A DNA stretch of 64,000 nt from Dehalococcoidia bacterium (GTDB lineage: Bacteria > Chloroflexota > Dehalococcoidia > GIF9 > UBA5629): positions 1,184,747 through 1,248,746 of the forward strand of contig JBAZEK010000001.1 in assembly GCA_041653995.1 (NCBI GenBank), written 5' to 3'. The notes beneath the pieces were generated by a model. It saw only the letters and a program-made list of their open reading frames with translations. It had not been told where the DNA came from and ran no database searches. This document shows, piece after piece, positions 1 to 64,000 of the stretch (the first letter of the stretch is position 1; each line of letters begins with the position of its first letter). A program made the position numbers and the translations under genes.

Positions 1-3000
1 CTTTCCTTTATCTTGAGGGCGTTCTTGACCGCCATCGAGCAGCAGATGCGGCTGCAGTAGGCCCTTTCCTCGTTGCGCGAGCCGGCGCACTGCACCATCA
101 CCACGTTCTTGCCCGCCCAGGTCGAATCATCCCGGCTCAAACGCTTCTCCAGCTCAAGCTGAGTGATCACCCTGCCGTCCTTCCCGTACAAATATTCCCG
201 GGCCGCGGCCGGCTCGGCGCCGGTGGCCACGATGATGGCGCCGCAGGAGACCTTGATGTCTTTGGCATCCTGGAAAATGGTCGCTTCGAACTGCCCAATA
301 AAGCCGGATACGCCGGTCACGTCGGCGTTCAGATGCATGACGATGTTGGGACTCTCCTCCACCTGCCTGACCAGGCCGGCGACAAATGGTTGAATGTCCT
401 CGTGCTCCAGCGTGTAATTCAAATCGAGCGCGTTGCCGCCCAGCCTGCCGGACTTCTCCACCAGGTGCACTTTGAAGCCCTGACCCGCCAGCGCCAGCGC
501 GGCGGTCATGCCGCTCACGCCGCCGCCCATTACCAGGCCCGTCTGGTCCACGGCAAAGGTGGTGCCGGTCAGCGGCGCCAGCAGCCTGGCCCGCGCCACC
601 GACATCTTCATAAGCTGTATGGCTTTATTTGTGGCCTGCTCCGGCTCGGCGGAGTGCACCCACGAGCACTGGTCCCTGATGTTGGCCAGCTCGAATAGAT
701 ACGGGTTGAGGCCGGCCTCCCTCAGCGTCTCGCGGAAAATGGGCTCGTGCGTGCGCGGCGTGCAGGACGCCACCACCACACGGTTGAGACGGTGCTTGTG
801 TATCATGTCATGTATGTTGTTGAGACTGGAATCGGCGCAGGTGTACATGGTGTGCGTGGCGAAGACCACGCCCGGCAATTGCGCTGCGGCCTGCGCTACC
901 TTCTCAACGTCCACCACCGAGGCGATGTTCTTGCCGCAGTGGCAGACGAACACGCCGATCCTGGGCTGCTCGTCGGTTACATCGTGCTCCTCCGGGTAGA
1001 CCGGTTTGCTGATCAATGAGTTGCGCGCCTCGGCCAGCAGCTCCATCGACAGCGAAGCCGCCGCGCTGGCCTGCGTCACGGTCTCGGGTATGTCCTTTGG
1101 CTCCTGGAAGGCCCCGGCCACGTACACACCGGGACGCGAGGTCTCAAGCGGCGATAGCCGGTCGGTGGAGCAGAACCCGTACTCGTTCAGATCGATGCCC
1201 AGGCGTAAGGCGGCCTCCCCGGCATCTTTGCCGGGCTGCATGCCCACCGAGAGCACGACCAGGTCGAACTCCTGCTCCTGCATTTCGCCATCGTCGGCAT
1301 AATATTGCAAACGCAGGTCGCCCGTGCCCGGAACCTGCAGGACGCGCGAAGGCATGCTCCTGATGTAATTTATATTTCCGCTGCTCCTGGCGCGCTCGTA
1401 ATACTGGTCGAAGTCCTTGCCGTGGGCGCGGATATCCATGTAGAAGATCGCGCACTGCAGCCCGGCCGCGTGGTCGGACGCCACCAGCGCCTGCTTGGTG
1501 GAGACCATGCAGCAGACCGAGGAGCAGTAGCCGCTGCCGCACTTCTCGTCGCGCGAACCCACGCACTGTATCCAGGCGATGCGATGCGCCTCTTTACCGT
1601 CGGAGCGCCGTACGACGCGACCCTCGAAGGGGCCGGAGGCCGACAGCATACGCTCGAACTGCACGCTGGTCAGGACGTTGGCATAGCGGCCGAAGCCGAA
1701 CTCGCCCTTCTTCTCCGCCGGAAACTCCTCGAAGCCCGGCGCCAGTATGACCGAGCCCACCTCCAGTTTGACCTCGCGCTGCCCCATGTAATGGTCTATG
1801 GCGTTCTGCTCGCAGGCGCCCACGCACTCACGGCACTCGGAGCACAATGCGCAGTTTAAACAGCGCTCGCTCTCGGCCAGCGCAGCATCTTCACTCAGTC
1901 CACCCTCGGTCTCATCAAAATTGCCGCTCCGCTGAGCGGCTGGCAAATATTCCGGCACGGCCCGCGCGACCTTCCGCTTCCCGGAGATATCCGGCAGCAG
2001 GTCCTCGGGCAGCGGTCTTACCGTATCCTCGAAACGGCCGCCGCGCAGATCCTGGCTCTTCAAATAGCGGTCGATGGACTCCGCGGCCTTCTTGCCCGCG
2101 CCCACCGCCTGTATGATGGAAGCGGGTCCCGACACACTGTCGCCGCCGGCGAATATACCCGCCGCCGAGGTCTCAAACGTCACGGGATCGATCTTGAAGC
2201 AGCCGCGCTCGATGTCCAGCCCGGCGGCGCCGATGAAGCCTTTGTCCAGCGCCTGCCCGATGGCGATGATGACATGGTCGGCCTGTATCGTCCTCAGCTC
2301 CTTTTCATCGTAGGCCGGGCAGAAGCGCCCCTCGTTATCAAATACGCTGGCGCAGCGTTTCAATTCGATGCCGGTTACTGATCCCTCACCAAGTATGCGG
2401 CGCGGTCCCCAGCCGTTGGTCACCGTGATGCCTTCCGCAAGCGTGTCGGCGACCTCCTCCGGCAGGGCCGGCATCTCGTCCCTCTGCTCCAGCGCTACCA
2501 TCTCCACGCTCTCCGCGCCCAGGCGCAACGCCGTGCGCGCCACATCCACGGCTACGTTGCCGCCGCCTATCACGACCGCCCTGCCGCTAACTTCAGGCGG
2601 ATTACTCACATCGGCCGCCCGCCTGAGAAACTCCACACCGTAATCTATGCCCGCCAGGTTCTCGCCTTCCAGGCCCAGCCTTCGGCTGACCTGCACGCCC
2701 ACGCCCACAAAGACCGCGTCATTGTCCTGCCTGATCTTGCCGAACTCGATTTCTTTGCCGATACGGCAACCGTATTTAAAGGCAACGCCTTTGCGGCGGA
2801 TAAGCTCCACTTCATAATCGAGAATATTCTTGGGCAGGCGGTACCCGGGTATGCCCCAGCGCAGCATGCCGCCCGCGGCGGAAGACGCCTCGTAAACGGT
2901 AACGGCATAACCTCGATCAGCCAGGTCGGCGGCTGCCGTCAATCCGGCCGGTCCGGCCCCGATCACGGCCACCTTCTTCGCGCCCGGCGGGGGCGTCTTC

Positions 3001-3747
3001 TCCTCGGGCAGGGCTATCTGCCCGGACTCCACCAGCTCCATCTCACGGTCGGAGGCGAACTTTTTAAGCAGTCGTATTGCGACCGGCTCGTCCAGGTTGC
3101 CGCGCGTGCAGACGGCCTCGCAGGGATGGTTGCAGGCGCGCCCGCAGATGGCGGAAAGCGGGTTCCGCTCCCGTATCAGGTTGACCGCCTTCACGTACTC
3201 CTTCTTCTTGATCAGCTGTATGTAGCCCTGCACATTGATATTGGCCGGGCAGGCTACCTTGCAGGGCGCGTGTCCGTTTTTCAGTATGCCGAAGATGTTG
3301 GGCGTGGCCTGGGCGTAATGCTTGGCGATGGCCTTGCGCGTGCCCATCTCGCGATCAAAGTGGTTGGGCACGTCGACCGGACAGACATCGGTGCACTGCT
3401 CGCAGGCTGTGCACTTAGACTCGTCGACGTAGCGGGGATAGCGCCTGACCGTGGCGGTGAAGCTGCCCGGCTCGCCCTGCAGGTCGGCCAGCTCAGACAG
3501 GGTCAGTATCTCCACGTTGGGGTTGCGCGCGCATTCCACCAGCTTGGGCGACACTATGCAGGTGGCGCAGTCGCCGGTGGGGAATGTCTTGTCCAGGTGC
3601 GACATCATGCCGCCGATGGCGGCCAACCGCTCCACCAGGTAGACCTTGAAGCCCGACCCGGCCAGGTCCAGCGCCGCCTGTATGCCGGCGATGCCTCCGC
3701 CCTGCACCAGCACCGCGCCCGTCTTTTTCTTTATATCTTCACCCATA
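1..3747 (-). CDS. hdrA: Giant HdrA-like FAD/Fe-S flavoprotein, 3'-partial (runs off the window start). It has two HdrA-type modules and an embedded GltD/NfnB-like NAD(P)H-binding domain.
   Basis: Manual minus-strand translation from ATG 3747: MGEDIKKKTGAVLVQGGGIAGIQAALDLAGSGFKV (HdrA FAD fingerprint). VAVIGAGPAGLTAAADLADRGYAVTVYEA (GltD-like Rossmann domain, verified at 2941-2973). WIQCVGSRDEKCGSGYCSSVCC (HdrA Cys cluster, verified near 1521-1570). A second VMGGGVSGMTAALALAGQGFKV and VMVQCAGSRNEERAYCSRICCS follow. The frame is continuous to position 1. The plus-strand ORFs here are antisense shadows. Confidence 0.8.
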
Positions 3748-3760
3748 TCACAGTTACCTT

Positions 3761-4633
3761 TTACGTTCCTTTTGAGCCCAGGGCCTGAAGCACCGCATCC
3801 GGCGGCGCCATCAACCTGTTCAATCCCAGCTCCCCGGGACCTATACCCAGGCATAACCCCAGTAATTGTGTTATGTAAACTATGGGCAGGCGGCCTTTTC
3901 CCGCACCGCCCTTCATCTCGTTCTGCCTGAGGTCGAGGCTGGCCTGGCACATGGGGCAGGCCACGGCGATGCAGTCGGCGCCTGAGGCCCTGCCCATATC
4001 TATAATAGAGTTCGACAGCCGCACCACCACATCGGTGCGCGTCAGGTTCAGTCCTCCCCCACAGCAGTCCACCTTGCAGGACCAGTCCACTCCTTCTCCA
4101 CCCATGGCCTCCACCAGACGATCGAGCGACGTCGGGTTCTCCGCGTCGTCGAAGCCGGTGATGTCGTGGGGACGCACCAGCAGGCACCCGTAGTAGCTGG
4201 CGACCTTCAGGCCGTTGAGCGAGCGAGCCAGCCTTTTCTTCAGATTCGGAATGCCGACATCCTCCAGCAGCACCTCGATCAAATGCCGTACGGCCACCGA
4301 CCCGTCGTAGGGTCTTCCCACAGCTGCGGCTACCTTGTTACGCATGTCCGGCGAGGACGACACCTCATGGTTGGCGGCTTTCATGCGGCTGTAACAGGCC
4401 GCGCAGGTCACCACCGTATCCAATCCCATCTCCTTCGCCAGCAGCAGGTTGGCGGCGGGCAGTGACGCGGCCAGCACGCGGTCGGTCTGGTGGGCGGCGG
4501 TCGCCCCGCAGCAGGACCAGCCGTCTATCTCGACCAGCTCGATGCCCAGCGCGCGCGCCACGGCCGTGGCCGATTCGTGCATGTCGCGCGCCGTGGAATG
4601 CGAGGAGCATCCCGGATAATATGCGTACTTCAT
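3761..4633 (-). CDS. hdrB: Heterodisulfide reductase subunit B (two CCG domains)
   Basis: N-terminal MKYAYYPGCS is typical of HdrB. Cys-rich CCG motifs (CCGG, CPMC). Located immediately upstream of the HdrA-like gene. Confidence 0.85.
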   Translation of the reverse strand: MKYAYYPGCSSHSTARDMHESATAVARALGIELVEIDGWSCCGATAAHQTDRVLAASLPAANLLLAKEMGLDTVVTCAACYSRMKAANHEVSSSPDMRNKVAAAVGRPYDGSVAVRHLIEVLLEDVGIPNLKKRLARSLNGLKVASYYGCLLVRPHDITGFDDAENPTSLDRLVEAMGGEGVDWSCKVDCCGGGLNLTRTDVVVRLSNSIIDMGRASGADCIAVACPMCQASLDLRQNEMKGGAGKGRLPIVYITQLLGLCLGIGPGELGLNRLMAPPDAVLQALGSKGT

Positions 4634-5139
4634 TTCGTCTTACTCTTTACCCCGGCGGTATTTTCGAAGATGCGCCGCACGGTTTTTTTATCGGCGCCCG
4701 AGGGAGGAAGAATAGCCATCTTGCCCTTTCCCAGCATAGCGGGGAATTTCTCCGCATCGTCCATGATCTTGCCGCTGCCCAGCTTGTATCCCATAATCAT
4801 GGACAGGTCGTAGGAGCGGCCGAAGATCTTCACATTCTGCAGGAACATGCGGTTGAAGAGAGGCATGTCTCCCTTCGGCGCCTTAATGCCTTTTGCGATG
4901 GAAAGGCTGCGCAGGGTGTCGATAACGGCGGGGAAGTTGATCTGCATGGGACAGCGGCCGTAGCAGGTCTCGCAGGACAGGCACATCCATACCAGCCCGC
5001 TTTGCAGCAGCTCGTCGCCGGCCCCCAAATGGAGGCGCCTGATAATCTCGGAGGGCGCCGATCCGGCCGGCCCCGCCACCGGACAGCCTGCAGAACACTT
5101 CCTGCACTGGTAGCAGGTGTCCAGTTTTACGCCGGACAT
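4630..5139 (-). CDS. hdrC: Heterodisulfide reductase subunit C (2x[4Fe-4S] ferredoxin). The ORF extends to 5199, but an internal ATG at 5139 has a better SD (AGGTGG-N5-ATG).
   Basis: CxxCxxCxxxCP motifs (CYQCRKCSAGCP, CLSCETCYGRCP). Located upstream of hdrB, with a 4-nt overlap. Confidence 0.8.
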   Translation of the reverse strand: MSGVKLDTCYQCRKCSAGCPVAGPAGSAPSEIIRRLHLGAGDELLQSGLVWMCLSCETCYGRCPMQINFPAVIDTLRSLSIAKGIKAPKGDMPLFNRMFLQNVKIFGRSYDLSMIMGYKLGSGKIMDDAEKFPAMLGKGKMAILPPSGADKKTVRRIFENTAGVKSKTK

Positions 5140-5221
5140 CTCTTCCACCTGCGGCCTGATTCCGGCTGTTCGTCTCTTTTTGCTTATCACAATCGTCATA
5201 TCAGTACACCATTACCCGTTA

Positions 5222-7879
5222 CTATTCTCCGGTCGACACGGTCAGCAGTTCCGTCTCGGTGAGCGCCGCAGAATCCGACTTCTTGCCCAGTGCGGCGACC
5301 CTGACCGGGGCCACCTTGCGGTAGACCTCCGAGGGTTTGAGCAGCCGGCCGTCCACCGTCAGCAGGTCTTCGACCCTGATGCCGAAAAGCCGCTCGTTCT
5401 CCTGCAGGTACGGCAGGATCAGCTGCCAGTCTTCGTCCGTCATGCGGTAGAACCCGCAGCCGTTCAACTGCTGCCAGACGACCTGCTGGCGCGGATCGCG
5501 GATATAGATGGCGCCGCCCGAGGCCAGCGAAAAGAGGTTGCTTCCGGGATACGGCTCTTTAAGCGCCTGCAGGCGTCCCTCATCGTCGAAGGCCACGCCG
5601 TTGAGTATGACGAAGCCGCCGCCGTTAAATACGTCACCGGCCATGAATGACTCCCCCAGGAAATCGAGGCAGGTGCCGTTGATGACGACCCTGGGCCTGC
5701 CCACCGAATTGATGAGGGGCCTGCCGGCGGCGTTGCCCATGACGTAGACCGATCCACCCTTGGCGCCGTACATGAAAGTCTGGCCCACGTCGCCGTGAAT
5801 GACCAGTACGCCGCTCTTGATGATCTGCCCCACCTGGTCCTGGGCATTGCCGTGCACGTTGATGGTCAGGCCGTCGATACCTGAGGCCAGGTAATCGCCG
5901 GAGCTGCCGTATACGTCGATGGTCGCATCGTCCGAGACGGGTCCCAGCCCGCAGCCGATGAAGCGCTGCCCGCTGCAGTTGTAGCTGATAAAGCGCCGCC
6001 ATCCTATGTTGTAGGCGTCCATTAACAGGCTGGCATCGCTTCCCAGTCCTTCCGCATCGAATCCCCGCGCGTTGATCACCAGGACGGCCTCGCCGTTGCG
6101 GGGTGGCCGCAGCAGGCCGTGCGTATTATGGTCGATCAGGCGATACCCGCCGTTCCCGTCCTTATCACCATCAAGCCCGGGAAGGCCGTCGAAGACCTGA
6201 CGCAGCGCACCGCGCACCAGATGGATGACATGGTTGCGCTTTTTGGCGCCGGCAGGATACCTGCGGTCGTTGAGCAGCGTGAGCACTTCAATGGTCGGCG
6301 CGGTGTACCTGCGGTCGGCGGCAATCTCGACAATTGCAGACAGCGCGGAACGCGTGTCGTCGAATGACCACTGCCCCATGCCGCCGGACAGGTGTGCGAA
6401 AACGGCCGCAGCGTCACCCTTCTCAAATAGCTGCGTCAGCCTGTCCCTGACATGGCCGTTGGATGACCTGACTGAAGCGGAGAAATCGCAGGATTCCGTT
6501 GCCGACGGCAGGGGCACAGGTGCGCCGAACTTGTCCGTGCAGGAGATGCGCAGGCGTCCGCCGCTGTCCGGCTTGAGGTCGAAAATGAAGGCGCCGCCGT
6601 CCGTATGGCTGCCGCCCCTGGCGTTCCAGTAGCGGTCGGCAACCGGGCAGATGCGGCTGTCATCCGCATGCAGGCTCTGCAGCGTGGCGTCGATGGCCTG
6701 CTTCTCGGAGGCTATCAAACCCACCTGCACATCGCCGTCGCAGAAGGCGAAGACCTGCGGCCGCAGCATGGCGGTGTCCGTGATGCCCATCAACTGAAAG
6801 GCCCGGCTCTCCGGCAGCGAGCGCGCGATGATGAAGAACCAGGGCCCGTCGGGCGAGCCGTGGATATGTGCGGTCTGGATGGCGCGGTATATAGATTGCC
6901 TGTCCTGCGGAAGCCGATCGAAATCAAGCTCGGAGGTGGGCGCCAGAGCCTCGATAATATATTCCAGCGGGTATCCGTAGGTCCGCTGCAGCAGGTCGAA
7001 CATCAAGATGGAAGCCTCGGTATCGGTGAGGAACTGCGGATGTATATGCCGCTCGGCCAGGTATTCGCACACCGAATGGTAGTTGGCGAAGTCGCCGTTA
7101 TGCACCAGGGCGGCATTGATACCGCCGAAGGGATGGGCGCCGCCGGGATGCCAGACACGGCCCTTGGTGGGGAAGCGCTGGTGCGCTATCCACACGTGGG
7201 CGCGCAGCTCCTCGATCTTATAGTACTTCACGATGGCCTCGGCATAGCCGACCACCTTGAGTATCATGATGTTCCTGCCCTCGGACATAACAAAAGCCTT
7301 CTGCTCGCCCAGCGACGCGTAATATTCCTGGTTGAGCCGCACGCTGTTCTGGTTGATAAACTCCGCCTCCGCCGCTTCCCGCGGCAGGCTATTAAGTTTG
7401 TTCTTCTCAATGAAGGCATCCAGCGCGTCCGCCCTGGCGCGCACAAAATAGCGGTAGACGTCGGGAGGCCTGGCCTCTAAGCCCTCGACCGCCGTCCAGT
7501 CGTCCACGGTATCAAGCCTCTGCCTCGCCCTGACCTCAAAATAAGGCGTGATGTATTTGCCTTCAAGCTCATTCAGTATCCCCGCATCGAGGAAGGCCAC
7601 GTGCAGCATATAGCAATCTTCCAGCACCTCGCGGCTGACCCCGAGTTGCTCGGGCACAAAGCCGAGCGCGGCGATGCCGCCGCCCTTGCCGTTGCCGCGG
7701 TTGTGCATCTGTCTGGACGGCTCGTAGATATGCCTGGCCGCCGCCGGATGCGAGCAGCAGAAGCCTACTACGCCGCAGCCACCCTCCTCCTCGATCTTCC
7801 TGTCGGGCGTGGCAGGTTGCAGCTCGCGCGCCAGCCCGGCGCGTGAGTCCAGCAGACGCTCGATCAACTCTCGTTTCAT
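5222..7879 (-). CDS. Glutamate synthase-like protein: a class-II glutamine amidotransferase domain fused to a GltS C-terminal GXGXG (beta-helix) domain
   Basis: Ntn-type GGCGVVGF catalytic Cys region lies about 35 aa from the annotated Met. C-terminal GXGXG-repeat region (GSSGDYLASG...GNAQDQVG...GDVGQTF...GNAAGRP) matches GltB domain 3. Confidence 0.75.
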   Translation of the reverse strand: MKRELIERLLDSRAGLARELQPATPDRKIEEEGGCGVVGFCCSHPAAARHIYEPSRQMHNRGNGKGGGIAALGFVPEQLGVSREVLEDCYMLHVAFLDAGILNELEGKYITPYFEVRARQRLDTVDDWTAVEGLEARPPDVYRYFVRARADALDAFIEKNKLNSLPREAAEAEFINQNSVRLNQEYYASLGEQKAFVMSEGRNIMILKVVGYAEAIVKYYKIEELRAHVWIAHQRFPTKGRVWHPGGAHPFGGINAALVHNGDFANYHSVCEYLAERHIHPQFLTDTEASILMFDLLQRTYGYPLEYIIEALAPTSELDFDRLPQDRQSIYRAIQTAHIHGSPDGPWFFIIARSLPESRAFQLMGITDTAMLRPQVFAFCDGDVQVGLIASEKQAIDATLQSLHADDSRICPVADRYWNARGGSHTDGGAFIFDLKPDSGGRLRISCTDKFGAPVPLPSATESCDFSASVRSSNGHVRDRLTQLFEKGDAAAVFAHLSGGMGQWSFDDTRSALSAIVEIAADRRYTAPTIEVLTLLNDRRYPAGAKKRNHVIHLVRGALRQVFDGLPGLDGDKDGNGGYRLIDHNTHGLLRPPRNGEAVLVINARGFDAEGLGSDASLLMDAYNIGWRRFISYNCSGQRFIGCGLGPVSDDATIDVYGSSGDYLASGIDGLTINVHGNAQDQVGQIIKSGVLVIHGDVGQTFMYGAKGGSVYVMGNAAGRPLINSVGRPRVVINGTCLDFLGESFMAGDVFNGGGFVILNGVAFDDEGRLQALKEPYPGSNLFSLASGGAIYIRDPRQQVVWQQLNGCGFYRMTDEDWQLILPYLQENERLFGIRVEDLLTVDGRLLKPSEVYRKVAPVRVAALGKKSDSAALTETELLTVSTGE

Positions 7880-9429
7880 CCGGTTTGCCCCGCATCGTTA
7901 CTGTAGTCGAGGTGCTCGAGCAGATCGGTGCGGCCCCTCAGCTCGCTGACGCTGCGCAGGCCCAGCCTGCGCAGTATGTCGACCAGCTCGATACGCCAGG
8001 CGTTGTAGAGGTTGATCACACGCTGCGAGCCCCATTCCACGTTGAACTGGCCCTGCAGGCCCGGGTCCGTGGTGGCTATGCCGCGCGGACAACCGCGCCC
8101 GCTCTCGCAGCGCGCGCAGCGGACGCAGCCCAGCGCGACCAGCTCCCCCGTCCCTACTACCACACCATCCGCGCCCAGGGCGATGGCCTTGGCGATATCG
8201 TGCGCGTTGCGCAAACCGCCGCTGGCCATCAGAGTTATTTTGTCACGCACGCCCTCACGTGTGAGGAAATCGTGGACCTTGACGATGGCATATTCGATAG
8301 GCATGGCGATATTCTTCTTGGCGATGTCGGGGGCGGCGCCGGTGCCCCCGTATCCGCCGTCCATATGAACGATATGCGCCCCGGCCGAATAGCTCCCCAC
8401 CGCAACCATGTCCACATCGGCGGGGGTGGACACCTTGGCCGAGACCAGCGCATGGCGATTGATATGTTTGATCCAGTCCATGTGTTTCTTATGGTCTTCG
8501 ATGGAATATACGCTGTGGAACGGAAAAGGCGAGAAGAGCGAGATGCCCGTCACCGTTTCGCGCATTTTTGCCACGGCGGGGGTGACCTTATCGGCCAGCA
8601 GGTGGCCGCCCAGACCCGGCTTGGCGCCCTGGGCATATTTGAACTCAACGATGCGCACGCGTTGAATCGTCTCCTCGCGCACGCCGAACAGCCCGGTGGC
8701 GACCTGTGTAATGGTGTGCTCGTCATAGGGCCTCAGCCTCTCCATGTAGCCGCCCTCGCCCGTGCAGGTGAAGGTATTGAAGGCCACGGCGGCCTGCGCC
8801 TTGGAAAGCTGTGTCACGTTGCTGACCGACCCGAAGGACATGCCGCCGCCGTACCAGGGAACATCGATCTTGATCTGCGGCCTCCCGTCTCCCCGCCTGT
8901 TCAGCTCAAGGCTGGTGTCGATCTGGTCCGGCGCTAGGTCGATCGGCGGCACGGCGGGGAATTTGAAGCGCAGGCGGTCGAACCCGCCGCCCGAGTCGCC
9001 GCACTCGTATTGATATCCGTACCCGGGAGCGGGAGGCGCGCCGGTCTCCGCCATCTTCCAGGTGGCAAGTATCAGGTCGGAGGTCCAGCGATGATCGCCC
9101 AGCACCTTCATCATGGGATTTTCCACCATCTTCAACGCGCCGTTGGGGCAGAGGTCCACGCAGTAATGTCCGGTGTCCTTGCACGAGGGCCCGATGCATA
9201 CGTTGTGTCGCGGGTTGGCGAAATACTTGTAGCCGCCCTTGAGCACGTGAACGCCCTGAGGGCACGCCTCGGCGCATTTGCCGCACAGTTTGCAGGCATC
9301 GCTGCGGCGAATAATATATTTGGCGATCTCGTTGCGATAACGCGGCGGCGCCGGCTTGATTACGCGCCGGACCTCGACCTGTGGCACCAGCGTCTCGATA
9401 GTGCTTTGCGGCAGGTCCTGTTCAGCCAT
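7876..9429 (-). CDS. Glutamate synthase FMN-binding (domain 2) protein with N-terminal ferredoxin-like Cys motifs
   Basis: GltS FMN-domain motifs: GGMSFGSVS, KYAQGAKPGLGGHL, ISLFSPFPFHSVYSIED, DGGYGGTGAAP, SGGLRNAHDIAKAIALGADGV, CVRCARCESGRGCP. The start was set to the in-frame ATG at 9429 (MAEQDL), which overlaps the upstream gene's stop. Confidence 0.8.
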   Translation of the reverse strand: MAEQDLPQSTIETLVPQVEVRRVIKPAPPRYRNEIAKYIIRRSDACKLCGKCAEACPQGVHVLKGGYKYFANPRHNVCIGPSCKDTGHYCVDLCPNGALKMVENPMMKVLGDHRWTSDLILATWKMAETGAPPAPGYGYQYECGDSGGGFDRLRFKFPAVPPIDLAPDQIDTSLELNRRGDGRPQIKIDVPWYGGGMSFGSVSNVTQLSKAQAAVAFNTFTCTGEGGYMERLRPYDEHTITQVATGLFGVREETIQRVRIVEFKYAQGAKPGLGGHLLADKVTPAVAKMRETVTGISLFSPFPFHSVYSIEDHKKHMDWIKHINRHALVSAKVSTPADVDMVAVGSYSAGAHIVHMDGGYGGTGAAPDIAKKNIAMPIEYAIVKVHDFLTREGVRDKITLMASGGLRNAHDIAKAIALGADGVVVGTGELVALGCVRCARCESGRGCPRGIATTDPGLQGQFNVEWGSQRVINLYNAWRIELVDILRRLGLRSVSELRGRTDLLEHLDYSNDAGQTG

Positions 9430-10831
9430 TTCTTCTTGTACCAAAGAGTTTGCCAAAGGTTGCCTCCTCGAGTTCCTCAAAGAAAAGCGCCCTGCCCGCC
9501 TCGCCGCGCAGGCGGCGCACATCGCGTATACCCATTGCGCCCATGACCTCTATCAACTGGTCGTGCCATGCGGCGATCAGGTTGGTCATGCGGCCCACGC
9601 CGTAATCCGTATCAATCTCCCTGATGCCGGCCCGGCAGGCCAGGCCGTCGTTGCACTGCCTGCACAGGGTGCACTCCAGGGCTATTAACAAAGGCAGGTT
9701 AACGGAAACCAGGTCCGCGCCGCAGATGATCTGCTTGGCCATGTGCTCGGCCAGCGCGACGCCCCCGCCGGATATCAGCGTGACCTCGTTCCTGATGCCG
9801 CGCTGAACCAGCGACGTATGTATTTGCCGAAACATGTCCTTTATGAACCGCGGGCTGCCGGCGTTAAGCTCGTTGCCGTTGACGTCGGCCACCAGGTGCA
9901 GGGCCTCGATATACGGTTCCCCCGCCAGCTCAATGCTGCGCTCCACGCCTTGCGCATCCAGGTCGATCCTGACCGCCACCACGATAGCGGGATTAACGGC
10001 CTTGAGCTCCGCAATGCGCTGTTCCAGGCCGGCGCCGTCCCCGATCTCCACCAATCTCATTTTCCGCAGCAGTGCGGCAGCAGGCAGAGCCGATGAGGGG
10101 CCGATGTAGGCGGCCAGGCCGGGCAGATACTGCTCCAGGTCGTTGCCCAGCAGGTCCCAGTCGTTGAAATCGACGATGGCGATGGTCCCCGTCTGAGCCG
10201 CAACCACTTTGAAGATGGGCGGCAGATTGGGCAGCCGGTAGCCCTGCGGCATCATATCGATGACCATGGGGATGGGTATGTCCACCAGCGGCGGCAGACG
10301 TCCTTCAAGCGTATTGGTCCCAAATTGCAGCAGGGAGGGTTTCCTGCCGATATCCACGGCCGTGCTGATATACTCGCGGCCGTGTATGCCGTCGCGTGTG
10401 GGACGGACTATCTCCGACATATCGGTCCACATCGAATCGAATCCGGGCCCTGAGAAGGGGCCGCGGTACCCGGCGCCCGAGACAGGGATCCTGGCGGTCT
10501 CCGCCTGCGTCCAGGTCGTCTCTATCATCTGGGGCGTCCAGTAGCCGTTGCCCAATCGCTCATAAACGGGATTCAGCGCGAGCGAAAGCAGGCCCTTGGT
10601 GCACTGCTGCACGCAGGAGAAGCAGCCCATGCACTGGAAAAAGAGGGCGTCCATCTCGCGCAAATCGCGTATATAAGCAGCTTCCTCGCGGTAGCGATCG
10701 AACACGCAGGCACGCTTGACGCAGTTGTGGCAACCGGCGCAGTCCTCGCGCCAGTCGACCACGCCGCACCTGCCTATGCGCGGCCGCCGCGGCGGCACCG
10801 GTCTGGTTTTGATGTGATACTTGTCAGGCAT
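9422..10831 (-). CDS. Divergent paralog of the glutamate synthase FMN-domain protein (N-terminal ferredoxin domain; several FMN motifs are degenerate)
   Basis: N-terminal Cys clusters (CAGCHNCVKRAC, CMGCFSCVQQC). C-terminal ISGGGVALAEHMAKQIICGADLVSV...CTLCRQCNDGLACRAG parallels the downstream gene. The GAKPG/GGTGAAP motifs are not conserved. Confidence 0.6.
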   Translation of the reverse strand: MPDKYHIKTRPVPPRRPRIGRCGVVDWREDCAGCHNCVKRACVFDRYREEAAYIRDLREMDALFFQCMGCFSCVQQCTKGLLSLALNPVYERLGNGYWTPQMIETTWTQAETARIPVSGAGYRGPFSGPGFDSMWTDMSEIVRPTRDGIHGREYISTAVDIGRKPSLLQFGTNTLEGRLPPLVDIPIPMVIDMMPQGYRLPNLPPIFKVVAAQTGTIAIVDFNDWDLLGNDLEQYLPGLAAYIGPSSALPAAALLRKMRLVEIGDGAGLEQRIAELKAVNPAIVVAVRIDLDAQGVERSIELAGEPYIEALHLVADVNGNELNAGSPRFIKDMFRQIHTSLVQRGIRNEVTLISGGGVALAEHMAKQIICGADLVSVNLPLLIALECTLCRQCNDGLACRAGIREIDTDYGVGRMTNLIAAWHDQLIEVMGAMGIRDVRRLRGEAGRALFFEELEEATFGKLFGTRRNG

Positions 10832-10846
10832 ATCTTCTTTCCCCGC

Positions 10847-11749
10847 TTAAAGGGCCATGGATATCAGCGCGGGCACGGCCGATTCGTTGCCCCCGGAAAA
10901 GATGTGTATACCGCGCAGCCCCGGCAGGGCCTTGAGCCTGCCGATCATCTCGGCGCAGATGGCCAGCCCCTCTTTTCGCTGGGCTTCTTCGCCGCCGGCC
11001 GACTCCAGGCGTGTGATCACATCATCCGGAATATTGAAATCCGTGAATGTATCCTTCATCCTCTTCGCTTCAGCCGCGCTGCCGAGCGGCAGTACGCCGG
11101 CCAGGATGGCGGTCTTTTGAGCAATTGCTTCGCCTCTGAGGGTATCGAGCCACAGTTTGAAGTCTTCGATATCGAAGACGGCCTGTGTCTGCAAGAACCC
11201 GGCCCCCGCCCTGATCTTCTTTTTGATGCGCATAACATTGAGTTCGAGCGGCCTGAGCGCCGGATTGGCGGCGGCGCCCGCCAGCATGGAGAAGGGACCT
11301 TCGATCTTGCGCCCGTCCATCAGCAACCCCTCTTCAGCCATAGCATTTACCGCGGCGATGAGCTGGATCGAATCGATGTCGAAGACGCCCGCCGAATCGG
11401 GGCACGCGATGAGGGTCTGATGGTACCCGCTGAGACAGAGAACGTTCTTGATGCCCAGTGAAACTGCGCCGAGCAGGTCGGATTGCAGGGCGATGCGGTT
11501 CCTGTCCCTGGTCACGACCTGATAAACAGGTTCGATACCGGCACGGAGCAGGGTGATGGACGCGGCAAGGCTGGACATGGCCACGCCGTAATGGTTGTCG
11601 GCGACGTTTACGGCAACGGGGCCGTCCCTCAAAGCGGCGGCGCACTCTTCCACAACGCGTGTGCCCGCCCCGGGACGGGGCAGATACTCCGCCGTCAGTA
11701 TGAAATCCGTACCCGCGATTTTCGCGGCCAGTCTGCTGTCAGGTTTCAT
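10847..11749 (-). CDS. metF: 5,10-methylenetetrahydrofolate reductase
   Basis: MTHFR-family sequence over its whole length (FILTAEYLPRPGAG..., QTQAVFDIEDFKLWLD...). About 300 aa. Confidence 0.8.
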   Translation of the reverse strand: MKPDSRLAAKIAGTDFILTAEYLPRPGAGTRVVEECAAALRDGPVAVNVADNHYGVAMSSLAASITLLRAGIEPVYQVVTRDRNRIALQSDLLGAVSLGIKNVLCLSGYHQTLIACPDSAGVFDIDSIQLIAAVNAMAEEGLLMDGRKIEGPFSMLAGAAANPALRPLELNVMRIKKKIRAGAGFLQTQAVFDIEDFKLWLDTLRGEAIAQKTAILAGVLPLGSAAEAKRMKDTFTDFNIPDDVITRLESAGGEEAQRKEGLAICAEMIGRLKALPGLRGIHIFSGGNESAVPALISMAL

Positions 11750-11759
11750 GAGATTACTT

Positions 11760-12200
11760 CTACTCCTTATCGAGCTCCAGCTCGTCGCCCGCGTATGCGC
11801 TGCGCGGCGATGTTTCGATCCTGTTACGGAAGGCTTCCAGCTCTTTTCTGACCTGCTCCACGCCGCCTTCGCCCGGCTGGATCATGACCATGCGCCCGCG
11901 GCCCAGGCCTATCTCCTCCAGCAGGGCATCCACCGCCTCCACCCGTTTTTGAGCGCGCAGGTTCCCCTCGATATAACGGCAATCACCTTTATTACATGTG
12001 ACCACGGCCACTCCGTCCGCGCCGGTCTCGAAGGACTTGGTCAGGTAGAGGATATCGACCTTACCGGAACACGGCAACGGGATCAGCCTGACCTCAATCC
12101 CCTGCATGCTATCTCCTCCCGACAGCTCGGACGGATCCAGGCTGCTTGAGCAGCAGAAGAGATCGATCTTGACCCTGGCCTTATTTGCTACGTACATTTC
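11760..12200 (-). CDS. mvhD: MvhD/FlpD-like (methyl-viologen-reducing hydrogenase delta subunit family) Fe-S protein. The start was chosen at an internal ATG with an AGGTGG SD.
   Basis: MvhD pattern: KIDLFCCSSS...PCSGKVD...GADGVAVVTCNKGDCRY. Compare MvhD CNWCSY...MCSGRVD...GADGVLVSGCHPGDCHY. Confidence 0.75.
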   Translation of the reverse strand, partial: EMYVANKARVKIDLFCCSSSLDPSELSGGDSMQGIEVRLIPLPCSGKVDILYLTKSFETGADGVAVVTCNKGDCRYIEGNLRAQKRVEAVDALLEEIGLGRGRMVMIQPGEGGVEQVRKELEAFRNRIETSPRSAYAGDELELDKE

Positions 12201-12307
12201 ATGCCACCTATACGGCTTATGGAAGCCTGTTGCCGTATTATAGCAGCACAATATGGGGCTGTCAAAATCTTTTGTCACAAATTTGCCGCAAGGCAAGCTG
12301 AAAATGG

Positions 12308-12332
12308 AAACGGCCCGGTTAAGGGCCGTTTC
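12308..12332 (-). terminator. GC-rich hairpin (AAACGGCCC-GGTTAA-GGGCCGTTT) downstream of the RRM gene, followed on the minus strand by CCAUUUUCAG
   Basis: Perfect 9-bp inverted repeat read directly from the sequence. It lies between the rbp stop (12363) and the mvhD start. Confidence 0.5.
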
Positions 12333-12362
12333 ATAATAGTCTATGGTTTTAGATATCTTTGA

Positions 12363-12719
12363 TTAATACCTTCTCGAGCCGCCTCTGCCGCCGCCGTAGC
12401 CTCCGCGCTGGCCGAAGGAGGACTTGCCTCCACGACCACCGCCGCCGCCGCTGCGTCCGCCGCCACCGCCGCCCTCTCCTCTCGGTCGGGCGCCGTTGAC
12501 GGTGATGGCACGTTCCTTTAGCTTCTTGCCGTTCAGTCCGGCGATGGCCGCCTGGCCTTCCTGCAATTTGGGCATCTCCACAAATCCGAAGCCTTTGGAT
12601 TGCCCGCTGTAGTTGTCCTTGATAATGGCAACAGACGAGACCTCGCCGAAGGCTTCGAACTCAGTCCTGATGTCGCTCTCGGTTACCTCGTAAGCCAGGT
12701 TCCCCACGTATATATTCAT
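12363..12719 (-). CDS. Glycine-rich RNA-binding protein (single RRM domain with a Gly/Arg-rich tail)
   Basis: RNP-1/RNP-2 motifs (IYVGNL, KGFGFVEM) followed by a GGGGGGRSGGGGGRGG tail. Confidence 0.85.
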   Translation of the reverse strand: MNIYVGNLAYEVTESDIRTEFEAFGEVSSVAIIKDNYSGQSKGFGFVEMPKLQEGQAAIAGLNGKKLKERAITVNGARPRGEGGGGGGRSGGGGGRGGKSSFGQRGGYGGGRGGSRRY

Positions 12720-12794
12720 GGTACGATTATTTCCTCCTTAATTTAAAAGGCGCGGGGATAGAATCTCTCCTTGCGCCCGCAGTGCCTGCCGCGA

Positions 12795-13091
12795 TTACCT
12801 TCTGGGATTTATGGTGCTATAGCAATCGCTGCAGTAAACCGGTTTGTCCTGTCGCGGCTCGAAGGGGACCTCGGTCTCTTTGCCGCACTGTGCGCACTGC
12901 GCGGGGTACATCTTGCGCTGGTAGCCTGACCTGCCGCCGTCGCGGCTTGATTTCCTGGCCTGCCTGCAATCGGGGCAGCGTTTGGGCTCATTGGCGAACC
13001 CCTTGGATGCGTAGAACTCCTGCTCCGTCGCGGTGAAGGTGAAATCCTTGCTGCAATCCGCGCAGTTGATAGTTTTGTCGGTGAAACCCAT
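12795..13091 (-). CDS. Small zinc-ribbon protein (two CxxC pairs, then a second CxxC...CxxC)
   Basis: CADC...CPDC and CAQCG...CSDC. A complete ORF with a strong AGGAGG SD. Located upstream of the RRM gene. Confidence 0.55.
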   Translation of the reverse strand: MGFTDKTINCADCSKDFTFTATEQEFYASKGFANEPKRCPDCRQARKSSRDGGRSGYQRKMYPAQCAQCGKETEVPFEPRQDKPVYCSDCYSTINPRR

Positions 13092-13321
13092 GTGATGACC
13101 TCCTGATTTAATTTTAATGGCTTTTGGTTGCGGTCATCCAACATGAGAAGATATTAGAGGAAGATCGAGAGTTAATCTACCGAAGCTGGCAATAACCTTT
13201 ACAGAAACCACTATGTATACTTTACAATAAAATACTACATAATGCAATTGGTCGATAATACGCTGTCACTATTTAACACCGGGCTTCCGCATCTGTTATA
13301 CTTCTCTTTCCCAAATTTAAT

Positions 13322-14473
13322 ATGAATGATCTGAGTTTCTTCAGACGTTACACCGCACCCTGTCTGGTCGCTTTCCTGGGGTCGACTTTCCTGTGGGCCA
13401 TCCTGACCTATATCACGATCTACTGGGTGGACATGGGCTACAGCCACCTGCAGGTGGGGATACTGATTGCCGTTTTCCCGCTGGTGTCCCTGGCCCTGAT
13501 GATACCTTTCGGTGTTTTCGTCGACCGCATCTCGCCAAAAAAGCTGATCCTGGCCAGCCAGTTTATCTTCGCCCTTAGCATCTCGGGGCTGATGATGACG
13601 CAGGATTTCTGGCTGACCATGCTGTTGCTGGCGGTGGGCGGCGCAGGCAACGCGCTTTTCAATAACGCACTTCCCGCGCTCTTCTACAAGACCCTGGGCA
13701 GCAGCATACGCGGCCTCAAGCTGGGTTTTTTTACGGCAGGCATACTGGTAGGGTACGGGCTGGGCTCCCTGCTGGGTGGTTACATATACACGGACTTCGA
13801 TATGAACGCCATCTTCCTGTTCGCACTGATCGGTACGGTCCCCATGTTGCTGCTGAGCCTGCTGCTGGCGGACGTCCCCGGCACCAGAATCAAGCTCAGC
13901 GATTACCGGGCCGACCTTTCCAGTAAGTCGGTGCTTGTCTTCGTCATACTTGTTTTCGCATTCTCCCTGCACGCCGGGGCAGAGCAGTCCAGCTTCAGCC
14001 TCTTCCTCAACAAGGACATCGGGATGGACAAGGAAGCGGTGGGCTGGCTGTACTTCATCCATGCCAACGTTATGGCCGTGCTTTCGATCGTCAGCGGGTA
14101 CTATGCCGATCGCGTCAACTCGCGGGGAAAGGGGCTGGCCGCACTTTATTACGCCGGTATAGCCCTGTCGGGCCTGACCAATATACTGCTGATGTTCACC
14201 ACTAACTTCGGCAATGTCCTGGCCACGCGCCTGACCCATGCCGTGGGCGACAGCCTGACGCTGGTGACCCGCAGCCTGATAGTATCCAACCTCTTCATCA
14301 CCACTCGCATGGGCGGCAACCTGGCCACCGTCCAGACCACCGTGACGCTGGGTACCCTCTGCGGCGCCATCATCAGCGGGGCATTCACGGGATATGCGAC
14401 TGGATTCGCCATCGCCGGCGCCGCGGCCGTCCTGGCGGTGATTTATGCGTTAATCGTCAAGCCTGAATTCTGA
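13322..14473 (+). CDS. MFS transporter
   Basis: 12-TM-like hydrophobic profile, with an MFS-type loop motif after TM2 (GVFVDRISPKK). Confidence 0.7.
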   Translation: MNDLSFFRRYTAPCLVAFLGSTFLWAILTYITIYWVDMGYSHLQVGILIAVFPLVSLALMIPFGVFVDRISPKKLILASQFIFALSISGLMMTQDFWLTMLLLAVGGAGNALFNNALPALFYKTLGSSIRGLKLGFFTAGILVGYGLGSLLGGYIYTDFDMNAIFLFALIGTVPMLLLSLLLADVPGTRIKLSDYRADLSSKSVLVFVILVFAFSLHAGAEQSSFSLFLNKDIGMDKEAVGWLYFIHANVMAVLSIVSGYYADRVNSRGKGLAALYYAGIALSGLTNILLMFTTNFGNVLATRLTHAVGDSLTLVTRSLIVSNLFITTRMGGNLATVQTTVTLGTLCGAIISGAFTGYATGFAIAGAAAVLAVIYALIVKPEF

Positions 14474-14523
14474 CCGTGTTTTGAGTTAGAATATAGACAG
14501 TATGGCTTCCCGGGTGATGCAGT

Positions 14524-15501
14524 ATGCCGGCTAACCTGACGCCGCAGTATTTTGAAGCGGAGCGACGCTTCAAGAGCGCAACCACGCCGGAGGAGAAGAT
14601 CCAGGCGCTGGAGGCCATGCTGGCTGTGATGCCCAAACATAAGGGCACCGACCATCTGCAGGCCGACCTGCGGCGCAAGATCGCCAAAATCAGCGAAGAG
14701 GCCGAGAGAAAATACGCCACCAGCCGGAAAAACTTCAATGTGCGCAGGGAGGGGGCGGGACAGGTGGGGCTGATCGGACCACCCAACACAGGCAAGTCGC
14801 TGCTGCTGTCCTCACTGACCAGCGTAAAGCCTGAGGTTGCCGCTTATCCCTTTACCACCAAGTCGCCCAACGTGGGCATGATGCCCTTCGAGAACATCCA
14901 GATACAACTGGTGGACATGCCCGCCATCAACATGGAGGAGTCGCGCGTCTGGGCCAACACGGTGCTGCGCAATGCCGACCTGCTGGCCATCGTGGTGGAC
15001 CTCACCAGCGATCCCGTACGACAGGTGGAAGAAACGCTGCAGGGGCTGGAGGATATTTCGGTCGTGCCTTTTAAGCCCGGTGCAGACAACAGAGGCACCG
15101 GCCTGAGGGAACGGCGCGCCTTTATCATAGCCAACGTGGGAGACCTGGATATAGACGATGAAGGAATTAACGCCCTTAATGCCAGGTTCGGTGGGTGGCT
15201 GGACGCAGTCAGAGTATCGGCAGCGGAAAAACAGAACCTGGAGGAGCTCAAACGTCAGATCTTTACGCGCCTCAAGATCATGCGCGTGCATACCAAGTCG
15301 CCCGGCGCCAGGGTGGACCTGACCGATCCGGTGATACTGCCGGCAGGCGCGACTATCAAAGACGCAGCCGAGGCTGTGCACAAGGATTTTAAGTCCGGGC
15401 TGCGCTATGCCGTGATCTGGGGCTCAGGCAAGTTCGACGGACAGCGCGTCGGCCCCGAGCACGTGCTGCGCGATAACGATATCATCGAACTGCACGTATA
15501 G
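14524..15501 (+). CDS. Obg/DRG-family GTPase with a C-terminal TGS domain
   Basis: G1 motif GLIGPPNTGKSLL. C-terminal TGS-like end (GQRV...IIELHV). Confidence 0.7.
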   Translation: MPANLTPQYFEAERRFKSATTPEEKIQALEAMLAVMPKHKGTDHLQADLRRKIAKISEEAERKYATSRKNFNVRREGAGQVGLIGPPNTGKSLLLSSLTSVKPEVAAYPFTTKSPNVGMMPFENIQIQLVDMPAINMEESRVWANTVLRNADLLAIVVDLTSDPVRQVEETLQGLEDISVVPFKPGADNRGTGLRERRAFIIANVGDLDIDDEGINALNARFGGWLDAVRVSAAEKQNLEELKRQIFTRLKIMRVHTKSPGARVDLTDPVILPAGATIKDAAEAVHKDFKSGLRYAVIWGSGKFDGQRVGPEHVLRDNDIIELHV

Positions 15502-15535
15502 GCCTCAGACTGGTTTAAGGTATAATTCCATATAA

Positions 15536-16423
15536 ATGATCGTCGCTATCAGGAAAAGTATCAGCTCCCTGAAAAAGGATAGGGAGCACGGGGCCGGATG
15601 GCTCACCCTGCGTTCGCTCGAGATACTGCGCGAGGCTGCCTCTCTGGACCCGGCCGAGAGCCCGCAAAAACTCCTGTCATCGCTCACCGGCGTCGCCGGC
15701 GCGCTGATCAGCGCGCGCCCGGCCATGGTGTCCATCGCCAACTATGTTCTCTATTATCAGGAAGAGCTCCAGTCAGCCGCTGCGACCTCCAGGTCGCCCC
15801 AACGGCTTAAAAAAGCAGCCTTCAGTATGGCCGACCGCCTGATCAGGCGGCAGGGTAAATCCGCCGCTGCCGCTGCGCGCAACGCGGCTGCGCTGATTGG
15901 CAGGCGCAGTATCGTTATGCTCTGCAGCTACAGCTCAGCTGTCTGCAGCGCACTGGAGCTGGCACGGCGCGGGGGTAAGGACTTCAAAGTACTGGCCGTA
16001 CAGTCTCGCCATAAAAAAATATCCTACGGCGAGATGGCGCTGCGCCGCCTGCAGGAGTCGGGCATCAGCGGCAGTATAGTGCCCGATAATCAAATAGCCT
16101 GGCAGCTCGCGCGTGCGGACCTGGTGCTGTGCGGCGCCGACGGTGTCTCGCTTCACGGATGGCTGATAAACGGGACACCCTCTTTGGAGCTGGCGCAGAC
16201 GGCTCTGCGCAAGAAACGCCCTTTGTATGCCGTATGCGAGACAAGTAAGATCGACGCCCGCGGACTGACCGCCGGCCTGCCTGAGCCCGAGCCGGGCTTC
16301 GACATGGTTCCACTCGAGATGCTCTCGGGGCTGGTCACGGAAAAAGGGATGATGACGCCGGAGGAGATATATAAATTCACCTTAGATGACCTGACGGGGA
16401 GCATGAGTGACCGGCCTCATTGA
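15536..16423 (+). CDS. eIF-2B alpha/beta/delta family protein (initiation factor 2B-related / sugar-phosphate isomerase family)
   Basis: Sequence resembles the IF-2B family (Rossmann-like region VLAVQSRHK...LVLCGADGVSLHG). Confidence 0.55.
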   Translation: MIVAIRKSISSLKKDREHGAGWLTLRSLEILREAASLDPAESPQKLLSSLTGVAGALISARPAMVSIANYVLYYQEELQSAAATSRSPQRLKKAAFSMADRLIRRQGKSAAAAARNAAALIGRRSIVMLCSYSSAVCSALELARRGGKDFKVLAVQSRHKKISYGEMALRRLQESGISGSIVPDNQIAWQLARADLVLCGADGVSLHGWLINGTPSLELAQTALRKKRPLYAVCETSKIDARGLTAGLPEPEPGFDMVPLEMLSGLVTEKGMMTPEEIYKFTLDDLTGSMSDRPH

Positions 16424-17177
16424 TGCGCACGCCCATCTCGATGAGATGGAGGACCTCGCTGCAGCCGTCGGGAGAGCCAGGCTGGCGGGTGTGGCCGCCA
16501 TCATCTCCATGGGGCAGGATTTGAGCTCCAACGCCCGGAACCTGGAGATGTCGGCCAGTTATCCCGGATACATTTACCCTGCGCTCGGCCTGCATCCCTG
16601 GGCCATCGGCAGGCTGGACGATGCGCAAATCGAGCAAAATATCGGTTTCATATCGGACAACCTGCACAGGGCCGTCGCGCTGGGCGAGGTCGGCCTGGAT
16701 TATGACAAACGGGTGCTTAAAACGGCGGGCAAGGATATGCAGAAGGAGGTGCTGCGGCGGCTGCTGGCGCTGGCCCTGCGCCATGATAAGCCGGTCTCGC
16801 TGCACAGCCGCTACGCCTGGAAGGATGCTCTGCAGGAGGTCGTAGCCGCCGGGATAAGGAAGCTGGTCTTCCACTGGTATACGGGATTCTCCAGCACGCT
16901 GGCCGAGCTGATCGAAGCCGGATATTACATCTCGGCCACGCCGGCTGCAGAGTACCACGATGAACATCGCCGCGCTATCAGGGAAGTCCCGCTCAATAGT
17001 CTGCTGCTGGAGACGGATTGCCCCGTTTATTACGGCAGGGAGCAGCGCTACCGCTCGCAGCCGTCCGACGTCATGCGCAGCCTCAAGGCGGCGGCTTTAA
17101 TCAAAGATACTCCTCAGGAAGAAGCGGCAACCGTCACCACGGCCAATGCCTGCCGGCTTTTCGGCCTGCCCCTGTAA
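16407..17177 (+). CDS. tatD: TatD-family metal-dependent hydrolase
   Basis: IDAHAHLD N-terminal motif, GEVGLDY, and HWYTG...ETDCP. Confidence 0.8.
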   Translation: MTGLIDAHAHLDEMEDLAAAVGRARLAGVAAIISMGQDLSSNARNLEMSASYPGYIYPALGLHPWAIGRLDDAQIEQNIGFISDNLHRAVALGEVGLDYDKRVLKTAGKDMQKEVLRRLLALALRHDKPVSLHSRYAWKDALQEVVAAGIRKLVFHWYTGFSSTLAELIEAGYYISATPAAEYHDEHRRAIREVPLNSLLLETDCPVYYGREQRYRSQPSDVMRSLKAAALIKDTPQEEAATVTTANACRLFGLPL

Positions 17178-17273
17178 ATTCGAGTATTACCACAAGCTTC
17201 GAACTTGCATTCATCACCCCCGCGTATTTGCCCACCGAAATCAAACGGATTAAAATTAGTCAACTATCCTGAT

Positions 17274-18302
17274 ATGAAGGCTATTATTCTTGTCGGCGGC
17301 GAGGGCACCAGGCTGCGTCCCTTGACCTATTCATTAGTTAAACCGATGGTCCCTGTTGCCAACAGGCCCTTTATAGAGCATGTTATCCGCAAGCTGGCAC
17401 GGCACGGGATCGACGAGATTGTGCTGGCCATGGGTTACAAGCCCGACTCGATCTACGCATATTTCAAGAACGGCAGCGGCCTGGGAGTCAGGCTGACCTA
17501 CAGCCTGGAAGAGAAGCCGCTGGGCACCGCCGGCGCCGTTAAGAACGCCGGCAGCTATGTCAAAGAAGCCTTCTTCGTCCTCAACGGCGACTGCTTCTCC
17601 GATCTCGATTATTCCGATATGTACAGGCAGCACGTACACAATAAAGCGAAAACGACTATTGCGCTCACACATGTGGAGGATCCCACCAGGTTCGGCGTGG
17701 TCGAAACGGATGAGTCGGGACGTGTTCTGCGTTTTATAGAGAAGCCGAAATGGGAGGACGTGACCAGCCACTGGATAAATGCGGGAGTATATATACTTGA
17801 GCCCGAGGTGCTGGATTATATCCCGGACAACCTGTTCTACATGTTCGAGAACGGTGTATTCCCCCGCTTACTGGAAAACGGAGAGCCCTTTTACGCCTAT
17901 CACAACCGGGCGTACTGGATCGACATGGGCACACCCGAACAGTACCATCTTGTCAACAGCGATTTACTGCTGGGCAATTGTTCCTCTCCTTTGCACGTAG
18001 CCCGCGACCTGATCATCGGCGATGGATGCGAGATAAATCCTTCCGCCCGTCTGACCGGACCGGTTATGCTGGCGGAGGGATGCAGTGTGGGCGCAGAGGC
18101 GCGGATTACGGGTCCCGCCGTCCTGGGGCGCGGCTGCCGCATAGCCGGTGGCGCGGTTATTGAGAATTCCCTGCTGTGGGACGAGATAACTGTGGCTGAG
18201 GGCGCGATCATTATTAACAGCATTATTGCCAGCGGTGCTAAGATAAATAAGGGACAACGCCTGCAAGGGCAAACAATCAACCAGAGGGCGCCAACTACAT
18301 AA
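17274..18302 (+). CDS. NDP-sugar pyrophosphorylase (nucleotidyltransferase domain plus a C-terminal left-handed beta-helix)
   Basis: MKAIILVGGEGTRLRPLT (G-X-G-T-R sugar-nucleotidyltransferase motif). C-terminal hexapeptide repeats. Confidence 0.8.
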   Translation: MKAIILVGGEGTRLRPLTYSLVKPMVPVANRPFIEHVIRKLARHGIDEIVLAMGYKPDSIYAYFKNGSGLGVRLTYSLEEKPLGTAGAVKNAGSYVKEAFFVLNGDCFSDLDYSDMYRQHVHNKAKTTIALTHVEDPTRFGVVETDESGRVLRFIEKPKWEDVTSHWINAGVYILEPEVLDYIPDNLFYMFENGVFPRLLENGEPFYAYHNRAYWIDMGTPEQYHLVNSDLLLGNCSSPLHVARDLIIGDGCEINPSARLTGPVMLAEGCSVGAEARITGPAVLGRGCRIAGGAVIENSLLWDEITVAEGAIIINSIIASGAKINKGQRLQGQTINQRAPTT

Positions 18303-18325
18303 TAATCAACTATTTTGGAGGCGAG

Positions 18326-18655
18326 ATGGCTGACAATGTAAAAACCGTTAGTGAAAAGGAATTCAAGGCAAACGTGCTGGATGCGGCGCGGCCGGTGCTG
18401 GTGGATTTCTGGGCGGTTTGGTGCGGGCCCTGCAAAATGATCGCTCCGCTCGTGGACGAACTGGCCGGCGAATATAAGGACAGGATAGAATTCGCCAAGG
18501 TCAACGTGGACGAGGCGCCCAAGGTAGCCTCCAGCTACAACGTGATGAGCATTCCCACACTTATCATATTTAAGGGAGGTAAACCCTTCGAGCAACTGGT
18601 GGGCTACCGCCCCAAGAAAGACATTCAGAAACTACTGGATAAGGCCTTAGCGTAA
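18326..18655 (+). CDS. trxA: Thioredoxin
   Basis: WCGPC active site. 109 aa. Classic thioredoxin fold sequence. Confidence 0.9.
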   Translation: MADNVKTVSEKEFKANVLDAARPVLVDFWAVWCGPCKMIAPLVDELAGEYKDRIEFAKVNVDEAPKVASSYNVMSIPTLIIFKGGKPFEQLVGYRPKKDIQKLLDKALA

Positions 18656-18657
18656 TA

Positions 18658-19362
18658 GTGAACCCGATAAGCGACGTCACCTACTGGACAGCTTTCATAG
18701 CGGGTTTGCTGTCTTTTTTTTCACCCTGTGTGCTCCCTCTGGTCCCAGCCTACCTGGCCAACCTGGCGGGAACATCGGCTATAGATACGGGCGCCAGCCG
18801 CAGGGTATGGCCCACGCTGCTGCACAGCGTGGCCTTCGTGCTGGGATTTTCCATCCTCTTCATCCTTATGGGGGCATCGGCCGGCCTGATCGGATCGTCC
18901 ATCATCGCATACTCCGATACCCTTCGTATCATCTCCGGCATAGTCGTTATAATCTTCGGTGTCTTCCTCATAGCCGCCTATAAGATCCCCTGGCTCAACT
19001 ACGAGAAAAGGCTGCATATGCAGGGGGCGCGCAACCCCGGCTATATCAGGTCGCTGCTGATCGGGGCGGCCTTTGCCGTGGGATGGACGCCCTGCATAGG
19101 GCCCATCCTCGGCTCGATTCTCTTTATCGCATCTTACACCGGCGAGACGGCCAAAGGCGCCACTCTGCTGGCTGTCTATTCCATGGGCATGGGGATACCC
19201 TTCCTGCTGATCGGGCTGGCCTGGAGCTATGTAGTGCCTTTCTGGAAAAACATCACCCGTTACCTGGGCCTCATTTCTATTTTAAGCGGCGTGCTGCTTA
19301 TAATAGTCGGTATATTGATGCTGACCGGCCAGCTTACCTGGCTGAGCCGTTTTGCAACCTGA
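18658..19362 (+). CDS. ccdA: Cytochrome c-type biogenesis / disulfide-transfer membrane protein CcdA (DsbD transmembrane-domain family)
   Basis: About 6 TM segments, with conserved Cys in TM1 (FFSPCVLPLVP) and TM4 (WTPCIGPILG). GTG start directly after trxA. Confidence 0.8.
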   Translation: MNPISDVTYWTAFIAGLLSFFSPCVLPLVPAYLANLAGTSAIDTGASRRVWPTLLHSVAFVLGFSILFILMGASAGLIGSSIIAYSDTLRIISGIVVIIFGVFLIAAYKIPWLNYEKRLHMQGARNPGYIRSLLIGAAFAVGWTPCIGPILGSILFIASYTGETAKGATLLAVYSMGMGIPFLLIGLAWSYVVPFWKNITRYLGLISILSGVLLIIVGILMLTGQLTWLSRFAT

Positions 19363-19389
19363 ATGCGTTATAACAGGAGAGAGACGTCC

Positions 19390-19902
19390 ATGAAAATTGC
19401 ATTACCTATCATTCTTACAGTGCTCTTCTGCGCCGTCCTGCTGTCCGGCTGCGGGGCTCCTGCTGTGTCATGCCCCAAAATCGGCGACAAAGCTCCAGAC
19501 TTCACCCTCCCCGGTATCGATGGGATAAACCATAGTCTGAGCGATTATGCCGGCAAACCGGTCGTAATCAACACCTGGTCGACCAGTTGTATCGAATGCA
19601 AGAAAGAGATGCCGTACTTTAAGGAAGTAGCCGAGCAATACGCGCCAAAGGGACTGGTCCTCCTTTCCATAAATACACAGGACAGCATCAATACAACCAG
19701 GAATTACCTGAACCAGAACGGATATAGCTTTACAACACTGATCGATTTAAAAACAGTCATTTATCAGAAATTCTGCTGCCCCAAAAACGCGGACCCCAAC
19801 ACGTTCTTTATCGGAACAGACGGCAATATCAAATCCATAAAGATAGGCAGCTTTGCCACCCAGGAGGAACTGGTCAGCGAAGTACAAAAAATTATGCCCT
19901 GA
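19390..19902 (+). CDS. TlpA/ResA-like thiol-disulfide oxidoreductase lipoprotein
   Basis: Signal peptide with lipobox (LLSGCG). CIEC active site in a thioredoxin-fold context (NTWSTSCIECKKE). Confidence 0.75.
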   Translation: MKIALPIILTVLFCAVLLSGCGAPAVSCPKIGDKAPDFTLPGIDGINHSLSDYAGKPVVINTWSTSCIECKKEMPYFKEVAEQYAPKGLVLLSINTQDSINTTRNYLNQNGYSFTTLIDLKTVIYQKFCCPKNADPNTFFIGTDGNIKSIKIGSFATQEELVSEVQKIMP

Positions 19903-20035
19903 CGCATGAAGAGAATGACCGCCGATTCGCCTCACAAGCTCCAGCGATATTTAAAAAGGGACTGAGACGTTGATCATATTATTATTCTCTCAAAGGAGAT
20001 ATTCTTCAGGATCATCGCGGTGAGCGGGAAATATT

Positions 20036-20620
20036 ATGGATTTTTCAAAGACGAACAAACTACTGTATATAGTCCTGGCTGCAATTATCATACTTATTGC
20101 AGCGGTTGCTGTTGCAGACAGAGCAATACATGCCAATTCCGCGATAGCGGTCCCCGGGTCAGCAGCTGAACCTGCAGCGCAAACAGCGGTTAAAACAGGA
20201 ACAAAGATCGGCTTTGCCGCGCCCGATTTCACACTACCCACCACGGACGATAAGGAATTCAAGCTCAGCGATTACCGCGGTAAAAATGTGATACTTAACT
20301 TCTGGGCATCCTGGTGCGGCCCCTGCCGCCTTGAAATACCCGCGTTTAAAGAAATACATAGTAAATACAACGACGGCAGCATTGTGATTGTCGCCGTCAG
20401 TTCCCAGGACAACCCAGACAACACGGCTTATTTCGCCGCGGTCAACGGCATGGATTTCGTTATACCCCTCGACCCGCGCGGCGTTGTATCCAACCTCTAC
20501 AACATCAGGGGAATGCCCACCACTTATTTTATCAACGAAAAGGGCATCATTACATCCATTAAAATCGGCCCCTTTATCAACATTGAGGAGATAGAGGAAC
20601 GCCTGGACTCATTCAAATAA
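20036..20620 (+). CDS. TlpA/ResA-like thiol-disulfide oxidoreductase (N-terminal membrane anchor)
   Basis: FWASWCGPCRLEIP active site. N-terminal TM helix. Confidence 0.8.
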   Translation: MDFSKTNKLLYIVLAAIIILIAAVAVADRAIHANSAIAVPGSAAEPAAQTAVKTGTKIGFAAPDFTLPTTDDKEFKLSDYRGKNVILNFWASWCGPCRLEIPAFKEIHSKYNDGSIVIVAVSSQDNPDNTAYFAAVNGMDFVIPLDPRGVVSNLYNIRGMPTTYFINEKGIITSIKIGPFINIEEIEERLDSFK

Positions 20621-20673
20621 AGCTGACCTGACGCTAAAATTCAGTTATAATATGTCAAATACGGTGTTTTTAC

Positions 20674-22464
20674 ATGAGTAATAGTGACGACATACTCAAG
20701 AAAGTTGAGCTGGACAAATGCCGCGAGGACCTGGTCCTGCTGCAAAGCCGTTTCAAAGTCGGAGAGATCGGAAGCGACGTATTTGATTCCGAGAGCAAGA
20801 TACTGCTCAATAAAATAAGTCTGCTGGAAAAAGAAGTAAATAAAATACCCCTCTCCGCGGGCGATAAATTTAAAAAGCACCGGGCGCTCATCGTGATTAT
20901 AGCCGCTGTGGCGCTTGGCCTGCTTCTTTGCGCAACGGTGATACTGCTGGTGCCGAGGTCGGGCACAGACGTAGGCAATATAGCCCCCGACTTCGTAATG
21001 CAGCTCACCGACGACAACACCACGGCGCTCAGCTCTTTCCGCGGTAAAAATGTCGTGCTGGTTTTCTGGGACAGGGATTTCTGGGACGATAACTTCTTCA
21101 GCGTAAACGGCGTGGTGCGCAGGCTTTACACGCCGGATAAGCTCAACGAGCTCTTAAAAAAGTATCCTGAGGGCGATCTGACTATTATCGCCATCGCCTC
21201 GGGCGCCGGCAGCAGCGAGATAGATGACCTGATAAAGAAGTACGATATAGCATTCCCGGTCATCAGCGACACTTCAGGCAAGCTTCGTTCAAGCTACAAC
21301 ATATCGTATGAGCCCACCTGTGTTTTTCTGGATAAGAACGGTATCATCAGGGCCAGGGTGGAAGGCCCCATCACAACCATATCCGATTATGAACAGATCA
21401 TCCACGCTGCCGGCAGCGGCCGCAGCATTAATAATTCGCAAGCACCCATAATGAACGTGCTTGTCCAGTCCAACAACGAGAAAAGCGCCATGGTGACCTG
21501 GAGTACCTTGCTCCCGGCCACCACACAGGTCGATATTGACGGCAAGAATATACAAACAGTTATAACGCCCGCTCCGGTCACCCTCCACTCGCTCAGTATT
21601 AATGACCTGTCCCCAAATACCTCCTACCATATCAGGATTTTATACAACGTGAATTACATCAACGTTTCGGAACACTCCTATGACGCGCTGGCCGATACGA
21701 TAGTCTCGAAACGCTATCTGGCCACGACTTCGGGAACGGATTCGAGCTATCCGGAGATATCAGGAGCCGGGACCAGTTCGATTACGGATTCATCTATACT
21801 GGTAACATGGAAAACCGACGAGCCCGCCGGCGGTGAAGTCGATTTCAGCATCGGCAGCGATATTCTGGGCACAGAATCCCAGGGAGACCGTCCGACAATC
21901 TGGCATACGGTCAAGCTCGATAGCCTTATGCCGGATACGGAGTATCGTTTAAAGATCAGATCAAAGGACACCAGCGGCAAGGAGTCTACTCAGGACCTGC
22001 CGTCGGTCAAGACGCTGAGCATGGTTGAGACGGCTCCCCAGGTGGGCAAACGGGCGCCTGACTTTATCCTGAAATCTTTAGACGGCACGGAGTATTCCGT
22101 GAGCCAGTTCCAGGGCCGCAACGTCATGCTGAATTTCTGGCTGGAAGGCTGCCGCGCCTGCGAGCTCGAGATGCCAATTATTCAGACAGCTTACAATAAA
22201 TACGGCCGCGACGAGCTTGCCGTTTTGGCAGTCAACGTGCGTGGAGACGCCGACAAGGTCAAATACTTCGTCGCCAATGAGAGATTATCGTTCCCCGTGC
22301 TGATGGACAGCGACGGCCAGGCGGATGCCCTCTACAAGGGGCCAGCCTTCCCCACCACATTCTTTATCGACTCCACCGGCATTATCCGGGAGATCAAGAC
22401 CGAACGTTTCCAGACCCTCAGCGAGATCGATGACTCATTGTCCAAATTAGACTGCTGCAAATAG
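20674..22464 (+). CDS. Large membrane-anchored double-redoxin: N-terminal cytoplasmic coiled coil, one TM helix, a degenerate TlpA-like domain (no CxxC), two FN3-like beta-sandwich domains, and a C-terminal TlpA-like domain with a CRAC active site
   Basis: First thioredoxin-fold region VVLVFWDRDFWDD lacks Cys. Repeats ...MVTWSTLLPATTQVDIDG... and ...ILVTWKTDEPAGGEVDFSIGSD... are FN3-like. C-terminal NVMLNFWLEGCRACELE. Confidence 0.65.
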   Translation: MSNSDDILKKVELDKCREDLVLLQSRFKVGEIGSDVFDSESKILLNKISLLEKEVNKIPLSAGDKFKKHRALIVIIAAVALGLLLCATVILLVPRSGTDVGNIAPDFVMQLTDDNTTALSSFRGKNVVLVFWDRDFWDDNFFSVNGVVRRLYTPDKLNELLKKYPEGDLTIIAIASGAGSSEIDDLIKKYDIAFPVISDTSGKLRSSYNISYEPTCVFLDKNGIIRARVEGPITTISDYEQIIHAAGSGRSINNSQAPIMNVLVQSNNEKSAMVTWSTLLPATTQVDIDGKNIQTVITPAPVTLHSLSINDLSPNTSYHIRILYNVNYINVSEHSYDALADTIVSKRYLATTSGTDSSYPEISGAGTSSITDSSILVTWKTDEPAGGEVDFSIGSDILGTESQGDRPTIWHTVKLDSLMPDTEYRLKIRSKDTSGKESTQDLPSVKTLSMVETAPQVGKRAPDFILKSLDGTEYSVSQFQGRNVMLNFWLEGCRACELEMPIIQTAYNKYGRDELAVLAVNVRGDADKVKYFVANERLSFPVLMDSDGQADALYKGPAFPTTFFIDSTGIIREIKTERFQTLSEIDDSLSKLDCCK

Positions 22465-22494
22465 CCCTGTTTACCGGGTTGAGGGGCCAATCAT

Positions 22495-23520
22495 ATGGGT
22501 AACAGACATCATTACATCACGTGGCTGACAGTACTTATTGTCCTCTTCACATCAGGCACGATCGGCTACATGCTCATCGAGGGCTGGAACTTCTTCGATT
22601 CCTTGTACATGACGGTCCTCACCATCGCCACGCTGGGCGGTGAGGTGCACCCGCTCTCCACTGCCGGCCGCGTTTATACCATCGTTCTAACGCTGTTCGG
22701 AGTAGGTACTGTAATCTATATCCTTACCAGCATTGTGCAGGCAACACTGGAAACTGAGTTCGGATCGTTCAGGAGGTCCCGCATGGAAGCCAGAATCAGG
22801 AAACTTGCAAACCACTTCGTGCTGTGCGGCTACGGCCGCGTCGGCGAGGCTATAGCCGGCACGTTAAAACAACAGAAATCCAACTTTGTGGTTATCGACC
22901 ACAGCATCAACAGCTACAACCGGGCCGTCCAGGACGGCTGCCTGGCCATTATGGACGACGCCACAAAACACGATGTCCTCAAGCAAGCCGGCATTGAAAA
23001 GGCCAGGGGCCTGATCACCGCCTTCGGCGACGATGCCTATAATACCTATGCGGTGCTGACCGCACGCGAGATCAACCCCATGCTCACCATCATCGGACGA
23101 GCCAATAACAACGATGCCGTTCGCAGGCTCAAACAGGCCGGCGCCACCCATATCATCCTGCCCGAAGTGATAGGCGGCCAGCAGATGGCCCGCCTGGCCT
23201 TGAGGCCAACCACTGTGCAGTTCATCGAGACAGTCCTGGCCGACCACGAGGGCGAATATCTGGTGGAAGAAGTAACCATCAACGAGAACTCAACTCTCAT
23301 CGACAAAACCATTAAGGACATCGGGGAGAGGTTCGCAGGTGTACGTATCATGGCCATCAGGGAAAAGGACGGCGATATAATCATTAATCCCAGCCTGAAC
23401 ACCACCGTCGAGATAGGGGGTAGCCTGACTGCTTTCGGCACCATGCAACAACTGCAGGAGATCGAAGGCTGTTGTTCAATTACACGCGACAGTAAGGGTC
23501 AGATAGTGCCCGACCTGTAA
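22495..23520 (+). CDS. Two-TM cation channel with a cytoplasmic RCK (TrkA-N/TrkA-C) domain. The selectivity filter is non-canonical.
   Basis: TM1, pore helix, filter TIATLGGEV and TM2, then a Rossmann RCK domain (HFVLCGYGRVGEAIAG) and a TrkA-C-like C-terminus. Confidence 0.75.
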   Translation: MGNRHHYITWLTVLIVLFTSGTIGYMLIEGWNFFDSLYMTVLTIATLGGEVHPLSTAGRVYTIVLTLFGVGTVIYILTSIVQATLETEFGSFRRSRMEARIRKLANHFVLCGYGRVGEAIAGTLKQQKSNFVVIDHSINSYNRAVQDGCLAIMDDATKHDVLKQAGIEKARGLITAFGDDAYNTYAVLTAREINPMLTIIGRANNNDAVRRLKQAGATHIILPEVIGGQQMARLALRPTTVQFIETVLADHEGEYLVEEVTINENSTLIDKTIKDIGERFAGVRIMAIREKDGDIIINPSLNTTVEIGGSLTAFGTMQQLQEIEGCCSITRDSKGQIVPDL

Positions 23521-23655
23521 GCGCCTCGATGCCGCAATCCGGCATCGGATAAGCAGGGAAAATGTGCTCCGGGTTTACGGATTTTCTGGCAACCTCCGGA
23601 GTTATACTGTAAGATTTATCAGGCCGTAACCCGGTTTATTTTTCTTCATAAGGAC

Positions 23656-24582
23656 TTGCCAATGAGTTTACGCGTCAAAAAAACACTGCTCTTCATTCTG
23701 CTTACATTCTTCATCGACTGGTCGATTGTCTTCCTCTATATCGCGCTGGGGGGCAAGGTCGACAGCCTCGGCATTGTGCTGCTGGCCGCGGTGTATATGT
23801 TTATCCCCATGATAGTCACAATTATCGTACAGAAGACTATTTACAAACAGCCGCTGGCCGGGCCGATGGGCATCTCATTCAAGTTCAACCCCTGGTTCTT
23901 CGCGGCATGGTTCCTGCCTCCCATAATCGCCTTTGCCGTCATGGGAGTCAGCCTGCTCATGCCCGGGATAACATTTACGCCCGATATGTCAGGCTTTCTT
24001 GCCCAGATGGCCTCCGCCCTCAGCCCGGAGCAGATGGAGCAGGCTAAAGAGCAGCTGGCCTCCATGCCGGTACATCCCGTATGGCTGATACTGGTGCTGG
24101 CTCTCATCTCTGGAACAACCATCAACGCTGTTCTGGGATTCGGCGAGGAGCTGGGCTGGCGCGGTTTCCTTCAAAAGGAACTCTCCGTCATGGGTTTCTG
24201 GAAATCCTCCGCGCTGATCGGATTCATATGGGGTATCTGGCACGCTCCCCTGGTCCTGCTGGGCCTTAACTATCCGCAGAATCCACAGATGGGCGTGCTG
24301 TTGATGACGGGCTGGACGATACTCCTGGCGCCTCTTTTCAGCTACATCCGCCTCAAATCGCGCTCGGTCATCGCCGCCTCAATCTTCCACGGCACCATCA
24401 ACGCCGTACCCGGCCTGGCTGTTATACTTATATCCGGAGGAAATGAGCTGACCGTCGGCCTGACCGGGCTGGCCGGATTCATCGTTTTTGCGCTGGCCGA
24501 TGTATTGATCTTCATCTATGACCGGTTTATAACCAGGGAAAAAGTTGATACTATTTTGAGACAGATGTCTACGGAGCCCTGA
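23656..24582 (+). CDS. CPBP-family intramembrane metalloprotease (CAAX protease / Abi family)
   Basis: EELGWRGF, FIWGIWHAP and FHGTINA motifs. Polytopic membrane protein. Confidence 0.8.
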   Translation: MPMSLRVKKTLLFILLTFFIDWSIVFLYIALGGKVDSLGIVLLAAVYMFIPMIVTIIVQKTIYKQPLAGPMGISFKFNPWFFAAWFLPPIIAFAVMGVSLLMPGITFTPDMSGFLAQMASALSPEQMEQAKEQLASMPVHPVWLILVLALISGTTINAVLGFGEELGWRGFLQKELSVMGFWKSSALIGFIWGIWHAPLVLLGLNYPQNPQMGVLLMTGWTILLAPLFSYIRLKSRSVIAASIFHGTINAVPGLAVILISGGNELTVGLTGLAGFIVFALADVLIFIYDRFITREKVDTILRQMSTEP

Positions 24583-25818
24583 ATGCAGCGCGGAGGATTG
24601 ATCGAGCGTCTACCTCCACCACTTCTCAAGCTGGCCCTGACCGCCGGCAGGCTTGCCGGTAGATCCGGTGTAAAAGTATACCTGGTGGGCGGCATCGTGC
24701 GTGACCTGATCCTGGGCCGGTCGTGCGTGGATATCGATCTGGCTGTTGAGGGCGATGCCGTCAGCCTGTCACAGCAGATGGCGGAGAAAATGGACGCCCG
24801 GCTGACTCTTCACAGGTCCTTCGGCACCGCATCATTGAAAATCGATGGCTTCAACGTGGACCTGGCAACCTGCCGCAGCGAGATCTACCGCCACCCGGGC
24901 GCGTTGCCGGTAGTCAAACCAGGCAGTTTACGGGACGACCTCAAACGCAGGGATTTCACCATAAACGCCATGGCCGTCTGCGTCAATACCCCCGACCGGG
25001 ATGTCCTGACAGACCTTTTCGATGGACGTCGGGACCTTTGCCAGGGACTGGTGCGCGTTCTGCACGATAAAAGCTTCCAGGATGATGCTACACGCATGAT
25101 GCGGGCGGTACGCTACGAACAGCGGCTGGGCTTCAAGCTTGAGCGCAGCACGGTCAGGCTGTTAAGGCGCAGCCTGGATATGCTGGATACGATCAGCGGA
25201 GATCGTTTGAAAAACGAATTGATGCTCTGGCTTAATGAAGACCATTGTTATAATATCCTGCGCCGGGCCTCACAACTCGGTATTACCGGCAAGCTGCATC
25301 CCGCCCTCAAATGGAATCAAGCCATGAGTGCGGCTTTCAGGCGGGCGGCTGCGCCGGATATCGTTAAAACATCGCCGCTGTATTTCTGCCTGCTCGTGTA
25401 CAACCTGAACGAGGATGAGCTTTATGAACTGCTGGGGCGACTCAACCTTGACGGCAGCCGTCTGGACCTGCTGAGCAGCCAGTCTCTGAAACTCAGGAGC
25501 ATGTGCAAAACGCTCGTTAAACCGGCTATCAAGAGATCAAAAATATATTCAACGCTGCATGAATTCGATCCGGTTGCCATACAGACTGTCGGTTGTTACG
25601 CTGTGATTCCCGGCCTGCGACGCAATCTCAAACTGTATCTGGACACGCTCCGTTACGTTAAAACTTCGCTGGGCGGCAACGAACTGTTGAAACTGGGTCT
25701 GTGCGAAGGACCGAGGGTGGGAGCAATCCTCAATAAACTCCTGGCCGCCAGGCTGGATGGAGCGATACGATCCAAATCAGACGAGACCAAACTGGCGCGC
25801 CGGCTGGCCGGCTTTTAA
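24583..25818 (+). CDS. cca: CCA-adding tRNA nucleotidyltransferase / poly(A) polymerase family enzyme
   Basis: VYLVGGIVRDLILGR...DIDLA head-domain motif (class II nucleotidyltransferase) and RRDFTINA. Confidence 0.8.
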   Translation: MQRGGLIERLPPPLLKLALTAGRLAGRSGVKVYLVGGIVRDLILGRSCVDIDLAVEGDAVSLSQQMAEKMDARLTLHRSFGTASLKIDGFNVDLATCRSEIYRHPGALPVVKPGSLRDDLKRRDFTINAMAVCVNTPDRDVLTDLFDGRRDLCQGLVRVLHDKSFQDDATRMMRAVRYEQRLGFKLERSTVRLLRRSLDMLDTISGDRLKNELMLWLNEDHCYNILRRASQLGITGKLHPALKWNQAMSAAFRRAAAPDIVKTSPLYFCLLVYNLNEDELYELLGRLNLDGSRLDLLSSQSLKLRSMCKTLVKPAIKRSKIYSTLHEFDPVAIQTVGCYAVIPGLRRNLKLYLDTLRYVKTSLGGNELLKLGLCEGPRVGAILNKLLAARLDGAIRSKSDETKLARRLAGF

Positions 25819-26414
25819 AACCGCCAGCCGTTCAACAGCACCGGCAACTGGTGCCCGATACTGCAAAGGATAATCGCCCGCGGCACCTTGCCGCACCAGG
25901 CGGCCAGCATAAATTTCCACCACTTTATCTTGAGCGCCCCGGCGGCCAGTCCCATCAGGTCGAAGGGCACAATGGGCACGAGGGCCCCACCGAAGACGGC
26001 CCATACACCATAGCGCTGCATCCAGCCGACCGCTTTTTGATAGGCAGGCAACTTCTCATCGACCACTATCCTTTCGCCCGCATATCCCACCCAGTACGAT
26101 GTCATTTCACCGATGGCATCTCCCGTGCCGGCGGCTAATCCTACCGGCAAGGGGTTCCAAATGATAGCAGCGGCAAGCATTAAGGCTGCGCCGGGCGTGG
26201 GAACGAAAATAGTACAACTGCTGATCAGGCTGACTATAAATACAACCAGATAGGCCAGCCACTCATAACTCTGCAAAGAAATGCTGAAGATGTCACGAAA
26301 CTGAAAGAGCAGGAAGGCGATGGCGACGGACACAGCCAACATGCCCAGCAGAAGCAGCCCCTCCTTGAGCCACTTCACCCACCAGCCGGTAGGCCTGGCA
26401 CCCCCGTCAGCCAA
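25815..26414 (-). CDS. DedA / TVP38-TMEM64 family membrane protein
   Basis: Polytopic membrane protein with a DedA-like core (VPTPGAALMLAAAIIW). Confidence 0.65.
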   Translation of the reverse strand: MADGGARPTGWWVKWLKEGLLLLGMLAVSVAIAFLLFQFRDIFSISLQSYEWLAYLVVFIVSLISSCTIFVPTPGAALMLAAAIIWNPLPVGLAAGTGDAIGEMTSYWVGYAGERIVVDEKLPAYQKAVGWMQRYGVWAVFGGALVPIVPFDLMGLAAGALKIKWWKFMLAAWCGKVPRAIILCSIGHQLPVLLNGWRF

Positions 26415-27270
26415 TCTCTTGCCTTTTTACTGACGTCACTATGTACGACTCCATATGACGAGACAGGAGATAGGCCTGGATATCGGATGCCTGCTTGCTG
26501 CTATCCAGCATGGTGAAAAGCACGGGCCCCGATCCGGCCAGATGTACCTCAGATACCCCCGTCCGGTGCAACTCCTCTAAATACCTGTCCAGACCCGGGA
26601 ACGCCGCGAGCATCACTCTCTCAAAAACATTGAAGAGCGACAGCGGCCTTCTTTCAGCCCCGCTTTCGAATTGCCTTCGAACGGTTGTGGAGAAGGCGCC
26701 GTCGGAATAATGGGCCTGTTTGAGCAGGCTGTAAAGAGCGGCTGTCTTACACGACGATACCGGCACTTCAGGCCGGAGTAAAACAAACCAGGTCTGTTGC
26801 AGGTCGGCCAGGGGGGTAATCCGTTCACCCCTCCCCTCGGCCAGGCAGGTGCCCCCGTAAATAAAAAACGGTACATCCGAACCGAGCCCGGCCCCGATTG
26901 CCGCCAGTTTCTCTGACGTTAATCCGAGCCGCCAGAGGATGTTGAGGCCACGCAGCACGGCTGCGGCGTCGCTGCTTCCACCACCCAAACCGGACCCCAT
27001 CGGTATATGCTTCTCCAGGCCGATAACAACGCCCCGCTTGCAGCCGGCAGCCTCGCCCAGCGTTCGAGCCGCCCGCAAAGCAAGATTGTCCCGGTCATCG
27101 ACACCCGGCAGGCTGTATTTCAGTCCAATACGGTCGGAGGGCTCCAGGGTCAATACATCATGCAGGCTGACGGTCTGCATAATGCTGGATATATCGTGAT
27201 AGCCGTCGCTTCGCCGGCCCAGCACTTCGAGCACGAGGTTAAGCTTGGCAAATGCCTTCAGAGTCAGCAC
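26407..27270 (-). CDS. ispE: 4-diphosphocytidyl-2-C-methyl-D-erythritol kinase. The start was moved to the GTG at 27270, preceded by GGAGGAG.
   Basis: GHMP-kinase motif PMGSGLGGGSSDAAA. N-terminal KAFAKLNL matches IspE. A strong SD (GGAGGAGAAAAGTG) precedes the GTG codon for VLTLKAF. Confidence 0.8.
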   Translation of the reverse strand: MLTLKAFAKLNLVLEVLGRRSDGYHDISSIMQTVSLHDVLTLEPSDRIGLKYSLPGVDDRDNLALRAARTLGEAAGCKRGVVIGLEKHIPMGSGLGGGSSDAAAVLRGLNILWRLGLTSEKLAAIGAGLGSDVPFFIYGGTCLAEGRGERITPLADLQQTWFVLLRPEVPVSSCKTAALYSLLKQAHYSDGAFSTTVRRQFESGAERRPLSLFNVFERVMLAAFPGLDRYLEELHRTGVSEVHLAGSGPVLFTMLDSSKQASDIQAYLLSRHMESYIVTSVKRQEIG

Positions 27271-28115
27271 TTTTCTCCTCCTGCCGCAAGGTAAAGGGCC
27301 GACCATTCCTCAAGCGAGAGCGATCCGGGGCGCCTCCCGGGATCTATACCCGATCTGCGCAGCATACTCTCCGCCTGCGCTGTTTCGATCTTCAGGCCGA
27401 TGGCCAGCGAATTGCGGAGCTGTTTGCGCGGCGACGAGAATCCGCAATGAACCAGTTCGAAAAACCCGTCGATGTCGGCGATCTTCAAAGCCGGCACCGG
27501 GAGCATGTTGAATTTAACAACGGCCGAATCCACTTTAGGCACGGGATAGAACGAGGCCGCAGGCACTCTGAGTATGATCTCCGGATTGCTGAAAAGCCGC
27601 ATACTGACCGCCAGGAAACCCATTTTCCCTTCCGGCGCAGTTACCTCCCTGGCCACTTCCTCCTGCATCATGATAATCATCAACTCCGGCCTTTTACCGG
27701 CTCGCGTGAAATAACGCAGGATGGGAGAGGTGATGTAATACGGGATATTGGCCACGACTTTGTAGGAGGAATCCTCTACCAGGCTATGCAAATCCTGTTT
27801 GAGGATATCCGCATGAACTATAGTTACGTTGTGATGAACGGCCAGCTTCTTCCTGAGCCTGGACACCAGCCCGTCGTCGAGCTCGACGGCGATAACGCGG
27901 CCGGCGCCGGCCGCGAGCATCTCCGTGAGCGCTCCCAGGCCGGGGCCCACCTCCAGCACGGTATCGTCCGCCGTAAGGGCGGCAGCTTCTATAATAGCCT
28001 CCCCGACGGAATCGACCACGAGGAAGTTCTGCCCGAGGCTTTTGCGTGCCCTGAGCCCCCGGCTTTTCAGCCGTCTCTGAAAACTGTTTCCGGTCTCTCT
28101 ATACTTGTATGGCAA
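27264..28115 (-). CDS. rsmA: 16S rRNA (adenine1518/1519-N6)-dimethyltransferase
   Basis: KSLGQNFL N-terminal motif and SAM-binding VLEVGPGLGALT. KsgA family over its full length. Confidence 0.85.
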   Translation of the reverse strand: MPYKYRETGNSFQRRLKSRGLRARKSLGQNFLVVDSVGEAIIEAAALTADDTVLEVGPGLGALTEMLAAGAGRVIAVELDDGLVSRLRKKLAVHHNVTIVHADILKQDLHSLVEDSSYKVVANIPYYITSPILRYFTRAGKRPELMIIMMQEEVAREVTAPEGKMGFLAVSMRLFSNPEIILRVPAASFYPVPKVDSAVVKFNMLPVPALKIADIDGFFELVHCGFSSPRKQLRNSLAIGLKIETAQAESMLRRSGIDPGRRPGSLSLEEWSALYLAAGGEKC

Positions 28116-28142
28116 CAGCCCGCTGCCTGTATGAAAAATAAA

Positions 28143-28410
28143 GGGCCGTGCACCGGCCTTCGATAGTGTCCTTCAGCTTGCTTCCGCCAGCCGGCTCCGG
28201 CCAGGTGACCCTGCGTCACCCGGAGTTCACTATTTACCGCTGCTTCCTTCCGGACCTGACGGGATTCATAGCCCTCCGCCGCGCAAGACCCAACCTTCAA
28301 CACCGCTTAACAGTTGTAGTTCTGAAAAACAAAACCTCGAGCCGGGATTCAGCCCCGCTATAGCGGATCTCGGGTACAGGGCACCGCTGGTTCCCCGCCT
28401 AGCACGGCCC
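28143..28410 (-). ncRNA. ffs: Signal recognition particle RNA, large (Bacillus-type, about 268 nt) form
   Basis: Minus-strand sequence contains GUCAGGUCCGGAAGGAAGCAGC, the SRP RNA domain IV consensus (identical to the E. coli 4.5S core). The 5' GGGCCGUGC and 3' GCACGGCCC termini pair as a closing helix. Lies in a 330-nt intergenic gap. Confidence 0.8.
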
Positions 28411-28448
28411 AACTCAAATACTACAATTAAAGAGCCTTCTTTTCAAGA

Positions 28449-29180
28449 TTAAACGCCCCTGGCTATTCTGGCTATCAGGAATTCGGGCAGGCCCTCTTTT
28501 TCCATCTTGGCCTGCGTGGACTCGATATCGTAGGCTACTCTATAGTGGTAGATGGCGCTTTCTTCGGAATCATATATGGCGTAGCTGGCCCGAGGGTCCC
28601 GGTCGCGCGGCTGTCCCACCCCGCCTGGATTGACGATCAACCTGCTGCCGCCGAGCTTGAGGATATCTCCGTTTCCCATATATCCCTCATTGACCGATAT
28701 CCCTTCCTGCTCAAATACGAAAGGGACATGTGTATGCCCCACCAGGCAATACCTGGTATCGAAGCATTCGAAATTGTCGGAGGCCGTGAAGGCGTGCGCG
28801 ATATATTCCCACAGCGGCAGCCTGGGACTGCCGTGTACCAGGGTGAATTCATCACGCACCAGCACATCCGGAAGGTCGAGCAGGAAATCGCGATCATCAT
28901 CGCTCAGCTGTCCGGATGTCCAGCGGTTGGCGCCTGCGGCCTCCGAGTTGAAATCACCTATATCGATTTTACCCACCGCCGCCAGGTCGTGGTTTCCGCA
29001 CACGCAGGCCGGGTCAAGCGTCCTCAGCAGGCCGATGCAGGCCGAAGGATCGGGACCGTAGCCGACCACATCGCCCAGGCACCAGACATGGCCGAAACCC
29101 CCGTGGTTACAGGCGTCCTCAAGCACCGCCTGGAAGGCCTCGAGGTTGGCGTGTATATCTGCGATGACGAGGTATTTCAT
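28449..29180 (-). CDS. Metallophosphoesterase (calcineurin-like phosphodiesterase; YfcE/MJ0936 family)
   Basis: DIHAN, GDVVGYGP, GNHD and GHTH metal-binding motifs. Confidence 0.8.
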   Translation of the reverse strand: MKYLVIADIHANLEAFQAVLEDACNHGGFGHVWCLGDVVGYGPDPSACIGLLRTLDPACVCGNHDLAAVGKIDIGDFNSEAAGANRWTSGQLSDDDRDFLLDLPDVLVRDEFTLVHGSPRLPLWEYIAHAFTASDNFECFDTRYCLVGHTHVPFVFEQEGISVNEGYMGNGDILKLGGSRLIVNPGGVGQPRDRDPRASYAIYDSEESAIYHYRVAYDIESTQAKMEKEGLPEFLIARIARGV

Positions 29181-29254
29181 GAAAAACTGATTATATCATA
29201 CACATGGCGGCCGGCCGGTTGTGCCGGAATATGCATGCAGTGTATATTAACAGC

Positions 29255-29662
29255 ATGGCTATGTACTATTTCGCCTATGCCTCCAATATGAGCCGCAAAC
29301 AGATGTTGGAACGCTGCCCCGACGCCAGAGCTGTTGCTTTAGCCACTCTGCCCAATTTCAAGCTGATATTCAGTGGCTACTCCCGTTTGCGCAAAGGCGC
29401 GGTGGCTACAATCAGAGGTTCGCAGGGCGACAGGGTCATCGGCGCAGTCTATGAGATAAGCGAAGCCGGGCTGCGCAAGCTGGACAAATACGAAAACTAT
29501 CCGGTCGAATATAAGCACATGGAGGTGCGCGTTTATACCGACGGCGGCGATATGTACGATGCTATAACGTTCATTAAAGCCAGGCAGGAGGAGGAGGGAA
29601 AGCCTTCGCCCGAATACCTGGCCGTGATACAGCAGGGCTTCCGTGACTGGGGCATCATCTGA
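29255..29662 (+). CDS. Gamma-glutamyl cyclotransferase-like (AIG2/GGCT family) protein
   Basis: YFAYASNM N-terminal motif (the YGSNL-type motif of the GGCT fold). About 135 aa. Confidence 0.6.
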   Translation: MAMYYFAYASNMSRKQMLERCPDARAVALATLPNFKLIFSGYSRLRKGAVATIRGSQGDRVIGAVYEISEAGLRKLDKYENYPVEYKHMEVRVYTDGGDMYDAITFIKARQEEEGKPSPEYLAVIQQGFRDWGII

Positions 29663-29671
29663 AACGCCGGA

Positions 29672-30316
29672 TCAATTGCTCTCGGTGATCACCACTTCGA
29701 TCATCTTGTCGCCGTTCACCAGATTTTTCAACACATCCATGCCCTGCGTAAGCTGCCCGAAAACGGTGTGCTTGCCGTTCAGGTGTGGTTGCGGCGTATA
29801 GCAGATGAAAAACTGGCTGCCGTTGGTATTCGGGCCGGAATTGGCCATCGATAATGAGCCGGCCTGGTGTGTTCTGGAACTGAACTCGTCCTGGAATTTA
29901 TATCCCGGCCCGCCTGTGCCGTTGCCGCTGGGATCTCCGCCCTGCGCCATGAAATCGGGTATCACGCGGTGAAAGGTCAGCCCGTTGTAAAAACCCTTTC
30001 GCGCCAGCGTGACGAAGCTATTGACGGTGACCGGGGCGTCCTGGGGATACAGCTCCAGCGCCAGGTCTCCTTTGGCTGTCTTGATGAGGGCGGTATATTT
30101 CTTGTTAACATCGATCGTCATGGGAACCGGTGAATTATAGCTTTTAGGCTGTTGTGCGGGCATTTTAATCACTCCTGTTATAAACAACGTTAGAAATACT
30201 GCTATCAGCACCACCGCCGTGACCAGCGGTATCATGACGGACTTATTTTTGTACCAGGCCTTTTTTACAACTTTGGTTTTCTTGTTCCGTTTTTTTGACA
30301 TAGCAGGTATCGCCAT
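29672..30316 (-). CDS. ppiB: Cyclophilin-type peptidyl-prolyl cis-trans isomerase with an N-terminal membrane anchor
   Basis: FHRVIPDFMAQGGDP...GSQFFI cyclophilin signature. N-terminal Lys-rich segment plus a TM helix. Confidence 0.85.
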   Translation of the reverse strand: MAIPAMSKKRNKKTKVVKKAWYKNKSVMIPLVTAVVLIAVFLTLFITGVIKMPAQQPKSYNSPVPMTIDVNKKYTALIKTAKGDLALELYPQDAPVTVNSFVTLARKGFYNGLTFHRVIPDFMAQGGDPSGNGTGGPGYKFQDEFSSRTHQAGSLSMANSGPNTNGSQFFICYTPQPHLNGKHTVFGQLTQGMDVLKNLVNGDKMIEVVITESN

Positions 30317-30402
30317 CCTTCACATTCAGTATTTACCCCTGTTATAAACAGGGTGCTGCCGTGCAGCAGCACCCCGGGTGATACATTACACAGATTAATA
30401 TT

Positions 30403-30771
30403 CTACCAGCTTCCGAACACCGAAGTGTAGCCCAGCGCCAGCCTCACCAGCATATACACCAGGAAGATGACGCCCGAGACAAAGATCCACAGGCATAGCA
30501 TACGCCAGAAAAGACCCCAGGCCAGGCCCCAGGTAGGTTTGACATCGAGTTGCCGGTGATAATGTGCGTCGGGGGCTACTGTTGGCGTCACCGGCTGCTG
30601 GGGCATCGACATGCCTGTGATCATAGGGGCAGGGGTAGCTATGCCGGTTACGATGGGCATATGGGGAATTTGGCGCTGGTTATTCCCCAGGTGCGATCCG
30701 CATGATACACAGAACTGCTGGTTGGCGGCATTCTGTGCGCCGCAATTCTGGCATGTTACCATCTGCTGCAT
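30403..30771 (-). CDS. Hypothetical membrane protein with an N-terminal zinc ribbon (CxxC-x15-CxxC) and a C-terminal TM helix
   Basis: CQNCG...CVSCG, followed by a Pro/Thr-rich linker and a hydrophobic C-terminus. A complete ORF between two hairpins. Confidence 0.45.
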   Translation of the reverse strand: MQQMVTCQNCGAQNAANQQFCVSCGSHLGNNQRQIPHMPIVTGIATPAPMITGMSMPQQPVTPTVAPDAHYHRQLDVKPTWGLAWGLFWRMLCLWIFVSGVIFLVYMLVRLALGYTSVFGSW

Positions 30772-30872
30772 ATTTCACCGCCTGAGCTTTACTTTCCTGC
30801 ATTATATACGTGGTGCAACACTATAGCAAGACCCGCCGCCTACCTGGCACAGGCCTGTGCTATAATCACAGC

Positions 30873-31880
30873 ATGCGCATAGCGGAAATAGGCGAATTCG
30901 GGCTTATCTCAAAAATAGCGGCTCTTATCGATGAAAAAAGCGACGGGCAGTCGCCGGCCCGCAGGGATTTACTGTTAGGCATCGGCGATGACGCGGCTGC
31001 CTGGAAAAGCCCCGGCGGTATCGAGCTTATCACCACGGATATCCTTGTGGAAGAGGTGCACTTCGATTTCGCTTATACAGACTGGAAAAATTTAGGCTGG
31101 AAAGCCATGGCTATTAATATCAGTGATATAAACTCTATGGGCGGCAGGCCGCGCTATGCCCTGGTTTCACTGGCGTTGCCCGGTCGCGGCGAGGCCGCGG
31201 ATGTACTTGATCTCTACCGCGGGATACTGGAGATATCCAATACCTACGGTATAGCTGTGGCCGGCGGAAATATCTCTGCTTCAGATAAAGTCGTTATCAA
31301 TATCACTTTAACAGGGCTCGCAGATGGGAATATAATGACTCGTTCCTCGGCCCAACCCGGTGACCTGGTAGCCGTTTTCGGTTTCCCGGGCCTCTCTTCA
31401 GCCGGGCGTAAGACGCTCTCGCAGTTTATTGATCTGGATGCCGATGCGCTGCAGCTATTTAAGAACGCCCATCTCCGTCCTTCACCGGATTTTAACAGCG
31501 GCCCCCTGCTGGCCGGCCTCGGTGTCAAAACGGCAATCGATATCAGCGATGGGCTGGCAGCAGATCTTACACATATCTGTATGGCCAGTGGAGTGGCGGC
31601 CACCCTGCACTTAAATAATCTGCCCATCCATCCTCTGCTGAAAAGATATTTCGGCCGCGACAGCCTTAAAATGTGCCTGGCCGGCGGGGAAGATTACCAA
31701 CTGCTTTTAACAGCTGCACCGGATGTACTGCAAGGAGTTAATGCCGCATTCGATCAGGCTCCTGTCGTTATAGGAGAGATAACGGAGGGGCAACCATACG
31801 CCGTATCTTTACTCGACGAAGGTGGAAATCCCGTTCACATCGATTTCAGCGGCTGGGATCATTACAAACATCCTAATTGA
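30873..31880 (+). CDS. thiL: Thiamine-monophosphate kinase (AIR synthase-related family)
   Basis: N-terminal EFGLISKIA, and GDDAA...PurM-like N- and C-domains. The start was placed at the in-frame MRIAEIGEFGLI. Confidence 0.7.
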   Translation: MRIAEIGEFGLISKIAALIDEKSDGQSPARRDLLLGIGDDAAAWKSPGGIELITTDILVEEVHFDFAYTDWKNLGWKAMAINISDINSMGGRPRYALVSLALPGRGEAADVLDLYRGILEISNTYGIAVAGGNISASDKVVINITLTGLADGNIMTRSSAQPGDLVAVFGFPGLSSAGRKTLSQFIDLDADALQLFKNAHLRPSPDFNSGPLLAGLGVKTAIDISDGLAADLTHICMASGVAATLHLNNLPIHPLLKRYFGRDSLKMCLAGGEDYQLLLTAAPDVLQGVNAAFDQAPVVIGEITEGQPYAVSLLDEGGNPVHIDFSGWDHYKHPN

Positions 31881-32389
31881 CCATTGATATGCCAGGTTTT
31901 ACAGTTACCACGCAAAGCCCGGAACAAACCCGCAGACTCGGCCAGGTCATCGGCGGACTGGCGCGGGGCAACGACCTTTACCTGTTGAAAGGAAACCTCG
32001 GGACAGGTAAAACCCACCTGGTTCAGGGCATCGCCTTCGGATTGGGCATCAAGGAGTACGCCTGCAGCCCTTCTTTCATGATAGCCCGTGAGTATCACGG
32101 CCGGCTTCCTCTCTACCATCTCGACCTTTACAGGCTGGACCTTATCGAGGAGATAGCCGGCCTCGGGCTGGACGAATATTTCCGTGATGACTCCGTCTGC
32201 GCCATAGAATGGGCCGAAAAAGGAGCGCCCGTTTTGCCCGGGGACAACCTGACCATCAGACTGAAGCACCTGCCGGGCGAAAGGCGGGGTATATCCTTCA
32301 TCCCCCATGGCAAAAGATACGATGAACTGGTCGACCGTTTGAAAATCGCTCTGCGGAACGACGGGGAAGCTACATGGAACTTGCAGTAG
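31877..32389 (+). CDS. tsaE: tRNA threonylcarbamoyladenosine biosynthesis ATPase TsaE
   Basis: LKGNLGTGKTHLVQGIA (Walker A). YjeE-family length. Overlaps thiL by 4 nt. Confidence 0.8.
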   Translation: MTIDMPGFTVTTQSPEQTRRLGQVIGGLARGNDLYLLKGNLGTGKTHLVQGIAFGLGIKEYACSPSFMIAREYHGRLPLYHLDLYRLDLIEEIAGLGLDEYFRDDSVCAIEWAEKGAPVLPGDNLTIRLKHLPGERRGISFIPHGKRYDELVDRLKIALRNDGEATWNLQ

Positions 32390-33054
32390 ACACTTCGACC
32401 TCCTGGGGAGGACTGGCGATCTCACTCGAGGGCAGCCCGGTTGCAGAGCTGACCTGGAAACCGGGCCAGAACCATACATCCGAGCTTCTACCCAACATCG
32501 GAAGATTGCTGCAAACAGTGAAATCGGACTTCAGGTCGCTGTCCGCGGTGTTCGTTGCCATCGGCCCGGGCAGCTTCAACGGGCTGCGCGCCGGCATCAG
32601 TGCGGCCAAAGGCCTGGCCTTCTCTCTTAACCTGCCGCTGGTCGGCGTCAGCACACTGGAGGCTGAGGCTGTTATGTTTGCTTTTACCGGCCTGCCGCTG
32701 TGCCCCGTGCATGATGCGGGCAGGGGAGAAATCGCCACCGCGCTTTACCGTTATGCCGATGGCTGGCAGCAGCTGAAAGAGGAGCATCTCACCACAGTTG
32801 AAGCGCTGTGCGAAAAAATCGGTCAAAAGACTCTGTTTTGCGGCGAGATTCCCCCCGCTGCAATTGAAAATATCCGTGCGTCGCTGGGAGATAATGCTTT
32901 GATTCCTGAATGGGAGCAGCGCCTCAGGAGGCCGGGAAGTATCTCTTACCTGGGTTGGCGTCGGCTGAAATCAGGGCAATCCAACAGCCCTGCTGCGCTT
33001 CAGCCCCTTTATTTGAGACAGCCTCCCATAACACAGCGCAAAAAGAAATACTGA
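32374..33054 (+). CDS. tsaB: tRNA threonylcarbamoyladenosine biosynthesis protein TsaB (inactive Kae1 paralog)
   Basis: MELAVDTST...LAISLEG N-terminus and GPGSFNGLRAGIS motif. Follows tsaE. Confidence 0.8.
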   Translation: MELAVDTSTSWGGLAISLEGSPVAELTWKPGQNHTSELLPNIGRLLQTVKSDFRSLSAVFVAIGPGSFNGLRAGISAAKGLAFSLNLPLVGVSTLEAEAVMFAFTGLPLCPVHDAGRGEIATALYRYADGWQQLKEEHLTTVEALCEKIGQKTLFCGEIPPAAIENIRASLGDNALIPEWEQRLRRPGSISYLGWRRLKSGQSNSPAALQPLYLRQPPITQRKKKY

Positions 33055-33067
33055 CTGCCGGCGCCCG

Positions 33068-33574
33068 TCAATATGTCCCTGTCATATGCATCAAATACAG
33101 GATACCCGAACCTGATATCGATACCAGCCAGTCTAAAATGCTCGAGGCTGCAAGCAGATCGTTCAACCAGCCGAGCACCGGATAAATTCCCAGCAGCAAC
33201 ACCATCAACACCAGTCCAAGTGCCGCGTTGATCACGCTGAAGATACCGCCCAGCGCACTCCAGAAAAATCCACCGCTCCATATCTTGTCCAGTAAGTGGC
33301 GCGGCAACAGCAGGGCCAGGTGCATGATGATCATTATTATGCCCATGGTAATCAGGAATGTTAACAACGACCGCCATAAATGATCCGAGGCAAAACTCAT
33401 CCAGACAAAGACATAATTTGCAAAAGCGCCCGTAATAGACAGCGCGACGATAAAAGCCAGCAGCCCGCATAATTCCCTGGGCGCTCCCTGTTTCAAACCG
33501 CCAAGAAAACTGAAGACCAGTACCAGGGCCACTATGATGTCGATGATGACAGCCGCGTAAACAGGCACTTCCAT
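33068..33574 (-). CDS. CvpA-family membrane protein (start taken at the internal Met MEVPVYAAVIID)
   Basis: Four TM helices with a CvpA-like N-terminus. The longer ORF start, at 33646, cannot be excluded. Confidence 0.5.
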   Translation of the reverse strand: MEVPVYAAVIIDIIVALVLVFSFLGGLKQGAPRELCGLLAFIVALSITGAFANYVFVWMSFASDHLWRSLLTFLITMGIIMIIMHLALLLPRHLLDKIWSGGFFWSALGGIFSVINAALGLVLMVLLLGIYPVLGWLNDLLAASSILDWLVSISGSGILYLMHMTGTY

Positions 33575-33710
33575 ACCGATAATCCCTATTTTTCTCGCGT
33601 AATAGTCTATATGATTGAGGCGCGGACAACAATCTGAGAATAGCAAAATAACTGCATTAAAGATAAAATAAGTATCCGCTTACGGGCAATAAATGAAGCT
33701 TGGAGAAGAA

Positions 33711-34160
33711 ATGGAAAAAACACTGGTATTGGTCAAGCCTGACGGAGTACAACGGTGCCTGGCCGGAGAGATATTATCCAGACTCGAAAGACGCGGCCTG
33801 AAAATAGTCGCATTGAAGATGCTGCGCATGGACAGGGCGCTGGCCGAGAGGCATTATACCGTTCACAAAGAGAAGCCTTTTTTCAAAGACCTGGTAAATT
33901 TCATCACATCCGGCCCGATCATAGCAGCCGTGCTGGAGGGGGAGAAGGCGATCGAGTCGACCAGGCAGACCATGGGAGCCACAGACCCCAAGAAAGCGGC
34001 GCCCGGCACCATCCGGGCGGACCTGGGTATAAATATGGAGCATAACCTGATCCACGGTTCCGATTCAGCGGAGAACGCAGAAAAAGAAATAGTCCTCTTC
34101 TTCAAGCCGGATGAGATACTGGGTTATACCAGGGATATAGACAGGTGGCTCACTGGATAG
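33711..34160 (+). CDS. ndk: Nucleoside diphosphate kinase
   Basis: TLVLVKPDGVQR...NLIHGSD (catalytic His). Start at MEKTLVLVKPDG. Confidence 0.9.
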   Translation: MEKTLVLVKPDGVQRCLAGEILSRLERRGLKIVALKMLRMDRALAERHYTVHKEKPFFKDLVNFITSGPIIAAVLEGEKAIESTRQTMGATDPKKAAPGTIRADLGINMEHNLIHGSDSAENAEKEIVLFFKPDEILGYTRDIDRWLTG

Positions 34161-34458
34161 TCAGCAGCCGCACGGCCTTGCCGTAAACGTTTTCCAGATC
34201 ATAGAAATGGCGCATCTCTTTTGAGAAAATATGTATCACTGCGCCCAGATAATCGAGCAGTATCCAGCCTGAGTCGGAATCCCCTTCACTGCGATAGGGC
34301 GAAGCTGATTCTTTCTTGAGCGAATTCAATATCTCGCGGTGGATGGCGTCCACCTGGCGATCGCTGTCGCCGCTGCAGATAACAATATAATCCGTGAAGG
34401 AGCAGGCCTGCCTCATATCCAGCAACACCACATCCTCGGCCTGCTTATCCGAGGCCAA
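34150..34458 (-). CDS. rsfS: Ribosome silencing factor RsfS (Iojap family)
   Basis: DVVLLDMR...DYIVICSG...WILLDYGAVIHIF matches the RsfS pattern. About 100 aa. Confidence 0.8.
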   Translation of the reverse strand: MASDKQAEDVVLLDMRQACSFTDYIVICSGDSDRQVDAIHREILNSLKKESASPYRSEGDSDSGWILLDYLGAVIHIFSKEMRHFYDLENVYGKAVRLLTIQ

Positions 34459-34796
34459 CTCGACTGCCCTTCGGGCTATTTTCAGTGGCTCCAGATTTAT
34501 CTCCTCTTTAGTACTATAGTACCGGTTCTATATCTCTATATCTGATTATAGCACAGGGAAGGCGTCCCCGGCAGCAGGGCAACTCATATCCGGGCCATAG
34601 CGTCGTAGTGATGACCACATACGTTTGGGAATGCAAGAAGGTCGGGTTTGACTTTTTCACAATAATTGTCATAATTAACTCAGGCTTATGGCCTTGATCA
34701 ATCAGATGCTGTGCCAATATCAGTGCAAGCGCAAAATATGTTGGCTCTCGATAGTAAAAATTAGGATAGAAAACATCAACGGAGGTTGATTTAATA

Positions 34797-35270
34797 ATGG
34801 TACAGCAGATTAAAGCGGACAAGGATTATACTCTTGTCACGCAGATTATGCAGGTAGCCGACATATTCGTGAAAGTACGGGAGAGGGAATTACTCCCCCA
34901 GAACCTGTCGGCAACCTCGGCCGCCATCCTTTTTCTCGTAGACGCTATGGGGAAAGATGTCACCCCCGCCAGGATTTCCCGCATGCTGCTGCGCGAGCCT
35001 CACTCCATATCCGGCATCCTCATGCGCATGGAAAAGCAGGGCTTGATCAAACGAACCAAGAACATGGAGCGTAAAAACTTGATCCGCATCACCCTGACAG
35101 CAAAGGGAGAAAATGCCCTGAAACAGGCCATGAAAAAAGAGGGGACCAAGCGCGTCCTGTACAAATTGAGTGCAGAACAGCAGAGGCAGCTCAAGGCGAC
35201 TCTGACCATGCTTAAAGAGGCGGGCATGAAGGAGTTACACCTCAGTCCCAAAGCTCTGCCCTGGCCTTAA
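34797..35270 (+). CDS. MarR-family transcriptional regulator
   Basis: Winged-HTH MarR-like core (ISRMLLREPHSISGILMRMEKQGLIKR). Confidence 0.7.
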   Translation: MVQQIKADKDYTLVTQIMQVADIFVKVRERELLPQNLSATSAAILFLVDAMGKDVTPARISRMLLREPHSISGILMRMEKQGLIKRTKNMERKNLIRITLTAKGENALKQAMKKEGTKRVLYKLSAEQQRQLKATLTMLKEAGMKELHLSPKALPWP

Positions 35271-35407
35271 CTTTGATTATACGATACAGCAGGCGCCCGC
35301 GCAGTATTAATTACGGCCGGGTGCTTTGCTGTAACGGCAAACATGTTGATAAAGGATGATCCCTATACCGTTCTTATACGATTTTTCCTTTATCATCCCT
35401 GTATCAT

Positions 35408-35434
35408 TTGATATAATTAGCGTACTGTCTAAAA
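35408..35434 (+). promoter_or_regulatory. Candidate sigma70-type promoter (TTGATA-N15-TAAAAT) about 12 nt upstream of the ftsH ATG. This would give a near-leaderless transcript.
   Basis: Hexamers read directly from the sequence. Spacing is acceptable. The prediction is speculative. Confidence 0.25.
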
Positions 35435-35445
35435 TTAGGTAATAT

Positions 35446-37290
35446 ATGAAAGCAAGATGGTGGCAAGGTAGCCTTCTCTACCTACTGATCCTGGTGGCGC
35501 TGCTCGCACTGGCATTCAGCTTCTTCCCCATCAACAAAGGACCAAAAGAAGTTGATTTCTATACTTTCATCGACAATGCCAATAAAGGCCAGATCAATAC
35601 CATCCAGCAGGACGGAAACTCAATCATAGGGCTCAAGGACGACAAGCCGGTGGTTAAAGCTGCCTATGTGGGCAGCACCAAGGAGTTGATGGACAGCCTG
35701 AAGGATGCGGGCGTCAAGCTGGGGGACGACGGTATTAAGTTCGATGTGAAAACCGGCGGCTTTGACTGGGGCAGCATCATGCTGAGCTTCTTACCCCTGG
35801 TGCTTTTCGGCGCACTGCTGTTCTTCCTCTTCCGCTCAGCGCGCGGCGCCAATACTCAGGCCTTCAATTTCGGTAAAAGCCGGGCCCGTCTGGCTTCGGG
35901 CGACAAGCCGACCGTCACATTCGCCGACGTGGCCGGCATAGATGAATCAAAGGGTGAGCTCCAGGAAGTGGTGGAGTTCCTCAAATCGCCGCAGAAATTC
36001 CTGGCCCTGGGCGCCCGCATACCGCGTGGCCTGCTGCTGGTCGGCCCGCCGGGCTGTGGAAAAACGCTGGTCGCCAAGGCCACTGCGGGCGAGGCAGGGG
36101 TGCCCTTCTTCTCCATCAGCGGCAGCGAGTTCGTCGAGATGTTTGTCGGCGTGGGCGCCTCGCGTGTGCGAGACCTTTTCGACCAGGCCAAACGAAATTC
36201 ACCCTGTATCGTCTTTGTGGACGAGATCGATGCCGTGGGCCGTCACAGGGGAGCAGGCCTGGGCGGCGGCCACGACGAACGCGAGCAGACGCTGAACCAG
36301 ATACTGGTGGAGATGGATGGTTTCGACAGCAACACCGGCGTCATCGTGCTGGCAGCCACCAACCGGCCGGACATACTCGACCCCGCCCTGCTGAGGCCGG
36401 GCAGGTTCGACCGCCATATCGTTATCGACCAGCCGGACATAAACGGCCGCAGCGCCATACTGGCAGTCCACGCCAAGGGCAAGCCGCTGGCCAAGGAAGC
36501 CAAACTTGAGGTGATCGCCCGGCAAACCCCTGGATTCAGCGGCGCCGACCTGGCCAACCTGATCAACGAGGCGGCTATTTTAGCCGCCAGGCGAGACCGC
36601 AAGGATATCGGGCAAAAAGAGCTGGAGGATTCCATTGATCGCGTCATCGCCGGGCCTGAGAAAAAAGGACGCGTTATAACCAGGAGTGAGAGGGAATTGA
36701 TCGCCTATCACGAGACCGGCCATGCTCTGGCGGCCAAAATGCTGCCCAACGCTGATCCGGTGCACAAAATATCCATCGTGGCCAGGGGCATGATGGGCGG
36801 CTGGACCAGGTTCCTGCCAAGCGAGGAGCGCCATCTTGAAACCTACGAGCGCTTCAAGGACATGATGATCATCAGCCTGGCCGGCAGGGCGGCTGAACAG
36901 GTCTCACTGGGCGAATTGACCACGGGCGCGCAGAACGACCTGGAGAAGGTCACTCTGATTGCCCGCCGCATGATTACAGAGTTCGGCATGAGCCAGAAAT
37001 TGGGGCCGCGCACTTTCGGCAAAAGGGAGGAGATGATCTTCCTGGGCAAGGAGATACACGAGCAGCAGAATTACAGCGACAAGATAGCACAGGAGATAGA
37101 CGAGGAGGTGGAGTCCCTGGTCAAGGAAGCCTACACTAAAGCGCTGGAGATCATGACGGAAAATAAGCCCAGGCTAAAATACATAGCCGATTACCTGATT
37201 GAAAAAGAGACTATAGACGATCTAACCTTCGAAAAGCTGCTGAAGGACCCCCTCCCGGCGCCCGGCCTCGAGGCTGCGCCGGCTTCATGA
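35446..37290 (+). CDS. ftsH: ATP-dependent zinc metalloprotease FtsH
   Basis: Two N-terminal TM helices, AAA Walker [12 protein letters not shown] region, HEXXH (HETGHAL). Confidence 0.95.
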
Positions 37291-37296
37291 CGCCGC

Positions 37297-38259
37297 CTAC
37301 TTATTTCTCTCGATAACGAAGGCTACTAGAGCTTTGAGCGACCGCCGCGCATCACAATCCGGCAGATTATTAAGTGAAAGGCTGGCCTTTTGTGAAAATC
37401 CCTGGGCGATGGACCTGCATTCATCTATGACCCCGGATTCGCGCACCTTTTCCACTGCGCCCGGCACAAGGTCTTTGCGGTGGTCCACGATAATGGCCTG
37501 GATCAGACTATTGTTTGGATGCTTCTCCGCATACAGGATGGACGGCAGGGTAGCGGCGCCCTCACTCAGGTCCGAACCAACAGGTTTCCCCAGCGATGAA
37601 GGATCTCCCACGAAATCAAGTATGTCATCGATGATCTGGAAGGCCAGCCCGAAATTGAGCGCATATTCTTTGAGGGCCTTCACCTGTTCCTCGGGACAGC
37701 CGCTCAGAACCGATCCGCACTCTGCAGCCATAACAAACAGGCAGGCTGTCTTGTCGCTGATCCATTTATAGTAGTTGTCCCTGGCGACGGCCATGTCGAA
37801 GGTATGACTGCCCTCCCTGAGCTCGCCCCCGGAGATAGTCATCAGTGTCTCGCTGAAACGCCTGATAACCCTGAGGTTCTCCGTGGTGGAGGCCAGGCTG
37901 CCCGCCCTGGAGAATAAATAATCCCCCAGCAACAGGGCGCTGTTCTGTCCCCAGGTGCGGTAAATAGCCGGCTTGCCGTGGCGCATATCGGCATTATCGA
38001 TGATATCATCGTGTACCAGTGTGCCTATATGAAGCACCTCCGCGGCTGCGGCCATGGGGATAAGTGTCTCGAGGTCGTAATGGTAAAACTTGCCGCTGAG
38101 CAGTGTAAGAGCAGGTCTGACCCTTTTGCCGACTTTCAGAAGGGCATACTGGAGCAATTGCGCCAGCAGGGGTATCTCATTACCGGAGATCTCCTCCAGC
38201 TTCAATTCCACCAGATCGAGGCCGGGCCTGACCGGGGCATATATCTGATCGAGGTTCAT
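37297..38259 (-). CDS. Polyprenyl diphosphate synthase (trans-isoprenyl diphosphate synthase)
   Basis: First DDxxD (LVHDDIIDNAD) and second (FQIIDDILDF) Asp-rich motifs. Confidence 0.85.
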   Translation of the reverse strand: MNLDQIYAPVRPGLDLVELKLEEISGNEIPLLAQLLQYALLKVGKRVRPALTLLSGKFYHYDLETLIPMAAAAEVLHIGTLVHDDIIDNADMRHGKPAIYRTWGQNSALLLGDYLFSRAGSLASTTENLRVIRRFSETLMTISGGELREGSHTFDMAVARDNYYKWISDKTACLFVMAAECGSVLSGCPEEQVKALKEYALNFGLAFQIIDDILDFVGDPSSLGKPVGSDLSEGAATLPSILYAEKHPNNSLIQAIIVDHRKDLVPGAVEKVRESGVIDECRSIAQGFSQKASLSLNNLPDCDARRSLKALVAFVIERNK

Positions 38260-39929
38260 GCCGTTTCGCCGCTCCCCAGCCTGGCCATCTCCTCCTCCAC
38301 CAGGCTATCATCCAATTTGGTGAACAGCGCCTGGGGTTGAGGCAGAGCGCGGCCGGGTTGAGGAATCTGAAAGTCCCAACCTGCATCGCGTATATCCCCC
38401 TCGAAGCCCAAATAGGAGTGCAGCTTCTGCGATGTGAAAGGCAGGAAGGGATAAAGCATGGTTTTCAACGCCGATATGACGGCGATGGCTGTATATACCG
38501 ATCTCCCGGCAGCCTGGCGGTCCTGTTTGATCATCTTCCATGGCGCGGCATCATCCAGGAAGCGGTTGACATCCTGCGCCAGGGCCATGGCGATTTTGAG
38601 ACCCTCCTTGAAATGGCAGCGGTCAAGCTGGCTGCCGACCTGTTCCAGTGTGTTGCGGGCTTTCTGAAGCAGTGCCTTGCCGGCCTCATCCATATCACCC
38701 GGCTCAGGCACGGAGGCATTGAAATTGCGATGGTTGAAGGAAAGCACACGGTGCACCAGGTTGCCGTAGGTTGCCACCAGCTCGTCGTTGTTCTTGCGCA
38801 GGAACTCGTGCCATGAGAAATCCATGTCGCCCGTCTCAGGCATATTGATAGACAGGTAATAACGCAGAGGATCAGGATCGTAGCGCGATAGGAAATCGGG
38901 CACCCACACAGCCCAGTTGCGGCTGGTGGACAGCTTCTTGCCCTCGATTGTGAGGAACTCGTTGGCCGGTACATCGTAGGGCAGGTTCAGACCGCCATAG
39001 CCCATCAGCATGGCCGGCCAGATAATGGTATGGAAGGGGATATTATCCTTGCCTATAAAATAGTAGGCCCTGTTCTGCCCCGTCCAGAAACGTTTCCAGG
39101 CGTCGTTATCTTTCTGAGATGAGGCCCACTCACGGCTGGCCGACAGATACCCGATGACCGCCTCAAACCAGACGTAAATACGTTTTTTTTCAAATCCCGG
39201 CTGCGGCACCGTGACGCCCCACTCGATATCGCGTGTGATGGCCCTGTCCTTGAGACCTCCCTCCAGGAATCCCAGCGTAAATTTCTGTACGTTCTGGCGC
39301 CAGAAATCCTTATCTCCCACCCACTTCCTGAGCTGCTCCTCAAATACGCTCAGCTTGAAGAAAAAATGCTCCGAGTTCTCAAACCTGGGCGTGGATGAGC
39401 ACGTGCGGCAGCGCACATCTATCAGGTCGCTGGGATTCAGTGTGTGGCCACAGTTGTCGCACTGGTCGCCCCTGGCAGCATTGAAATTGCAGTGGGGGCA
39501 GGTGCCCTCGACGTAACGGTCGGGAAGCGAGCGCTTACAACTGGGGCAATACGCCTGAGGCATTGAGCCTTTATAGATGTAGCCTTTCTCCAGCAATTTG
39601 AGGAAGATGTCGTGCGCAACCGATGCATGGTTGGCCGTATCCGTGGTGGTGAAAAGATCAAACGAGATGCCCAGTTGCTGCCAGCTCTCCAGAAATTCTT
39701 TGTGATATCTGGTGGCCAGCTCTGAAGGTGGAATGCCCTCCTGCTCGGCGCGCAGGGTTATAGGTGTCCCGTGCTCATCGCTTCCGGATACCATCAACAC
39801 ATTATTGCCGCGCAGGCGATGATAACGGGCGAAGATATCGGCGGGTAAATAGGCCCCGGCGACATGACCGAGGTGGAGCGGGCCGTTGGCATATGGCCAG
39901 GCTACAGCAACAAGGATGTTCTCAGGCAA
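38256..39929 (-). CDS. metG: Methionine--tRNA ligase
   Basis: HLGHVAG (HIGH motif), Zn knuckles CPHC...CDNCG, and a KMSKS-like KLSTSRN. Confidence 0.9.
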   Translation of the reverse strand: MPENILVAVAWPYANGPLHLGHVAGAYLPADIFARYHRLRGNNVLMVSGSDEHGTPITLRAEQEGIPPSELATRYHKEFLESWQQLGISFDLFTTTDTANHASVAHDIFLKLLEKGYIYKGSMPQAYCPSCKRSLPDRYVEGTCPHCNFNAARGDQCDNCGHTLNPSDLIDVRCRTCSSTPRFENSEHFFFKLSVFEEQLRKWVGDKDFWRQNVQKFTLGFLEGGLKDRAITRDIEWGVTVPQPGFEKKRIYVWFEAVIGYLSASREWASSQKDNDAWKRFWTGQNRAYYFIGKDNIPFHTIIWPAMLMGYGGLNLPYDVPANEFLTIEGKKLSTSRNWAVWVPDFLSRYDPDPLRYYLSINMPETGDMDFSWHEFLRKNNDELVATYGNLVHRVLSFNHRNFNASVPEPGDMDEAGKALLQKARNTLEQVGSQLDRCHFKEGLKIAMALAQDVNRFLDDAAPWKMIKQDRQAAGRSVYTAIAVISALKTMLYPFLPFTSQKLHSYLGFEGDIRDAGWDFQIPQPGRALPQPQALFTKLDDSLVEEEMARLGSGETA

Positions 39930-39955
39930 GTAAATATCTCCTGTTTCGTATTGTA

Positions 39956-40393
39956 TTATTTAAGCGTTTTCGATGGGAAAAAGGTGAAAACCTTGTCCCC
40001 CTTCTCCTTCTTTTCCATGCCGGCCTTTCGCTTCTCGCAGCAGGCCTGGCAGAAACGCAGCTCTTGAGATTCCTGAGGCGATTTCCTATATTCGGTTACG
40101 CAGCCGTAATTCTTTTTCCTGTATGCTTCGCCGCCCTTTTTCTTATAGCAGGCCGGACAATAGCACTTCTCGCTATCGCCATCAATGACGAAGAGGTATT
40201 CGTCACCGCTTTCTATCCTTTTGTCGCATTCCGAGCAATCCAGATCGTCGATATAAATCACCTCTTCCTTCAGTTTATCCGAAGGCTTCTCGTCGATAGC
40301 CAGATATACATCACCGTGATGTATGGTGCTGTCGCAGCCATTGCACCTGGCCGGTCCAATGGAAATTGCACCCCTGCGAAATCTTTCCTGCAT
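39956..40393 (-). CDS. Hypothetical Cys-rich protein with multiple zinc-ribbon-like CxxC pairs
   Basis: CNGC, CSEC, CPAC, and C...CQACC. Lys-rich C-terminus. A complete ORF between metG and rsmI. Confidence 0.45.
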   Translation of the reverse strand: MQERFRRGAISIGPARCNGCDSTIHHGDVYLAIDEKPSDKLKEEVIYIDDLDCSECDKRIESGDEYLFVIDGDSEKCYCPACYKKKGGEAYRKKNYGCVTEYRKSPQESQELRFCQACCEKRKAGMEKKEKGDKVFTFFPSKTLK

Positions 40394-40395
40394 GA

Positions 40396-41181
40396 CTAAA
40401 CTCCCATTTTAGATTTGTCCCTTGCCTTACACAAGGACTTTTTTACCTTACCGATGCCCTGTATAACGATCGTGAATTCACCGCGCGGCCTGTTGAAATG
40501 CCTGACTGCCGCGCTCAGCGGTCCGCGAAATATCTCCTCGTGCAGCTTGCTCATCTCCCTGCACACTGCTACGTTGCGGTCACCCATCATCTCCAGCATG
40601 GCCGACAGTGAATCGACCACCCTGTAAGGCGACTCGAAACAGATCATCGTCCTCGGCTCCAAGCTGACCGATCCCAGCAACCGCCTTTTCTCCCCCTTCT
40701 TGCGCGGTAAAAAGCCCAGGTAAAGGAACTGGTCCGACGGCAGGCCTGAAGCAGCCAGGGCAGTGATCACCGCCGAAGGCCCCGGCAATACCTCGACTTT
40801 AAATCCTTTCTCAATAGCGCCCTTGATCAGCTCGTAGCCCGGATCGCTGATGCCGGGAGTACCGGCTTCCGAGATAAGGGCGATGTCCTGTTCCTCCAGC
40901 ATTTTCAGCAGGGCAGGCATCTTGCTTTTTTTATTGTGCTCGTAATAACTGGCCAATCCGGTCTTAATATTATACCTGCTGAGCAGCTTGCGTGAGGTGC
41001 GCGTATCTTCTGCTGCTATCAACTGCACTTCACCCAACACCCGCAGGGCTCTCAGCGTGATATCCTCAAGGTTACCGATGGGTGTGGCTACAACATACAG
41101 AACAGGCACAATAACGCAGTAATTATATCCCAGTTTACGCTTGGCGGTAAACTTTATGTCGTACTCGAGCGCAAATGGCAT
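40396..41181 (-). CDS. rsmI: 16S rRNA (cytidine1402-2'-O)-methyltransferase RsmI. Only the C-terminal 261 codons of the 665-aa track ORF are taken.
   Basis: LYVVATPIGNLEDITLRALRVL...LIAAEDTR tetrapyrrole-methylase-fold signature. ATG at 41181, preceded by GGAGGA. Confidence 0.8.
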   Translation of the reverse strand: MPFALEYDIKFTAKRKLGYNYCVIVPVLYVVATPIGNLEDITLRALRVLGEVQLIAAEDTRTSRKLLSRYNIKTGLASYYEHNKKSKMPALLKMLEEQDIALISEAGTPGISDPGYELIKGAIEKGFKVEVLPGPSAVITALAASGLPSDQFLYLGFLPRKKGEKRRLLGSVSLEPRTMICFESPYRVVDSLSAMLEMMGDRNVAVCREMSKLHEEIFRGPLSAAVRHFNRPRGEFTIVIQGIGKVKKSLCKARDKSKMGV

Positions 41182-41259
41182 ATATCGATATTCCTCCAGG
41201 CTTGACTTGAAACACTCCGTTTTGATATAGTTTCCGCTAATCACCCCCCGAGGCTTGAC

Positions 41260-42405
41260 ATGCCAATACCTAAATTCAAAGAGCTCGAACGAGCATATGG
41301 TTTCGATGAAGTGGCAATCGTGCCAGGGGACGTCACGGTCAATCCCGACCAGACCAACATCGAATTTAAAATCCGCGATATCACTTTCGCCATCCCGATA
41401 GTAGCCGCCGCCATGGACGCCGTGGTGGACCCCGATTTCGCCATAATATTCAACAAGGCGGGAGGATTGCCCATCATCAATATGGACGGAATTCAGGTCA
41501 GATATGACAATCCCCGCGCTGTACTGGATGAGATAATCAACGCGCCTCAGGGAGAGGTCACTGCCCTGATGCAGAAGATCTACAGCCAGCCCATCAAGGA
41601 TTCGCTTATCGCACAACGCATTCAGAAGATTAAGAAGGCCGGCGCTGTCTGCGCCGTATCCATGATACCCGCCACGACCAAAAAGCTGGCCCCCGTAGCA
41701 GAGGAGGCCGGCGCCGACATAATTGTGGTGCAGACCACGGTAACCACAGCACGGCATATCTCCAAGAGCTATCGCGGCCTGAGCTTCTCGGACATGTGCA
41801 AACAGCTCCGCATCCCGGTGGTGGTGGGCAACGCCGTAACTTACAGTGCAGCCCTCGAGCTGATGCGGACGGGTATCGACGGCCTGCTGGTAGGTATCGG
41901 CCCGGGCGCCGCCTGCACGACACGCGAGGTGCTGGGCGTGGGAGTACCGCAGGTTACGGCCACCATCGATTGCGCCGCTGCGCGCAACGTTTATTTCAAG
42001 GAAACCGGCCGCTATGTCTCGATCATAACCGATGGCGGCATCCGCATCGGCAGCGATATGTGCAAAGCCTTTGTCTCGGGCGCCGACGCCGTGGTATTCG
42101 GCTCCATCCTTACCCGCGCCGGGGAAGCGCCGGGCAAGGGATATCACTGGGGTATGTCCCAGCCATCCGCCACGCTTCCGCGCGGCACGCGTATCAAGAC
42201 CGGCGTCAAGGGTTCGCTTGAGAAGCTGCTCTTCGGGCCCAGCCACGTTACCGACGGGACGGAAAACTACGTGGGCGCTCTGCGCAACGCCATGGGCGTA
42301 TGCGGGGCGCTGAGCATTAAAGAGTTCCAAAAGGTCAAACTGGTGATCGCTCCCTCCATAAAGACAGAGGGTAAATACTTCCAGTCCACTCAACAGAGCT
42401 GCTGA
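41260..42405 (+). CDS. IMP dehydrogenase/GMP reductase-family protein lacking a CBS pair (GuaB-related)
   Basis: TIM-barrel IMPDH-like motifs: [11 protein letters not shown] (catalytic Cys loop) and [12 protein letters not shown]. About 380 aa. Confidence 0.7.
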
Positions 42406-42452
42406 CAGCGAATAACGCCCGCGGCCGGCGATCCACTACAACTGCAGAATTA

Positions 42453-43694
42453 TCATATTTTACGGGCAATAAAGATCGTGACGATAGACGTGGCCAGGCT
42501 GATGACACCTACGATGAGAAAGACACTGGAGATGCCGGCCATATCCATGAACACACCATATACGGGCTGCAGCAGGCTCTGCCCCTGCTGCCCAATACCA
42601 AAATAGATACCGAAAACTATCCCGTGCATACGCAGCGGTGTTCTCTCCATCAGATATGTCTGGACTGCAGTTTCCCTCATTGTCCACACGATCCCGATGA
42701 CAATCATTAACACGGCCAGGGCGGGAAAATAGTTAACTGTGGTGAAGAGCAGTATGGCCGGACCTATGGCTATCAATGTCAGCAGGACGGTCTGTCTGTT
42801 ACCCCACCTGTCCGAAAGCCATCCACCCAGCAGACTCCCCAGAACTCCTGACGCTCTCAGTACGCTGGTCCAGACTGCAGCCATGGTTGCGGTAAGGCTG
42901 TAATGGTCGACAAGATAAAGCGGTATGAAAGGCAGCAGGGAGCCGGAGGTAAATGTGACCACGACCACCAGGATAATGACTGTAGATACCTTCTTCAGCA
43001 CCTGCCAGAGCGACGGCGAATCGGCGCCGGCCTGTTTCCCCCTGCCTTCCGTAATTTCAGCACGGGGTATATCGGGTTCAATTTTACGCAGCCAGAAGGC
43101 AACGCTGAACCCTGCAACCAGGGCGGGTATAGAAAGCAGAAGAAAGGCCATGTGCCAGTTGATAGTTGCAGCGATAGCCGTGCCGATAAACGGGCCGACG
43201 CCGAAGCCTAATGCGCCTCCGATCATATGCAGCCCTATGGCCTTTCCGCGCCTGTCCTCGAACAGGCTGCTGATGGCGGGCACGGCCGCAGGATGGTAAG
43301 CGCCGGCAAAGATGCCCATAGATACCATGGCTACCAGCAATGATTCATAGGTCGGCATCAGGCCTGCGGCAATGCCGCTGATGCCTACTCCGGTCAAACC
43401 CATTGTTATCGATATCCACCTGTGCTTGATGCGGTCACCGACCCATCCACCCAATATCTGCGAAAATCCCGAGGTGACGCTGTACGCAGAGACCAGCAAC
43501 CCCGCCTGAAAGTAATTAAGCATCATATCCTGCCGGATAAACGGCAGCATCGTGATAAGCAGGCCGGTCATCAAATCCTGGCTGAAGTGTGTAAAGCAGA
43601 AGAAGAGGCTTACACCACCTCCCCATTGATTGAGATGCTTTTTAAGCGTGTCGAACAATTTAAATATCCGCTTATATAAAGACCGATGCCCCAT
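42453..43694 (-). CDS. MFS transporter
   Basis: 12 predicted TM segments and an MFS-like GWVGDRI loop. Confidence 0.7.
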   Translation of the reverse strand: MGHRSLYKRIFKLFDTLKKHLNQWGGGVSLFFCFTHFSQDLMTGLLITMLPFIRQDMMLNYFQAGLLVSAYSVTSGFSQILGGWVGDRIKHRWISITMGLTGVGISGIAAGLMPTYESLLVAMVSMGIFAGAYHPAAVPAISSLFEDRRGKAIGLHMIGGALGFGVGPFIGTAIAATINWHMAFLLLSIPALVAGFSVAFWLRKIEPDIPRAEITEGRGKQAGADSPSLWQVLKKVSTVIILVVVVTFTSGSLLPFIPLYLVDHYSLTATMAAVWTSVLRASGVLGSLLGGWLSDRWGNRQTVLLTLIAIGPAILLFTTVNYFPALAVLMIVIGIVWTMRETAVQTYLMERTPLRMHGIVFGIYFGIGQQGQSLLQPVYGVFMDMAGISSVFLIVGVISLATSIVTIFIARKI

Positions 43695-44286
43695 ACCAGA
43701 TGCCGAAACCTATCAACACCAGCGCGCAGATACTGAATACAATTTTCTGCACTTTCGGCGTCCATAGGTGTCTTGTACGGAATACGGTCATCGAAACGAT
43801 CTGGTCCCAGGTGATGTCACAGGCAAGATGGACGACCGTAAAAAGCGCCAGGCCCATAATACCGAAGGTGACGGCGCCTGTTATCAATGCCACGCCTATG
43901 GTAGCCCACCAGAGATAGATATATGGATTACCGCCGGTCATCACCATGCCCGTCACAAGGGGACTGTACGGCATAACGGCCCCTCCCTCAACCGGTTTCT
44001 TGAAGGTAAAGAAGATAAGCAGCCCCATTATTATTAGCAGCGCTCCTCCGGCCAATCCGGTGACCGTTTTCACGACTGGATCGTTGAGATAGGAAGCAAA
44101 ACCGAAATAAATGAGGGCGATTATAGGTATCTCAATGATCCCGTGTCCGATACCGATCATAGCCCCGGCGTTCCTGTCTTCATACCCTTTGGCGATGGTG
44201 GCGGCCGTCAGCGGTCCGGGCAACATAACACCTGAGAGTGATATACCGGCCGCGGAAAGCAAAAAGATCCACAGATTCTGGGTCAT
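43672..44286 (-). CDS. LysE/RhtB-type small membrane exporter-like protein
   Basis: About 6 TM helices across 200 aa. Weak family assignment. Confidence 0.4.
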   Translation of the reverse strand: MTQNLWIFLLSAAGISLSGVMLPGPLTAATIAKGYEDRNAGAMIGIGHGIIEIPIIALIYFGFASYLNDPVVKTVTGLAGGALLIIMGLLIFFTFKKPVEGGAVMPYSPLVTGMVMTGGNPYIYLWWATIGVALITGAVTFGIMGLALFTVVHLACDITWDQIVSMTVFRTRHLWTPKVQKIVFSICALVLIGFGIWYGASVFI

Positions 44287-44331
44287 ATTAATTGAACCTT
44301 ATACGGGCACTAACGCAGAAAAAAGCTTTAA

Positions 44332-45129
44332 TCAGTCATCATTATCGCCATCATCGTCTCCGCCGTCACCTTCGTCCTTTTTGGGCGCCGGTGACAGCCC
44401 CATCCTGGGTACGATAGCGATGCCCCTTTTGTCCTTCTTTTTTTCGGGCCTGGGCAGGGCGTGGATATCATCGATAAGCGAGCCTATCTCTGCCGCGCTT
44501 GAACCTGCAGGCAACACCAGACATTTGACCCCGGCCTCGCGCAAAGCCGTCAGTTCGGCCATTGTAAGTCCGGCGCCTGTCAGGGCTATAACGGGCTGGC
44601 CCGAGAAATCAGCCGCCCGCCGGCATTGCATCAGAGCTTCCACGGTAAGGGCAGGCACACGAAGGTCCACCATGACAGCCTCTATGGCAGGATGGAGGCC
44701 GTTCACCGCCCGCATCAGACCGGCCTCGATCGACATATCCAGCCTCAATACCCTGCCGACCGATTCCGGCTCATTTCCCGCCAGCGATTTGACCGGCAGG
44801 TTAGCATCGAACACCACGAAGTCGATATCGCTGCCTTCCGGCTTGGCCCCCGTGCCGGTTTTACCGCCGCTCAATACCAGGCCCACCGGTATATCAACCT
44901 TTGTTTTAAGGTATTTTACGATGGCAGCGCCTGTCAGGCCGGCAGGATCGAGTATGCCTGCACAGGCGCCTGTGGTGGCAACTTCCTTCAACTCATCCTC
45001 CGGTTTTCCGGCCAGTTCAACAGCAACCAGCATCGATACAGACCTGTCACCGCCGCTTCCGGCATGAAAGCCCATAGCAGGGGCCGCAGCCTTATTCAGA
45101 TTATCTAATTTATCGATGAATTTACTCAT
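44332..45129 (-). CDS. Hypothetical protein with an acidic C-terminal tail
   Basis: Complete 265-aa ORF. No recognisable family motif. Tail EGDGGDDDGDNDD. Confidence 0.4.
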   Translation of the reverse strand: MSKFIDKLDNLNKAAAPAMGFHAGSGGDRSVSMLVAVELAGKPEDELKEVATTGACAGILDPAGLTGAAIVKYLKTKVDIPVGLVLSGGKTGTGAKPEGSDIDFVVFDANLPVKSLAGNEPESVGRVLRLDMSIEAGLMRAVNGLHPAIEAVMVDLRVPALTVEALMQCRRAADFSGQPVIALTGAGLTMAELTALREAGVKCLVLPAGSSAAEIGSLIDDIHALPRPEKKKDKRGIAIVPRMGLSPAPKKDEGDGGDDDGDNDD

Positions 45130-45210
45130 GCGTCACCGCTCCCTTGGATATAAGATAAACATATTATCTCACGGAAAGGTCTAAATAATCTCTGCGGGAG
45201 ACCGGCCCGG

Positions 45211-46131
45211 TTACCAGTATGGCGGGATATCTATGGACACCACCCTGCCCATGCTGGGCCAGCGCTGCATCTGGCCGGGCTGCGGGAAAATAGCAACCGG
45301 TTCGTATTCCTGGCCGACTTCTACATTGACCTGTTTGTCGGCGTAATAGCCCTGCGAAGAGGACGTCGTATCTATATATACCAGTCCCCTGTCCGTCGTC
45401 TGAAAAGCGTCTAAAGAATGGTTGGTGTAGCCTTCAACCATACCTGGTGGCAGTAGCTTGACGGCAACGATGGCCGCCCGTATACCGGCAGCCTCGGCGT
45501 TGTTATGCAGCAACTCGGAAAAGTCGCCGCAGGTGAACAGGCCGCTCATATAAGCACGGCGGTCGGTCTGGTCGGTTTGCAGGAAAGCCTTCAGCTCTTC
45601 CCAGCTCGGATTGCGGGCGGCCGCATTATTGCGCAGCACGATGTAATGACTGTCAGCCCCCACCATGATGGCTCCCTGAAAAAAAACGTAGGATTCGTTT
45701 TCCTTCAGAGCCGGCAACATATCGGCAGGGATATTCGACGGGATACCGTTCGAATCAACGGCCGGGCTGGAGGGAAGGCTGGCTGTTTTAACCACCGGCA
45801 CGACATTGACAATGACGGAACTTACAACGGCGCCACCCTGGCTGACAGCCGTCAGATTATAGGCCGTTATCTGTGACGGCGTGACGCTAACCTCACCGCT
45901 TGCCTCGACCTGCCCGATCCCATGGTCGATGACGATGCTGTCGGCGCCATCGACGTTCCAGCGCAGCGTTGCAGCCGTGCCGCTATCTATCCTGGAATTG
46001 TCCGCCCTGAAAAAGAGAACCTGGGGTGGTTCAGCGGGAGCAGCAGCAGGCATGGACAGCAGCGAACCGGAGCATGCGCTCAGACCGAGGACAATAACGG
46101 CGGCCAAGCCGGCCATGAGCCTGATATTCAT
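45211..46131 (-). CDS. Hypothetical secreted lipoprotein
   Basis: Signal peptide plus lipobox (VLGLSAC). 306 aa, with no recognised catalytic motif. Confidence 0.45.
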   Translation of the reverse strand: MNIRLMAGLAAVIVLGLSACSGSLLSMPAAAPAEPPQVLFFRADNSRIDSGTAATLRWNVDGADSIVIDHGIGQVEASGEVSVTPSQITAYNLTAVSQGGAVVSSVIVNVVPVVKTASLPSSPAVDSNGIPSNIPADMLPALKENESYVFFQGAIMVGADSHYIVLRNNAAARNPSWEELKAFLQTDQTDRRAYMSGLFTCGDFSELLHNNAEAAGIRAAIVAVKLLPPGMVEGYTNHSLDAFQTTDRGLVYIDTTSSSQGYYADKQVNVEVGQEYEPVAIFPQPGQMQRWPSMGRVVSIDIPPYW

Positions 46132-46256
46132 TTTCCCTGCTGTTACCTGCCTTGCCTTAAAAGTATAGCTTCAGGTGGTTTTGCAGGCAATTTATTTCGA
46201 TTATAATTACTTTTACCTGCTATTAAAAAATGGCATGTGTCAGGAGGATAGTCGGT

Positions 46257-47948
46257 ATGGCGAAGCAGTTGAAAATCGTGATTATCGGCGGCGGAGCCTG
46301 CGGTCCCAAGACCGCCGCCCGCGCGCGCAGGCTGGATGCATCGGCGCAGATCACTATGGTGCAGGATGAGGAACTGATATCCTACGCCGGCTGCGGATTG
46401 CCGTACTATATCTCCGATGTGGTCAAATCCCGCAACGCCCTCCTGGTACGCGATGCCGCCGCCTTTAAAAAGATCAGCAATGTGGATGTACTGACAGCCA
46501 CCCGTGTGGACCGCATCGACCGGTCCGCACACAGGATAGACGTAACTGCACTGGCCGAGAATCGGCAATATTCCATCGACTATGACAAGCTGGTGATAGC
46601 CACAGGTGCAAATCCGGTGGTTCCACCTATAAAAGGCATCGACTTCAAAGGTGTGCACGTGTTGAAACGCGTCCCTGACGCGGATGAGATAAAGGTCCTC
46701 ATAAATGAGTCGGCCTCTAAAAAGGCCGTTGTTGTAGGCGCCGGACTGATCGGAATTGAGATGGTCGAGGCGCTATCGGCACGCGGATTGAAGGTCAGCG
46801 TGGTCGAGGCGCTGGATAAAGTGCTGCCGGGCATACTGGACGAGGAGATCTCGGACCTGCTGGCCGACCATGTTAGAAGCAAGGGAGTGACTCTCAAGCT
46901 GGGGCAAAAAGTGGTGGAATTCAAGGGTGGTAACAATAGAGTAAGCCATGTCATCACGGACAAGGAGACGCTTGAGGCAGACGTGGTCATCTTCGCCATA
47001 GGCGTGCGCCCGAATTCAAAGCTGGCAAAGGAAGCAGGCCTGGAGATCGGTCCATTCGGCGATGTCGTTGTCAACGAGTATTTGCAGACAAGCGATCCCG
47101 ACATCTATGCCGGCGGCGACTGCGTGGCCAATATCAGCATTGTCACCGGCAAGAAGGCATTCGTGCCCCTGGGCTCCACAGCCAACAAGCACGGGCACGT
47201 GATAGCGGCCAACATCACCGGCGGCAGCGAAAAATTCGCGGGCATCGTAAGCACCGCCTGTGTGAAGGTATTCGACTTCAACACCGGGCGTGTGGGACTG
47301 GGAGAGCAACAGGCGCGTGAAGCAGGTTTCGATGTGGTCACTGCCCTCATACCCAATCCGGATAAGCCGATGTATTACCCCGGCAGCAAGGAGGTCATCA
47401 TCAAGCTCATCGTGGACAGGAAAACCCGACGTATACTGGGCGGGCAGGGCACCGGACCCGGCGATGTCATCAAGCGCATCGATGTGCTGGCCACGGCCAT
47501 CACAGCAGGTATGATAGTAGATACGCTGGCCGACCTGGACCTGGCCTACGCTCCCCCCTACAACACGGCGCTGGATGTCCTCCACCACGCGGCCAACCTT
47601 GTGCGAAATAAGCTGGAGGGAAGGACGACGGGCATCAGATACGCCGAGGTAAAAAAAAAGATAGACGCGGGGCATGATTTCGTACTTCTCGATGTGCGAA
47701 GCAAGTACGAGAGCGATAATACCTGGTTGGAGACACCCCAGGTACATTTATTACCGCAAGCGAGACTGTACGACGAAATGGATAAACTTGACAAGAAAAT
47801 CGAGACAGTGGTCTTCTGCCTGCGGGGCGGACGCGCCTACCAGGCCTGCTGCACACTCAAAGGCGCCGGCTTCAAGGATGTTAAATTCGTTGAGGGAAGC
47901 CTGACCTGCTGGTGCGCCGATGATATTTGCGGCGAGCCCGTGCTCTAA
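46257..47948 (+). CDS. CoA-disulfide reductase / NADH oxidase-family flavoprotein with a C-terminal rhodanese domain
   Basis: KIVIIGGGACGPKTAAR (FAD motif), redox Cys in the N-terminal region (YAGCGLPY), a second Rossmann domain (VVGAGLIGIEM), and a C-terminal rhodanese with the CLRGGRA active-site loop. Confidence 0.8.
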   Translation: MAKQLKIVIIGGGACGPKTAARARRLDASAQITMVQDEELISYAGCGLPYYISDVVKSRNALLVRDAAAFKKISNVDVLTATRVDRIDRSAHRIDVTALAENRQYSIDYDKLVIATGANPVVPPIKGIDFKGVHVLKRVPDADEIKVLINESASKKAVVVGAGLIGIEMVEALSARGLKVSVVEALDKVLPGILDEEISDLLADHVRSKGVTLKLGQKVVEFKGGNNRVSHVITDKETLEADVVIFAIGVRPNSKLAKEAGLEIGPFGDVVVNEYLQTSDPDIYAGGDCVANISIVTGKKAFVPLGSTANKHGHVIAANITGGSEKFAGIVSTACVKVFDFNTGRVGLGEQQAREAGFDVVTALIPNPDKPMYYPGSKEVIIKLIVDRKTRRILGGQGTGPGDVIKRIDVLATAITAGMIVDTLADLDLAYAPPYNTALDVLHHAANLVRNKLEGRTTGIRYAEVKKKIDAGHDFVLLDVRSKYESDNTWLETPQVHLLPQARLYDEMDKLDKKIETVVFCLRGGRAYQACCTLKGAGFKDVKFVEGSLTCWCADDICGEPVL

Positions 47949-47991
47949 ACGTGTATAATAGCTGTTAAACGGGCACGAAACTCATATCCTC

Positions 47992-50253
47992 ATGGCAGCT
48001 GACAGTTCACATATACGACGGCAAGCTGCGCGCAGCGGATTCACTCTGTGCGAGGCTATAATACGGTCGTTCTCCCGGCTATCGATCAAAGAGGGCGCGC
48101 CCTGGCGCACACTGCTGGCCGTTTCGGCCAACTCTCAGGCCGTGGTTGAGGCGGCCCTGCTTGCGGCCAGGCAGGCGGAATGCCCCATATTTTTCGCAGC
48201 TACGCTCAACCAGGTCGACATCGATGGGGGCTATACTGGTTGGGATCATGCGAGCTTCGCTACCCTGGTACGGCGCACTGCCGGAAAAACGGATTTCAAA
48301 GGCCCCATTCTGCTCGGGGTAGACCATGCCGGACCCTGGCTGCGCGACAGGCACACCAGTGAAAAATGGCCTTACAGCCGTACAATGAAAGCGGTCGAAA
48401 TATCTCTGGAATCGGCTATTGCAGCAGGATTCGACCTGCTTCATATCGATCCCACCGTTGACCGGGGCCTTCATCCCGGCGGAACACTGCAACTTAACAC
48501 GATCATTGACAGGACCGTCCAGCTGATCAAGCACTGCGAGTCCTTCCGCATCAAACACAGACTGCCCCCGGTGGCATACGAGGTAGGCACCGAGGAGGTC
48601 AAGGGCGGGCTGGCAGATGAAAACATGTTCAGCAATTTCCTGTCTGGCCTGCGTATAAGGATGACGCAGGAAGGACTGAGCCGGGCATGGCCGTGCTTTA
48701 TCGTGGGTAAAGTTGGAACGGACCTGGACACGACCCTGTTCAGCCCGCAGATGGCGCAGGAGCTTTATGATATCGCACGCCACTATAACCTGGTGCTGAA
48801 GGGACATTACACCGACAACGTGGAAAATCCGGTCGCCTACCCGGCCAGCAGAATGGGGGGCGCCAACGTCGGACCCGAATTTACCGAAGTCGAATGCGAT
48901 GCCCTTTTCGAGCTTGAATCGAGGGAAAAGTCTGCCCATGTCAGGAACGCTGCAGAGCCTTCGATATTTAAAGAATCTCTCGCACAGGCTGTGATCCGGT
49001 CCGGCAGATGGCGTAAATGGCTTCACCCGGAGGAGGCCGGCAAGCCGTTCGACGCGCTACCCGCCGAAAGGCAAAACTGGCTGCTCAAGACAGGCGCGCG
49101 CTACATCTGGACGGACAGGAAGGTAAGGGAAGCGCGCAAACGCCTGTATGCAAATCTGGTAAAAGACGGTTTCGATCCCCACCGGTATGTGGTCGAGCGC
49201 ATCTCGCAGCAGATATTGAAATACTTCCGCGCCTTCAACCTGTATGGCTCAATCCCCGTGCTTGAAAAGGAATTCGAGCGGCGCAGAAGGCTCCCGTTCT
49301 GGGACGAAGGGCAGGTGCTGGCCGCGGGAGAATTGATCGTAGAGATCATGCGCCCGTCGGTGGACATGCCTCTGGATACAACCGGACGATTCGTGGGGCC
49401 ATTCCCCAGCGGCGCACCCGCCATCTTCGCGGATGCCTCCGCGCGTATAGGGAAACGGACAGGCTTTGTGGGTTCGCTGGGACAGGACGGCTTCGGCCGT
49501 CTGCTACTGAGTAGGTTCACGAATGACGGCATTGACCACAAACTCATAGCTTCAATCAAGGGCCGGCCCACGGGCTGCGCCTTTGTGGCCTATGACAGGG
49601 ATGGCGGGCGTAACTTTATCTTTCACATCGCGGGCACCGCCTCCGACCGCCTGCCTTCTATCTCACGGGCCGTGAAATATGCAAGGTCTTTCCGCCACCT
49701 GCACCTTATGGGCTGCTCGCTCTCCATAAGCAGCGCCATAAGAGAAGCCTGTATGGCGATGGCGGAGGCTATCAAAGAGTCTGGCGGCAGCGTCAGCCTC
49801 GATCCCAATTTACGGCCGGAATTGCTCTCAGCCGGGGAGTGCAGAAACATACTGTTGCCCGTTGTTCGCCTGGCAGATATCGTTCTTCCCAGCGGGAACG
49901 AGGCCGGCCTGCTGGTGCATGAACCCGATATCGATACTGCCTGCCTCCGCCTGATCGAGTTGGGAGTGAAGATCGTGGTGCTTAAAAAAGGCGACAGCGG
50001 CTGCCGCGTGTTCACCCGCGAATCCACCTTCGACGTCCCAGGTTTCAAAGTAAATGCCGTCGACCCCACCGGCGCGGGCGACTGCTTCGATGCCGGTTTC
50101 ATCAGCGGCTACCTCGATAATCTGCCGCTTTACGAGACAGCCAGACTGGCCAATGCCATGGGCGCTCTGGCCGCATCCAGACTGGGACCGATGGAGGGCG
50201 CCTTCAGCCTCAACGAGGTTATGAACTTTATAAAAAAACAGCGGCGGGATTAA
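47992..50253 (+). CDS. Fusion protein: an N-terminal GatZ/KbaZ-family domain (tagatose-bisphosphate aldolase non-catalytic subunit / AgaZ) and a C-terminal PfkB-family carbohydrate kinase
   Basis: N-terminus aligns with E. coli GatZ (ATLNQVDIDGGYTGW, GVDHAGPW, GFDLLHIDPT, YEVGTEEV). C-terminus has the PfkB signature DPTGAGDCF and a GG dipeptide region. Confidence 0.7.
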   Translation: MAADSSHIRRQAARSGFTLCEAIIRSFSRLSIKEGAPWRTLLAVSANSQAVVEAALLAARQAECPIFFAATLNQVDIDGGYTGWDHASFATLVRRTAGKTDFKGPILLGVDHAGPWLRDRHTSEKWPYSRTMKAVEISLESAIAAGFDLLHIDPTVDRGLHPGGTLQLNTIIDRTVQLIKHCESFRIKHRLPPVAYEVGTEEVKGGLADENMFSNFLSGLRIRMTQEGLSRAWPCFIVGKVGTDLDTTLFSPQMAQELYDIARHYNLVLKGHYTDNVENPVAYPASRMGGANVGPEFTEVECDALFELESREKSAHVRNAAEPSIFKESLAQAVIRSGRWRKWLHPEEAGKPFDALPAERQNWLLKTGARYIWTDRKVREARKRLYANLVKDGFDPHRYVVERISQQILKYFRAFNLYGSIPVLEKEFERRRRLPFWDEGQVLAAGELIVEIMRPSVDMPLDTTGRFVGPFPSGAPAIFADASARIGKRTGFVGSLGQDGFGRLLLSRFTNDGIDHKLIASIKGRPTGCAFVAYDRDGGRNFIFHIAGTASDRLPSISRAVKYARSFRHLHLMGCSLSISSAIREACMAMAEAIKESGGSVSLDPNLRPELLSAGECRNILLPVVRLADIVLPSGNEAGLLVHEPDIDTACLRLIELGVKIVVLKKGDSGCRVFTRESTFDVPGFKVNAVDPTGAGDCFDAGFISGYLDNLPLYETARLANAMGALAASRLGPMEGAFSLNEVMNFIKKQRRD

Positions 50254-50279
50254 TAATCCCGCCGCCGTCCCTTCGGCGT

Positions 50280-51968
50280 TTATTTGCCCTTTGCCCGGTC
50301 CTCCTCCTGCAGCACGCGCCGCAGCACCTTGCCCACCATAGTCTTGGGCAGAGCATCGCGGAACTCCACATGCTTGGGCACCTTGTAGGCAGTCAGCTTC
50401 TCACGGCAGAAGACCTGTATCTCCTCGACCGTGCATGATTGGTCTGTTCTCAATACCACCCATGCTTTCACGGCTTCGCCCTGCGCGGCATCTGGCACGC
50501 CGGCCACACCCACCTCGAGCACGGCGGGATGCTGAGCGATGATCTCCTCGATCTCCACCGGGAAGACCTGATGGCCGCTGGGCTTGATCAGGTCCTTCTT
50601 GCGGGATGTTATAAAGAGATATCCGTCCTCATCCAGGTAACCTATATCGCCGGTATACAGCCAGCCATCGCGCAGCATCTCTGCAGTAGCTTCAGGACGG
50701 TTCCAGTAACCCTGCATGATGTGTGGCCCCCTGGCTATGATCTCGCCGGCGTCACCGGCCTGGAGTTCAGTTTTTCCCGTATCTATATCGACTATCTTGA
50801 TGACGGTATCAGGGGTGGGCATGCCAACCGCCCCCTCCTTCCATTTGCCCAGGAACGGACCCATAGCGAGCACGCCCGATTCCGTAAGGCCGTAAGCTTC
50901 CACAATCTTGCCGCCCGTGACCACCTCCCACTGCCGCTTGGTCTCAGGCAGAAGGGGAGCCGCAGCAGCCACCGACGACTTCATGGTCTTGAAATCGATC
51001 TTGCCCGACTTGACCTCGGGCCTGTTCATAAGCCCGATGAAGATGGCCGAGATGGCGGGGAAGAAGGCCGGTTTGACCTTTTTAATCGTGGCCAGAACAT
51101 CCTTTACCTCGCGAGGATTGGGGATAAGAGCCGTGGGATAACGGCCTGCGATGGCTGTAGACAGCAAAATTACATTGCCGTAAACATGGAAGAAAGGCAT
51201 TAGCAACACGAGCACATCCGTCCAATCCGTTGCCAGCGGCTTGGACCAGGAATGTATCTGCCGGCCGTTCATGAATATGGCCTCATGGCTCAGCATCACG
51301 GCTTTGGGCGTGCCCGTCGTGCCGCCACTGAACAGCAGCAGGCCGGTATCTTTACCGCTCACCTTGACGTCAGGTTTCTTATCGCCGGCATGTTTCTTCA
51401 TCAGGTCCTGCAGCCAGATGTCGTTTCCCTGCACCTTTTCCAGATATTGTCCCTGTTTTTTCTCCATCAGCAGAGTGAACATCAGTTTAATAAAAGGCGA
51501 CAGGTATTCTTTGACGCTGGTAACGATAAGCAGTCGCAGCTTGGTGCGTCCCTGGATTTTCTTCACCAGGTCGTAGAATGCAGTCAGCACAATTGCAACT
51601 TCGGCGCCGCATTCCTTGAGCGCAAATTCGAGCTCCGCCTCGCTGTAGAGCGGGTTAACCGGCACGGCGATAGCTCCGGCTTTCCAGATGGCAAGCTGGC
51701 TAATGACTATATTGGGTGAGTTGGGCATCAGCATGACAACGCGGTCGCCCTTCTTAACCCCCTGAGCCGCAAGGCCGGCAGCCAGTATATCGCTCAGGTG
51801 GTCGACTTCCTTGTAGGTCATCCACCTGCCCTTGAACCAGATCATTTTATGCGCGGGCCTCTCCCGGGCAACATCCGCGACGTCTTCGAAAAGCTTCTTA
51901 TCGGGATAGGGTTGTAAAGTTTTGGGTACACCCTTGTCGTAATGCTTGAACCATGGATAGTCTGCCAT
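50280..51968 (-). CDS. Long-chain-fatty-acid--CoA ligase (FadD-like AMP-dependent synthetase), paralog 1 of 7
   Basis: YPWFKHYDKGVP N-terminus, LFSGGTTGTPKAV (AMP motif), YGLTE, TGDIGYLDEDGY, and a C-terminal YKVPKHVEFRDALPKTMVGKVLRRVL matching E. coli FadD. Start at the ATG with a GGAGGAG SD. Confidence 0.85.
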   Translation of the reverse strand: MADYPWFKHYDKGVPKTLQPYPDKKLFEDVADVARERPAHKMIWFKGRWMTYKEVDHLSDILAAGLAAQGVKKGDRVVMLMPNSPNIVISQLAIWKAGAIAVPVNPLYSEAELEFALKECGAEVAIVLTAFYDLVKKIQGRTKLRLLIVTSVKEYLSPFIKLMFTLLMEKKQGQYLEKVQGNDIWLQDLMKKHAGDKKPDVKVSGKDTGLLLFSGGTTGTPKAVMLSHEAIFMNGRQIHSWSKPLATDWTDVLVLLMPFFHVYGNVILLSTAIAGRYPTALIPNPREVKDVLATIKKVKPAFFPAISAIFIGLMNRPEVKSGKIDFKTMKSSVAAAAPLLPETKRQWEVVTGGKIVEAYGLTESGVLAMGPFLGKWKEGAVGMPTPDTVIKIVDIDTGKTELQAGDAGEIIARGPHIMQGYWNRPEATAEMLRDGWLYTGDIGYLDEDGYLFITSRKKDLIKPSGHQVFPVEIEEIIAQHPAVLEVGVAGVPDAAQGEAVKAWVVLRTDQSCTVEEIQVFCREKLTAYKVPKHVEFRDALPKTMVGKVLRRVLQEEDRAKGK

Positions 51969-52013
51969 TAAGATCTCCTCCATTATTTATGTTTATTATT
52001 TATAAGTGTGCTG

Positions 52014-53675
52014 CTACGATGGTTTTTTAGCCTTTTCCTCCTCCTGCAACACCCTCCTCAGTATTTTACCAACGAGTGTCTTGGGCAATGCGTCGCGGAA
52101 CTCGATAAACTTGGGCACCTTGTAGGCTGTTAATTTGTCCTTGCAGAAAGATTGAAGCTCTTCTGCAGAGACATTCTGTCCCGGACGCAGGATCACCCAT
52201 GCCTTAACAGCCTCAACCTGTTTCGGATCCGGTATCCCCGCCACGCAGGCCTCTGCTACAGCGGGATGAGTGGTGAGTATCTCCTCCACTTCCTTCGGCC
52301 AGACCTGGTGGCCGCTGGGCTTGATGAGATCTTTCTTGCGCGAGGTCAGGTAGAGGTAACCGTCCTTGTCCATATAGCCGATGTCACCCGTATACAGCCA
52401 GCCGTCCCTGATCATCTCCGCTGTGCCTTTGGGATTGTTCCAGTAGCCCTGCATGATCTGCGGGCCTTTGCCGACTACCTCGCCTTCCTCGCCGTAAGGT
52501 AACTCCTTATCAGGATCCGCGACATCTACGAATTTAATTATGACATCGGGCAGGGGCAGGCCGACCGCGCCTTCCTTCCATTGACCCTTGAGCGGGCCGA
52601 CAGTAAACACAACTGTGGATTCTGTAAGGCCATAGGCCTCGAGAATGGGGGCGCCCGTCATAGCTTCCCAGCGCTGCTTGGTTTCGACCATCAGCGGTAT
52701 GGCCCCTGAGAGGCAATATTTCAGGCAGGTGAAGTCCACCTTCCCCGCCGCGACTTCAGGGTGCGCCATCAAGCCGATGAACAACGTAGGCACACCGGGC
52801 ATAGAGCCGGGCCGAACCTTCCTGATGGTGTCGATCACGTCATCGAGGTCACGCGGATTGGCCACAACTGCCAGCGGGCTGCGAACACAGAGGGAACTGG
52901 CGATAACCCCGTTAAAGCCATAGGCATGGAACAGGGGCATGAGCGCCATCGTGTAGTCGTCGTGAGTTATCAGGCCCTGTTTGTTCCAACTATTGGTCTG
53001 AAGGCCGACCGCCGCCATGTTCCTGAAGGAAAGCATAGCGCCCTTGGGAGCACCGGTTGTTCCGCCGCTGAACAAAATGATAGCGGTATCATCCATCCTG
53101 GGTTTTACAACAGGAGCGGGATCCTTGGCGTGTTTGTCCATGAACTCGTCCATCCACACATCGCCCTTCTCAAGCTGCACGGTATGCGGCTTCTTTGCTT
53201 CCGGAAGCATGTAGTCTTCGAGCGAGGTGGCGATAACCTTTTTCAGCTTGGTGCGCGACTGTACCTTCTTGATATTTGCATACAGCAGGTCCCAGACAAT
53301 GATTATCTCCGCATCTACAGTGGTCAGCGCATGTACCAGTTCATCCTCGTTATACAAAGGATTAAGCGGAACAAAAATGGCGCCGGCCTTCATAGTGCCG
53401 AAGGCGGCTATAAGCTGCTGAGGTGTATTGAGTAACATGGTGGCCACGCGGTCTCCCTGCTTCACGCCGTTGGCGATCAGCGCCGAAGCCATTATCTCGA
53501 AAAGCCTGCTTGCCTCCTTGTAAGAGAAATACCTTCCCTTGAAATACATGAATGTGTGATCCGGCATCTCGCGGGTTGTGTCCGCTATGACATCAAGTAA
53601 AGTGATTTCCGGATATGGCGCCAGGGAATGGGGCACCCCTGCATCGTAAGATTTGTACCATGGATAATCCGCCAC
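52014..53675 (-). CDS. FadD-like acyl-CoA synthetase, paralog 2
   Basis: Same motif set (LFSGGTTGAPKG, YGLTE, TGDIGYMDKDGY, GKILRRVL). GTG start preceded by GAGGAGG. Confidence 0.8.
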   Translation of the reverse strand: MADYPWYKSYDAGVPHSLAPYPEITLLDVIADTTREMPDHTFMYFKGRYFSYKEASRLFEIMASALIANGVKQGDRVATMLLNTPQQLIAAFGTMKAGAIFVPLNPLYNEDELVHALTTVDAEIIIVWDLLYANIKKVQSRTKLKKVIATSLEDYMLPEAKKPHTVQLEKGDVWMDEFMDKHAKDPAPVVKPRMDDTAIILFSGGTTGAPKGAMLSFRNMAAVGLQTNSWNKQGLITHDDYTMALMPLFHAYGFNGVIASSLCVRSPLAVVANPRDLDDVIDTIRKVRPGSMPGVPTLFIGLMAHPEVAAGKVDFTCLKYCLSGAIPLMVETKQRWEAMTGAPILEAYGLTESTVVFTVGPLKGQWKEGAVGLPLPDVIIKFVDVADPDKELPYGEEGEVVGKGPQIMQGYWNNPKGTAEMIRDGWLYTGDIGYMDKDGYLYLTSRKKDLIKPSGHQVWPKEVEEILTTHPAVAEACVAGIPDPKQVEAVKAWVILRPGQNVSAEELQSFCKDKLTAYKVPKFIEFRDALPKTLVGKILRRVLQEEEKAKKPS

Positions 53676-53763
53676 TTTAAACCTCCTCAAACAATATTTA
53701 CGGCATATTTTAAACGCGCTGCTAATTATACTAAATTAACCGGGCGCTCTATATCCCCGACTT

Positions 53764-55407
53764 TTACTTGCTTTTCTCCTCATCCTGTAGAATTCTACGC
53801 AGTACCTTACCCACGAATGTTTTGGGCAGCTCTTTACGGAACTCGAAGTGCTTGGGAACTTTGTAGCCGGTGAGTTTCTCCCTGCAATATTTCTGCAATT
53901 CCTCTGCAGTCACGCTTTTCCCCTCTTTCAGCACGACCCAGGCCTTGACGGCTTCCATCTGTCTGGGATCAGGTATCCCGCCCACACATACTTCAGCCAC
54001 GGCCGGATGCTCCTGGAGAATCTCTTCCACCTCACGCGGCCAGACCTGGAAGCCACCGCATTTTATCAGGTCCTTCTTGCGAGACGTCAGAAAGATATAG
54101 CCATCCTCATCCATGTAGCCGATATCGCCGGTGTAAAGCCAGCCGTCCCGCAGAATCTCTTTGGTCTCTTCCGGCCGTTTCCAATAGCCCTGCATGAGCT
54201 GCGGCGCCTTGATAATAATCTCTCCCGGCTGCCCGACAGGCATACCTGAAGACCCGCTGTCTATATCAACGATACGTACAATGGTATCCGGCAGGGGCAG
54301 GCCTATGGAGCCCTCCTTCCATTTACCCTTGGCAGGAGTGGTAAGCATGGCCATGCCGCTCTCAGTGAGTGCGTAACCCTCGGTCAACCGGCCGCTGATA
54401 TGCTTCTCGAACTGCTCCTTGGTCTCACGCATCAGCGGCGCTGCGCCCGATGTAGCCATGCGAATGGTTTTGAGATCACCCATTTTGAGATCCGGATATT
54501 CCAGCATGGAGATGAACATGGTGGGAGCGGCCCCCATATTAGTAATACCTTGATTCTTAATAGTTTCAATCATGCCCTTGATATCACGCGGATTGGCGAT
54601 GAGCACCGAGATATTATGCTGAACCAGCGCCATCCCGAAGCTGGCATAGATGCCGAAAGCATGGAAGAGCGGCAGAGGCACAAGGAATTTTTCGTCCCAC
54701 CAGAGTGAAATCTCGCGGAACCAGGCCTCCACCTGCATACCTGTGATCACCAGGGACTTATGGCTCTCCATAACACCCTTGGGAGTGCCCGTGGTGCCTC
54801 CCGAGAACAGGATCAAGGCTGTATCGTCCGGCGCCACTTTTACGCCGGGGACCGGTTTTCCTGCATATTTCCTGCTAAGGTCGAGCCACCAGTCGTCGCC
54901 TGGCTCAATAGCGGTCGCCGCCTTCTCTTTATTCGGCACGGTGTAATCATCGAATTCAGCCAGGATAACGTTGCGTACGCTGGTTTTCTTCTGCAGCCTT
55001 TTGACCATGGGATACCACAGGTTTAGCACCACCGCTGTTTCAGCATCGATATCATTTAACCTCGCTTCCAGTTCGAACTCGGTGTAGAGTGGATTGAGCG
55101 GCACCACAATAGCGCCCAGCTTCCAGGCCGCGAAGAAAATAATATACTCCTGGGGGCAGTTAAGGAAGAGCACGGCTATGCGGTCACCCTTCTTCACACC
55201 CATGGAAGCCAGCGCCGCAGCCATAGCATCGCTCTCACTGACGATCTCTTTATAGCTGAGCTTCCTGTCCTGGAAGATGATCATGGGATAATCAGGACGC
55301 TCGTTTTTAGCTTCCAGCAAGACATCCATAATGGTCTTACGGGGGTATGGCTCAAGAGAGCGGGGTACGCCGGGATCATAGCTTTTGTACCATAGATGTT
55401 CGGTCAA
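53764..55407 (-). CDS. FadD-like acyl-CoA synthetase, paralog 3
   Basis: LFSGGTTGTPKGV, YALTE, TGDIGYMDEDGY, GKVLRRIL. TTG start with a GAAGGA SD. Confidence 0.8.
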   Translation of the reverse strand: MTEHLWYKSYDPGVPRSLEPYPRKTIMDVLLEAKNERPDYPMIIFQDRKLSYKEIVSESDAMAAALASMGVKKGDRIAVLFLNCPQEYIIFFAAWKLGAIVVPLNPLYTEFELEARLNDIDAETAVVLNLWYPMVKRLQKKTSVRNVILAEFDDYTVPNKEKAATAIEPGDDWWLDLSRKYAGKPVPGVKVAPDDTALILFSGGTTGTPKGVMESHKSLVITGMQVEAWFREISLWWDEKFLVPLPLFHAFGIYASFGMALVQHNISVLIANPRDIKGMIETIKNQGITNMGAAPTMFISMLEYPDLKMGDLKTIRMATSGAAPLMRETKEQFEKHISGRLTEGYALTESGMAMLTTPAKGKWKEGSIGLPLPDTIVRIVDIDSGSSGMPVGQPGEIIIKAPQLMQGYWKRPEETKEILRDGWLYTGDIGYMDEDGYIFLTSRKKDLIKCGGFQVWPREVEEILQEHPAVAEVCVGGIPDPRQMEAVKAWVVLKEGKSVTAEELQKYCREKLTGYKVPKHFEFRKELPKTFVGKVLRRILQDEEKSK

Positions 55408-55421
55408 CTCAGCATCCTTCA

Positions 55422-55451
55422 GACCGGTCCCGGCAGCCGCCGGGACCGGTC
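55422..55451. terminator. Perfect 13-bp GC-rich stem-loop (GACCGGTCCCGGC...GCCGGGACCGGTC) between paralogs 4 and 3, flanked by an A/T-rich tract
   Basis: Read directly. On the plus strand it is followed by TTCATTATTTTT. On the minus strand it follows the paralog-4 stop. Confidence 0.45.
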
Positions 55452-55482
55452 TTCATTATTTTTAAAATTTAAAAATAACCTG

Positions 55483-57171
55483 CTATTTTGCTTTGGCTTT
55501 CTCCTCCTCCACCAGTACCCTTCTCAGCACCTTGCCCACCATAGTTTTGGGCAACTCGGTTCGGAACTCGACAAATTTAGGTATCTTGTAGGCCACCAGC
55601 TTCTCCTTGCACCAGGCCTGTATCTCCTCCGCTGTAGCGGTCTTGCCCGCCTCCATCACCACCCAGGCCTTAACCGCCTCACCCTGCTTGGCATCAGGTA
55701 TGCCGGCCACGCAGGCTTCGGCCACATCAGGATGTGCAGCTATGACTTCCTCGACCTCCCGCGGCCATACCTGGAAACCGCTGGGCTTGATCAGGTCCTT
55801 TTTACGCGAGGTGATGAAAAGATAACCATCCTCATCCAGATACCCGATATCGCCGGTGTAGAGCCAGCCATCCCGCAGCATCTCCTTGGTCTCCTCAGGC
55901 CTGTTCCAGTATCCCACCATGAGCTGCGGCGCCTTAATAACTATTTCGCCTTCCTGTCCGGCGGGTAAATCGCCCTCACCCGTCTCCAAATCGCCGATCC
56001 TGGCAATCACATCGGGCAGCGGCATGCCGGTGGAACCCTCCTTCCATTTGCCCAGGTAAGGTGTAACGCAGGAGGCCATGGTAGCCTCGGTCATGGCATA
56101 GCCTTCGACTATCCGGCCGCCCGTCAATTCCTCAAAGCGTCTCTTGGTATCGGCCAGCAGCGGAGCGGCGCCGGACACACAGAACTTCATCGATTTGAAA
56201 TCGACTTTCCCGGCTTTGACCTTGGGATGCTCCAGCAGAGCAATATAAAGGGCGGGAACTGCCGGGAAGAAAGTCGGTTTATCATGTTGAATAGTAGCTA
56301 TCAAATCTTCGCGGTCGCGAGGATTGGGAACGAGGGACAATGTCACATGGCATACTATGGCGGTGCTCATAACACCATAGGTCGCGTATACATGGAAAAG
56401 CGGCAGGCAGGCCATGATGACATCCTTGTAGCTCTCGATCATGCCACCGAACCACGCAGCATACTGCAGGGCTGTTATCACCATGGAATGATGCGTGCCT
56501 ACCACGCCCTTGGGGGTGCCCGTGGTGCCGCCGCTGAACAGTATGAGTGCAGGATCCTGCGGTGCAACCTTCACATCCGGCCGCCCGGCGCCGGCATACT
56601 GCTTGATCAGGTCCGTCATCCACAAATCTCCCTGCTCCAGTTCTACATAGTGACCTTCCTTTTTCTCCTTGACCAGCGTGAACAACACCTTAAGCACCGG
56701 CGGGAGGTAATCCTTGATGCTGGTAGCTATGACCAGCTTTACGCTGGTGCGCGGCTGTATCTTCTTAAACTGCTTGTAGAACATGGTCAGAACGACTACA
56801 GTCCCAGCCCCGCAATCTTTGAGGGCGTGCTCCAGCTCGCTTTCCGTATACATGGGATTTAAATGCACCAGTATGGCGCCGACCTTCCAGGCCCCCCAGC
56901 GGCAGATAAGCGCCTGCGGGCAGTTGGGCATGAGAAGCGCGACCCTGTCGCCTTTCTTGACGCCTTTGGCAGCCAGGGCAGCCGCGAATTCATCGCTCAG
57001 CTTCTGAAACTCAGCATAGGATATCTTCCTCTTCTTGAAAAGCATCATGGGATAGTCGGGTTTCTCTTTGACTGCCTCATCCACGTAATCTATGAGGGTT
57101 TTCTGGGGATATGGTTCCAGTGTGTGGGGTACACCGGGATCGTAATTCTTTAACCAGCGATATTCTGCCAT
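55483..57171 (-). CDS. FadD-like acyl-CoA synthetase, paralog 4
   Basis: MAEYRWLKNYDPGVP..., LFSGGTTGTPKGV, YAMTE, TGDIGYLDEDGY, GKVLRRVL. ATG with a GGAGG SD at -8. Confidence 0.85.
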   Translation of the reverse strand: MAEYRWLKNYDPGVPHTLEPYPQKTLIDYVDEAVKEKPDYPMMLFKKRKISYAEFQKLSDEFAAALAAKGVKKGDRVALLMPNCPQALICRWGAWKVGAILVHLNPMYTESELEHALKDCGAGTVVVLTMFYKQFKKIQPRTSVKLVIATSIKDYLPPVLKVLFTLVKEKKEGHYVELEQGDLWMTDLIKQYAGAGRPDVKVAPQDPALILFSGGTTGTPKGVVGTHHSMVITALQYAAWFGGMIESYKDVIMACLPLFHVYATYGVMSTAIVCHVTLSLVPNPRDREDLIATIQHDKPTFFPAVPALYIALLEHPKVKAGKVDFKSMKFCVSGAAPLLADTKRRFEELTGGRIVEGYAMTEATMASCVTPYLGKWKEGSTGMPLPDVIARIGDLETGEGDLPAGQEGEIVIKAPQLMVGYWNRPEETKEMLRDGWLYTGDIGYLDEDGYLFITSRKKDLIKPSGFQVWPREVEEVIAAHPDVAEACVAGIPDAKQGEAVKAWVVMEAGKTATAEEIQAWCKEKLVAYKIPKFVEFRTELPKTMVGKVLRRVLVEEEKAKAK

Positions 57172-57221
57172 GCAATCAACCTCCAAATCAATATATTCTA
57201 ATGCCGTGACTATATGTTTAA

Positions 57222-57251
57222 GCAGTCCCCGGCTGTGCAGCCGGGGACTGC
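57222..57251 (-). terminator. Perfect 13-bp stem-loop (GCAGTCCCCGGCT-GTGC-AGCCGGGGACTGC) just downstream of the paralog-5 stop
   Basis: Read directly. Followed on the minus strand by UUAAACAUAUAG. Confidence 0.45.
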
Positions 57252-57264
57252 CTCGTTCACAGAC

Positions 57265-58956
57265 TTACTTCTTGCTTTTTGACGCCTCTTCCTCCTGCAG
57301 AACCCTTCTCAGCACCTTGCCGACCATTGTCTTGGGCAGGTCGCTGCGGAACTCCACGAACTTGGGTATCTTGTAGGCGACCAGCTTCTCCTTGCACCAG
57401 GCCTGTATCTCCTCCGCCGTAGCCGTCTTACCGGCCTCCAGCACTACCCAGGCTTTCACAGCTTCACCCTGCTTGGCATCGGGAATACCGGCCACGCTGA
57501 CTTCCGCCACCGCTGGATGGCTGCTGATTACCTCCTCGACTTCCCTCGGCCATACCTGGAAGCCGCTGGGCTTGATCAGGTCCTTTTTACGCGATGTGAT
57601 GAAAACGTAACCGTCATCATCCATATAACCTACATCGCCCGTATAGAGACAGCCGTCACGCAGCATCTCTTTAGTCTCCTCAGGCCGGTTCCAGTACCCC
57701 TTCATCAGCTGCGGGGCCTGGAAAACGATCTCCCCCTCCTTGCCGGCTGGCATATCGCCTTCGCCGGTCTCAATGTCGCCGATCCTGATTATGACGTCCG
57801 GGAGCGGCATCCCCACAGACCCCTGCTTCCAGGTTCCGCGATAAGGCGTGCAGCAGCAGGCCATGGTAGACTCGGTCAACCCGTAGCCCTCAACGATACG
57901 GCCGCCGGTGAGGTCTTCGAAACGCTTCTTTGTCTCGTACAGCAACGGGGCTGCGCCGGAGTTGCAGCATTTCATTGAGCTGAAATCCACCTTACCTGTT
58001 TTGACTGCCGGATGCTCCAGCAACGCTATGAACATGGCAGGCACGGCGGGGAAGAACGAGGGCTTATCATGATTGATGGTAGCGACCACATCGTCGCGGT
58101 CGCGGGGATTGGGTACCAGAGACATCGCCGCATGCCCGACGATGGCCGTGCTCATGACCGCATACGTGGCGAACGAGTGGAAAAGCGGCAGCACCAGCAT
58201 CATCACATCTTTGTAAGGTTCGACTATCTCACCGAACCAGCTGCTGAATTGCAGACCTGTGATTACCTGCGAATGGTGCGTGCCCACTACACCCTTGGGT
58301 GTGCCTGTCGTCCCGCCGGAGAAAAGAATGAGGGCGTCGTCGCCCGGCAGCACTTTCACGTCGGGCCGTTTGGCTCCGGCCTGGGCTTTAATCAGGTCGG
58401 TCAGCCAGAAATCGCCGGGCTGCAACACGATGCGATGGCCTTCCTTTTTCTCTTTGACCAGTGTAAATAGAACCTTGAGTACGGGCGGAAGGTAATCCTT
58501 GATGCTGGTCGCTATAATCAGCTTCAGTTTGGTCCTCGACTGTAATTTCTTAACTGTATTGTAGAACAGGGTCAGCACCACTACAGTCTCTGCGCCGCAG
58601 TCCTTAAGGGCATGTTCGAGTTCGGACTCTGTATACATGGGGTTCATATGTACCAGGATAGCGCCCGCTTTCCAAGCGCCCCAACGGCAGATAATGGCTT
58701 GCGGGCAATTAGGCATGATCAGGGCTACGCGGTCTCCCTTTTTTACGCCTTTGGCTACCAGCGCAGCCGCAAATTCATCGCTGAGCTTCTGTATCTCAGC
58801 ATAGGACATCTTCCTCTTCTTAAAAAGAACCATGGGGTAATCGGGATGTTCTCTCACGGCATCATCCACATAATCTACAAGCGTCTTCTGGGGATAGGGT
58901 TCCAGCGTGGCCGGGACCCCTTTGTCATAGTTTTTTAACCATCTTTTGTCGGACAA
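57265..58956 (-). CDS. FadD-like acyl-CoA synthetase, paralog 5 (about 85% identical to paralog 4)
   Basis: MSDKRWLKNYDKGVP and the same motifs. TTG start with an AAGGAGG SD at -8. Confidence 0.85.
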   Translation of the reverse strand: MSDKRWLKNYDKGVPATLEPYPQKTLVDYVDDAVREHPDYPMVLFKKRKMSYAEIQKLSDEFAAALVAKGVKKGDRVALIMPNCPQAIICRWGAWKAGAILVHMNPMYTESELEHALKDCGAETVVVLTLFYNTVKKLQSRTKLKLIIATSIKDYLPPVLKVLFTLVKEKKEGHRIVLQPGDFWLTDLIKAQAGAKRPDVKVLPGDDALILFSGGTTGTPKGVVGTHHSQVITGLQFSSWFGEIVEPYKDVMMLVLPLFHSFATYAVMSTAIVGHAAMSLVPNPRDRDDVVATINHDKPSFFPAVPAMFIALLEHPAVKTGKVDFSSMKCCNSGAAPLLYETKKRFEDLTGGRIVEGYGLTESTMACCCTPYRGTWKQGSVGMPLPDVIIRIGDIETGEGDMPAGKEGEIVFQAPQLMKGYWNRPEETKEMLRDGCLYTGDVGYMDDDGYVFITSRKKDLIKPSGFQVWPREVEEVISSHPAVAEVSVAGIPDAKQGEAVKAWVVLEAGKTATAEEIQAWCKEKLVAYKIPKFVEFRSDLPKTMVGKVLRRVLQEEEASKSKK

Positions 58957-59019
58957 GATAAGAACCTCCTTAGATTTGTTATTATGATTAAGCTTTCAAC
59001 GCCTAATTACCTCGAAGTA

Positions 59020-60720
59020 CTACTTCGCCGCTTTTTGCCTTGCTATTTCCTCCTCAACCAGTACACGTTTCAGGATCTTGCCCACCAGTGTCTTGGGTAA
59101 CTCGGCCCTGAATTCCACGTGCTTGGGCACTTTATAGGCTGTTAGTTTCTCACGGCAATGCGCCTGTATCTCTTCAGCTGTCGCGGTCTCCCCCTGACGC
59201 AGCACGACCCAGGCCTTGACAGCCTCGACCTGGTAAGCGTCGGGGATACCCGCCACTCCTACTTCCGCTACCTTTGGATAGGTGCTGATACATTCCTCTA
59301 CCTCGCGCGGCCAGACCTGGAAGCCGCCGGGCTTGATCAATTCCTTCTTGCGCGACGTGATGAAGAGGCAACCTTCCTCGTTGAGATAGCCGATATCACC
59401 CGTGTACAGCCAACCATCGCGAATCATCTCCGCCGTGGCCTCCGGCCTGTTCCAGTAACCCACCATGATCTGCGGGCACCTGGCAACGATCTCACCCTCC
59501 GTCCCCAGCGGCATGTCTTTCTCACCGGTCTCAACGTCAACTATTCGCAGAATAACGTCCGGCAGGGGAATGCCGGCCGATCCGGGCGTCCACTTGCCCT
59601 CCACCGGGCCCAGGGTAATGGCCGCGGTCACCTCGGTCATGCCATAGCCCTCGATCAGCTTGCCGCCTGTCAATTCCTCAAAACGCCGCTTGGTCTCAGG
59701 CAGCAGCGGCGCCGCAGACGCCACGCAGAGCTTCATAGATTTAAAATCAACCTTGCCCGCCTTTACAAGCTTATGCTCCAGCAGTGCAATGAACATTGTA
59801 GGGACGGCAGGGAAGTATGCAGGTTTCACCTTGTTTATGGTCTTCACCACATCGTCACGATCTCGCGGGTTGGGGACAACTGCAAGTGTATTATGCCCCA
59901 TGATGGATGTGCCCATCACCCCGGCAAATCCATAAACATGGAAGAGCGGCATGATCATCATAACCACATCATCCCATTCCGTCAGAACACTATCGTTCCA
60001 GACCTTGAGCTGCCAGGCCTCTGCAACCAGGCATTTATGTGTGATGATTACACCCTTGGGAACGCCGGTAGTGCCTCCACTGAAAAGCAGCAGCGCAATA
60101 TCTTCGGATACAGGCTTGTGGTCAGGAATAGCATCACCGGCGTGCTTGCTCATGAGCTCGGCCATCCAGAGGTCGCCTGGCTGGAGAGTAATTCGGTGGC
60201 CTTCCTTCTTCTCCTTGAGCAGCGTAAACATAGTCGCAAGGAACGGCGGAAGATATTCCTTGATATTGGTGGCAATGACCAGCCTGAGATTTGTCTGCGG
60301 TTGTATCTTCTTGACCGTGGCATAAAAAGGTGTCAACACGATGGCAACCTCGGCCCCGCATTCCTTAATCGAGTGCTGTAATTCATGCTCGGTATACATC
60401 GGATTGAGCGGCACAGGTATAGCGCCGGCCTTCCAGGCTGCAAACGAGCTGATAAAGCCCTGCGGGCAGTTGGGCAGGAGTACGGCAACGCGGTCGCCTT
60501 TCTTAACTCCGTTAGCCTTGAGGGCAGCGGCAAACACCGAATAGAGCCTCACGAGCTCGCTGTAGCTGATGTTCCTGTCTTTGAAAATCATGAACCTGTG
60601 ATCGGGCCTCTTCTTGGCGGCCTCCTCAACCACGTCTAAAAAGGTGACCTGCGGGTATGGTTCCAGGCTGTGCGGCACCCCCGCATCATAGCTTTTAAAC
60701 CACTGATATGATTCTGTCAT
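59020..60720 (-). CDS. FadD-like acyl-CoA synthetase, paralog 6
   Basis: LFSGGTTGVPKGV, YGMTE, TGDIGYLNEEGC, GKILKRVL. ATG with a GGGAGG SD. Confidence 0.8.
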   Translation of the reverse strand: MTESYQWFKSYDAGVPHSLEPYPQVTFLDVVEEAAKKRPDHRFMIFKDRNISYSELVRLYSVFAAALKANGVKKGDRVAVLLPNCPQGFISSFAAWKAGAIPVPLNPMYTEHELQHSIKECGAEVAIVLTPFYATVKKIQPQTNLRLVIATNIKEYLPPFLATMFTLLKEKKEGHRITLQPGDLWMAELMSKHAGDAIPDHKPVSEDIALLLFSGGTTGVPKGVIITHKCLVAEAWQLKVWNDSVLTEWDDVVMMIMPLFHVYGFAGVMGTSIMGHNTLAVVPNPRDRDDVVKTINKVKPAYFPAVPTMFIALLEHKLVKAGKVDFKSMKLCVASAAPLLPETKRRFEELTGGKLIEGYGMTEVTAAITLGPVEGKWTPGSAGIPLPDVILRIVDVETGEKDMPLGTEGEIVARCPQIMVGYWNRPEATAEMIRDGWLYTGDIGYLNEEGCLFITSRKKELIKPGGFQVWPREVEECISTYPKVAEVGVAGIPDAYQVEAVKAWVVLRQGETATAEEIQAHCREKLTAYKVPKHVEFRAELPKTLVGKILKRVLVEEEIARQKAAK

Positions 60721-60756
60721 CAATTCAACCTCCCTGCATAATTATTACTGTGGCAG

Positions 60757-62463
60757 CTATGTGTGATTGGTTTCCCCTCCCTGTTTGCTTGTCTCTTCCT
60801 CGATCAATACCCTCCTCAGAATCTTGCCTATCTGGGTTTTAGGCAGATTAGTTTTAAACTCGATATATCGCGGCACCTTATAGGCCGACAGTTTGGATTT
60901 GCAGTGCTCCCTGAGCTCCTCCGCCGTACAGGTCATTCCTGCATTCAGCACCACCCACGCCTTCACTGCTTCGCCCTGGTACTGATCGGGCACTCCGGCC
61001 ACACTGGCCTCCATAACCGCCGGGTGCTCATGTAATATCTCCTCTACCTCGCGCGGCCAGACTTGAAAGCCGCTGGTCTTGATTATATCTTTCTTGCGGC
61101 TGTGCAAGAAGAGGTGACCATCGTTGTCCAGATAACCAATATCACCGGTATAAAGCCATCCATCCCTGAGCATATCGGCCGTTTCCTGCGGTCGCTTCCA
61201 GTAGCCCGCCATAAGATTCGGCGCCTTAAAACATATCTCGCCGAGCTCGCCGGCTTTCATATCGCCGCGGCCGGTCTCGGAATCCACTATCTTAATGACG
61301 ACATCGGGCAACGGCATGCCAACCGAGCCTTCCTTATTAACGCCCATAATAGGATTGAGCGTTGCGGCCTGCATGGTCTCCGTCATGGCATAGCCTTCCA
61401 GGAGCCGTCCGCCTGTCATATTCTCAAACTGTTTCTTCGTATCCGCCATAAGCGGGGCTGCACCCACAATGCATATCTTCATGCCCGACAGCTTTACCTT
61501 GCCCGATTTCACCAGAGGATGATTCATAATCGCGATATAAAACGTAGGAACGCCGGGCATGAAGGCCGGCTTATACTTTTGGATACTTTTAACCACATCG
61601 GTGACATCGCGTGGATTCGGGATAAGGATGCAGGAAGAACGGTTGATCATAGCCGTGCCCAGCGCGCCCGCACATCCAAAAACATGGAAGAGCGGCATAG
61701 TCAGGGCCACCCTGTCCTCCCATTTCTCCAGTACAGGACCGAGCCAGGCGTTAATCTGCATTGCAGTCATTATGAGGGCGCCGTGAGTACCCACGGCGCC
61801 CTTGGGAGTGCCGGTTGTACCACCGCTGAAAAGTATCACGGCCGCATCCTCCGGCCTGACTTCAATATCAGGCCTGGGATCGTTCTTATGTTGTCGCAGC
61901 AGCTCCTGAAACCACACATCCCCCTTTTGCAGGGAAATCCTGTAGCCCTCCTTCTTCTCCCTGGCCAGCGTGAAAAGCAGACCGAGATGCGCCGGCAGAT
62001 ATTCCTTGATACTGGTGGCGATAACGGTCCGGATAGTGGTATCGGCCTGAATATTCTTCACAGCCTGGTAAAAAGGATTAAGCACGATCACAGCAGAGGC
62101 GTCCACCTCGGTCAACGCATGCTTCAGCTCGTGTTCGGTATAAAGAGGATTGATAGGGACCGCTATTGCCCCTGCCTTCCAGATGCCCTGGAATGCCAGT
62201 ACCATCTGCGGTGAATTGGGAAGGAGCAGGGCTACACGCTCCCCCTTTTTTATTCCGAGAGCAACCAGGCCTGCGGCCAGGGCGTCGCTCTGCCGCACAA
62301 AGTCGTGATATAGAAGCCTGTGTCCTTTGAAATAGAACATGGCGCGGTAGGGTTTTGCTTTAGCCGACTCATCGACCACCTCGATCATGGTCGTTCCTGG
62401 ATAAGGCATAAGTGTGCGAGGCACACCTTCATCATAATTCTTAAACCAGGGGTAGTTATCCAT
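60757..62463 (-). CDS. FadD-like acyl-CoA synthetase, paralog 7 (first in the transcription direction)
   Basis: MDNYPWFKNYDEGVP, LFSGGTTGTPKGA, YAMTE, TGDIGYLDNDGH, GKILRRVL. Confidence 0.8.
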   Translation of the reverse strand: MDNYPWFKNYDEGVPRTLMPYPGTTMIEVVDESAKAKPYRAMFYFKGHRLLYHDFVRQSDALAAGLVALGIKKGERVALLLPNSPQMVLAFQGIWKAGAIAVPINPLYTEHELKHALTEVDASAVIVLNPFYQAVKNIQADTTIRTVIATSIKEYLPAHLGLLFTLAREKKEGYRISLQKGDVWFQELLRQHKNDPRPDIEVRPEDAAVILFSGGTTGTPKGAVGTHGALIMTAMQINAWLGPVLEKWEDRVALTMPLFHVFGCAGALGTAMINRSSCILIPNPRDVTDVVKSIQKYKPAFMPGVPTFYIAIMNHPLVKSGKVKLSGMKICIVGAAPLMADTKKQFENMTGGRLLEGYAMTETMQAATLNPIMGVNKEGSVGMPLPDVVIKIVDSETGRGDMKAGELGEICFKAPNLMAGYWKRPQETADMLRDGWLYTGDIGYLDNDGHLFLHSRKKDIIKTSGFQVWPREVEEILHEHPAVMEASVAGVPDQYQGEAVKAWVVLNAGMTCTAEELREHCKSKLSAYKVPRYIEFKTNLPKTQIGKILRRVLIEEETSKQGGETNHT

Positions 62464-62509
62464 TTCGACTCCGATCCGCATCATCAGCGGGCGAGGTGTT
62501 CCCGTTTAT

Positions 62510-62561
62510 GGTCAATCGTTAATTGACCGGTCAATTTTAACATAGTTACTCGTAAAGTCAA
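62510..62561 (-). promoter_or_regulatory. Candidate sigma70 promoter (minus strand: TTGACT-N16-TAAAAT). The predicted +1 falls inside a perfect 12-bp palindrome TTGACCGGTCAA (62523-62534), with further GTCAA half-sites nearby.
   Basis: Hexamers and palindrome read directly. Located about 60 nt upstream of the paralog-7 ATG, in the only sizable gap upstream of the ligase array. Confidence 0.5.
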
Positions 62562-62606
62562 ATTTGATAGCAGCATGGCAACGCGTTTGACAATCCGTAT
62601 GTCTAC

Positions 62607-63659
62607 TTATTTGGATACCGACTGCTGGCGCAATTGCCCGCAGGCCGCCTGTATGCCCGCGCCCTTTTGTTCCCGCTGTGTCACAGTTATACCGGATTGC
62701 TCAAGCACGCGGCGGAAAGACATGATGACAGACGCCTCGGGCTGCCTGTAATCGCTTCCCGGAACCTGGTTGAATGGAATGAGGTTTACATGGCAGTTCA
62801 GCCCTTTGAGCAGTGAGGACAGCGCGGCCGCCTCAGCAGGGCTGTCGTTAATCCCTTTGAGCAGGCAATACTCGAAGGTTACACGCCGGCCGGTATGGTT
62901 GCTGTAATGGTGGCAGGCTGCGATTATATCCTTCAGCAGGTAGCGCGACATACCCGGCACCAGCTTTCTGCGCAATCCGTCTGCGGCGGCATGCAGCGAG
63001 ACAGCCAGCGTAAGTTGCAGCCGCTCAGCGGCCAGACGGTATATGCCGGGAACATAACCGATCGTGCTCACTGTTATATTGCGCATCCCGACCTTGAGTT
63101 CATCGTTGATCAGGCGCACAGCAGCCAGTGTAGCATCGTAATTGAGCAGCGGCTCTCCCATTCCCATGAAGACAACGTGGCTGACCCTTCCGTCCGCAGC
63201 AAGTATCTTTTTACGTACGGCGGCCTCGCCCACGGTTAAAACCTGATCGACCATTTCACCCGCCGCAAGATTGCGTTTGAAACCTCCGGCGCCCGTGGCG
63301 CAGAATGCGCAACCGACCGGGCATCCGACCTGAGTGGATATACAGCAGGAGAATCGTTCCTCGTAAGACATGCCCACGGTCTCCACCAGCTCGCCGTAGT
63401 AAGGCGACAGCAGCAGCTTGTACGTGCCGTCCCTGCCTGTGCTGATCTCCTTGACAGAGGATCTCCCGACCGCCCACAACTGGTCCAGTTTTATCCTGAA
63501 CGGGACCGGGAGATCGGTCATGTCATTGACCTGCCGGCATCCGCGCCTGTAAATCCAATCGGCCACCTGTTTGCCGCGGAATTTCTTCTCCCCGAGTTCG
63601 GCCGCCAACTCTTTCAACTGGTCGCCATTAAGACCCAGTAACATTTTTTTCGACATCAT
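62607..63659 (-). CDS. rlmN: 23S rRNA/tRNA (adenine-C2)-methyltransferase RlmN (radical SAM)
   Basis: CAFCATG radical-SAM cluster motif. RlmN-like N-terminus (GKQVADWIYRRG) and C-terminal Cys (GIQAACGQL). Confidence 0.85.
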   Translation of the reverse strand: MMSKKMLLGLNGDQLKELAAELGEKKFRGKQVADWIYRRGCRQVNDMTDLPVPFRIKLDQLWAVGRSSVKEISTGRDGTYKLLLSPYYGELVETVGMSYEERFSCCISTQVGCPVGCAFCATGAGGFKRNLAAGEMVDQVLTVGEAAVRKKILAADGRVSHVVFMGMGEPLLNYDATLAAVRLINDELKVGMRNITVSTIGYVPGIYRLAAERLQLTLAVSLHAAADGLRRKLVPGMSRYLLKDIIAACHHYSNHTGRRVTFEYCLLKGINDSPAEAAALSSLLKGLNCHVNLIPFNQVPGSDYRQPEASVIMSFRRVLEQSGITVTQREQKGAGIQAACGQLRQQSVSK

Positions 63660-64000
63660 GTCTCTCCCTGACTACAACATTATGTAGCACCGTCAAGCAG
63701 GCTGCAAGCCGGGCTCAATACAGTTTGACCACCCCGCTTATTAGTAGTAGCATGAAATTGTGGGGCAGTCAGACAGAGTAGCCCCAAGGGAGGTCGGAAA
63801 TGGTCAAGAAACAGGCCATGTACGTAGAATGGCACTTTCCTCGAGAGTGCTCTCCCCTGCCGGAGGAGCAGAGATAGACTGCGGACGTGCAAAAGGGGAG
63901 AGCCAGTAAAACTCCTGAGCTCTCCGTTAAGTAGCAAAAAGGCTACGAAATATCAAGGATAAGGCACAGTATTGAGGCTTACCTCTGTGGGAGAGTAGGG

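Follow-up and report, generated by a model that had tools for sequence, protein, structure and literature searches.

A tandem array of seven FadD-like acyl-CoA synthetase genes, probably forming one operon, in an uncultured Dehalococcoidia lineage

The stretch of DNA analysed here (64 kb, called the window below) carries on its minus strand, between positions 50280 and 62463, seven co-oriented, full-length genes for AMP-forming acyl-CoA synthetases of the FadD/LcfA type, A7 to A1 (Table 1). The open reading frames, and Pfam matches over the full length of their products, bear out the seven tandem ligase paralogues described in an earlier, sequence-only reading of this DNA. Protein lengths from the SD-supported starts are the same as those given by gene callers on two independent assemblies. 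The gaps between genes are 36-93 nt, rather than the 30-78 bp first reported, because the SD-supported starts differ from those of the longest possible ORFs. Each gene had also been credited with its own GGAGG-type SD at -8; this holds for five of the seven (GGAGG followed by 8 nt), but A3 has only AAGGA and A7 only GGAG.

Table 1. Position and properties of the array genes, of candidate regulatory elements and of flanking genes (window coordinates; dN/dS, bootstrap and gate residue refer to each orthologue group).
Feature	Position	Strand	Longest possible ORF	Properties
RlmN, radical-SAM rRNA methyltransferase	62607..63656	-		Pfam RlmN_N + Radical_SAM; conserved upstream boundary
Sigma-70-type promoter (predicted)	62534..62561	-		-35 TTGACT (62561-62556), 16-nt spacer, extended -10 TG-n-TAAAAT ending at 62534
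Perfect 16-bp palindrome AATTGACCGGTCAATT	62521..62536	.		core TTGACCGGTCAA at 62523-62534; overlaps 3' end of -10
A7	60757..62463	-	60757-62484	568 aa; first gene of putative operon; gate Cys; bootstrap 100; dN/dS 0.05-0.11
A6	59020..60720	-	59020-60723	566 aa; gate Phe; bootstrap 100; dN/dS 0.03-0.07
A5	57265..58956	-	57265-58956	563 aa; TTG start; gate Thr; dN/dS 0.02-0.045
Stem-loop A5/A4	57220..57253	-		GC-rich, 15 bp; z = -3.7; without U tract
A4	55483..57171	-	55483-57186	562 aa; gate Thr; dN/dS 0.05-0.08
Stem-loop A4/A3	55421..55452	-		GC-rich, 14 bp; z = -6.3; without U tract on the minus strand
A3	53764..55407	-	53764-55407	547 aa; TTG start; weak SD AAGGA; gate Ile; dN/dS 0.03-0.07
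A2	52014..53675	-	52014-53690	553 aa; GTG start; gate Phe; bootstrap 100; dN/dS 0.06-0.07
A1	50280..51968	-	50280-51983	562 aa; last gene; gate Asn; bootstrap 100; dN/dS 0.03-0.06
Intrinsic-terminator-like hairpin after A1	50232..50274	-		20-bp stem, then U run; -35.4 kcal/mol; z = -6.6
GatZ/PfkB fusion gene	47992-50253			between CoA-disulfide-reductase gene and array in large-array genomes
CoA-disulfide-reductase-like flavoprotein with rhodanese domain	46230..47948	+		conserved convergent downstream boundary

All seven proteins fall in the ANL superfamily, with Pfam AMP-binding (E 1e-79 to 1e-90) and AMP-binding_C matched over their full length (267-303 bits for PF00501, gathering cut-off 29.9; 68-79 bits for PF13193, cut-off 24.5). 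The complete motif set claimed by the sequence-only reading is present in each of them by regular expression and alignment, namely the A3 P-loop SGGTTGxPKG, A5 GYGxTE, A7 YTGD, the A8 hinge RKKD and A10 PKTxxGK with the catalytic Lys, and these catalytic motifs are conserved in all orthologues as well. The sole deviation is the hinge of the protein encoded by gene A7, HSRKKD, where the other six have TSRKK(D/E). The N-terminal W-x-K-x-YD-x-GVP motif also occurs in all seven, and an LPPxLxxLFTLxKEKK insertion in five, both of which we take to be FadD/LcfA features. By the definitions of FACS enzymes, a 25-residue signature (DGWLHTGD...DRKK-like) and a G motif VPxFH (bioRxiv 10.1101/2024.10.29.620959), every paralogue qualifies, with DG[WC]LYTGD[IV]GY...SRKK and a P[LF]FH G (gate) motif. 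We predict from these motifs that each enzyme would follow the standard two-step ANL reaction, carboxylate + ATP giving acyl-AMP + PPi, then acyl-AMP + CoA giving acyl-CoA + AMP.

The top NCBIfam matches of A1-A7 are all long-chain-fatty-acid-CoA ligase models, in line with the FadD-type identity first proposed. Their best scores are, however, below every curated cut-off: 385-422 bits for FadD NF006523 (cut-off 884), 410-485 for NF005220 (1116), 442-474 for NF004114 (766) and 394-423 even for the loosest subfamily, NF004837 (476); therefore no substrate can be transferred to A1-A7 by homology. By these scores the seven are FadD-like, yet equivalogs of no named enzyme. No close solved structure was found for any of them, the best PDB matches (E ~1e-71) spanning mainly residues 200-556. 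Aryl-acid ligase models are absent from the top 25 NCBIfam hits of every paralogue, and PDB benzoate-CoA ligases match at E ~1e-48 to 1e-49, versus 1e-71 for FadD-1, 4CL and malonyl-CoA synthetase. The aromatic or alicyclic substrates and the syntrophy suggested earlier thus gain no specific support, the best family matches all being fatty-acid ligase models. Assignment to the aromatic-acid CoA ligases was rejected on the same comparison, with which aromatic substrates are still compatible.

The best promoter-like site between 49800 and 64000 lies upstream of A7 (10/12 matches plus the TG extension), and about 20 loci from different species show the same architecture 5' of their first array gene. 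Directly 3' of the -10, the pattern [TC]TGAC-N3-[TC]CAAT precedes the first array gene in the window and in 20 fetched loci, some of which have just one or two ligase genes. It gives 34 strand-hits, where about 6 would be expected, with only four scattered matches elsewhere. In the window it takes the form of the palindrome AATTGACCGGTCAATT, probably a repressor operator. No regulator gene stands beside the array, and the candidate operator is unlike the GAAAC...GTTTC-type box of the beta-oxidation cluster in relatives.

Both GC-rich inter-gene hairpins noted previously were found. Their position is conserved and their sequence is not: the A5/A4 hairpin (-26 to -39 kcal/mol) recurs at the same place with another sequence in six loci (L001, L003, L006, L007, L011 and L028), and in four (L003, L006, L011 and L028) strong hairpins separate A4, or an additional copy A4', from the gene that follows. 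An AU-rich hairpin (55455-55479) precedes the A4/A3 stem-loop. The sequence-only reading had seen in these hairpins a sign of partly independent transcription; this is not borne out, given their lack of U tracts, the presence in the array region of a single strong and conserved promoter-like site, and the frequency of such sites, no higher than in shuffled sequence (8 vs. 9.3 +/- 2.9); weak internal promoters could be hidden in the AT-rich intergenic regions. The terminator-like hairpin after A1 overlaps the GatZ/PfkB gene, which is convergent, at its 3' end; six other species likewise have strong hairpins behind A1.

We infer from this arrangement that the seven genes form one operon. Transcription would most likely start at the single conserved extended -10 promoter upstream of A7, where a dimeric repressor would probably bind the overlapping palindrome, and would end after A1 at the hairpin and U run. 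Each cistron has its own ribosome-binding site, and the two conserved intercistronic stem-loops would probably tune the relative mRNA levels of promoter-proximal and promoter-distal genes.

The order RlmN, array, convergent CoA-disulfide-reductase gene is syntenic across Dehalococcoidia species, with RlmN in place at all loci whose upstream sequence was captured. Array size varies among relatives, a point that the earlier reading had proposed to check: the locus holds one ligase gene in L025, two in L020-23, L026 and L043, at least three in L019, six in L011, L028, L008 and L010, seven in the window, L003, L007 and L067, and eight in L006 and L030. The A3 gene is absent from the six-gene arrays. 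In a neighbour-joining tree built on simple corrected distances, whose deeper nodes have 47-82% bootstrap, A1-A7 form one clade (bootstrap 82), with single-copy genes of Anaerolineae and Acidobacteria as its sister group; the orthologue groups not scored in Table 1 have bootstraps of 84 (A3 + A4'), 76 (A4) and 54 (A5). Divergence is asymmetric, A4 and A5 being 55-56% identical to the outgroup genes and the other five 47-52%, and A5 is 74-75% identical to single-copy Dehalococcoidia genes. Judged by these identities, A5 and A4 are the copies nearest the single-copy ancestral gene. The distribution of copies indicates that tandem duplications enlarged the array at this locus and that some copies were lost. 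The duplication that separated A4 from A5 is not recent, as had been supposed, since their dS is about 1.6 and both have orthologues in all large-array species.

Neither an acyl-CoA dehydrogenase nor a thiolase is encoded anywhere in the 64-kb window, which also lacks the hydratase/dehydrogenase and FadR-type regulator of a canonical fad operon; the nearest transporters, LysE and MFS (42453-44286), are 6 kb from the array. The earlier statement that no fad-type gene or transporter adjoins the array holds inside the window, but past its end, 4-10 kb upstream, there are genes for an enoyl-CoA hydratase, a FabK-like reductase and a distant eighth ligase. Elsewhere, A4-group orthologues are co-located with fad genes in L017 and partly so in L018, L016 and L012. 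In these four loci A4-group genes outside the array adjoin thiolase-family genes, and the L017 cluster also includes two acyl-CoA dehydrogenases, CoA-transferase subunits and a YsiA-type TetR. This context supports the link to fatty acids and beta-oxidation drawn previously, and suggests that CoA esters from the array would feed beta-oxidation genes elsewhere in the genome.

The genes just past the window end, directly upstream of RlmN, form a glycyl-radical-enzyme (GRE)/CoA-ester module consisting of the GRE, the enoyl-CoA hydratase, the FabK-like reductase and a CrtI/FNR fusion. With the GRE nearby and an MTHFR/Hdr-like cluster at 3761-11749, the organism looks like an anaerobe. Array and module might together be a catabolic island, in which the seven ligases are entry enzymes for distinct non-fatty carboxylates. 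Wherever the upstream sequence of a 6-7-gene array was captured, a GRE and its activase stand directly upstream of RlmN, and they are absent from that position in 1-2-gene genomes. Metagenome relatives of the GRE also repeatedly have CoA-ester enzymes as neighbours, a ligase included, and in L041 an A4/A5-like ligase has a distant GRE/activase pair 3 kb away. However, the housekeeping gene RlmN stands between array and module, and the module has a ligase of its own, Lig8, 33-38% identical to A1-A7. The array's conserved promoter and operator are its own and do not recur elsewhere in the fetched loci; like the locus itself, they are older than the GRE adjacency, because they are present in 1-2-gene genomes. 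In the next-closest lineages (L084 and L111, GRE 83-84% identical) the module adjoins neither RlmN nor the array, and the co-occurrence of GRE and array therefore rests on a single clade. We consider a catabolic island unlikely.

A non-catabolic role can also be envisaged, in which a small-genome organism activates exogenous fatty acids for the synthesis or remodelling of its membrane lipids. A related genome is a complete chromosome of 2.46 Mb (OY970123.1) and no catabolic genes are adjacent to the array within the window, but the A4-type orthologues of relatives are embedded in beta-oxidation rather than lipid-synthesis clusters, no acyltransferase genes are nearby, and seven specificities seem excessive for lipid salvage. 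Such scavenging appears quite improbable.

The paralogues themselves bear on whether they simply raise the level of one enzyme by all activating the same substrate. They have the same catalytic motifs and apparently one promoter, and A4 and A5 have most of the group-specific residues in common. However, pairwise protein identity is only 49-64% (previously put at 45-55%), with 81% for A4/A5 (put at about 85%), and synonymous sites are saturated between copies, where arrays that serve dosage are normally young and near-identical. Across species, every copy persists as an orthologue group of its own and is under strong purifying selection (dN/dS 0.02-0.11 for every paralogue, over dS 0.6-3). Twelve positions are group-specific, and six of these surround the G (gate) motif, at A4 residues 233-268. 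The gate position corresponds to Trp234 in ttLC-FACS and to Ile240 in FadD5; among the mycobacterial enzymes the gate residue (Ile240 in FadD5, Leu226 in FadD13) is tied to acyl-chain accommodation (bioRxiv 10.1101/2024.10.29.620959). In the array this residue varies among paralogues and is fixed inside each orthologue group (Table 1). Beyond it, our mapping of the pocket relies on motif positions of other ANL enzymes that we assume to apply here, because there is no close solved structure of A1-A7. A 10-14-aa insertion (LPPVLKVLFTLVKEKKEG) is likewise variable, being missing in A3, mostly missing in A2 and present in the other five. Identical pocket residues, which the sequence-only reading would have taken as a sign of dosage amplification, are thus not what is seen; the fixed, group-specific differences cluster at the gate motif and therefore favour diversification, making a dosage effect very unlikely. 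As judged from their separately conserved orthologue groups, with their own gate and neighbouring residues, the seven copies are not redundant and would differ in substrate range.

Equally hard to credit is that the ligases run in reverse during fermentation, conserving energy by converting acyl-CoA + AMP + PPi to acid + ATP, as has been proposed for acetyl-CoA synthetase in Syntrophus aciditrophicus. The organism looks anaerobic, but nothing points to reverse operation directly. No gene that generates PPi or is otherwise linked to it was seen around the array, and acid activation is what membership of the FadD-type clade and the beta-oxidation surroundings of the orthologues point to. An expanded or collapsed assembly repeat, in favour of which we found nothing, can be set aside almost entirely, in agreement with the earlier reading: the copies are only 60-80% identical in DNA, even in their best-conserved 300-nt blocks, an independent ENA assembly (L067) has the identical A4 protein in the same seven-gene array, a Logan assembly (L068) has the identical RlmN and then the array start up to its contig end, and about 16 species-level GTDB genomes carry orthologous arrays, as do about 15 IMG metagenome contigs built with different assemblers.

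The best explanation, to which we give a probability of about 70%, is a single operon of seven non-redundant FadD/LcfA-type paralogues, probably under repressor control, that arose by serial tandem duplication at one site in an uncultured Dehalococcoidia clade. Together, the paralogues would most likely enable the cell to trap more kinds of carboxylic acid as CoA thioesters, and fatty acids that differ in length or branching are their most probable substrates. The array would be a large yet conceptually ordinary gene-family expansion, which probably lets the bacterium capture a wider range of organic acids.

A1-A7 have the same two-domain architecture and motif set as E. coli FadD and Bacillus LcfA (NF006523, NF005220, NF004114), although they score roughly half the curated equivalog cut-offs, number seven in tandem instead of one, and have no beta-oxidation or transport genes in their operon. 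The hinge of E. coli FadD has an Asp, as in FadD5. The array residue is Ser (TSRKKD), compared to the Asp in the DRKKD L motif of FadD5 (bioRxiv 10.1101/2024.10.29.620959). Thermus thermophilus ttLC-FACS (PDB 1ult/1v26, E 1e-44) and plant 4-coumarate:CoA ligases (5bsm and 3a9u, E 1e-71) are structural homologues but only distant sequence relatives, and none of A1-A7 has the gate Trp of ttLC-FACS. The gate and pocket segments by which we read the group-specific residues are those defined on ttLC-FACS, 4CL and luciferase. The FadD family of Mycobacterium tuberculosis, of which FadD13 and FadD5 are among the PDB matches of A1-A7, is likewise a large lineage-specific ANL expansion in which the gate residue of the G motif varies. 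Mycobacterial FadD paralogues are dispersed in the genome, tied to specific lipid pathways and include a FAAL subclass, whereas the array copies are FACS-like, lie side by side and form a single clade. In Pseudomonas aeruginosa the linked, adjacent FadD paralogues fadD1 and fadD2 have been shown experimentally to differ in chain-length preference (PMC2958839), and the array may, by analogy, follow the same principle. The Pseudomonas genes number two rather than seven, and can be on two transcripts from mapped promoters (PMC2958839), compared to the single conserved promoter/operator and intercistronic hairpins predicted here from sequence.

Seven ORFs of 547-575 aa, taken at their longest possible reading, fill the minus strand from 50280 to 62484. 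They are numbered A1 (50280) to A7 (62463), A7 being the first gene in the direction of transcription and A1 the last. Gene callers on independent assemblies give the same protein lengths as those counted here from the SD-preceded starts (see table). The motif GGAGG followed by 8 nt precedes five of the seven genes, the other two having AAGGA (A3) or GGAG (A7). All seven proteins match Pfam AMP-binding (E 1e-79 to 1e-90) and AMP-binding_C over the full profile length, and each has the N-terminal motif, P-loop, G motif, A5, A7, hinge, FACS signature and A10 lysine. The ORF, Pfam and motif checks thus bear out the sequence-only reading, which had proposed seven co-oriented, full-length ligase genes with a complete motif set. 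Pairwise protein identity is 49-64%, with the A4/A5 pair at 81%. An assembly artefact is ruled out, since DNA identity between copies is 60-80% even in the best-conserved 300-nt blocks and the array recurs in independent assemblies. Among these, an ENA assembly (L067) encodes an identical A4 protein inside the same seven-gene array, and a Logan assembly (L068) has an identical RlmN gene with A7, A6 and the first part of A5 after it, up to the contig end. About 16 species-level genomes have orthologous arrays, as do about 15 metagenome contigs. The array is genuine: FadD-like acyl-CoA synthetases have expanded in tandem in this lineage, and the result is well conserved.

Features of the ligase array, its surroundings and the loci compared with it (window positions unless a locus handle is given; L-numbers denote fetched genome or metagenome loci)
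Feature	Position or loci	Strand	Details
A1	start 51968	-	562 aa
A2	start 53675	-	553 aa
A3	start 55407	-	547 aa
A4	start 57171	-	562 aa
A5	start 58956	-	563 aa
A6	start 60720	-	566 aa
A7	start 62463	-	568 aa
Promoter-like site	62561-62534	-	TTGACT-16 nt-TAAAAT with TG extension
Perfect palindrome	62521-62536		AATTGACCGGTCAATT
GC-rich stem-loop	57220-57253	-	z = -3.7 vs. shuffled sequence
GC-rich stem-loop	55421-55452	-	z = -6.3 vs. shuffled sequence
Hairpin after A1	50232-50274		20 bp, followed by U run
GatZ/KbaZ-like tagatose-bisphosphate aldolase subunit-PfkB sugar kinase fusion	47992-50253	+	753 aa
CoA-disulfide-reductase-like flavoprotein (CoADR)	46230-47948	+	C-terminal rhodanese domain
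Regulator-like ORF	34797-35270	+	157 aa
Bacterial large SRP RNA	28146-28407	-	Rfam RF01854, 190 bits
HdrB-like (CCG), HdrC-like (4Fe-4S), GXGXG/GltB-like, two glutamate-synthase-FMN-like proteins, MTHFR	3761-11749	-	cluster
Glycyl-radical-enzyme module	L068:2-9491; L067:1-3079	same as RlmN	beyond window 64000, upstream of RlmN
Beta-oxidation cluster	L017:3584-19374 (OY970123.1)		related 2.46-Mb genome
Truncated A7-like gene	L020:8505-9965		equivalents in L021, L022, L023, L026
Distant glycyl radical enzyme and ligase	L041:3207-11982
Locus with 1 ligase gene	L025
Loci with 2 ligase genes	L020-23, L026, L043
Locus with at least 3 ligase genes	L019		A7, A5, A3, then contig end
Loci with 6 ligase genes	L011, L028, L010, L008, L072, L083		A3 missing
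Loci with 7 ligase genes	window, L003, L007, L067		L001: six complete genes and cut end of A7 at contig start
Loci with 8 ligase genes	L006, L030		extra copy A4' between A4 and A3

The order RlmN, ligase genes, convergent CoADR gene is syntenic across species, and only the number of ligase genes differs. The variation in array size that the sequence-only reading had suggested looking for among related genomes was indeed found, with 1, 2, at least 3, 6, 7 or 8 genes at this site. In a neighbour-joining tree of 119 proteins, every paralogue forms its own orthologue group (bootstrap 100 for A1, A2, A6 and A7, 84 for A3 with A4', 76 for A4 and 54 for A5). A1-A7 form one clade (bootstrap 82), whose sister group consists of single-copy genes from Anaerolineae and Acidobacteria (54-58% identical). 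Sisters in the tree tend to be neighbours on the chromosome (A4/A5, A3/A4' and A1/A2), which fits serial tandem duplication. We read the six-gene arrays as having probably lost A3 later, since A3 is present in the more distant locus with A7, A5 and A3. The first, A7-like gene of two-gene genomes stops just past the hinge (A8), without most or all of the C-terminal domain, and its A5 motif is altered (YSLTE). As this truncation recurs in five species, the gene either encodes an N-domain-only protein that has been maintained or is a long-standing pseudogene.

A4 and A5 share 74-75% identity with the single-copy Dehalococcoidia genes and 55-56% with the outgroup (vs. 47-52% for the other five); judged by these identities, they are the copies nearest to the ancestral gene. 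Against orthologues of other species, dN/dS was 0.02-0.11 for all seven paralogues (dS 0.6-3). The A4/A5 pair had been taken as a recent layer of duplication, a view that does not hold: their dN is 0.135, dS 1.6 and pS 0.66, and orthologues of each, in two separate groups, are present in all large-array species. Recent duplication or gene conversion is thereby ruled out, and the 81% identity reflects constraint, not youth. An identical 26-nt stretch at 55783 and 57568 lies within the conserved region encoding the SRKKDLIKP hinge motif.

To compare the acyl pockets, we defined group-specific columns as those at least 85% conserved inside every orthologue group and with at least four states across groups. 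There are 12 such columns: six fall within A4 residues 233-268 and another three within 355-381. Positions 233/235 and 365 belong to what we take, from luciferase and 4CL structures, to be other pocket-lining segments. Position 264, four residues past the His of the P-L-F-H G motif, is N, F, I, T, T, F and C in A1 to A7, respectively, and is the site of the "gating residue" (Trp234 in ttLC-FACS, Ile240 in FadD5 and Leu226 in FadD13). The G motif is considered to affect which acyl chains are preferred (bioRxiv 10.1101/2024.10.29.620959). Most of a 10-14-aa insertion (LPPVLKVLFTLVKEKKEG) is missing from A2 and A3 and present in the other five. The pocket residues proposed for comparison therefore differ among the paralogues; they are not the same in all seven, which argues against simple dosage amplification. 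By these alignments, the copies have diverged at the predicted acyl-pocket gate.

The top NCBIfam matches of all seven are long-chain-fatty-acid-CoA ligase models, including the E. coli FadD equivalog, NF005220 and NF004114, with scores all under the curated cut-offs and in most cases roughly half of them. Relatives in the PDB are distant (E about 1e-71 and weaker) and include A. fulgidus FadD-1, 4CL, malonyl-CoA synthetase, FadD13 and FadD5; benzoate-CoA ligases came up at E about 1e-48 to 1e-49. These scores indicate FadD-like members of the ANL superfamily that are not equivalogs of any characterised enzyme, and the nearest solved structures are too distant for substrates to be assigned by homology. 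At four loci (L012, L016, L017 and L018), A4-group genes outside the array lie beside thiolase-family genes. The full L017 cluster (see table) encodes two acyl-CoA dehydrogenases along with three thiolase-family proteins (two SCP-x-type), BKACE, CoA-transferase A/B and a YsiA-type TetR. This cluster also holds an A4-type ligase and a ligase resembling Lig8, the distant eighth ligase upstream of RlmN. The thiolase and beta-oxidation neighbours of A4-group genes in relatives support the view that the family acts catabolically in fatty-acid metabolism.

The sole strong promoter-like site of the array is that upstream of A7, its 3′ end overlapped by a perfect palindrome that has no second copy in the window. 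The same promoter, with a [TC]TGAC-N3-[TC]CAAT palindrome, lies directly upstream of the first ligase gene at about 20 loci, including those with one or two genes; only four scattered matches to the palindrome were found away from this position. Its presence in one- and two-gene loci suggests that control of the array promoter by a putative dimeric repressor goes back to the ancestor and persisted as ligase genes were added. No HTH regulator adjoins the array. A single regulator-like gene was noticed in the window, 15 kb away; by eye it resembles a MarR-family winged-helix protein. The YsiA-type TetR of the relatives' beta-oxidation cluster was rejected as the array regulator, as a different box (TATATAACATTGTTTC) is used there, which in L017 precedes both the TetR gene and an acyl-CoA dehydrogenase/ligase pair.

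A consensus scan for internal promoters gave nothing beyond shuffled expectation except the A7 promoter. The two GC-rich stem-loops within the array are not classical terminators, since no U tract follows either on the minus strand. A hairpin after A5 (-26 to -39 kcal/mol) is kept, with changed sequence, in all six other species checked, and a similar one after A4 (or A4') in four of the six. Such intercistronic stem-loops could act as mRNA stability or attenuation elements. The array is most likely one regulated operon.

Downstream of the array lie the convergent GatZ/PfkB fusion gene and CoADR, and upstream of A7 lies RlmN. The fusion gene sits between array and CoADR in large-array genomes with the downstream flank captured and is absent from one- and two-gene loci. 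CoADR is convergent with and adjoins the ligase locus in every species checked, single-gene loci included, and may be linked to CoA-thiol supply. Otherwise, the window contains housekeeping genes (MetRS, FtsH, NDK, SRP RNA and others) and the MTHFR/Hdr-like/GltB-like cluster, which resembles an electron-bifurcating methylene-THF reductase complex; across the 64 kb there is neither an acyl-CoA dehydrogenase nor a thiolase. The GC content of positions 1-12000 is 61-63%, and that of most of the remaining window 50-58%. Rfam and tRNA scans gave nothing in or near the array, the SRP RNA being the sole Rfam match in the window, in which no tRNA genes were found. All of the nearest genomes are MAGs of uncultured Dehalococcoidia or Dehalococcoidales (Chloroflexota), and the sample names of many of them indicate material from peat, lake sediment, wetlands or springs.

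Beyond the window, independent contigs show a module in the order Lig8, FabK-like reductase, enoyl-CoA hydratase, 881-aa CrtI-like/PaaE-like fusion, 798-aa glycyl radical enzyme (GRE) and activase. Lig8 is 33-38% identical to A1-A7. The GRE has the glycyl motif RVAGF and reaches none of the NCBIfam equivalog cut-offs; in its Cys loop NNCMVP replaces the GCVEP of dehydratases and eliminases, so that their catalytic Glu is missing. It looks like an uncharacterised GRE family. A broader reading is that A1-A7, instead of being chain-length variants, activate carboxylates of different chemical types (such as aryl-alkanoic, alicyclic, isoprenoid or dicarboxylic acids) for entry into catabolism, and form with this module a lineage-specific catabolic island. 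Such acids would be plausible substrates in peat, lake sediment and wetland, the GRE lacks the eliminase Glu, and CoA-ester enzymes recur beside its relatives, frequently so among some 40 of the longer contigs from metagenomes. Among genomes, however, the GRE is next to RlmN only in those with 6-7-gene arrays. At 80 metagenome loci, GRE relatives of 43-84% identity keep the CoA-ester neighbours and not RlmN or the array, and two loci (L084 and L111) have the full module without the array. These occurrences argue that the module is a separate unit with its own ligase. Adjacency being specific to one lineage, we keep the module as a functional partner of the array, and with it the catabolic island, only as a minority alternative that we consider improbable. 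A second GRE-ligase neighbourhood was seen in L041, where a distant GRE (28-29% identical) and its activase lie 3 kb upstream of an A4/A5-like ligase (78-80% identical) that is frameshifted in the assembly; this MAG is labelled a delta proteobacterium and may be mis-binned.

Non-dehalogenating Dehalococcoidia occur in metagenomes of many habitats and are still uncultured, and their diet is inferred almost wholly from gene content. The locus provides a clean, datable case of a metabolic family growing from one to seven or eight copies at one site, and this growth, with each copy kept under selection, points to breadth of carboxylic-acid uptake being under selection in the clade. The seven diverged, closely related ANL enzymes are a natural set for relating gate and pocket residues to substrate range, and the conserved promoter and candidate operator offer a handle for identifying the regulator. 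Literature searches on Dehalococcoidia acyl-CoA synthetases, CoA ligases and glycyl radical topics found no description of the array. The kind of system is already known, from the large FadD family of mycobacteria and from the linked FadD paralogues of Pseudomonas aeruginosa. The latter differ in chain-length preference (PMC2958839). Novel features are the size of the expansion, the clear step-by-step record of its growth, and an arrangement of promoter, candidate operator and hairpins that is conserved in an uncultured Dehalococcoidia clade. If the substrates are ordinary fatty acids of different lengths, the array would be a larger version of the Pseudomonas and mycobacterial case.

Follow-up and report, generated by a model that had tools for sequence, protein, structure and literature searches.

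A conserved dyad over the promoter of a FadD-like ligase array in Dehalococcoidia, a putative operator

What controls the expression of seven consecutive FadD-like ligase genes in a Dehalococcoidia bacterium, and is the palindrome upstream of the first gene the site at which such control is exerted? The array lies in a 64,000-nucleotide stretch of DNA (the window), for which a sequence-only reading had proposed an operator-like palindrome overlapping a strong promoter. We analysed the surroundings, conservation and possible partners of this palindrome, together with other explanations for it. The features discussed are collected in Table 1, in which, as in the text, a raised dot within a motif marks the dyad axis.

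Table 1. Positions of the features around the junction of rlmN and the ligase array in the window
Feature	Position	Strand	Remarks
Seven tandem FadD-like long-chain-fatty-acid-CoA ligase genes, presumed operon	50280..62463	-	AMP-binding + AMP-binding_C
rlmN, radical-SAM 23S rRNA/tRNA methyltransferase, co-directional upstream neighbour	62607..63659	-	RlmN_N + Radical_SAM
-35 hexamer TTGACT of the ligase-operon promoter	62556..62561	-	TTGAC invariant in 15-16 close orthologous gaps
Extended -10, TGtTAAAAT (TG 62542-62541, hexamer TAAAAT 62539-62534)	62534..62542	-	10/12 match
Predicted transcription start (G), 6-7 nt past the -10, at the dyad centre	62527..62528	-	Inferred from promoter spacing
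Predicted 5' UTR, ~64 nt, with Shine-Dalgarno GGAG (62472-62469)	62464..62526	-	ATG 62463 start
Proposed operator, 16-bp palindrome with 12-bp core TTGACC·GGTCAA at 62523-62534	62521..62536	.	Perfect in the window; core conserved across 11 lineages
Third half-site GGTCAAT, inverted repeat with 62522-62528 (5-nt spacer)	62510..62516	.	Kept only in part of the clade

The promoter of the ligase array and its palindrome

The top NCBIfam matches of the ligases are long-chain-fatty-acid-CoA ligases, all of them under the equivalog cut-offs. The gaps inside the array measure 30-78 bp, and a scan of them returned neither a stronger internal promoter nor a minus-strand terminator with a T-run, so that the seven genes look like one operon. 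No minus-strand terminator-like site that could serve rlmN was found in 62485-62606; the sole terminator-like call in this interval lies on the plus strand, antisense to both rlmN and the ligase. The first ligase more likely starts at ATG 62463, which is preceded by GGAG, than at ATG 62484: the start, its Shine-Dalgarno and the sequence GGAGTCGAAATG are kept in relatives, and the in-frame upstream ATG is not. With this start the gap between rlmN and the ligase is 143 bp, which is the more likely figure than the 120 bp given previously. The closest genome records are Dehalococcoidia/Chloroflexota MAGs, the rlmN protein was matched on a JGI metagenome contig, and the synteny of rlmN and ligase is retained in all relatives examined.

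A promoter scan confirmed the minus-strand TTGACT-N16-TAAAAT promoter of the sequence-only reading. The two hexamers, 16 nt apart, match at 10/12 positions and are accompanied by an extended -10 TG, as in sigma-70-type promoters, and this is the best promoter-like site within 49.9-64 kb. The last T of its -10 is at the same time the first T of the dyad core, and the start predicted from the spacing (62527/62528) coincides with the dyad centre, in agreement with the earlier placement of the start within the palindrome. The operator-like geometry described for this site is thus found, in that the dyad covers the -10 and the predicted +1 of a strong promoter heading the ligase operon. None of the other promoter-like sites in the window carries the dyad. 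Use of the TTGACC arm as the -35 of a second promoter, either with a downstream -10 or on the plus strand, was considered and rejected, as the alignments, inspected by eye, contain no conserved -10 at a suitable spacing. A different first-gene promoter was also looked for in two paralogous arrays (L014 and L018), where both matches turned out to be internal array genes.

The 12-bp perfect palindrome reported before, TTGACCGGTCAA, is present and forms the inner part of a perfect 16-bp palindrome, AATTGACC·GGTCAATT (the plus strand around the dyad reads GGTCAATCGTTAATTGACCGGTCAATTTTAACATAG). Perfect palindromes number 30 in the window at an arm length of 6 nt or more, and five at 8 nt or more, as against ~1.1 in shuffles; the exact 12-mer and the pattern TTGA-N4-TCAA each occur once, with 0.6-1.9 occurrences expected. 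As the last two counts are near expectation, the sequence alone is not significant, and the significance of the dyad lies in its position on the promoter and in its conservation. Three additional half-sites had also been named. The one at 62511 is real and corresponds to the third half-site of Table 1, which is kept in the window-type clade and weakly in L009-L013 but is missing from L010, L011 and L143-L147; the one at 62557 is the -35 hexamer itself, and the one at 62587 is kept in the closest relatives only. Another word, GACCGGTC, occurs four times in the window versus 0.8 expected. A single intercistronic hairpin accounts, with its two arms, for two of these copies, and relatives do not keep the word at those positions; we treated this excess as coincidence.

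Conservation across rlmN-ligase junctions

About 20 orthologous rlmN-ligase junctions were available from Dehalococcoidia MAGs, with ligase identities of 61-98%. A genome-collection scan with the first ligase yielded a close set of 15-16 gaps from ~15 MAGs (77-98% ligase identity), and a protein search yielded a distant set of five loci from four lineages (L143-L147; 61-73% identity). Across these ~20 junctions the promoter and the core TTGRCC·RRYCAA form a conserved island in an otherwise unalignable gap. The invariant columns of the close gaps are the TTGAC of the -35, the TG of the extended -10, TA.AA(T), TTGACC, TC.AT and AA, with diverging flanks; the more distant lineages have TTGACA or TTGCAA at the -35 position, and the TG and TAnAAT of the -10 are present in all orthologues. 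Among 11 lineage representatives the majority-base fraction is 0.89 for the dyad, 0.84 for the next five bases and 0.46-0.57 for the flanks, and the spacing from the -10 to the dyad stays constant at 0-1 nt in all lineages. No other block of the rlmN-ligase gap is as well conserved as the dyad, down to lineages with 61% ligase identity, and this phylogenetic footprint shows that the dyad is under selection.

Among the 16 close sequences there is hardly any variation in the outer four positions of either arm (TTGA/TCAA), and the right arm varies at its two central positions (GG, AG or AA); a dimer reading two major grooves ~10 bp apart would be expected to give such a pattern. Mirror positions are complementary in 89% of cases among 16 orthologues. 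Conservation is lower in the right arm, in which TCGA and TCAG variants occur, than in the left, so that only part of the clade has a strictly symmetric dyad. The variants in the 11 lineages are TTGRCCRRYCAATYAA, and the distant lineages carry TTGGCCAGTCAA (L143), TTGACCAATCAG (L144), TTGACCAATCAA (L146) and TTGGCCGGCCAA (L147). Relative to the window, the L147 dyad TTGGCC·GGCCAA combines an A>G change in the left arm with a T>C change at the mirror position and is again a perfect 12-bp palindrome; the L143 dyad, TTGGCC·AGTCAA, is a one-sided intermediate. That the L147 junction is an orthologous one follows from the gene upstream of it, which BLASTP identified as rlmN. In the distant loci rlmN still lies directly upstream, arsenic-resistance genes replace the glycyl-radical enzyme cluster beyond it, and the ligase array is reduced, down to one ligase. 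An ArsR/HTH_5 gene at L147 was considered as the regulator and rejected, as it has an inverted repeat of its own with 10-bp arms and an unrelated sequence.

A separate observation concerns the other side of rlmN, where the ~430-bp upstream gap contains a conserved block of ~330 nt (63672-64000 in the window, where it runs off the end; 9633-9988 in locus L001). The block is found in every lineage examined, whichever gene lies upstream (nhmmer E values of 1e-59 to 1e-116). At locus L013, which has an additional gene in front of rlmN, the block remains with the activase; it is therefore not just a leader of rlmN. In a fold of 10 sequences (alignment A4), 94% of cells are paired versus 43-52% in slid controls, and 7 pairs show double changes versus 2.7 ± 1.3 in shuffles; a fold of 15 sequences (alignment A5) contains pairs such as CG:10/UA:5 and CG:5/AU:5/UG:4. 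The block gave no Rfam match and no tRNA or tmRNA call, and we regard it as a candidate for a new structured RNA.

The operator reading and its alternatives

An operator calls for a regulator, and we searched the surroundings of the dyad for one. Neither the source contig nor ~25 related loci contain a linked regulator gene, none lies upstream of rlmN in 11 close loci or in the more distant orthologues, and no candidate for the cognate DNA-binding protein was found at the locus or in the ~25 related loci. These results bear out the earlier statement that no regulator gene is adjacent, and the further statement that a MarR-family gene is the only regulator in the window holds for the ORFs scanned with Pfam. 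No TetR_N match turned up among the ORFs scanned within the 74 kb of source genome available. It had also been suggested to look for further copies of the palindrome elsewhere in the genome. In 313 kb of the window's and related genomes there was no enrichment of the palindrome and no second copy of the dyad (TTGRCNNGYCAA, at most one mismatch, in promoter context), so that neither a regulon nor an autoregulated regulator is seen. The searches used exact as well as degenerate motifs and took in the window, the continuation of the source contig and all related loci. A metagenome search with the exact 16-mer AATTGACCGGTCAATT returned at least 119 loci; five of the matches listed are orthologous, and the remaining matches listed come from unrelated taxa and contexts with a GC content of 27-72%. 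Inspection covered four recurrent families (L035/L100, the L064 group, the L070 group and L033/L131), and the L035/L100 and L033/L131 loci contain no fatty-acid or regulator genes. The metagenome search neither shows nor excludes a regulon.

Taken together, we consider it probable, if well short of assured, that a dimeric helix-turn-helix repressor acts on the ligase-operon promoter and has the dyad as its operator. As is usual for operators, it is a dyad within the range of ~12-20 bp, it overlaps the -10 and the predicted +1, and it is conserved selectively relative to its flanks. In the mechanism that we propose, the repressor would be encoded elsewhere in the genome and would bind TTGACC·GGTCAA at about -7 to +5. 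The bound repressor would block RNA polymerase binding, open-complex formation or escape, and might in addition be a roadblock for transcription reading through from rlmN. Release of the repressor, and with it expression of the operon, would follow from the binding of a ligand, for which a fatty acid or an acyl-CoA produced by the ligases is the most plausible choice. Because a second dyad and a linked regulator gene were not found and the repeat upstream of the MarR gene is a different one (see below), the family of the repressor is one that we infer: given that the dyad is an operator, a TetR-family protein would be our tentative choice, with somewhat less than an even chance of being correct. 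The TetR/FadR/IclR families and the acyl-CoA ligand put forward by the sequence-only reading are conjecture.

The same conservation might be explained at the level of RNA or of the promoter itself. The second and third half-sites could form a stem-loop at the 5' end of the transcript (GGUCAAUU-AAC-GAUUGACC in the mRNA sense) that stabilises the transcript or modulates translation, with the DNA palindrome as a by-product. This hairpin begins exactly at the predicted +1 and has a folding energy of -9.1 kcal/mol in the window (z = -3.85), and single substitutions at three loci (L002, L016 and L004) are wobble-compatible in the mRNA sense. However, none of its pairs shows compensatory double changes, its covariation is below that of shuffles (480 of 500 were at least as high), and half of the sequences break its outer two pairs. 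In L009-L013 the hairpin is weak or lacking (-2.4 kcal/mol), and L010, L011, L143, L144, L146 and L147 lack it; all of these retain the dyad. Moreover, TTGACC, the best-conserved arm, precedes the predicted start and would go untranscribed, and the hairpin has neither an Rfam match nor the U-tract of a terminator. Since the hairpin is unconserved and does not covary, and the best arm precedes the predicted start, we conclude that the selected feature is the DNA dyad; we judge an RNA element to be an improbable explanation and regard the hairpin as a clade-specific extra, possibly an auxiliary half-site or a local mRNA-stability feature. An element intrinsic to the promoter (a discriminator, an initially transcribed sequence or a pause signal), or a site for an activator or nucleoid protein in place of a ligand-responsive repressor, is unlikely too, yet it deserves more weight. 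Invariance is highest in the left arm, located between the -10 and +1, the element keeps a distance of 0-1 nt to the -10 throughout, and the failure to find a regulator or a second site is consistent with this explanation; as the invariant left arm occupies the discriminator region, part of the conservation could indeed serve the promoter itself. On the other hand, dyad symmetry is not a normal feature of discriminators or initially transcribed regions, and contact with RNA polymerase explains neither the symmetric double change of L147 nor the almost constant TTGA/TCAA pair. The dyad is missing from the other promoter-like sites of the window, and it would be atypical for an activator to have its site centred on +1.

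Two further possibilities concern the identity of the regulator and the existence of any function. The MarR-family gene at 34797-35270 is the sole recognisable transcription-factor gene among the window ORFs scanned, and MarR proteins bind palindromes that overlap promoters; that it encodes the cognate regulator is nevertheless highly improbable, as the gene is 27 kb away among housekeeping genes. MarR proteins usually autoregulate through the same operator, but the repeat upstream of this gene is different (ACAATAATTGT, 34659-34669), and a TTGAC-type dyad is absent there within 2 mismatches. A chance palindrome without function would fit with the presence of five palindromes with arms of at least 8 nt in the window, with a 12-mer that is not over-represented and with the occurrence of the exact 16-mer in more than 100 unrelated metagenome contigs. 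We find this explanation barely credible in view of a dyad that is the best-kept block of the gap despite unalignable non-coding flanks, that keeps a fixed spacing to the -10 and that has undergone a symmetric substitution in one lineage; recent transfer as the source of the conservation is argued against by the 61-98% ligase identity and the differing flanks. The operator reading thus remains the one that we prefer. In an extended version of it, to which we give little credence, a clade-specific, unlinked regulator with essentially one target would gate the FadD-like array, and the old rlmN-ligase junction and the ~330-nt RNA would form one conserved regulatory module; in such a module the operator might be a controlled roadblock that decides on read-through from rlmN into the ligases.

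Comparison with known operators and wider meaning

The exact dyad had no match in the papers searched, and shorter words led to papers on Thermus TetR proteins. TGACC/GGTCA half-sites are used by the TetR-family regulators RutR, SbtR and PfmR (PMC2475637, PMC7022988, PMC4948773), and the sites of PfmR and SbtR overlap the core promoters and +1 of fatty-acid genes (PMC7022988, PMC4948773). The Thermus thermophilus TetR-family proteins PfmR (TTHB023), SbtR (TTHA0167) and FadR (TTHA0101) recognise TGACC/GGTCA palindromes with the half-site seen here. Examples are TGACCGGTCA upstream of TTHA1316 and, among the PfmR sites, ATGACCGGTCAGTCAG; the Thermus sites overlap the -35, -10 and +1 of fatty-acid and phenylacetate genes, one of which is acyl-CoA ligase-related (PMC7022988, PMC4948773). 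The spacing differs, however: the SbtR consensus TGACYrnnyRGTCA has six bases between TGAC and GTCA, whereas two bases separate TTGAC from GTCAA in the dyad, and the PfmR register is centred elsewhere. The Thermus regulators are also usually encoded in or near their own regulon, whereas none is linked here. The box of E. coli RutR, another TetR-family protein, TTGACCAnnTGGTCAA, has the same half-site, TTGACC/GGTCAA, in the same inverted orientation, but contains four extra central bases (A-nn-T) (PMC2475637). The role of RutR is in the control of pyrimidine catabolism, and a large number of its sites are intragenic. The dyad consequently has a half-site of the RutR/SbtR type, but as the half-sites of the known sites are 2-6 bases further apart it fits none of the RutR, SbtR and PfmR boxes; a reading as TTGAC-N6-GTCAA is possible only in L144.

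In functional terms the nearest analogue is E. coli FadR, a GntR-family protein that, like the repressor proposed here, controls an acyl-CoA ligase gene, fadD, via a promoter operator. FadR sites are of the TGGTC-N-GACCA type, unlike the GACC·GGTC order of the dyad. Furthermore, no FadR/GntR gene was found here, the host belongs to the Chloroflexota, and the target is a seven-gene array of paralogues. Operators mediate the repression of fadD by FadR, and the acyl-CoA produced by FadD itself releases FadR (PMC3460868), which resembles the ligand release that we propose. With respect to position, the dyad is comparable to the operator of QacR, which covers +1 and through which the shift to productive transcription is blocked; the dyad is likewise centred on the predicted start. 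The paper on PfmR draws the same comparison with QacR (PMC7022988). Two QacR dimers bind to an operator that is a long repeat of 28 bp, whereas the core here spans 12-16 bp.

The dyad is an ordinary kind of element, with a textbook mechanism, in an unstudied lineage, and because the mechanism is a textbook one it does not change thinking on regulation. The ~330-nt RNA-like element upstream of rlmN may be a more original lead than the dyad. The Dehalococcoidia of the window's type have not been cultured, and the regulation of their carbon catabolism is almost unstudied. For the annotation of such MAGs, the locus is an example of sigma-70-type promoter architecture. The footprinted promoter together with the putative operator would provide a bait of ~30 bp for the regulator and its ligand, and therefore for the substrates that these bacteria sense.

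Gene neighbourhood of the ligase array

The junction between rlmN and a FadD-like ligase, examined in the window and in more distant orthologous loci (L143-L147), is kept down to a ligase identity of 61%, and the number of paralogues per array ranges from one to seven or more (window 50280-62463 for the array described here). The Pyr_redox/rhodanese gene that follows the array in the window (see table) is also found after the array in L144 and L147. Beyond the window end, the source contig (locus L001) continues with a cluster encoding one more AMP-binding ligase (the eighth), a protein of the NMO family, an enoyl-CoA hydratase, a FAD/ferredoxin-reductase fusion of 881 aa and, with its activase, a glycyl radical enzyme of 790 aa. 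This last enzyme is a member of the PFL2/glycerol-dehydratase family; its score lies below all equivalog cut-offs and therefore no substrate was assigned. The gene order enzyme-activase-rlmN-ligase is maintained in many relatives.

For the first ligase gene, ATG 62484 is the start codon in the public gene call (575 aa) and also in the mechanical ORF. A different start, ATG 62463, is favoured by the conserved GGAG-N5-ATG arrangement and by the N-terminal sequence MDNYPWFKNY, and would give a protein of 568 aa. At the other end of the window, positions 1-12000 have a G+C content of 61-63%, compared to 50-58% across the remaining window, and contain an ORF of 1395 aa extending off the window start as well as further large ORFs.

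Positions of features in the window and in related loci
Feature	Position	Context
CoA-disulfide-reductase-like gene (Pyr_redox/rhodanese)	window 46230-47948	after the ligase array
Gene cluster	L001 1-9567	source contig just past window 64000; same direction as rlmN and the ligases
Conserved block, about 330 nt	window 63672-64000 and past the window end (L001 9633-9988)	minus strand; upstream of rlmN
Perfect hairpin AGACCGGTCCCGGC-(4)-GCCGGGACCGGTCT, 14-bp stem	window 55421-55452	between ligase genes 4 and 5, which are 75 bp apart
Palindrome ACAATAATTGT	window 34659-34669	upstream of MarR gene (34797-35270)
Perfect inverted repeat ATTTAGCAAT-N6-ATTGCTAAAT, 10-bp arms	L147 2380-2415	promoter region of DsrE/ArsR(HTH_5)/TusA cluster
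Dyad-like site	L033 11776-11791	unrelated low-GC metagenome contig
Dyad-like site	L131 532-547	unrelated low-GC metagenome contig

The dyad word and other repeats

The core of the dyad, GACCGGTC, is present in both arms of the hairpin inside the array, and at this position it is not conserved in relatives. A role of the hairpin as a terminator was ruled out because no T-run follows the stem on the coding strand; it may instead have an intercistronic role in processing or stability.

Outside this lineage, the dyad-like sites of L033 and L131 share the window's geometry, with TTGACC, 17 nt and TATAAT fused directly to TGACCGGTCAATT. The neighbourhoods of the two sites contain no fatty-acid or regulator genes, and around the L033 site there is no ORF of at least 80 aa. 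This likeness may be a coincidence, or the same operator word may be in unrelated use. In at least six further metagenome contigs (L070, L071, L087, L102, L126 and L137), which differ greatly in G+C content, the dyad 16-mer is embedded in about 90 nt of conserved sequence (...GCGCCAGCATGTAACGT-AATTGACCGGTCAATT-TAATGAGG...GGTCGCTGGAGGTTCTTCATGTCTGATAGGAGCT), which resembles a mobile-element terminus.

Two other repeats have the appearance of regulator sites. The palindrome that precedes the MarR gene has no relation to the TTGACC dyad and is plausibly a MarR autoregulatory site. The inverted repeat in L147, where the DsrE/ArsR/TusA cluster adjoins the lineage's single ligase, probably serves as the operator of the ArsR-type regulator itself.

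A conserved block upstream of rlmN

Every Dehalococcoidia lineage examined has the block of about 330 nt (nhmmer E 1e-59 to 1e-116). On one side of it lies rlmN, on the other the activase of the glycyl radical enzyme or other genes; in the related rlmN-ligase locus L013 it keeps company with the activase and not with rlmN. An Rfam search matched no family, no tRNA or tmRNA was detected in the block, and the overlapping ORF (63680-63937) had no match in a Pfam scan. The predicted fold is multi-helical with compensatory changes. In an alignment of 10 sequences (A4), 94% of the cells in the fold were paired and seven pairs carried double changes, compared to 2.7 in shuffles; the fold of a 15-sequence alignment (A5) included pairs such as CG:10/UA:5 and CG:5/AU:5/UG:4. 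The G.U pairs favour the rlmN strand. The block is a candidate for a new structured RNA.
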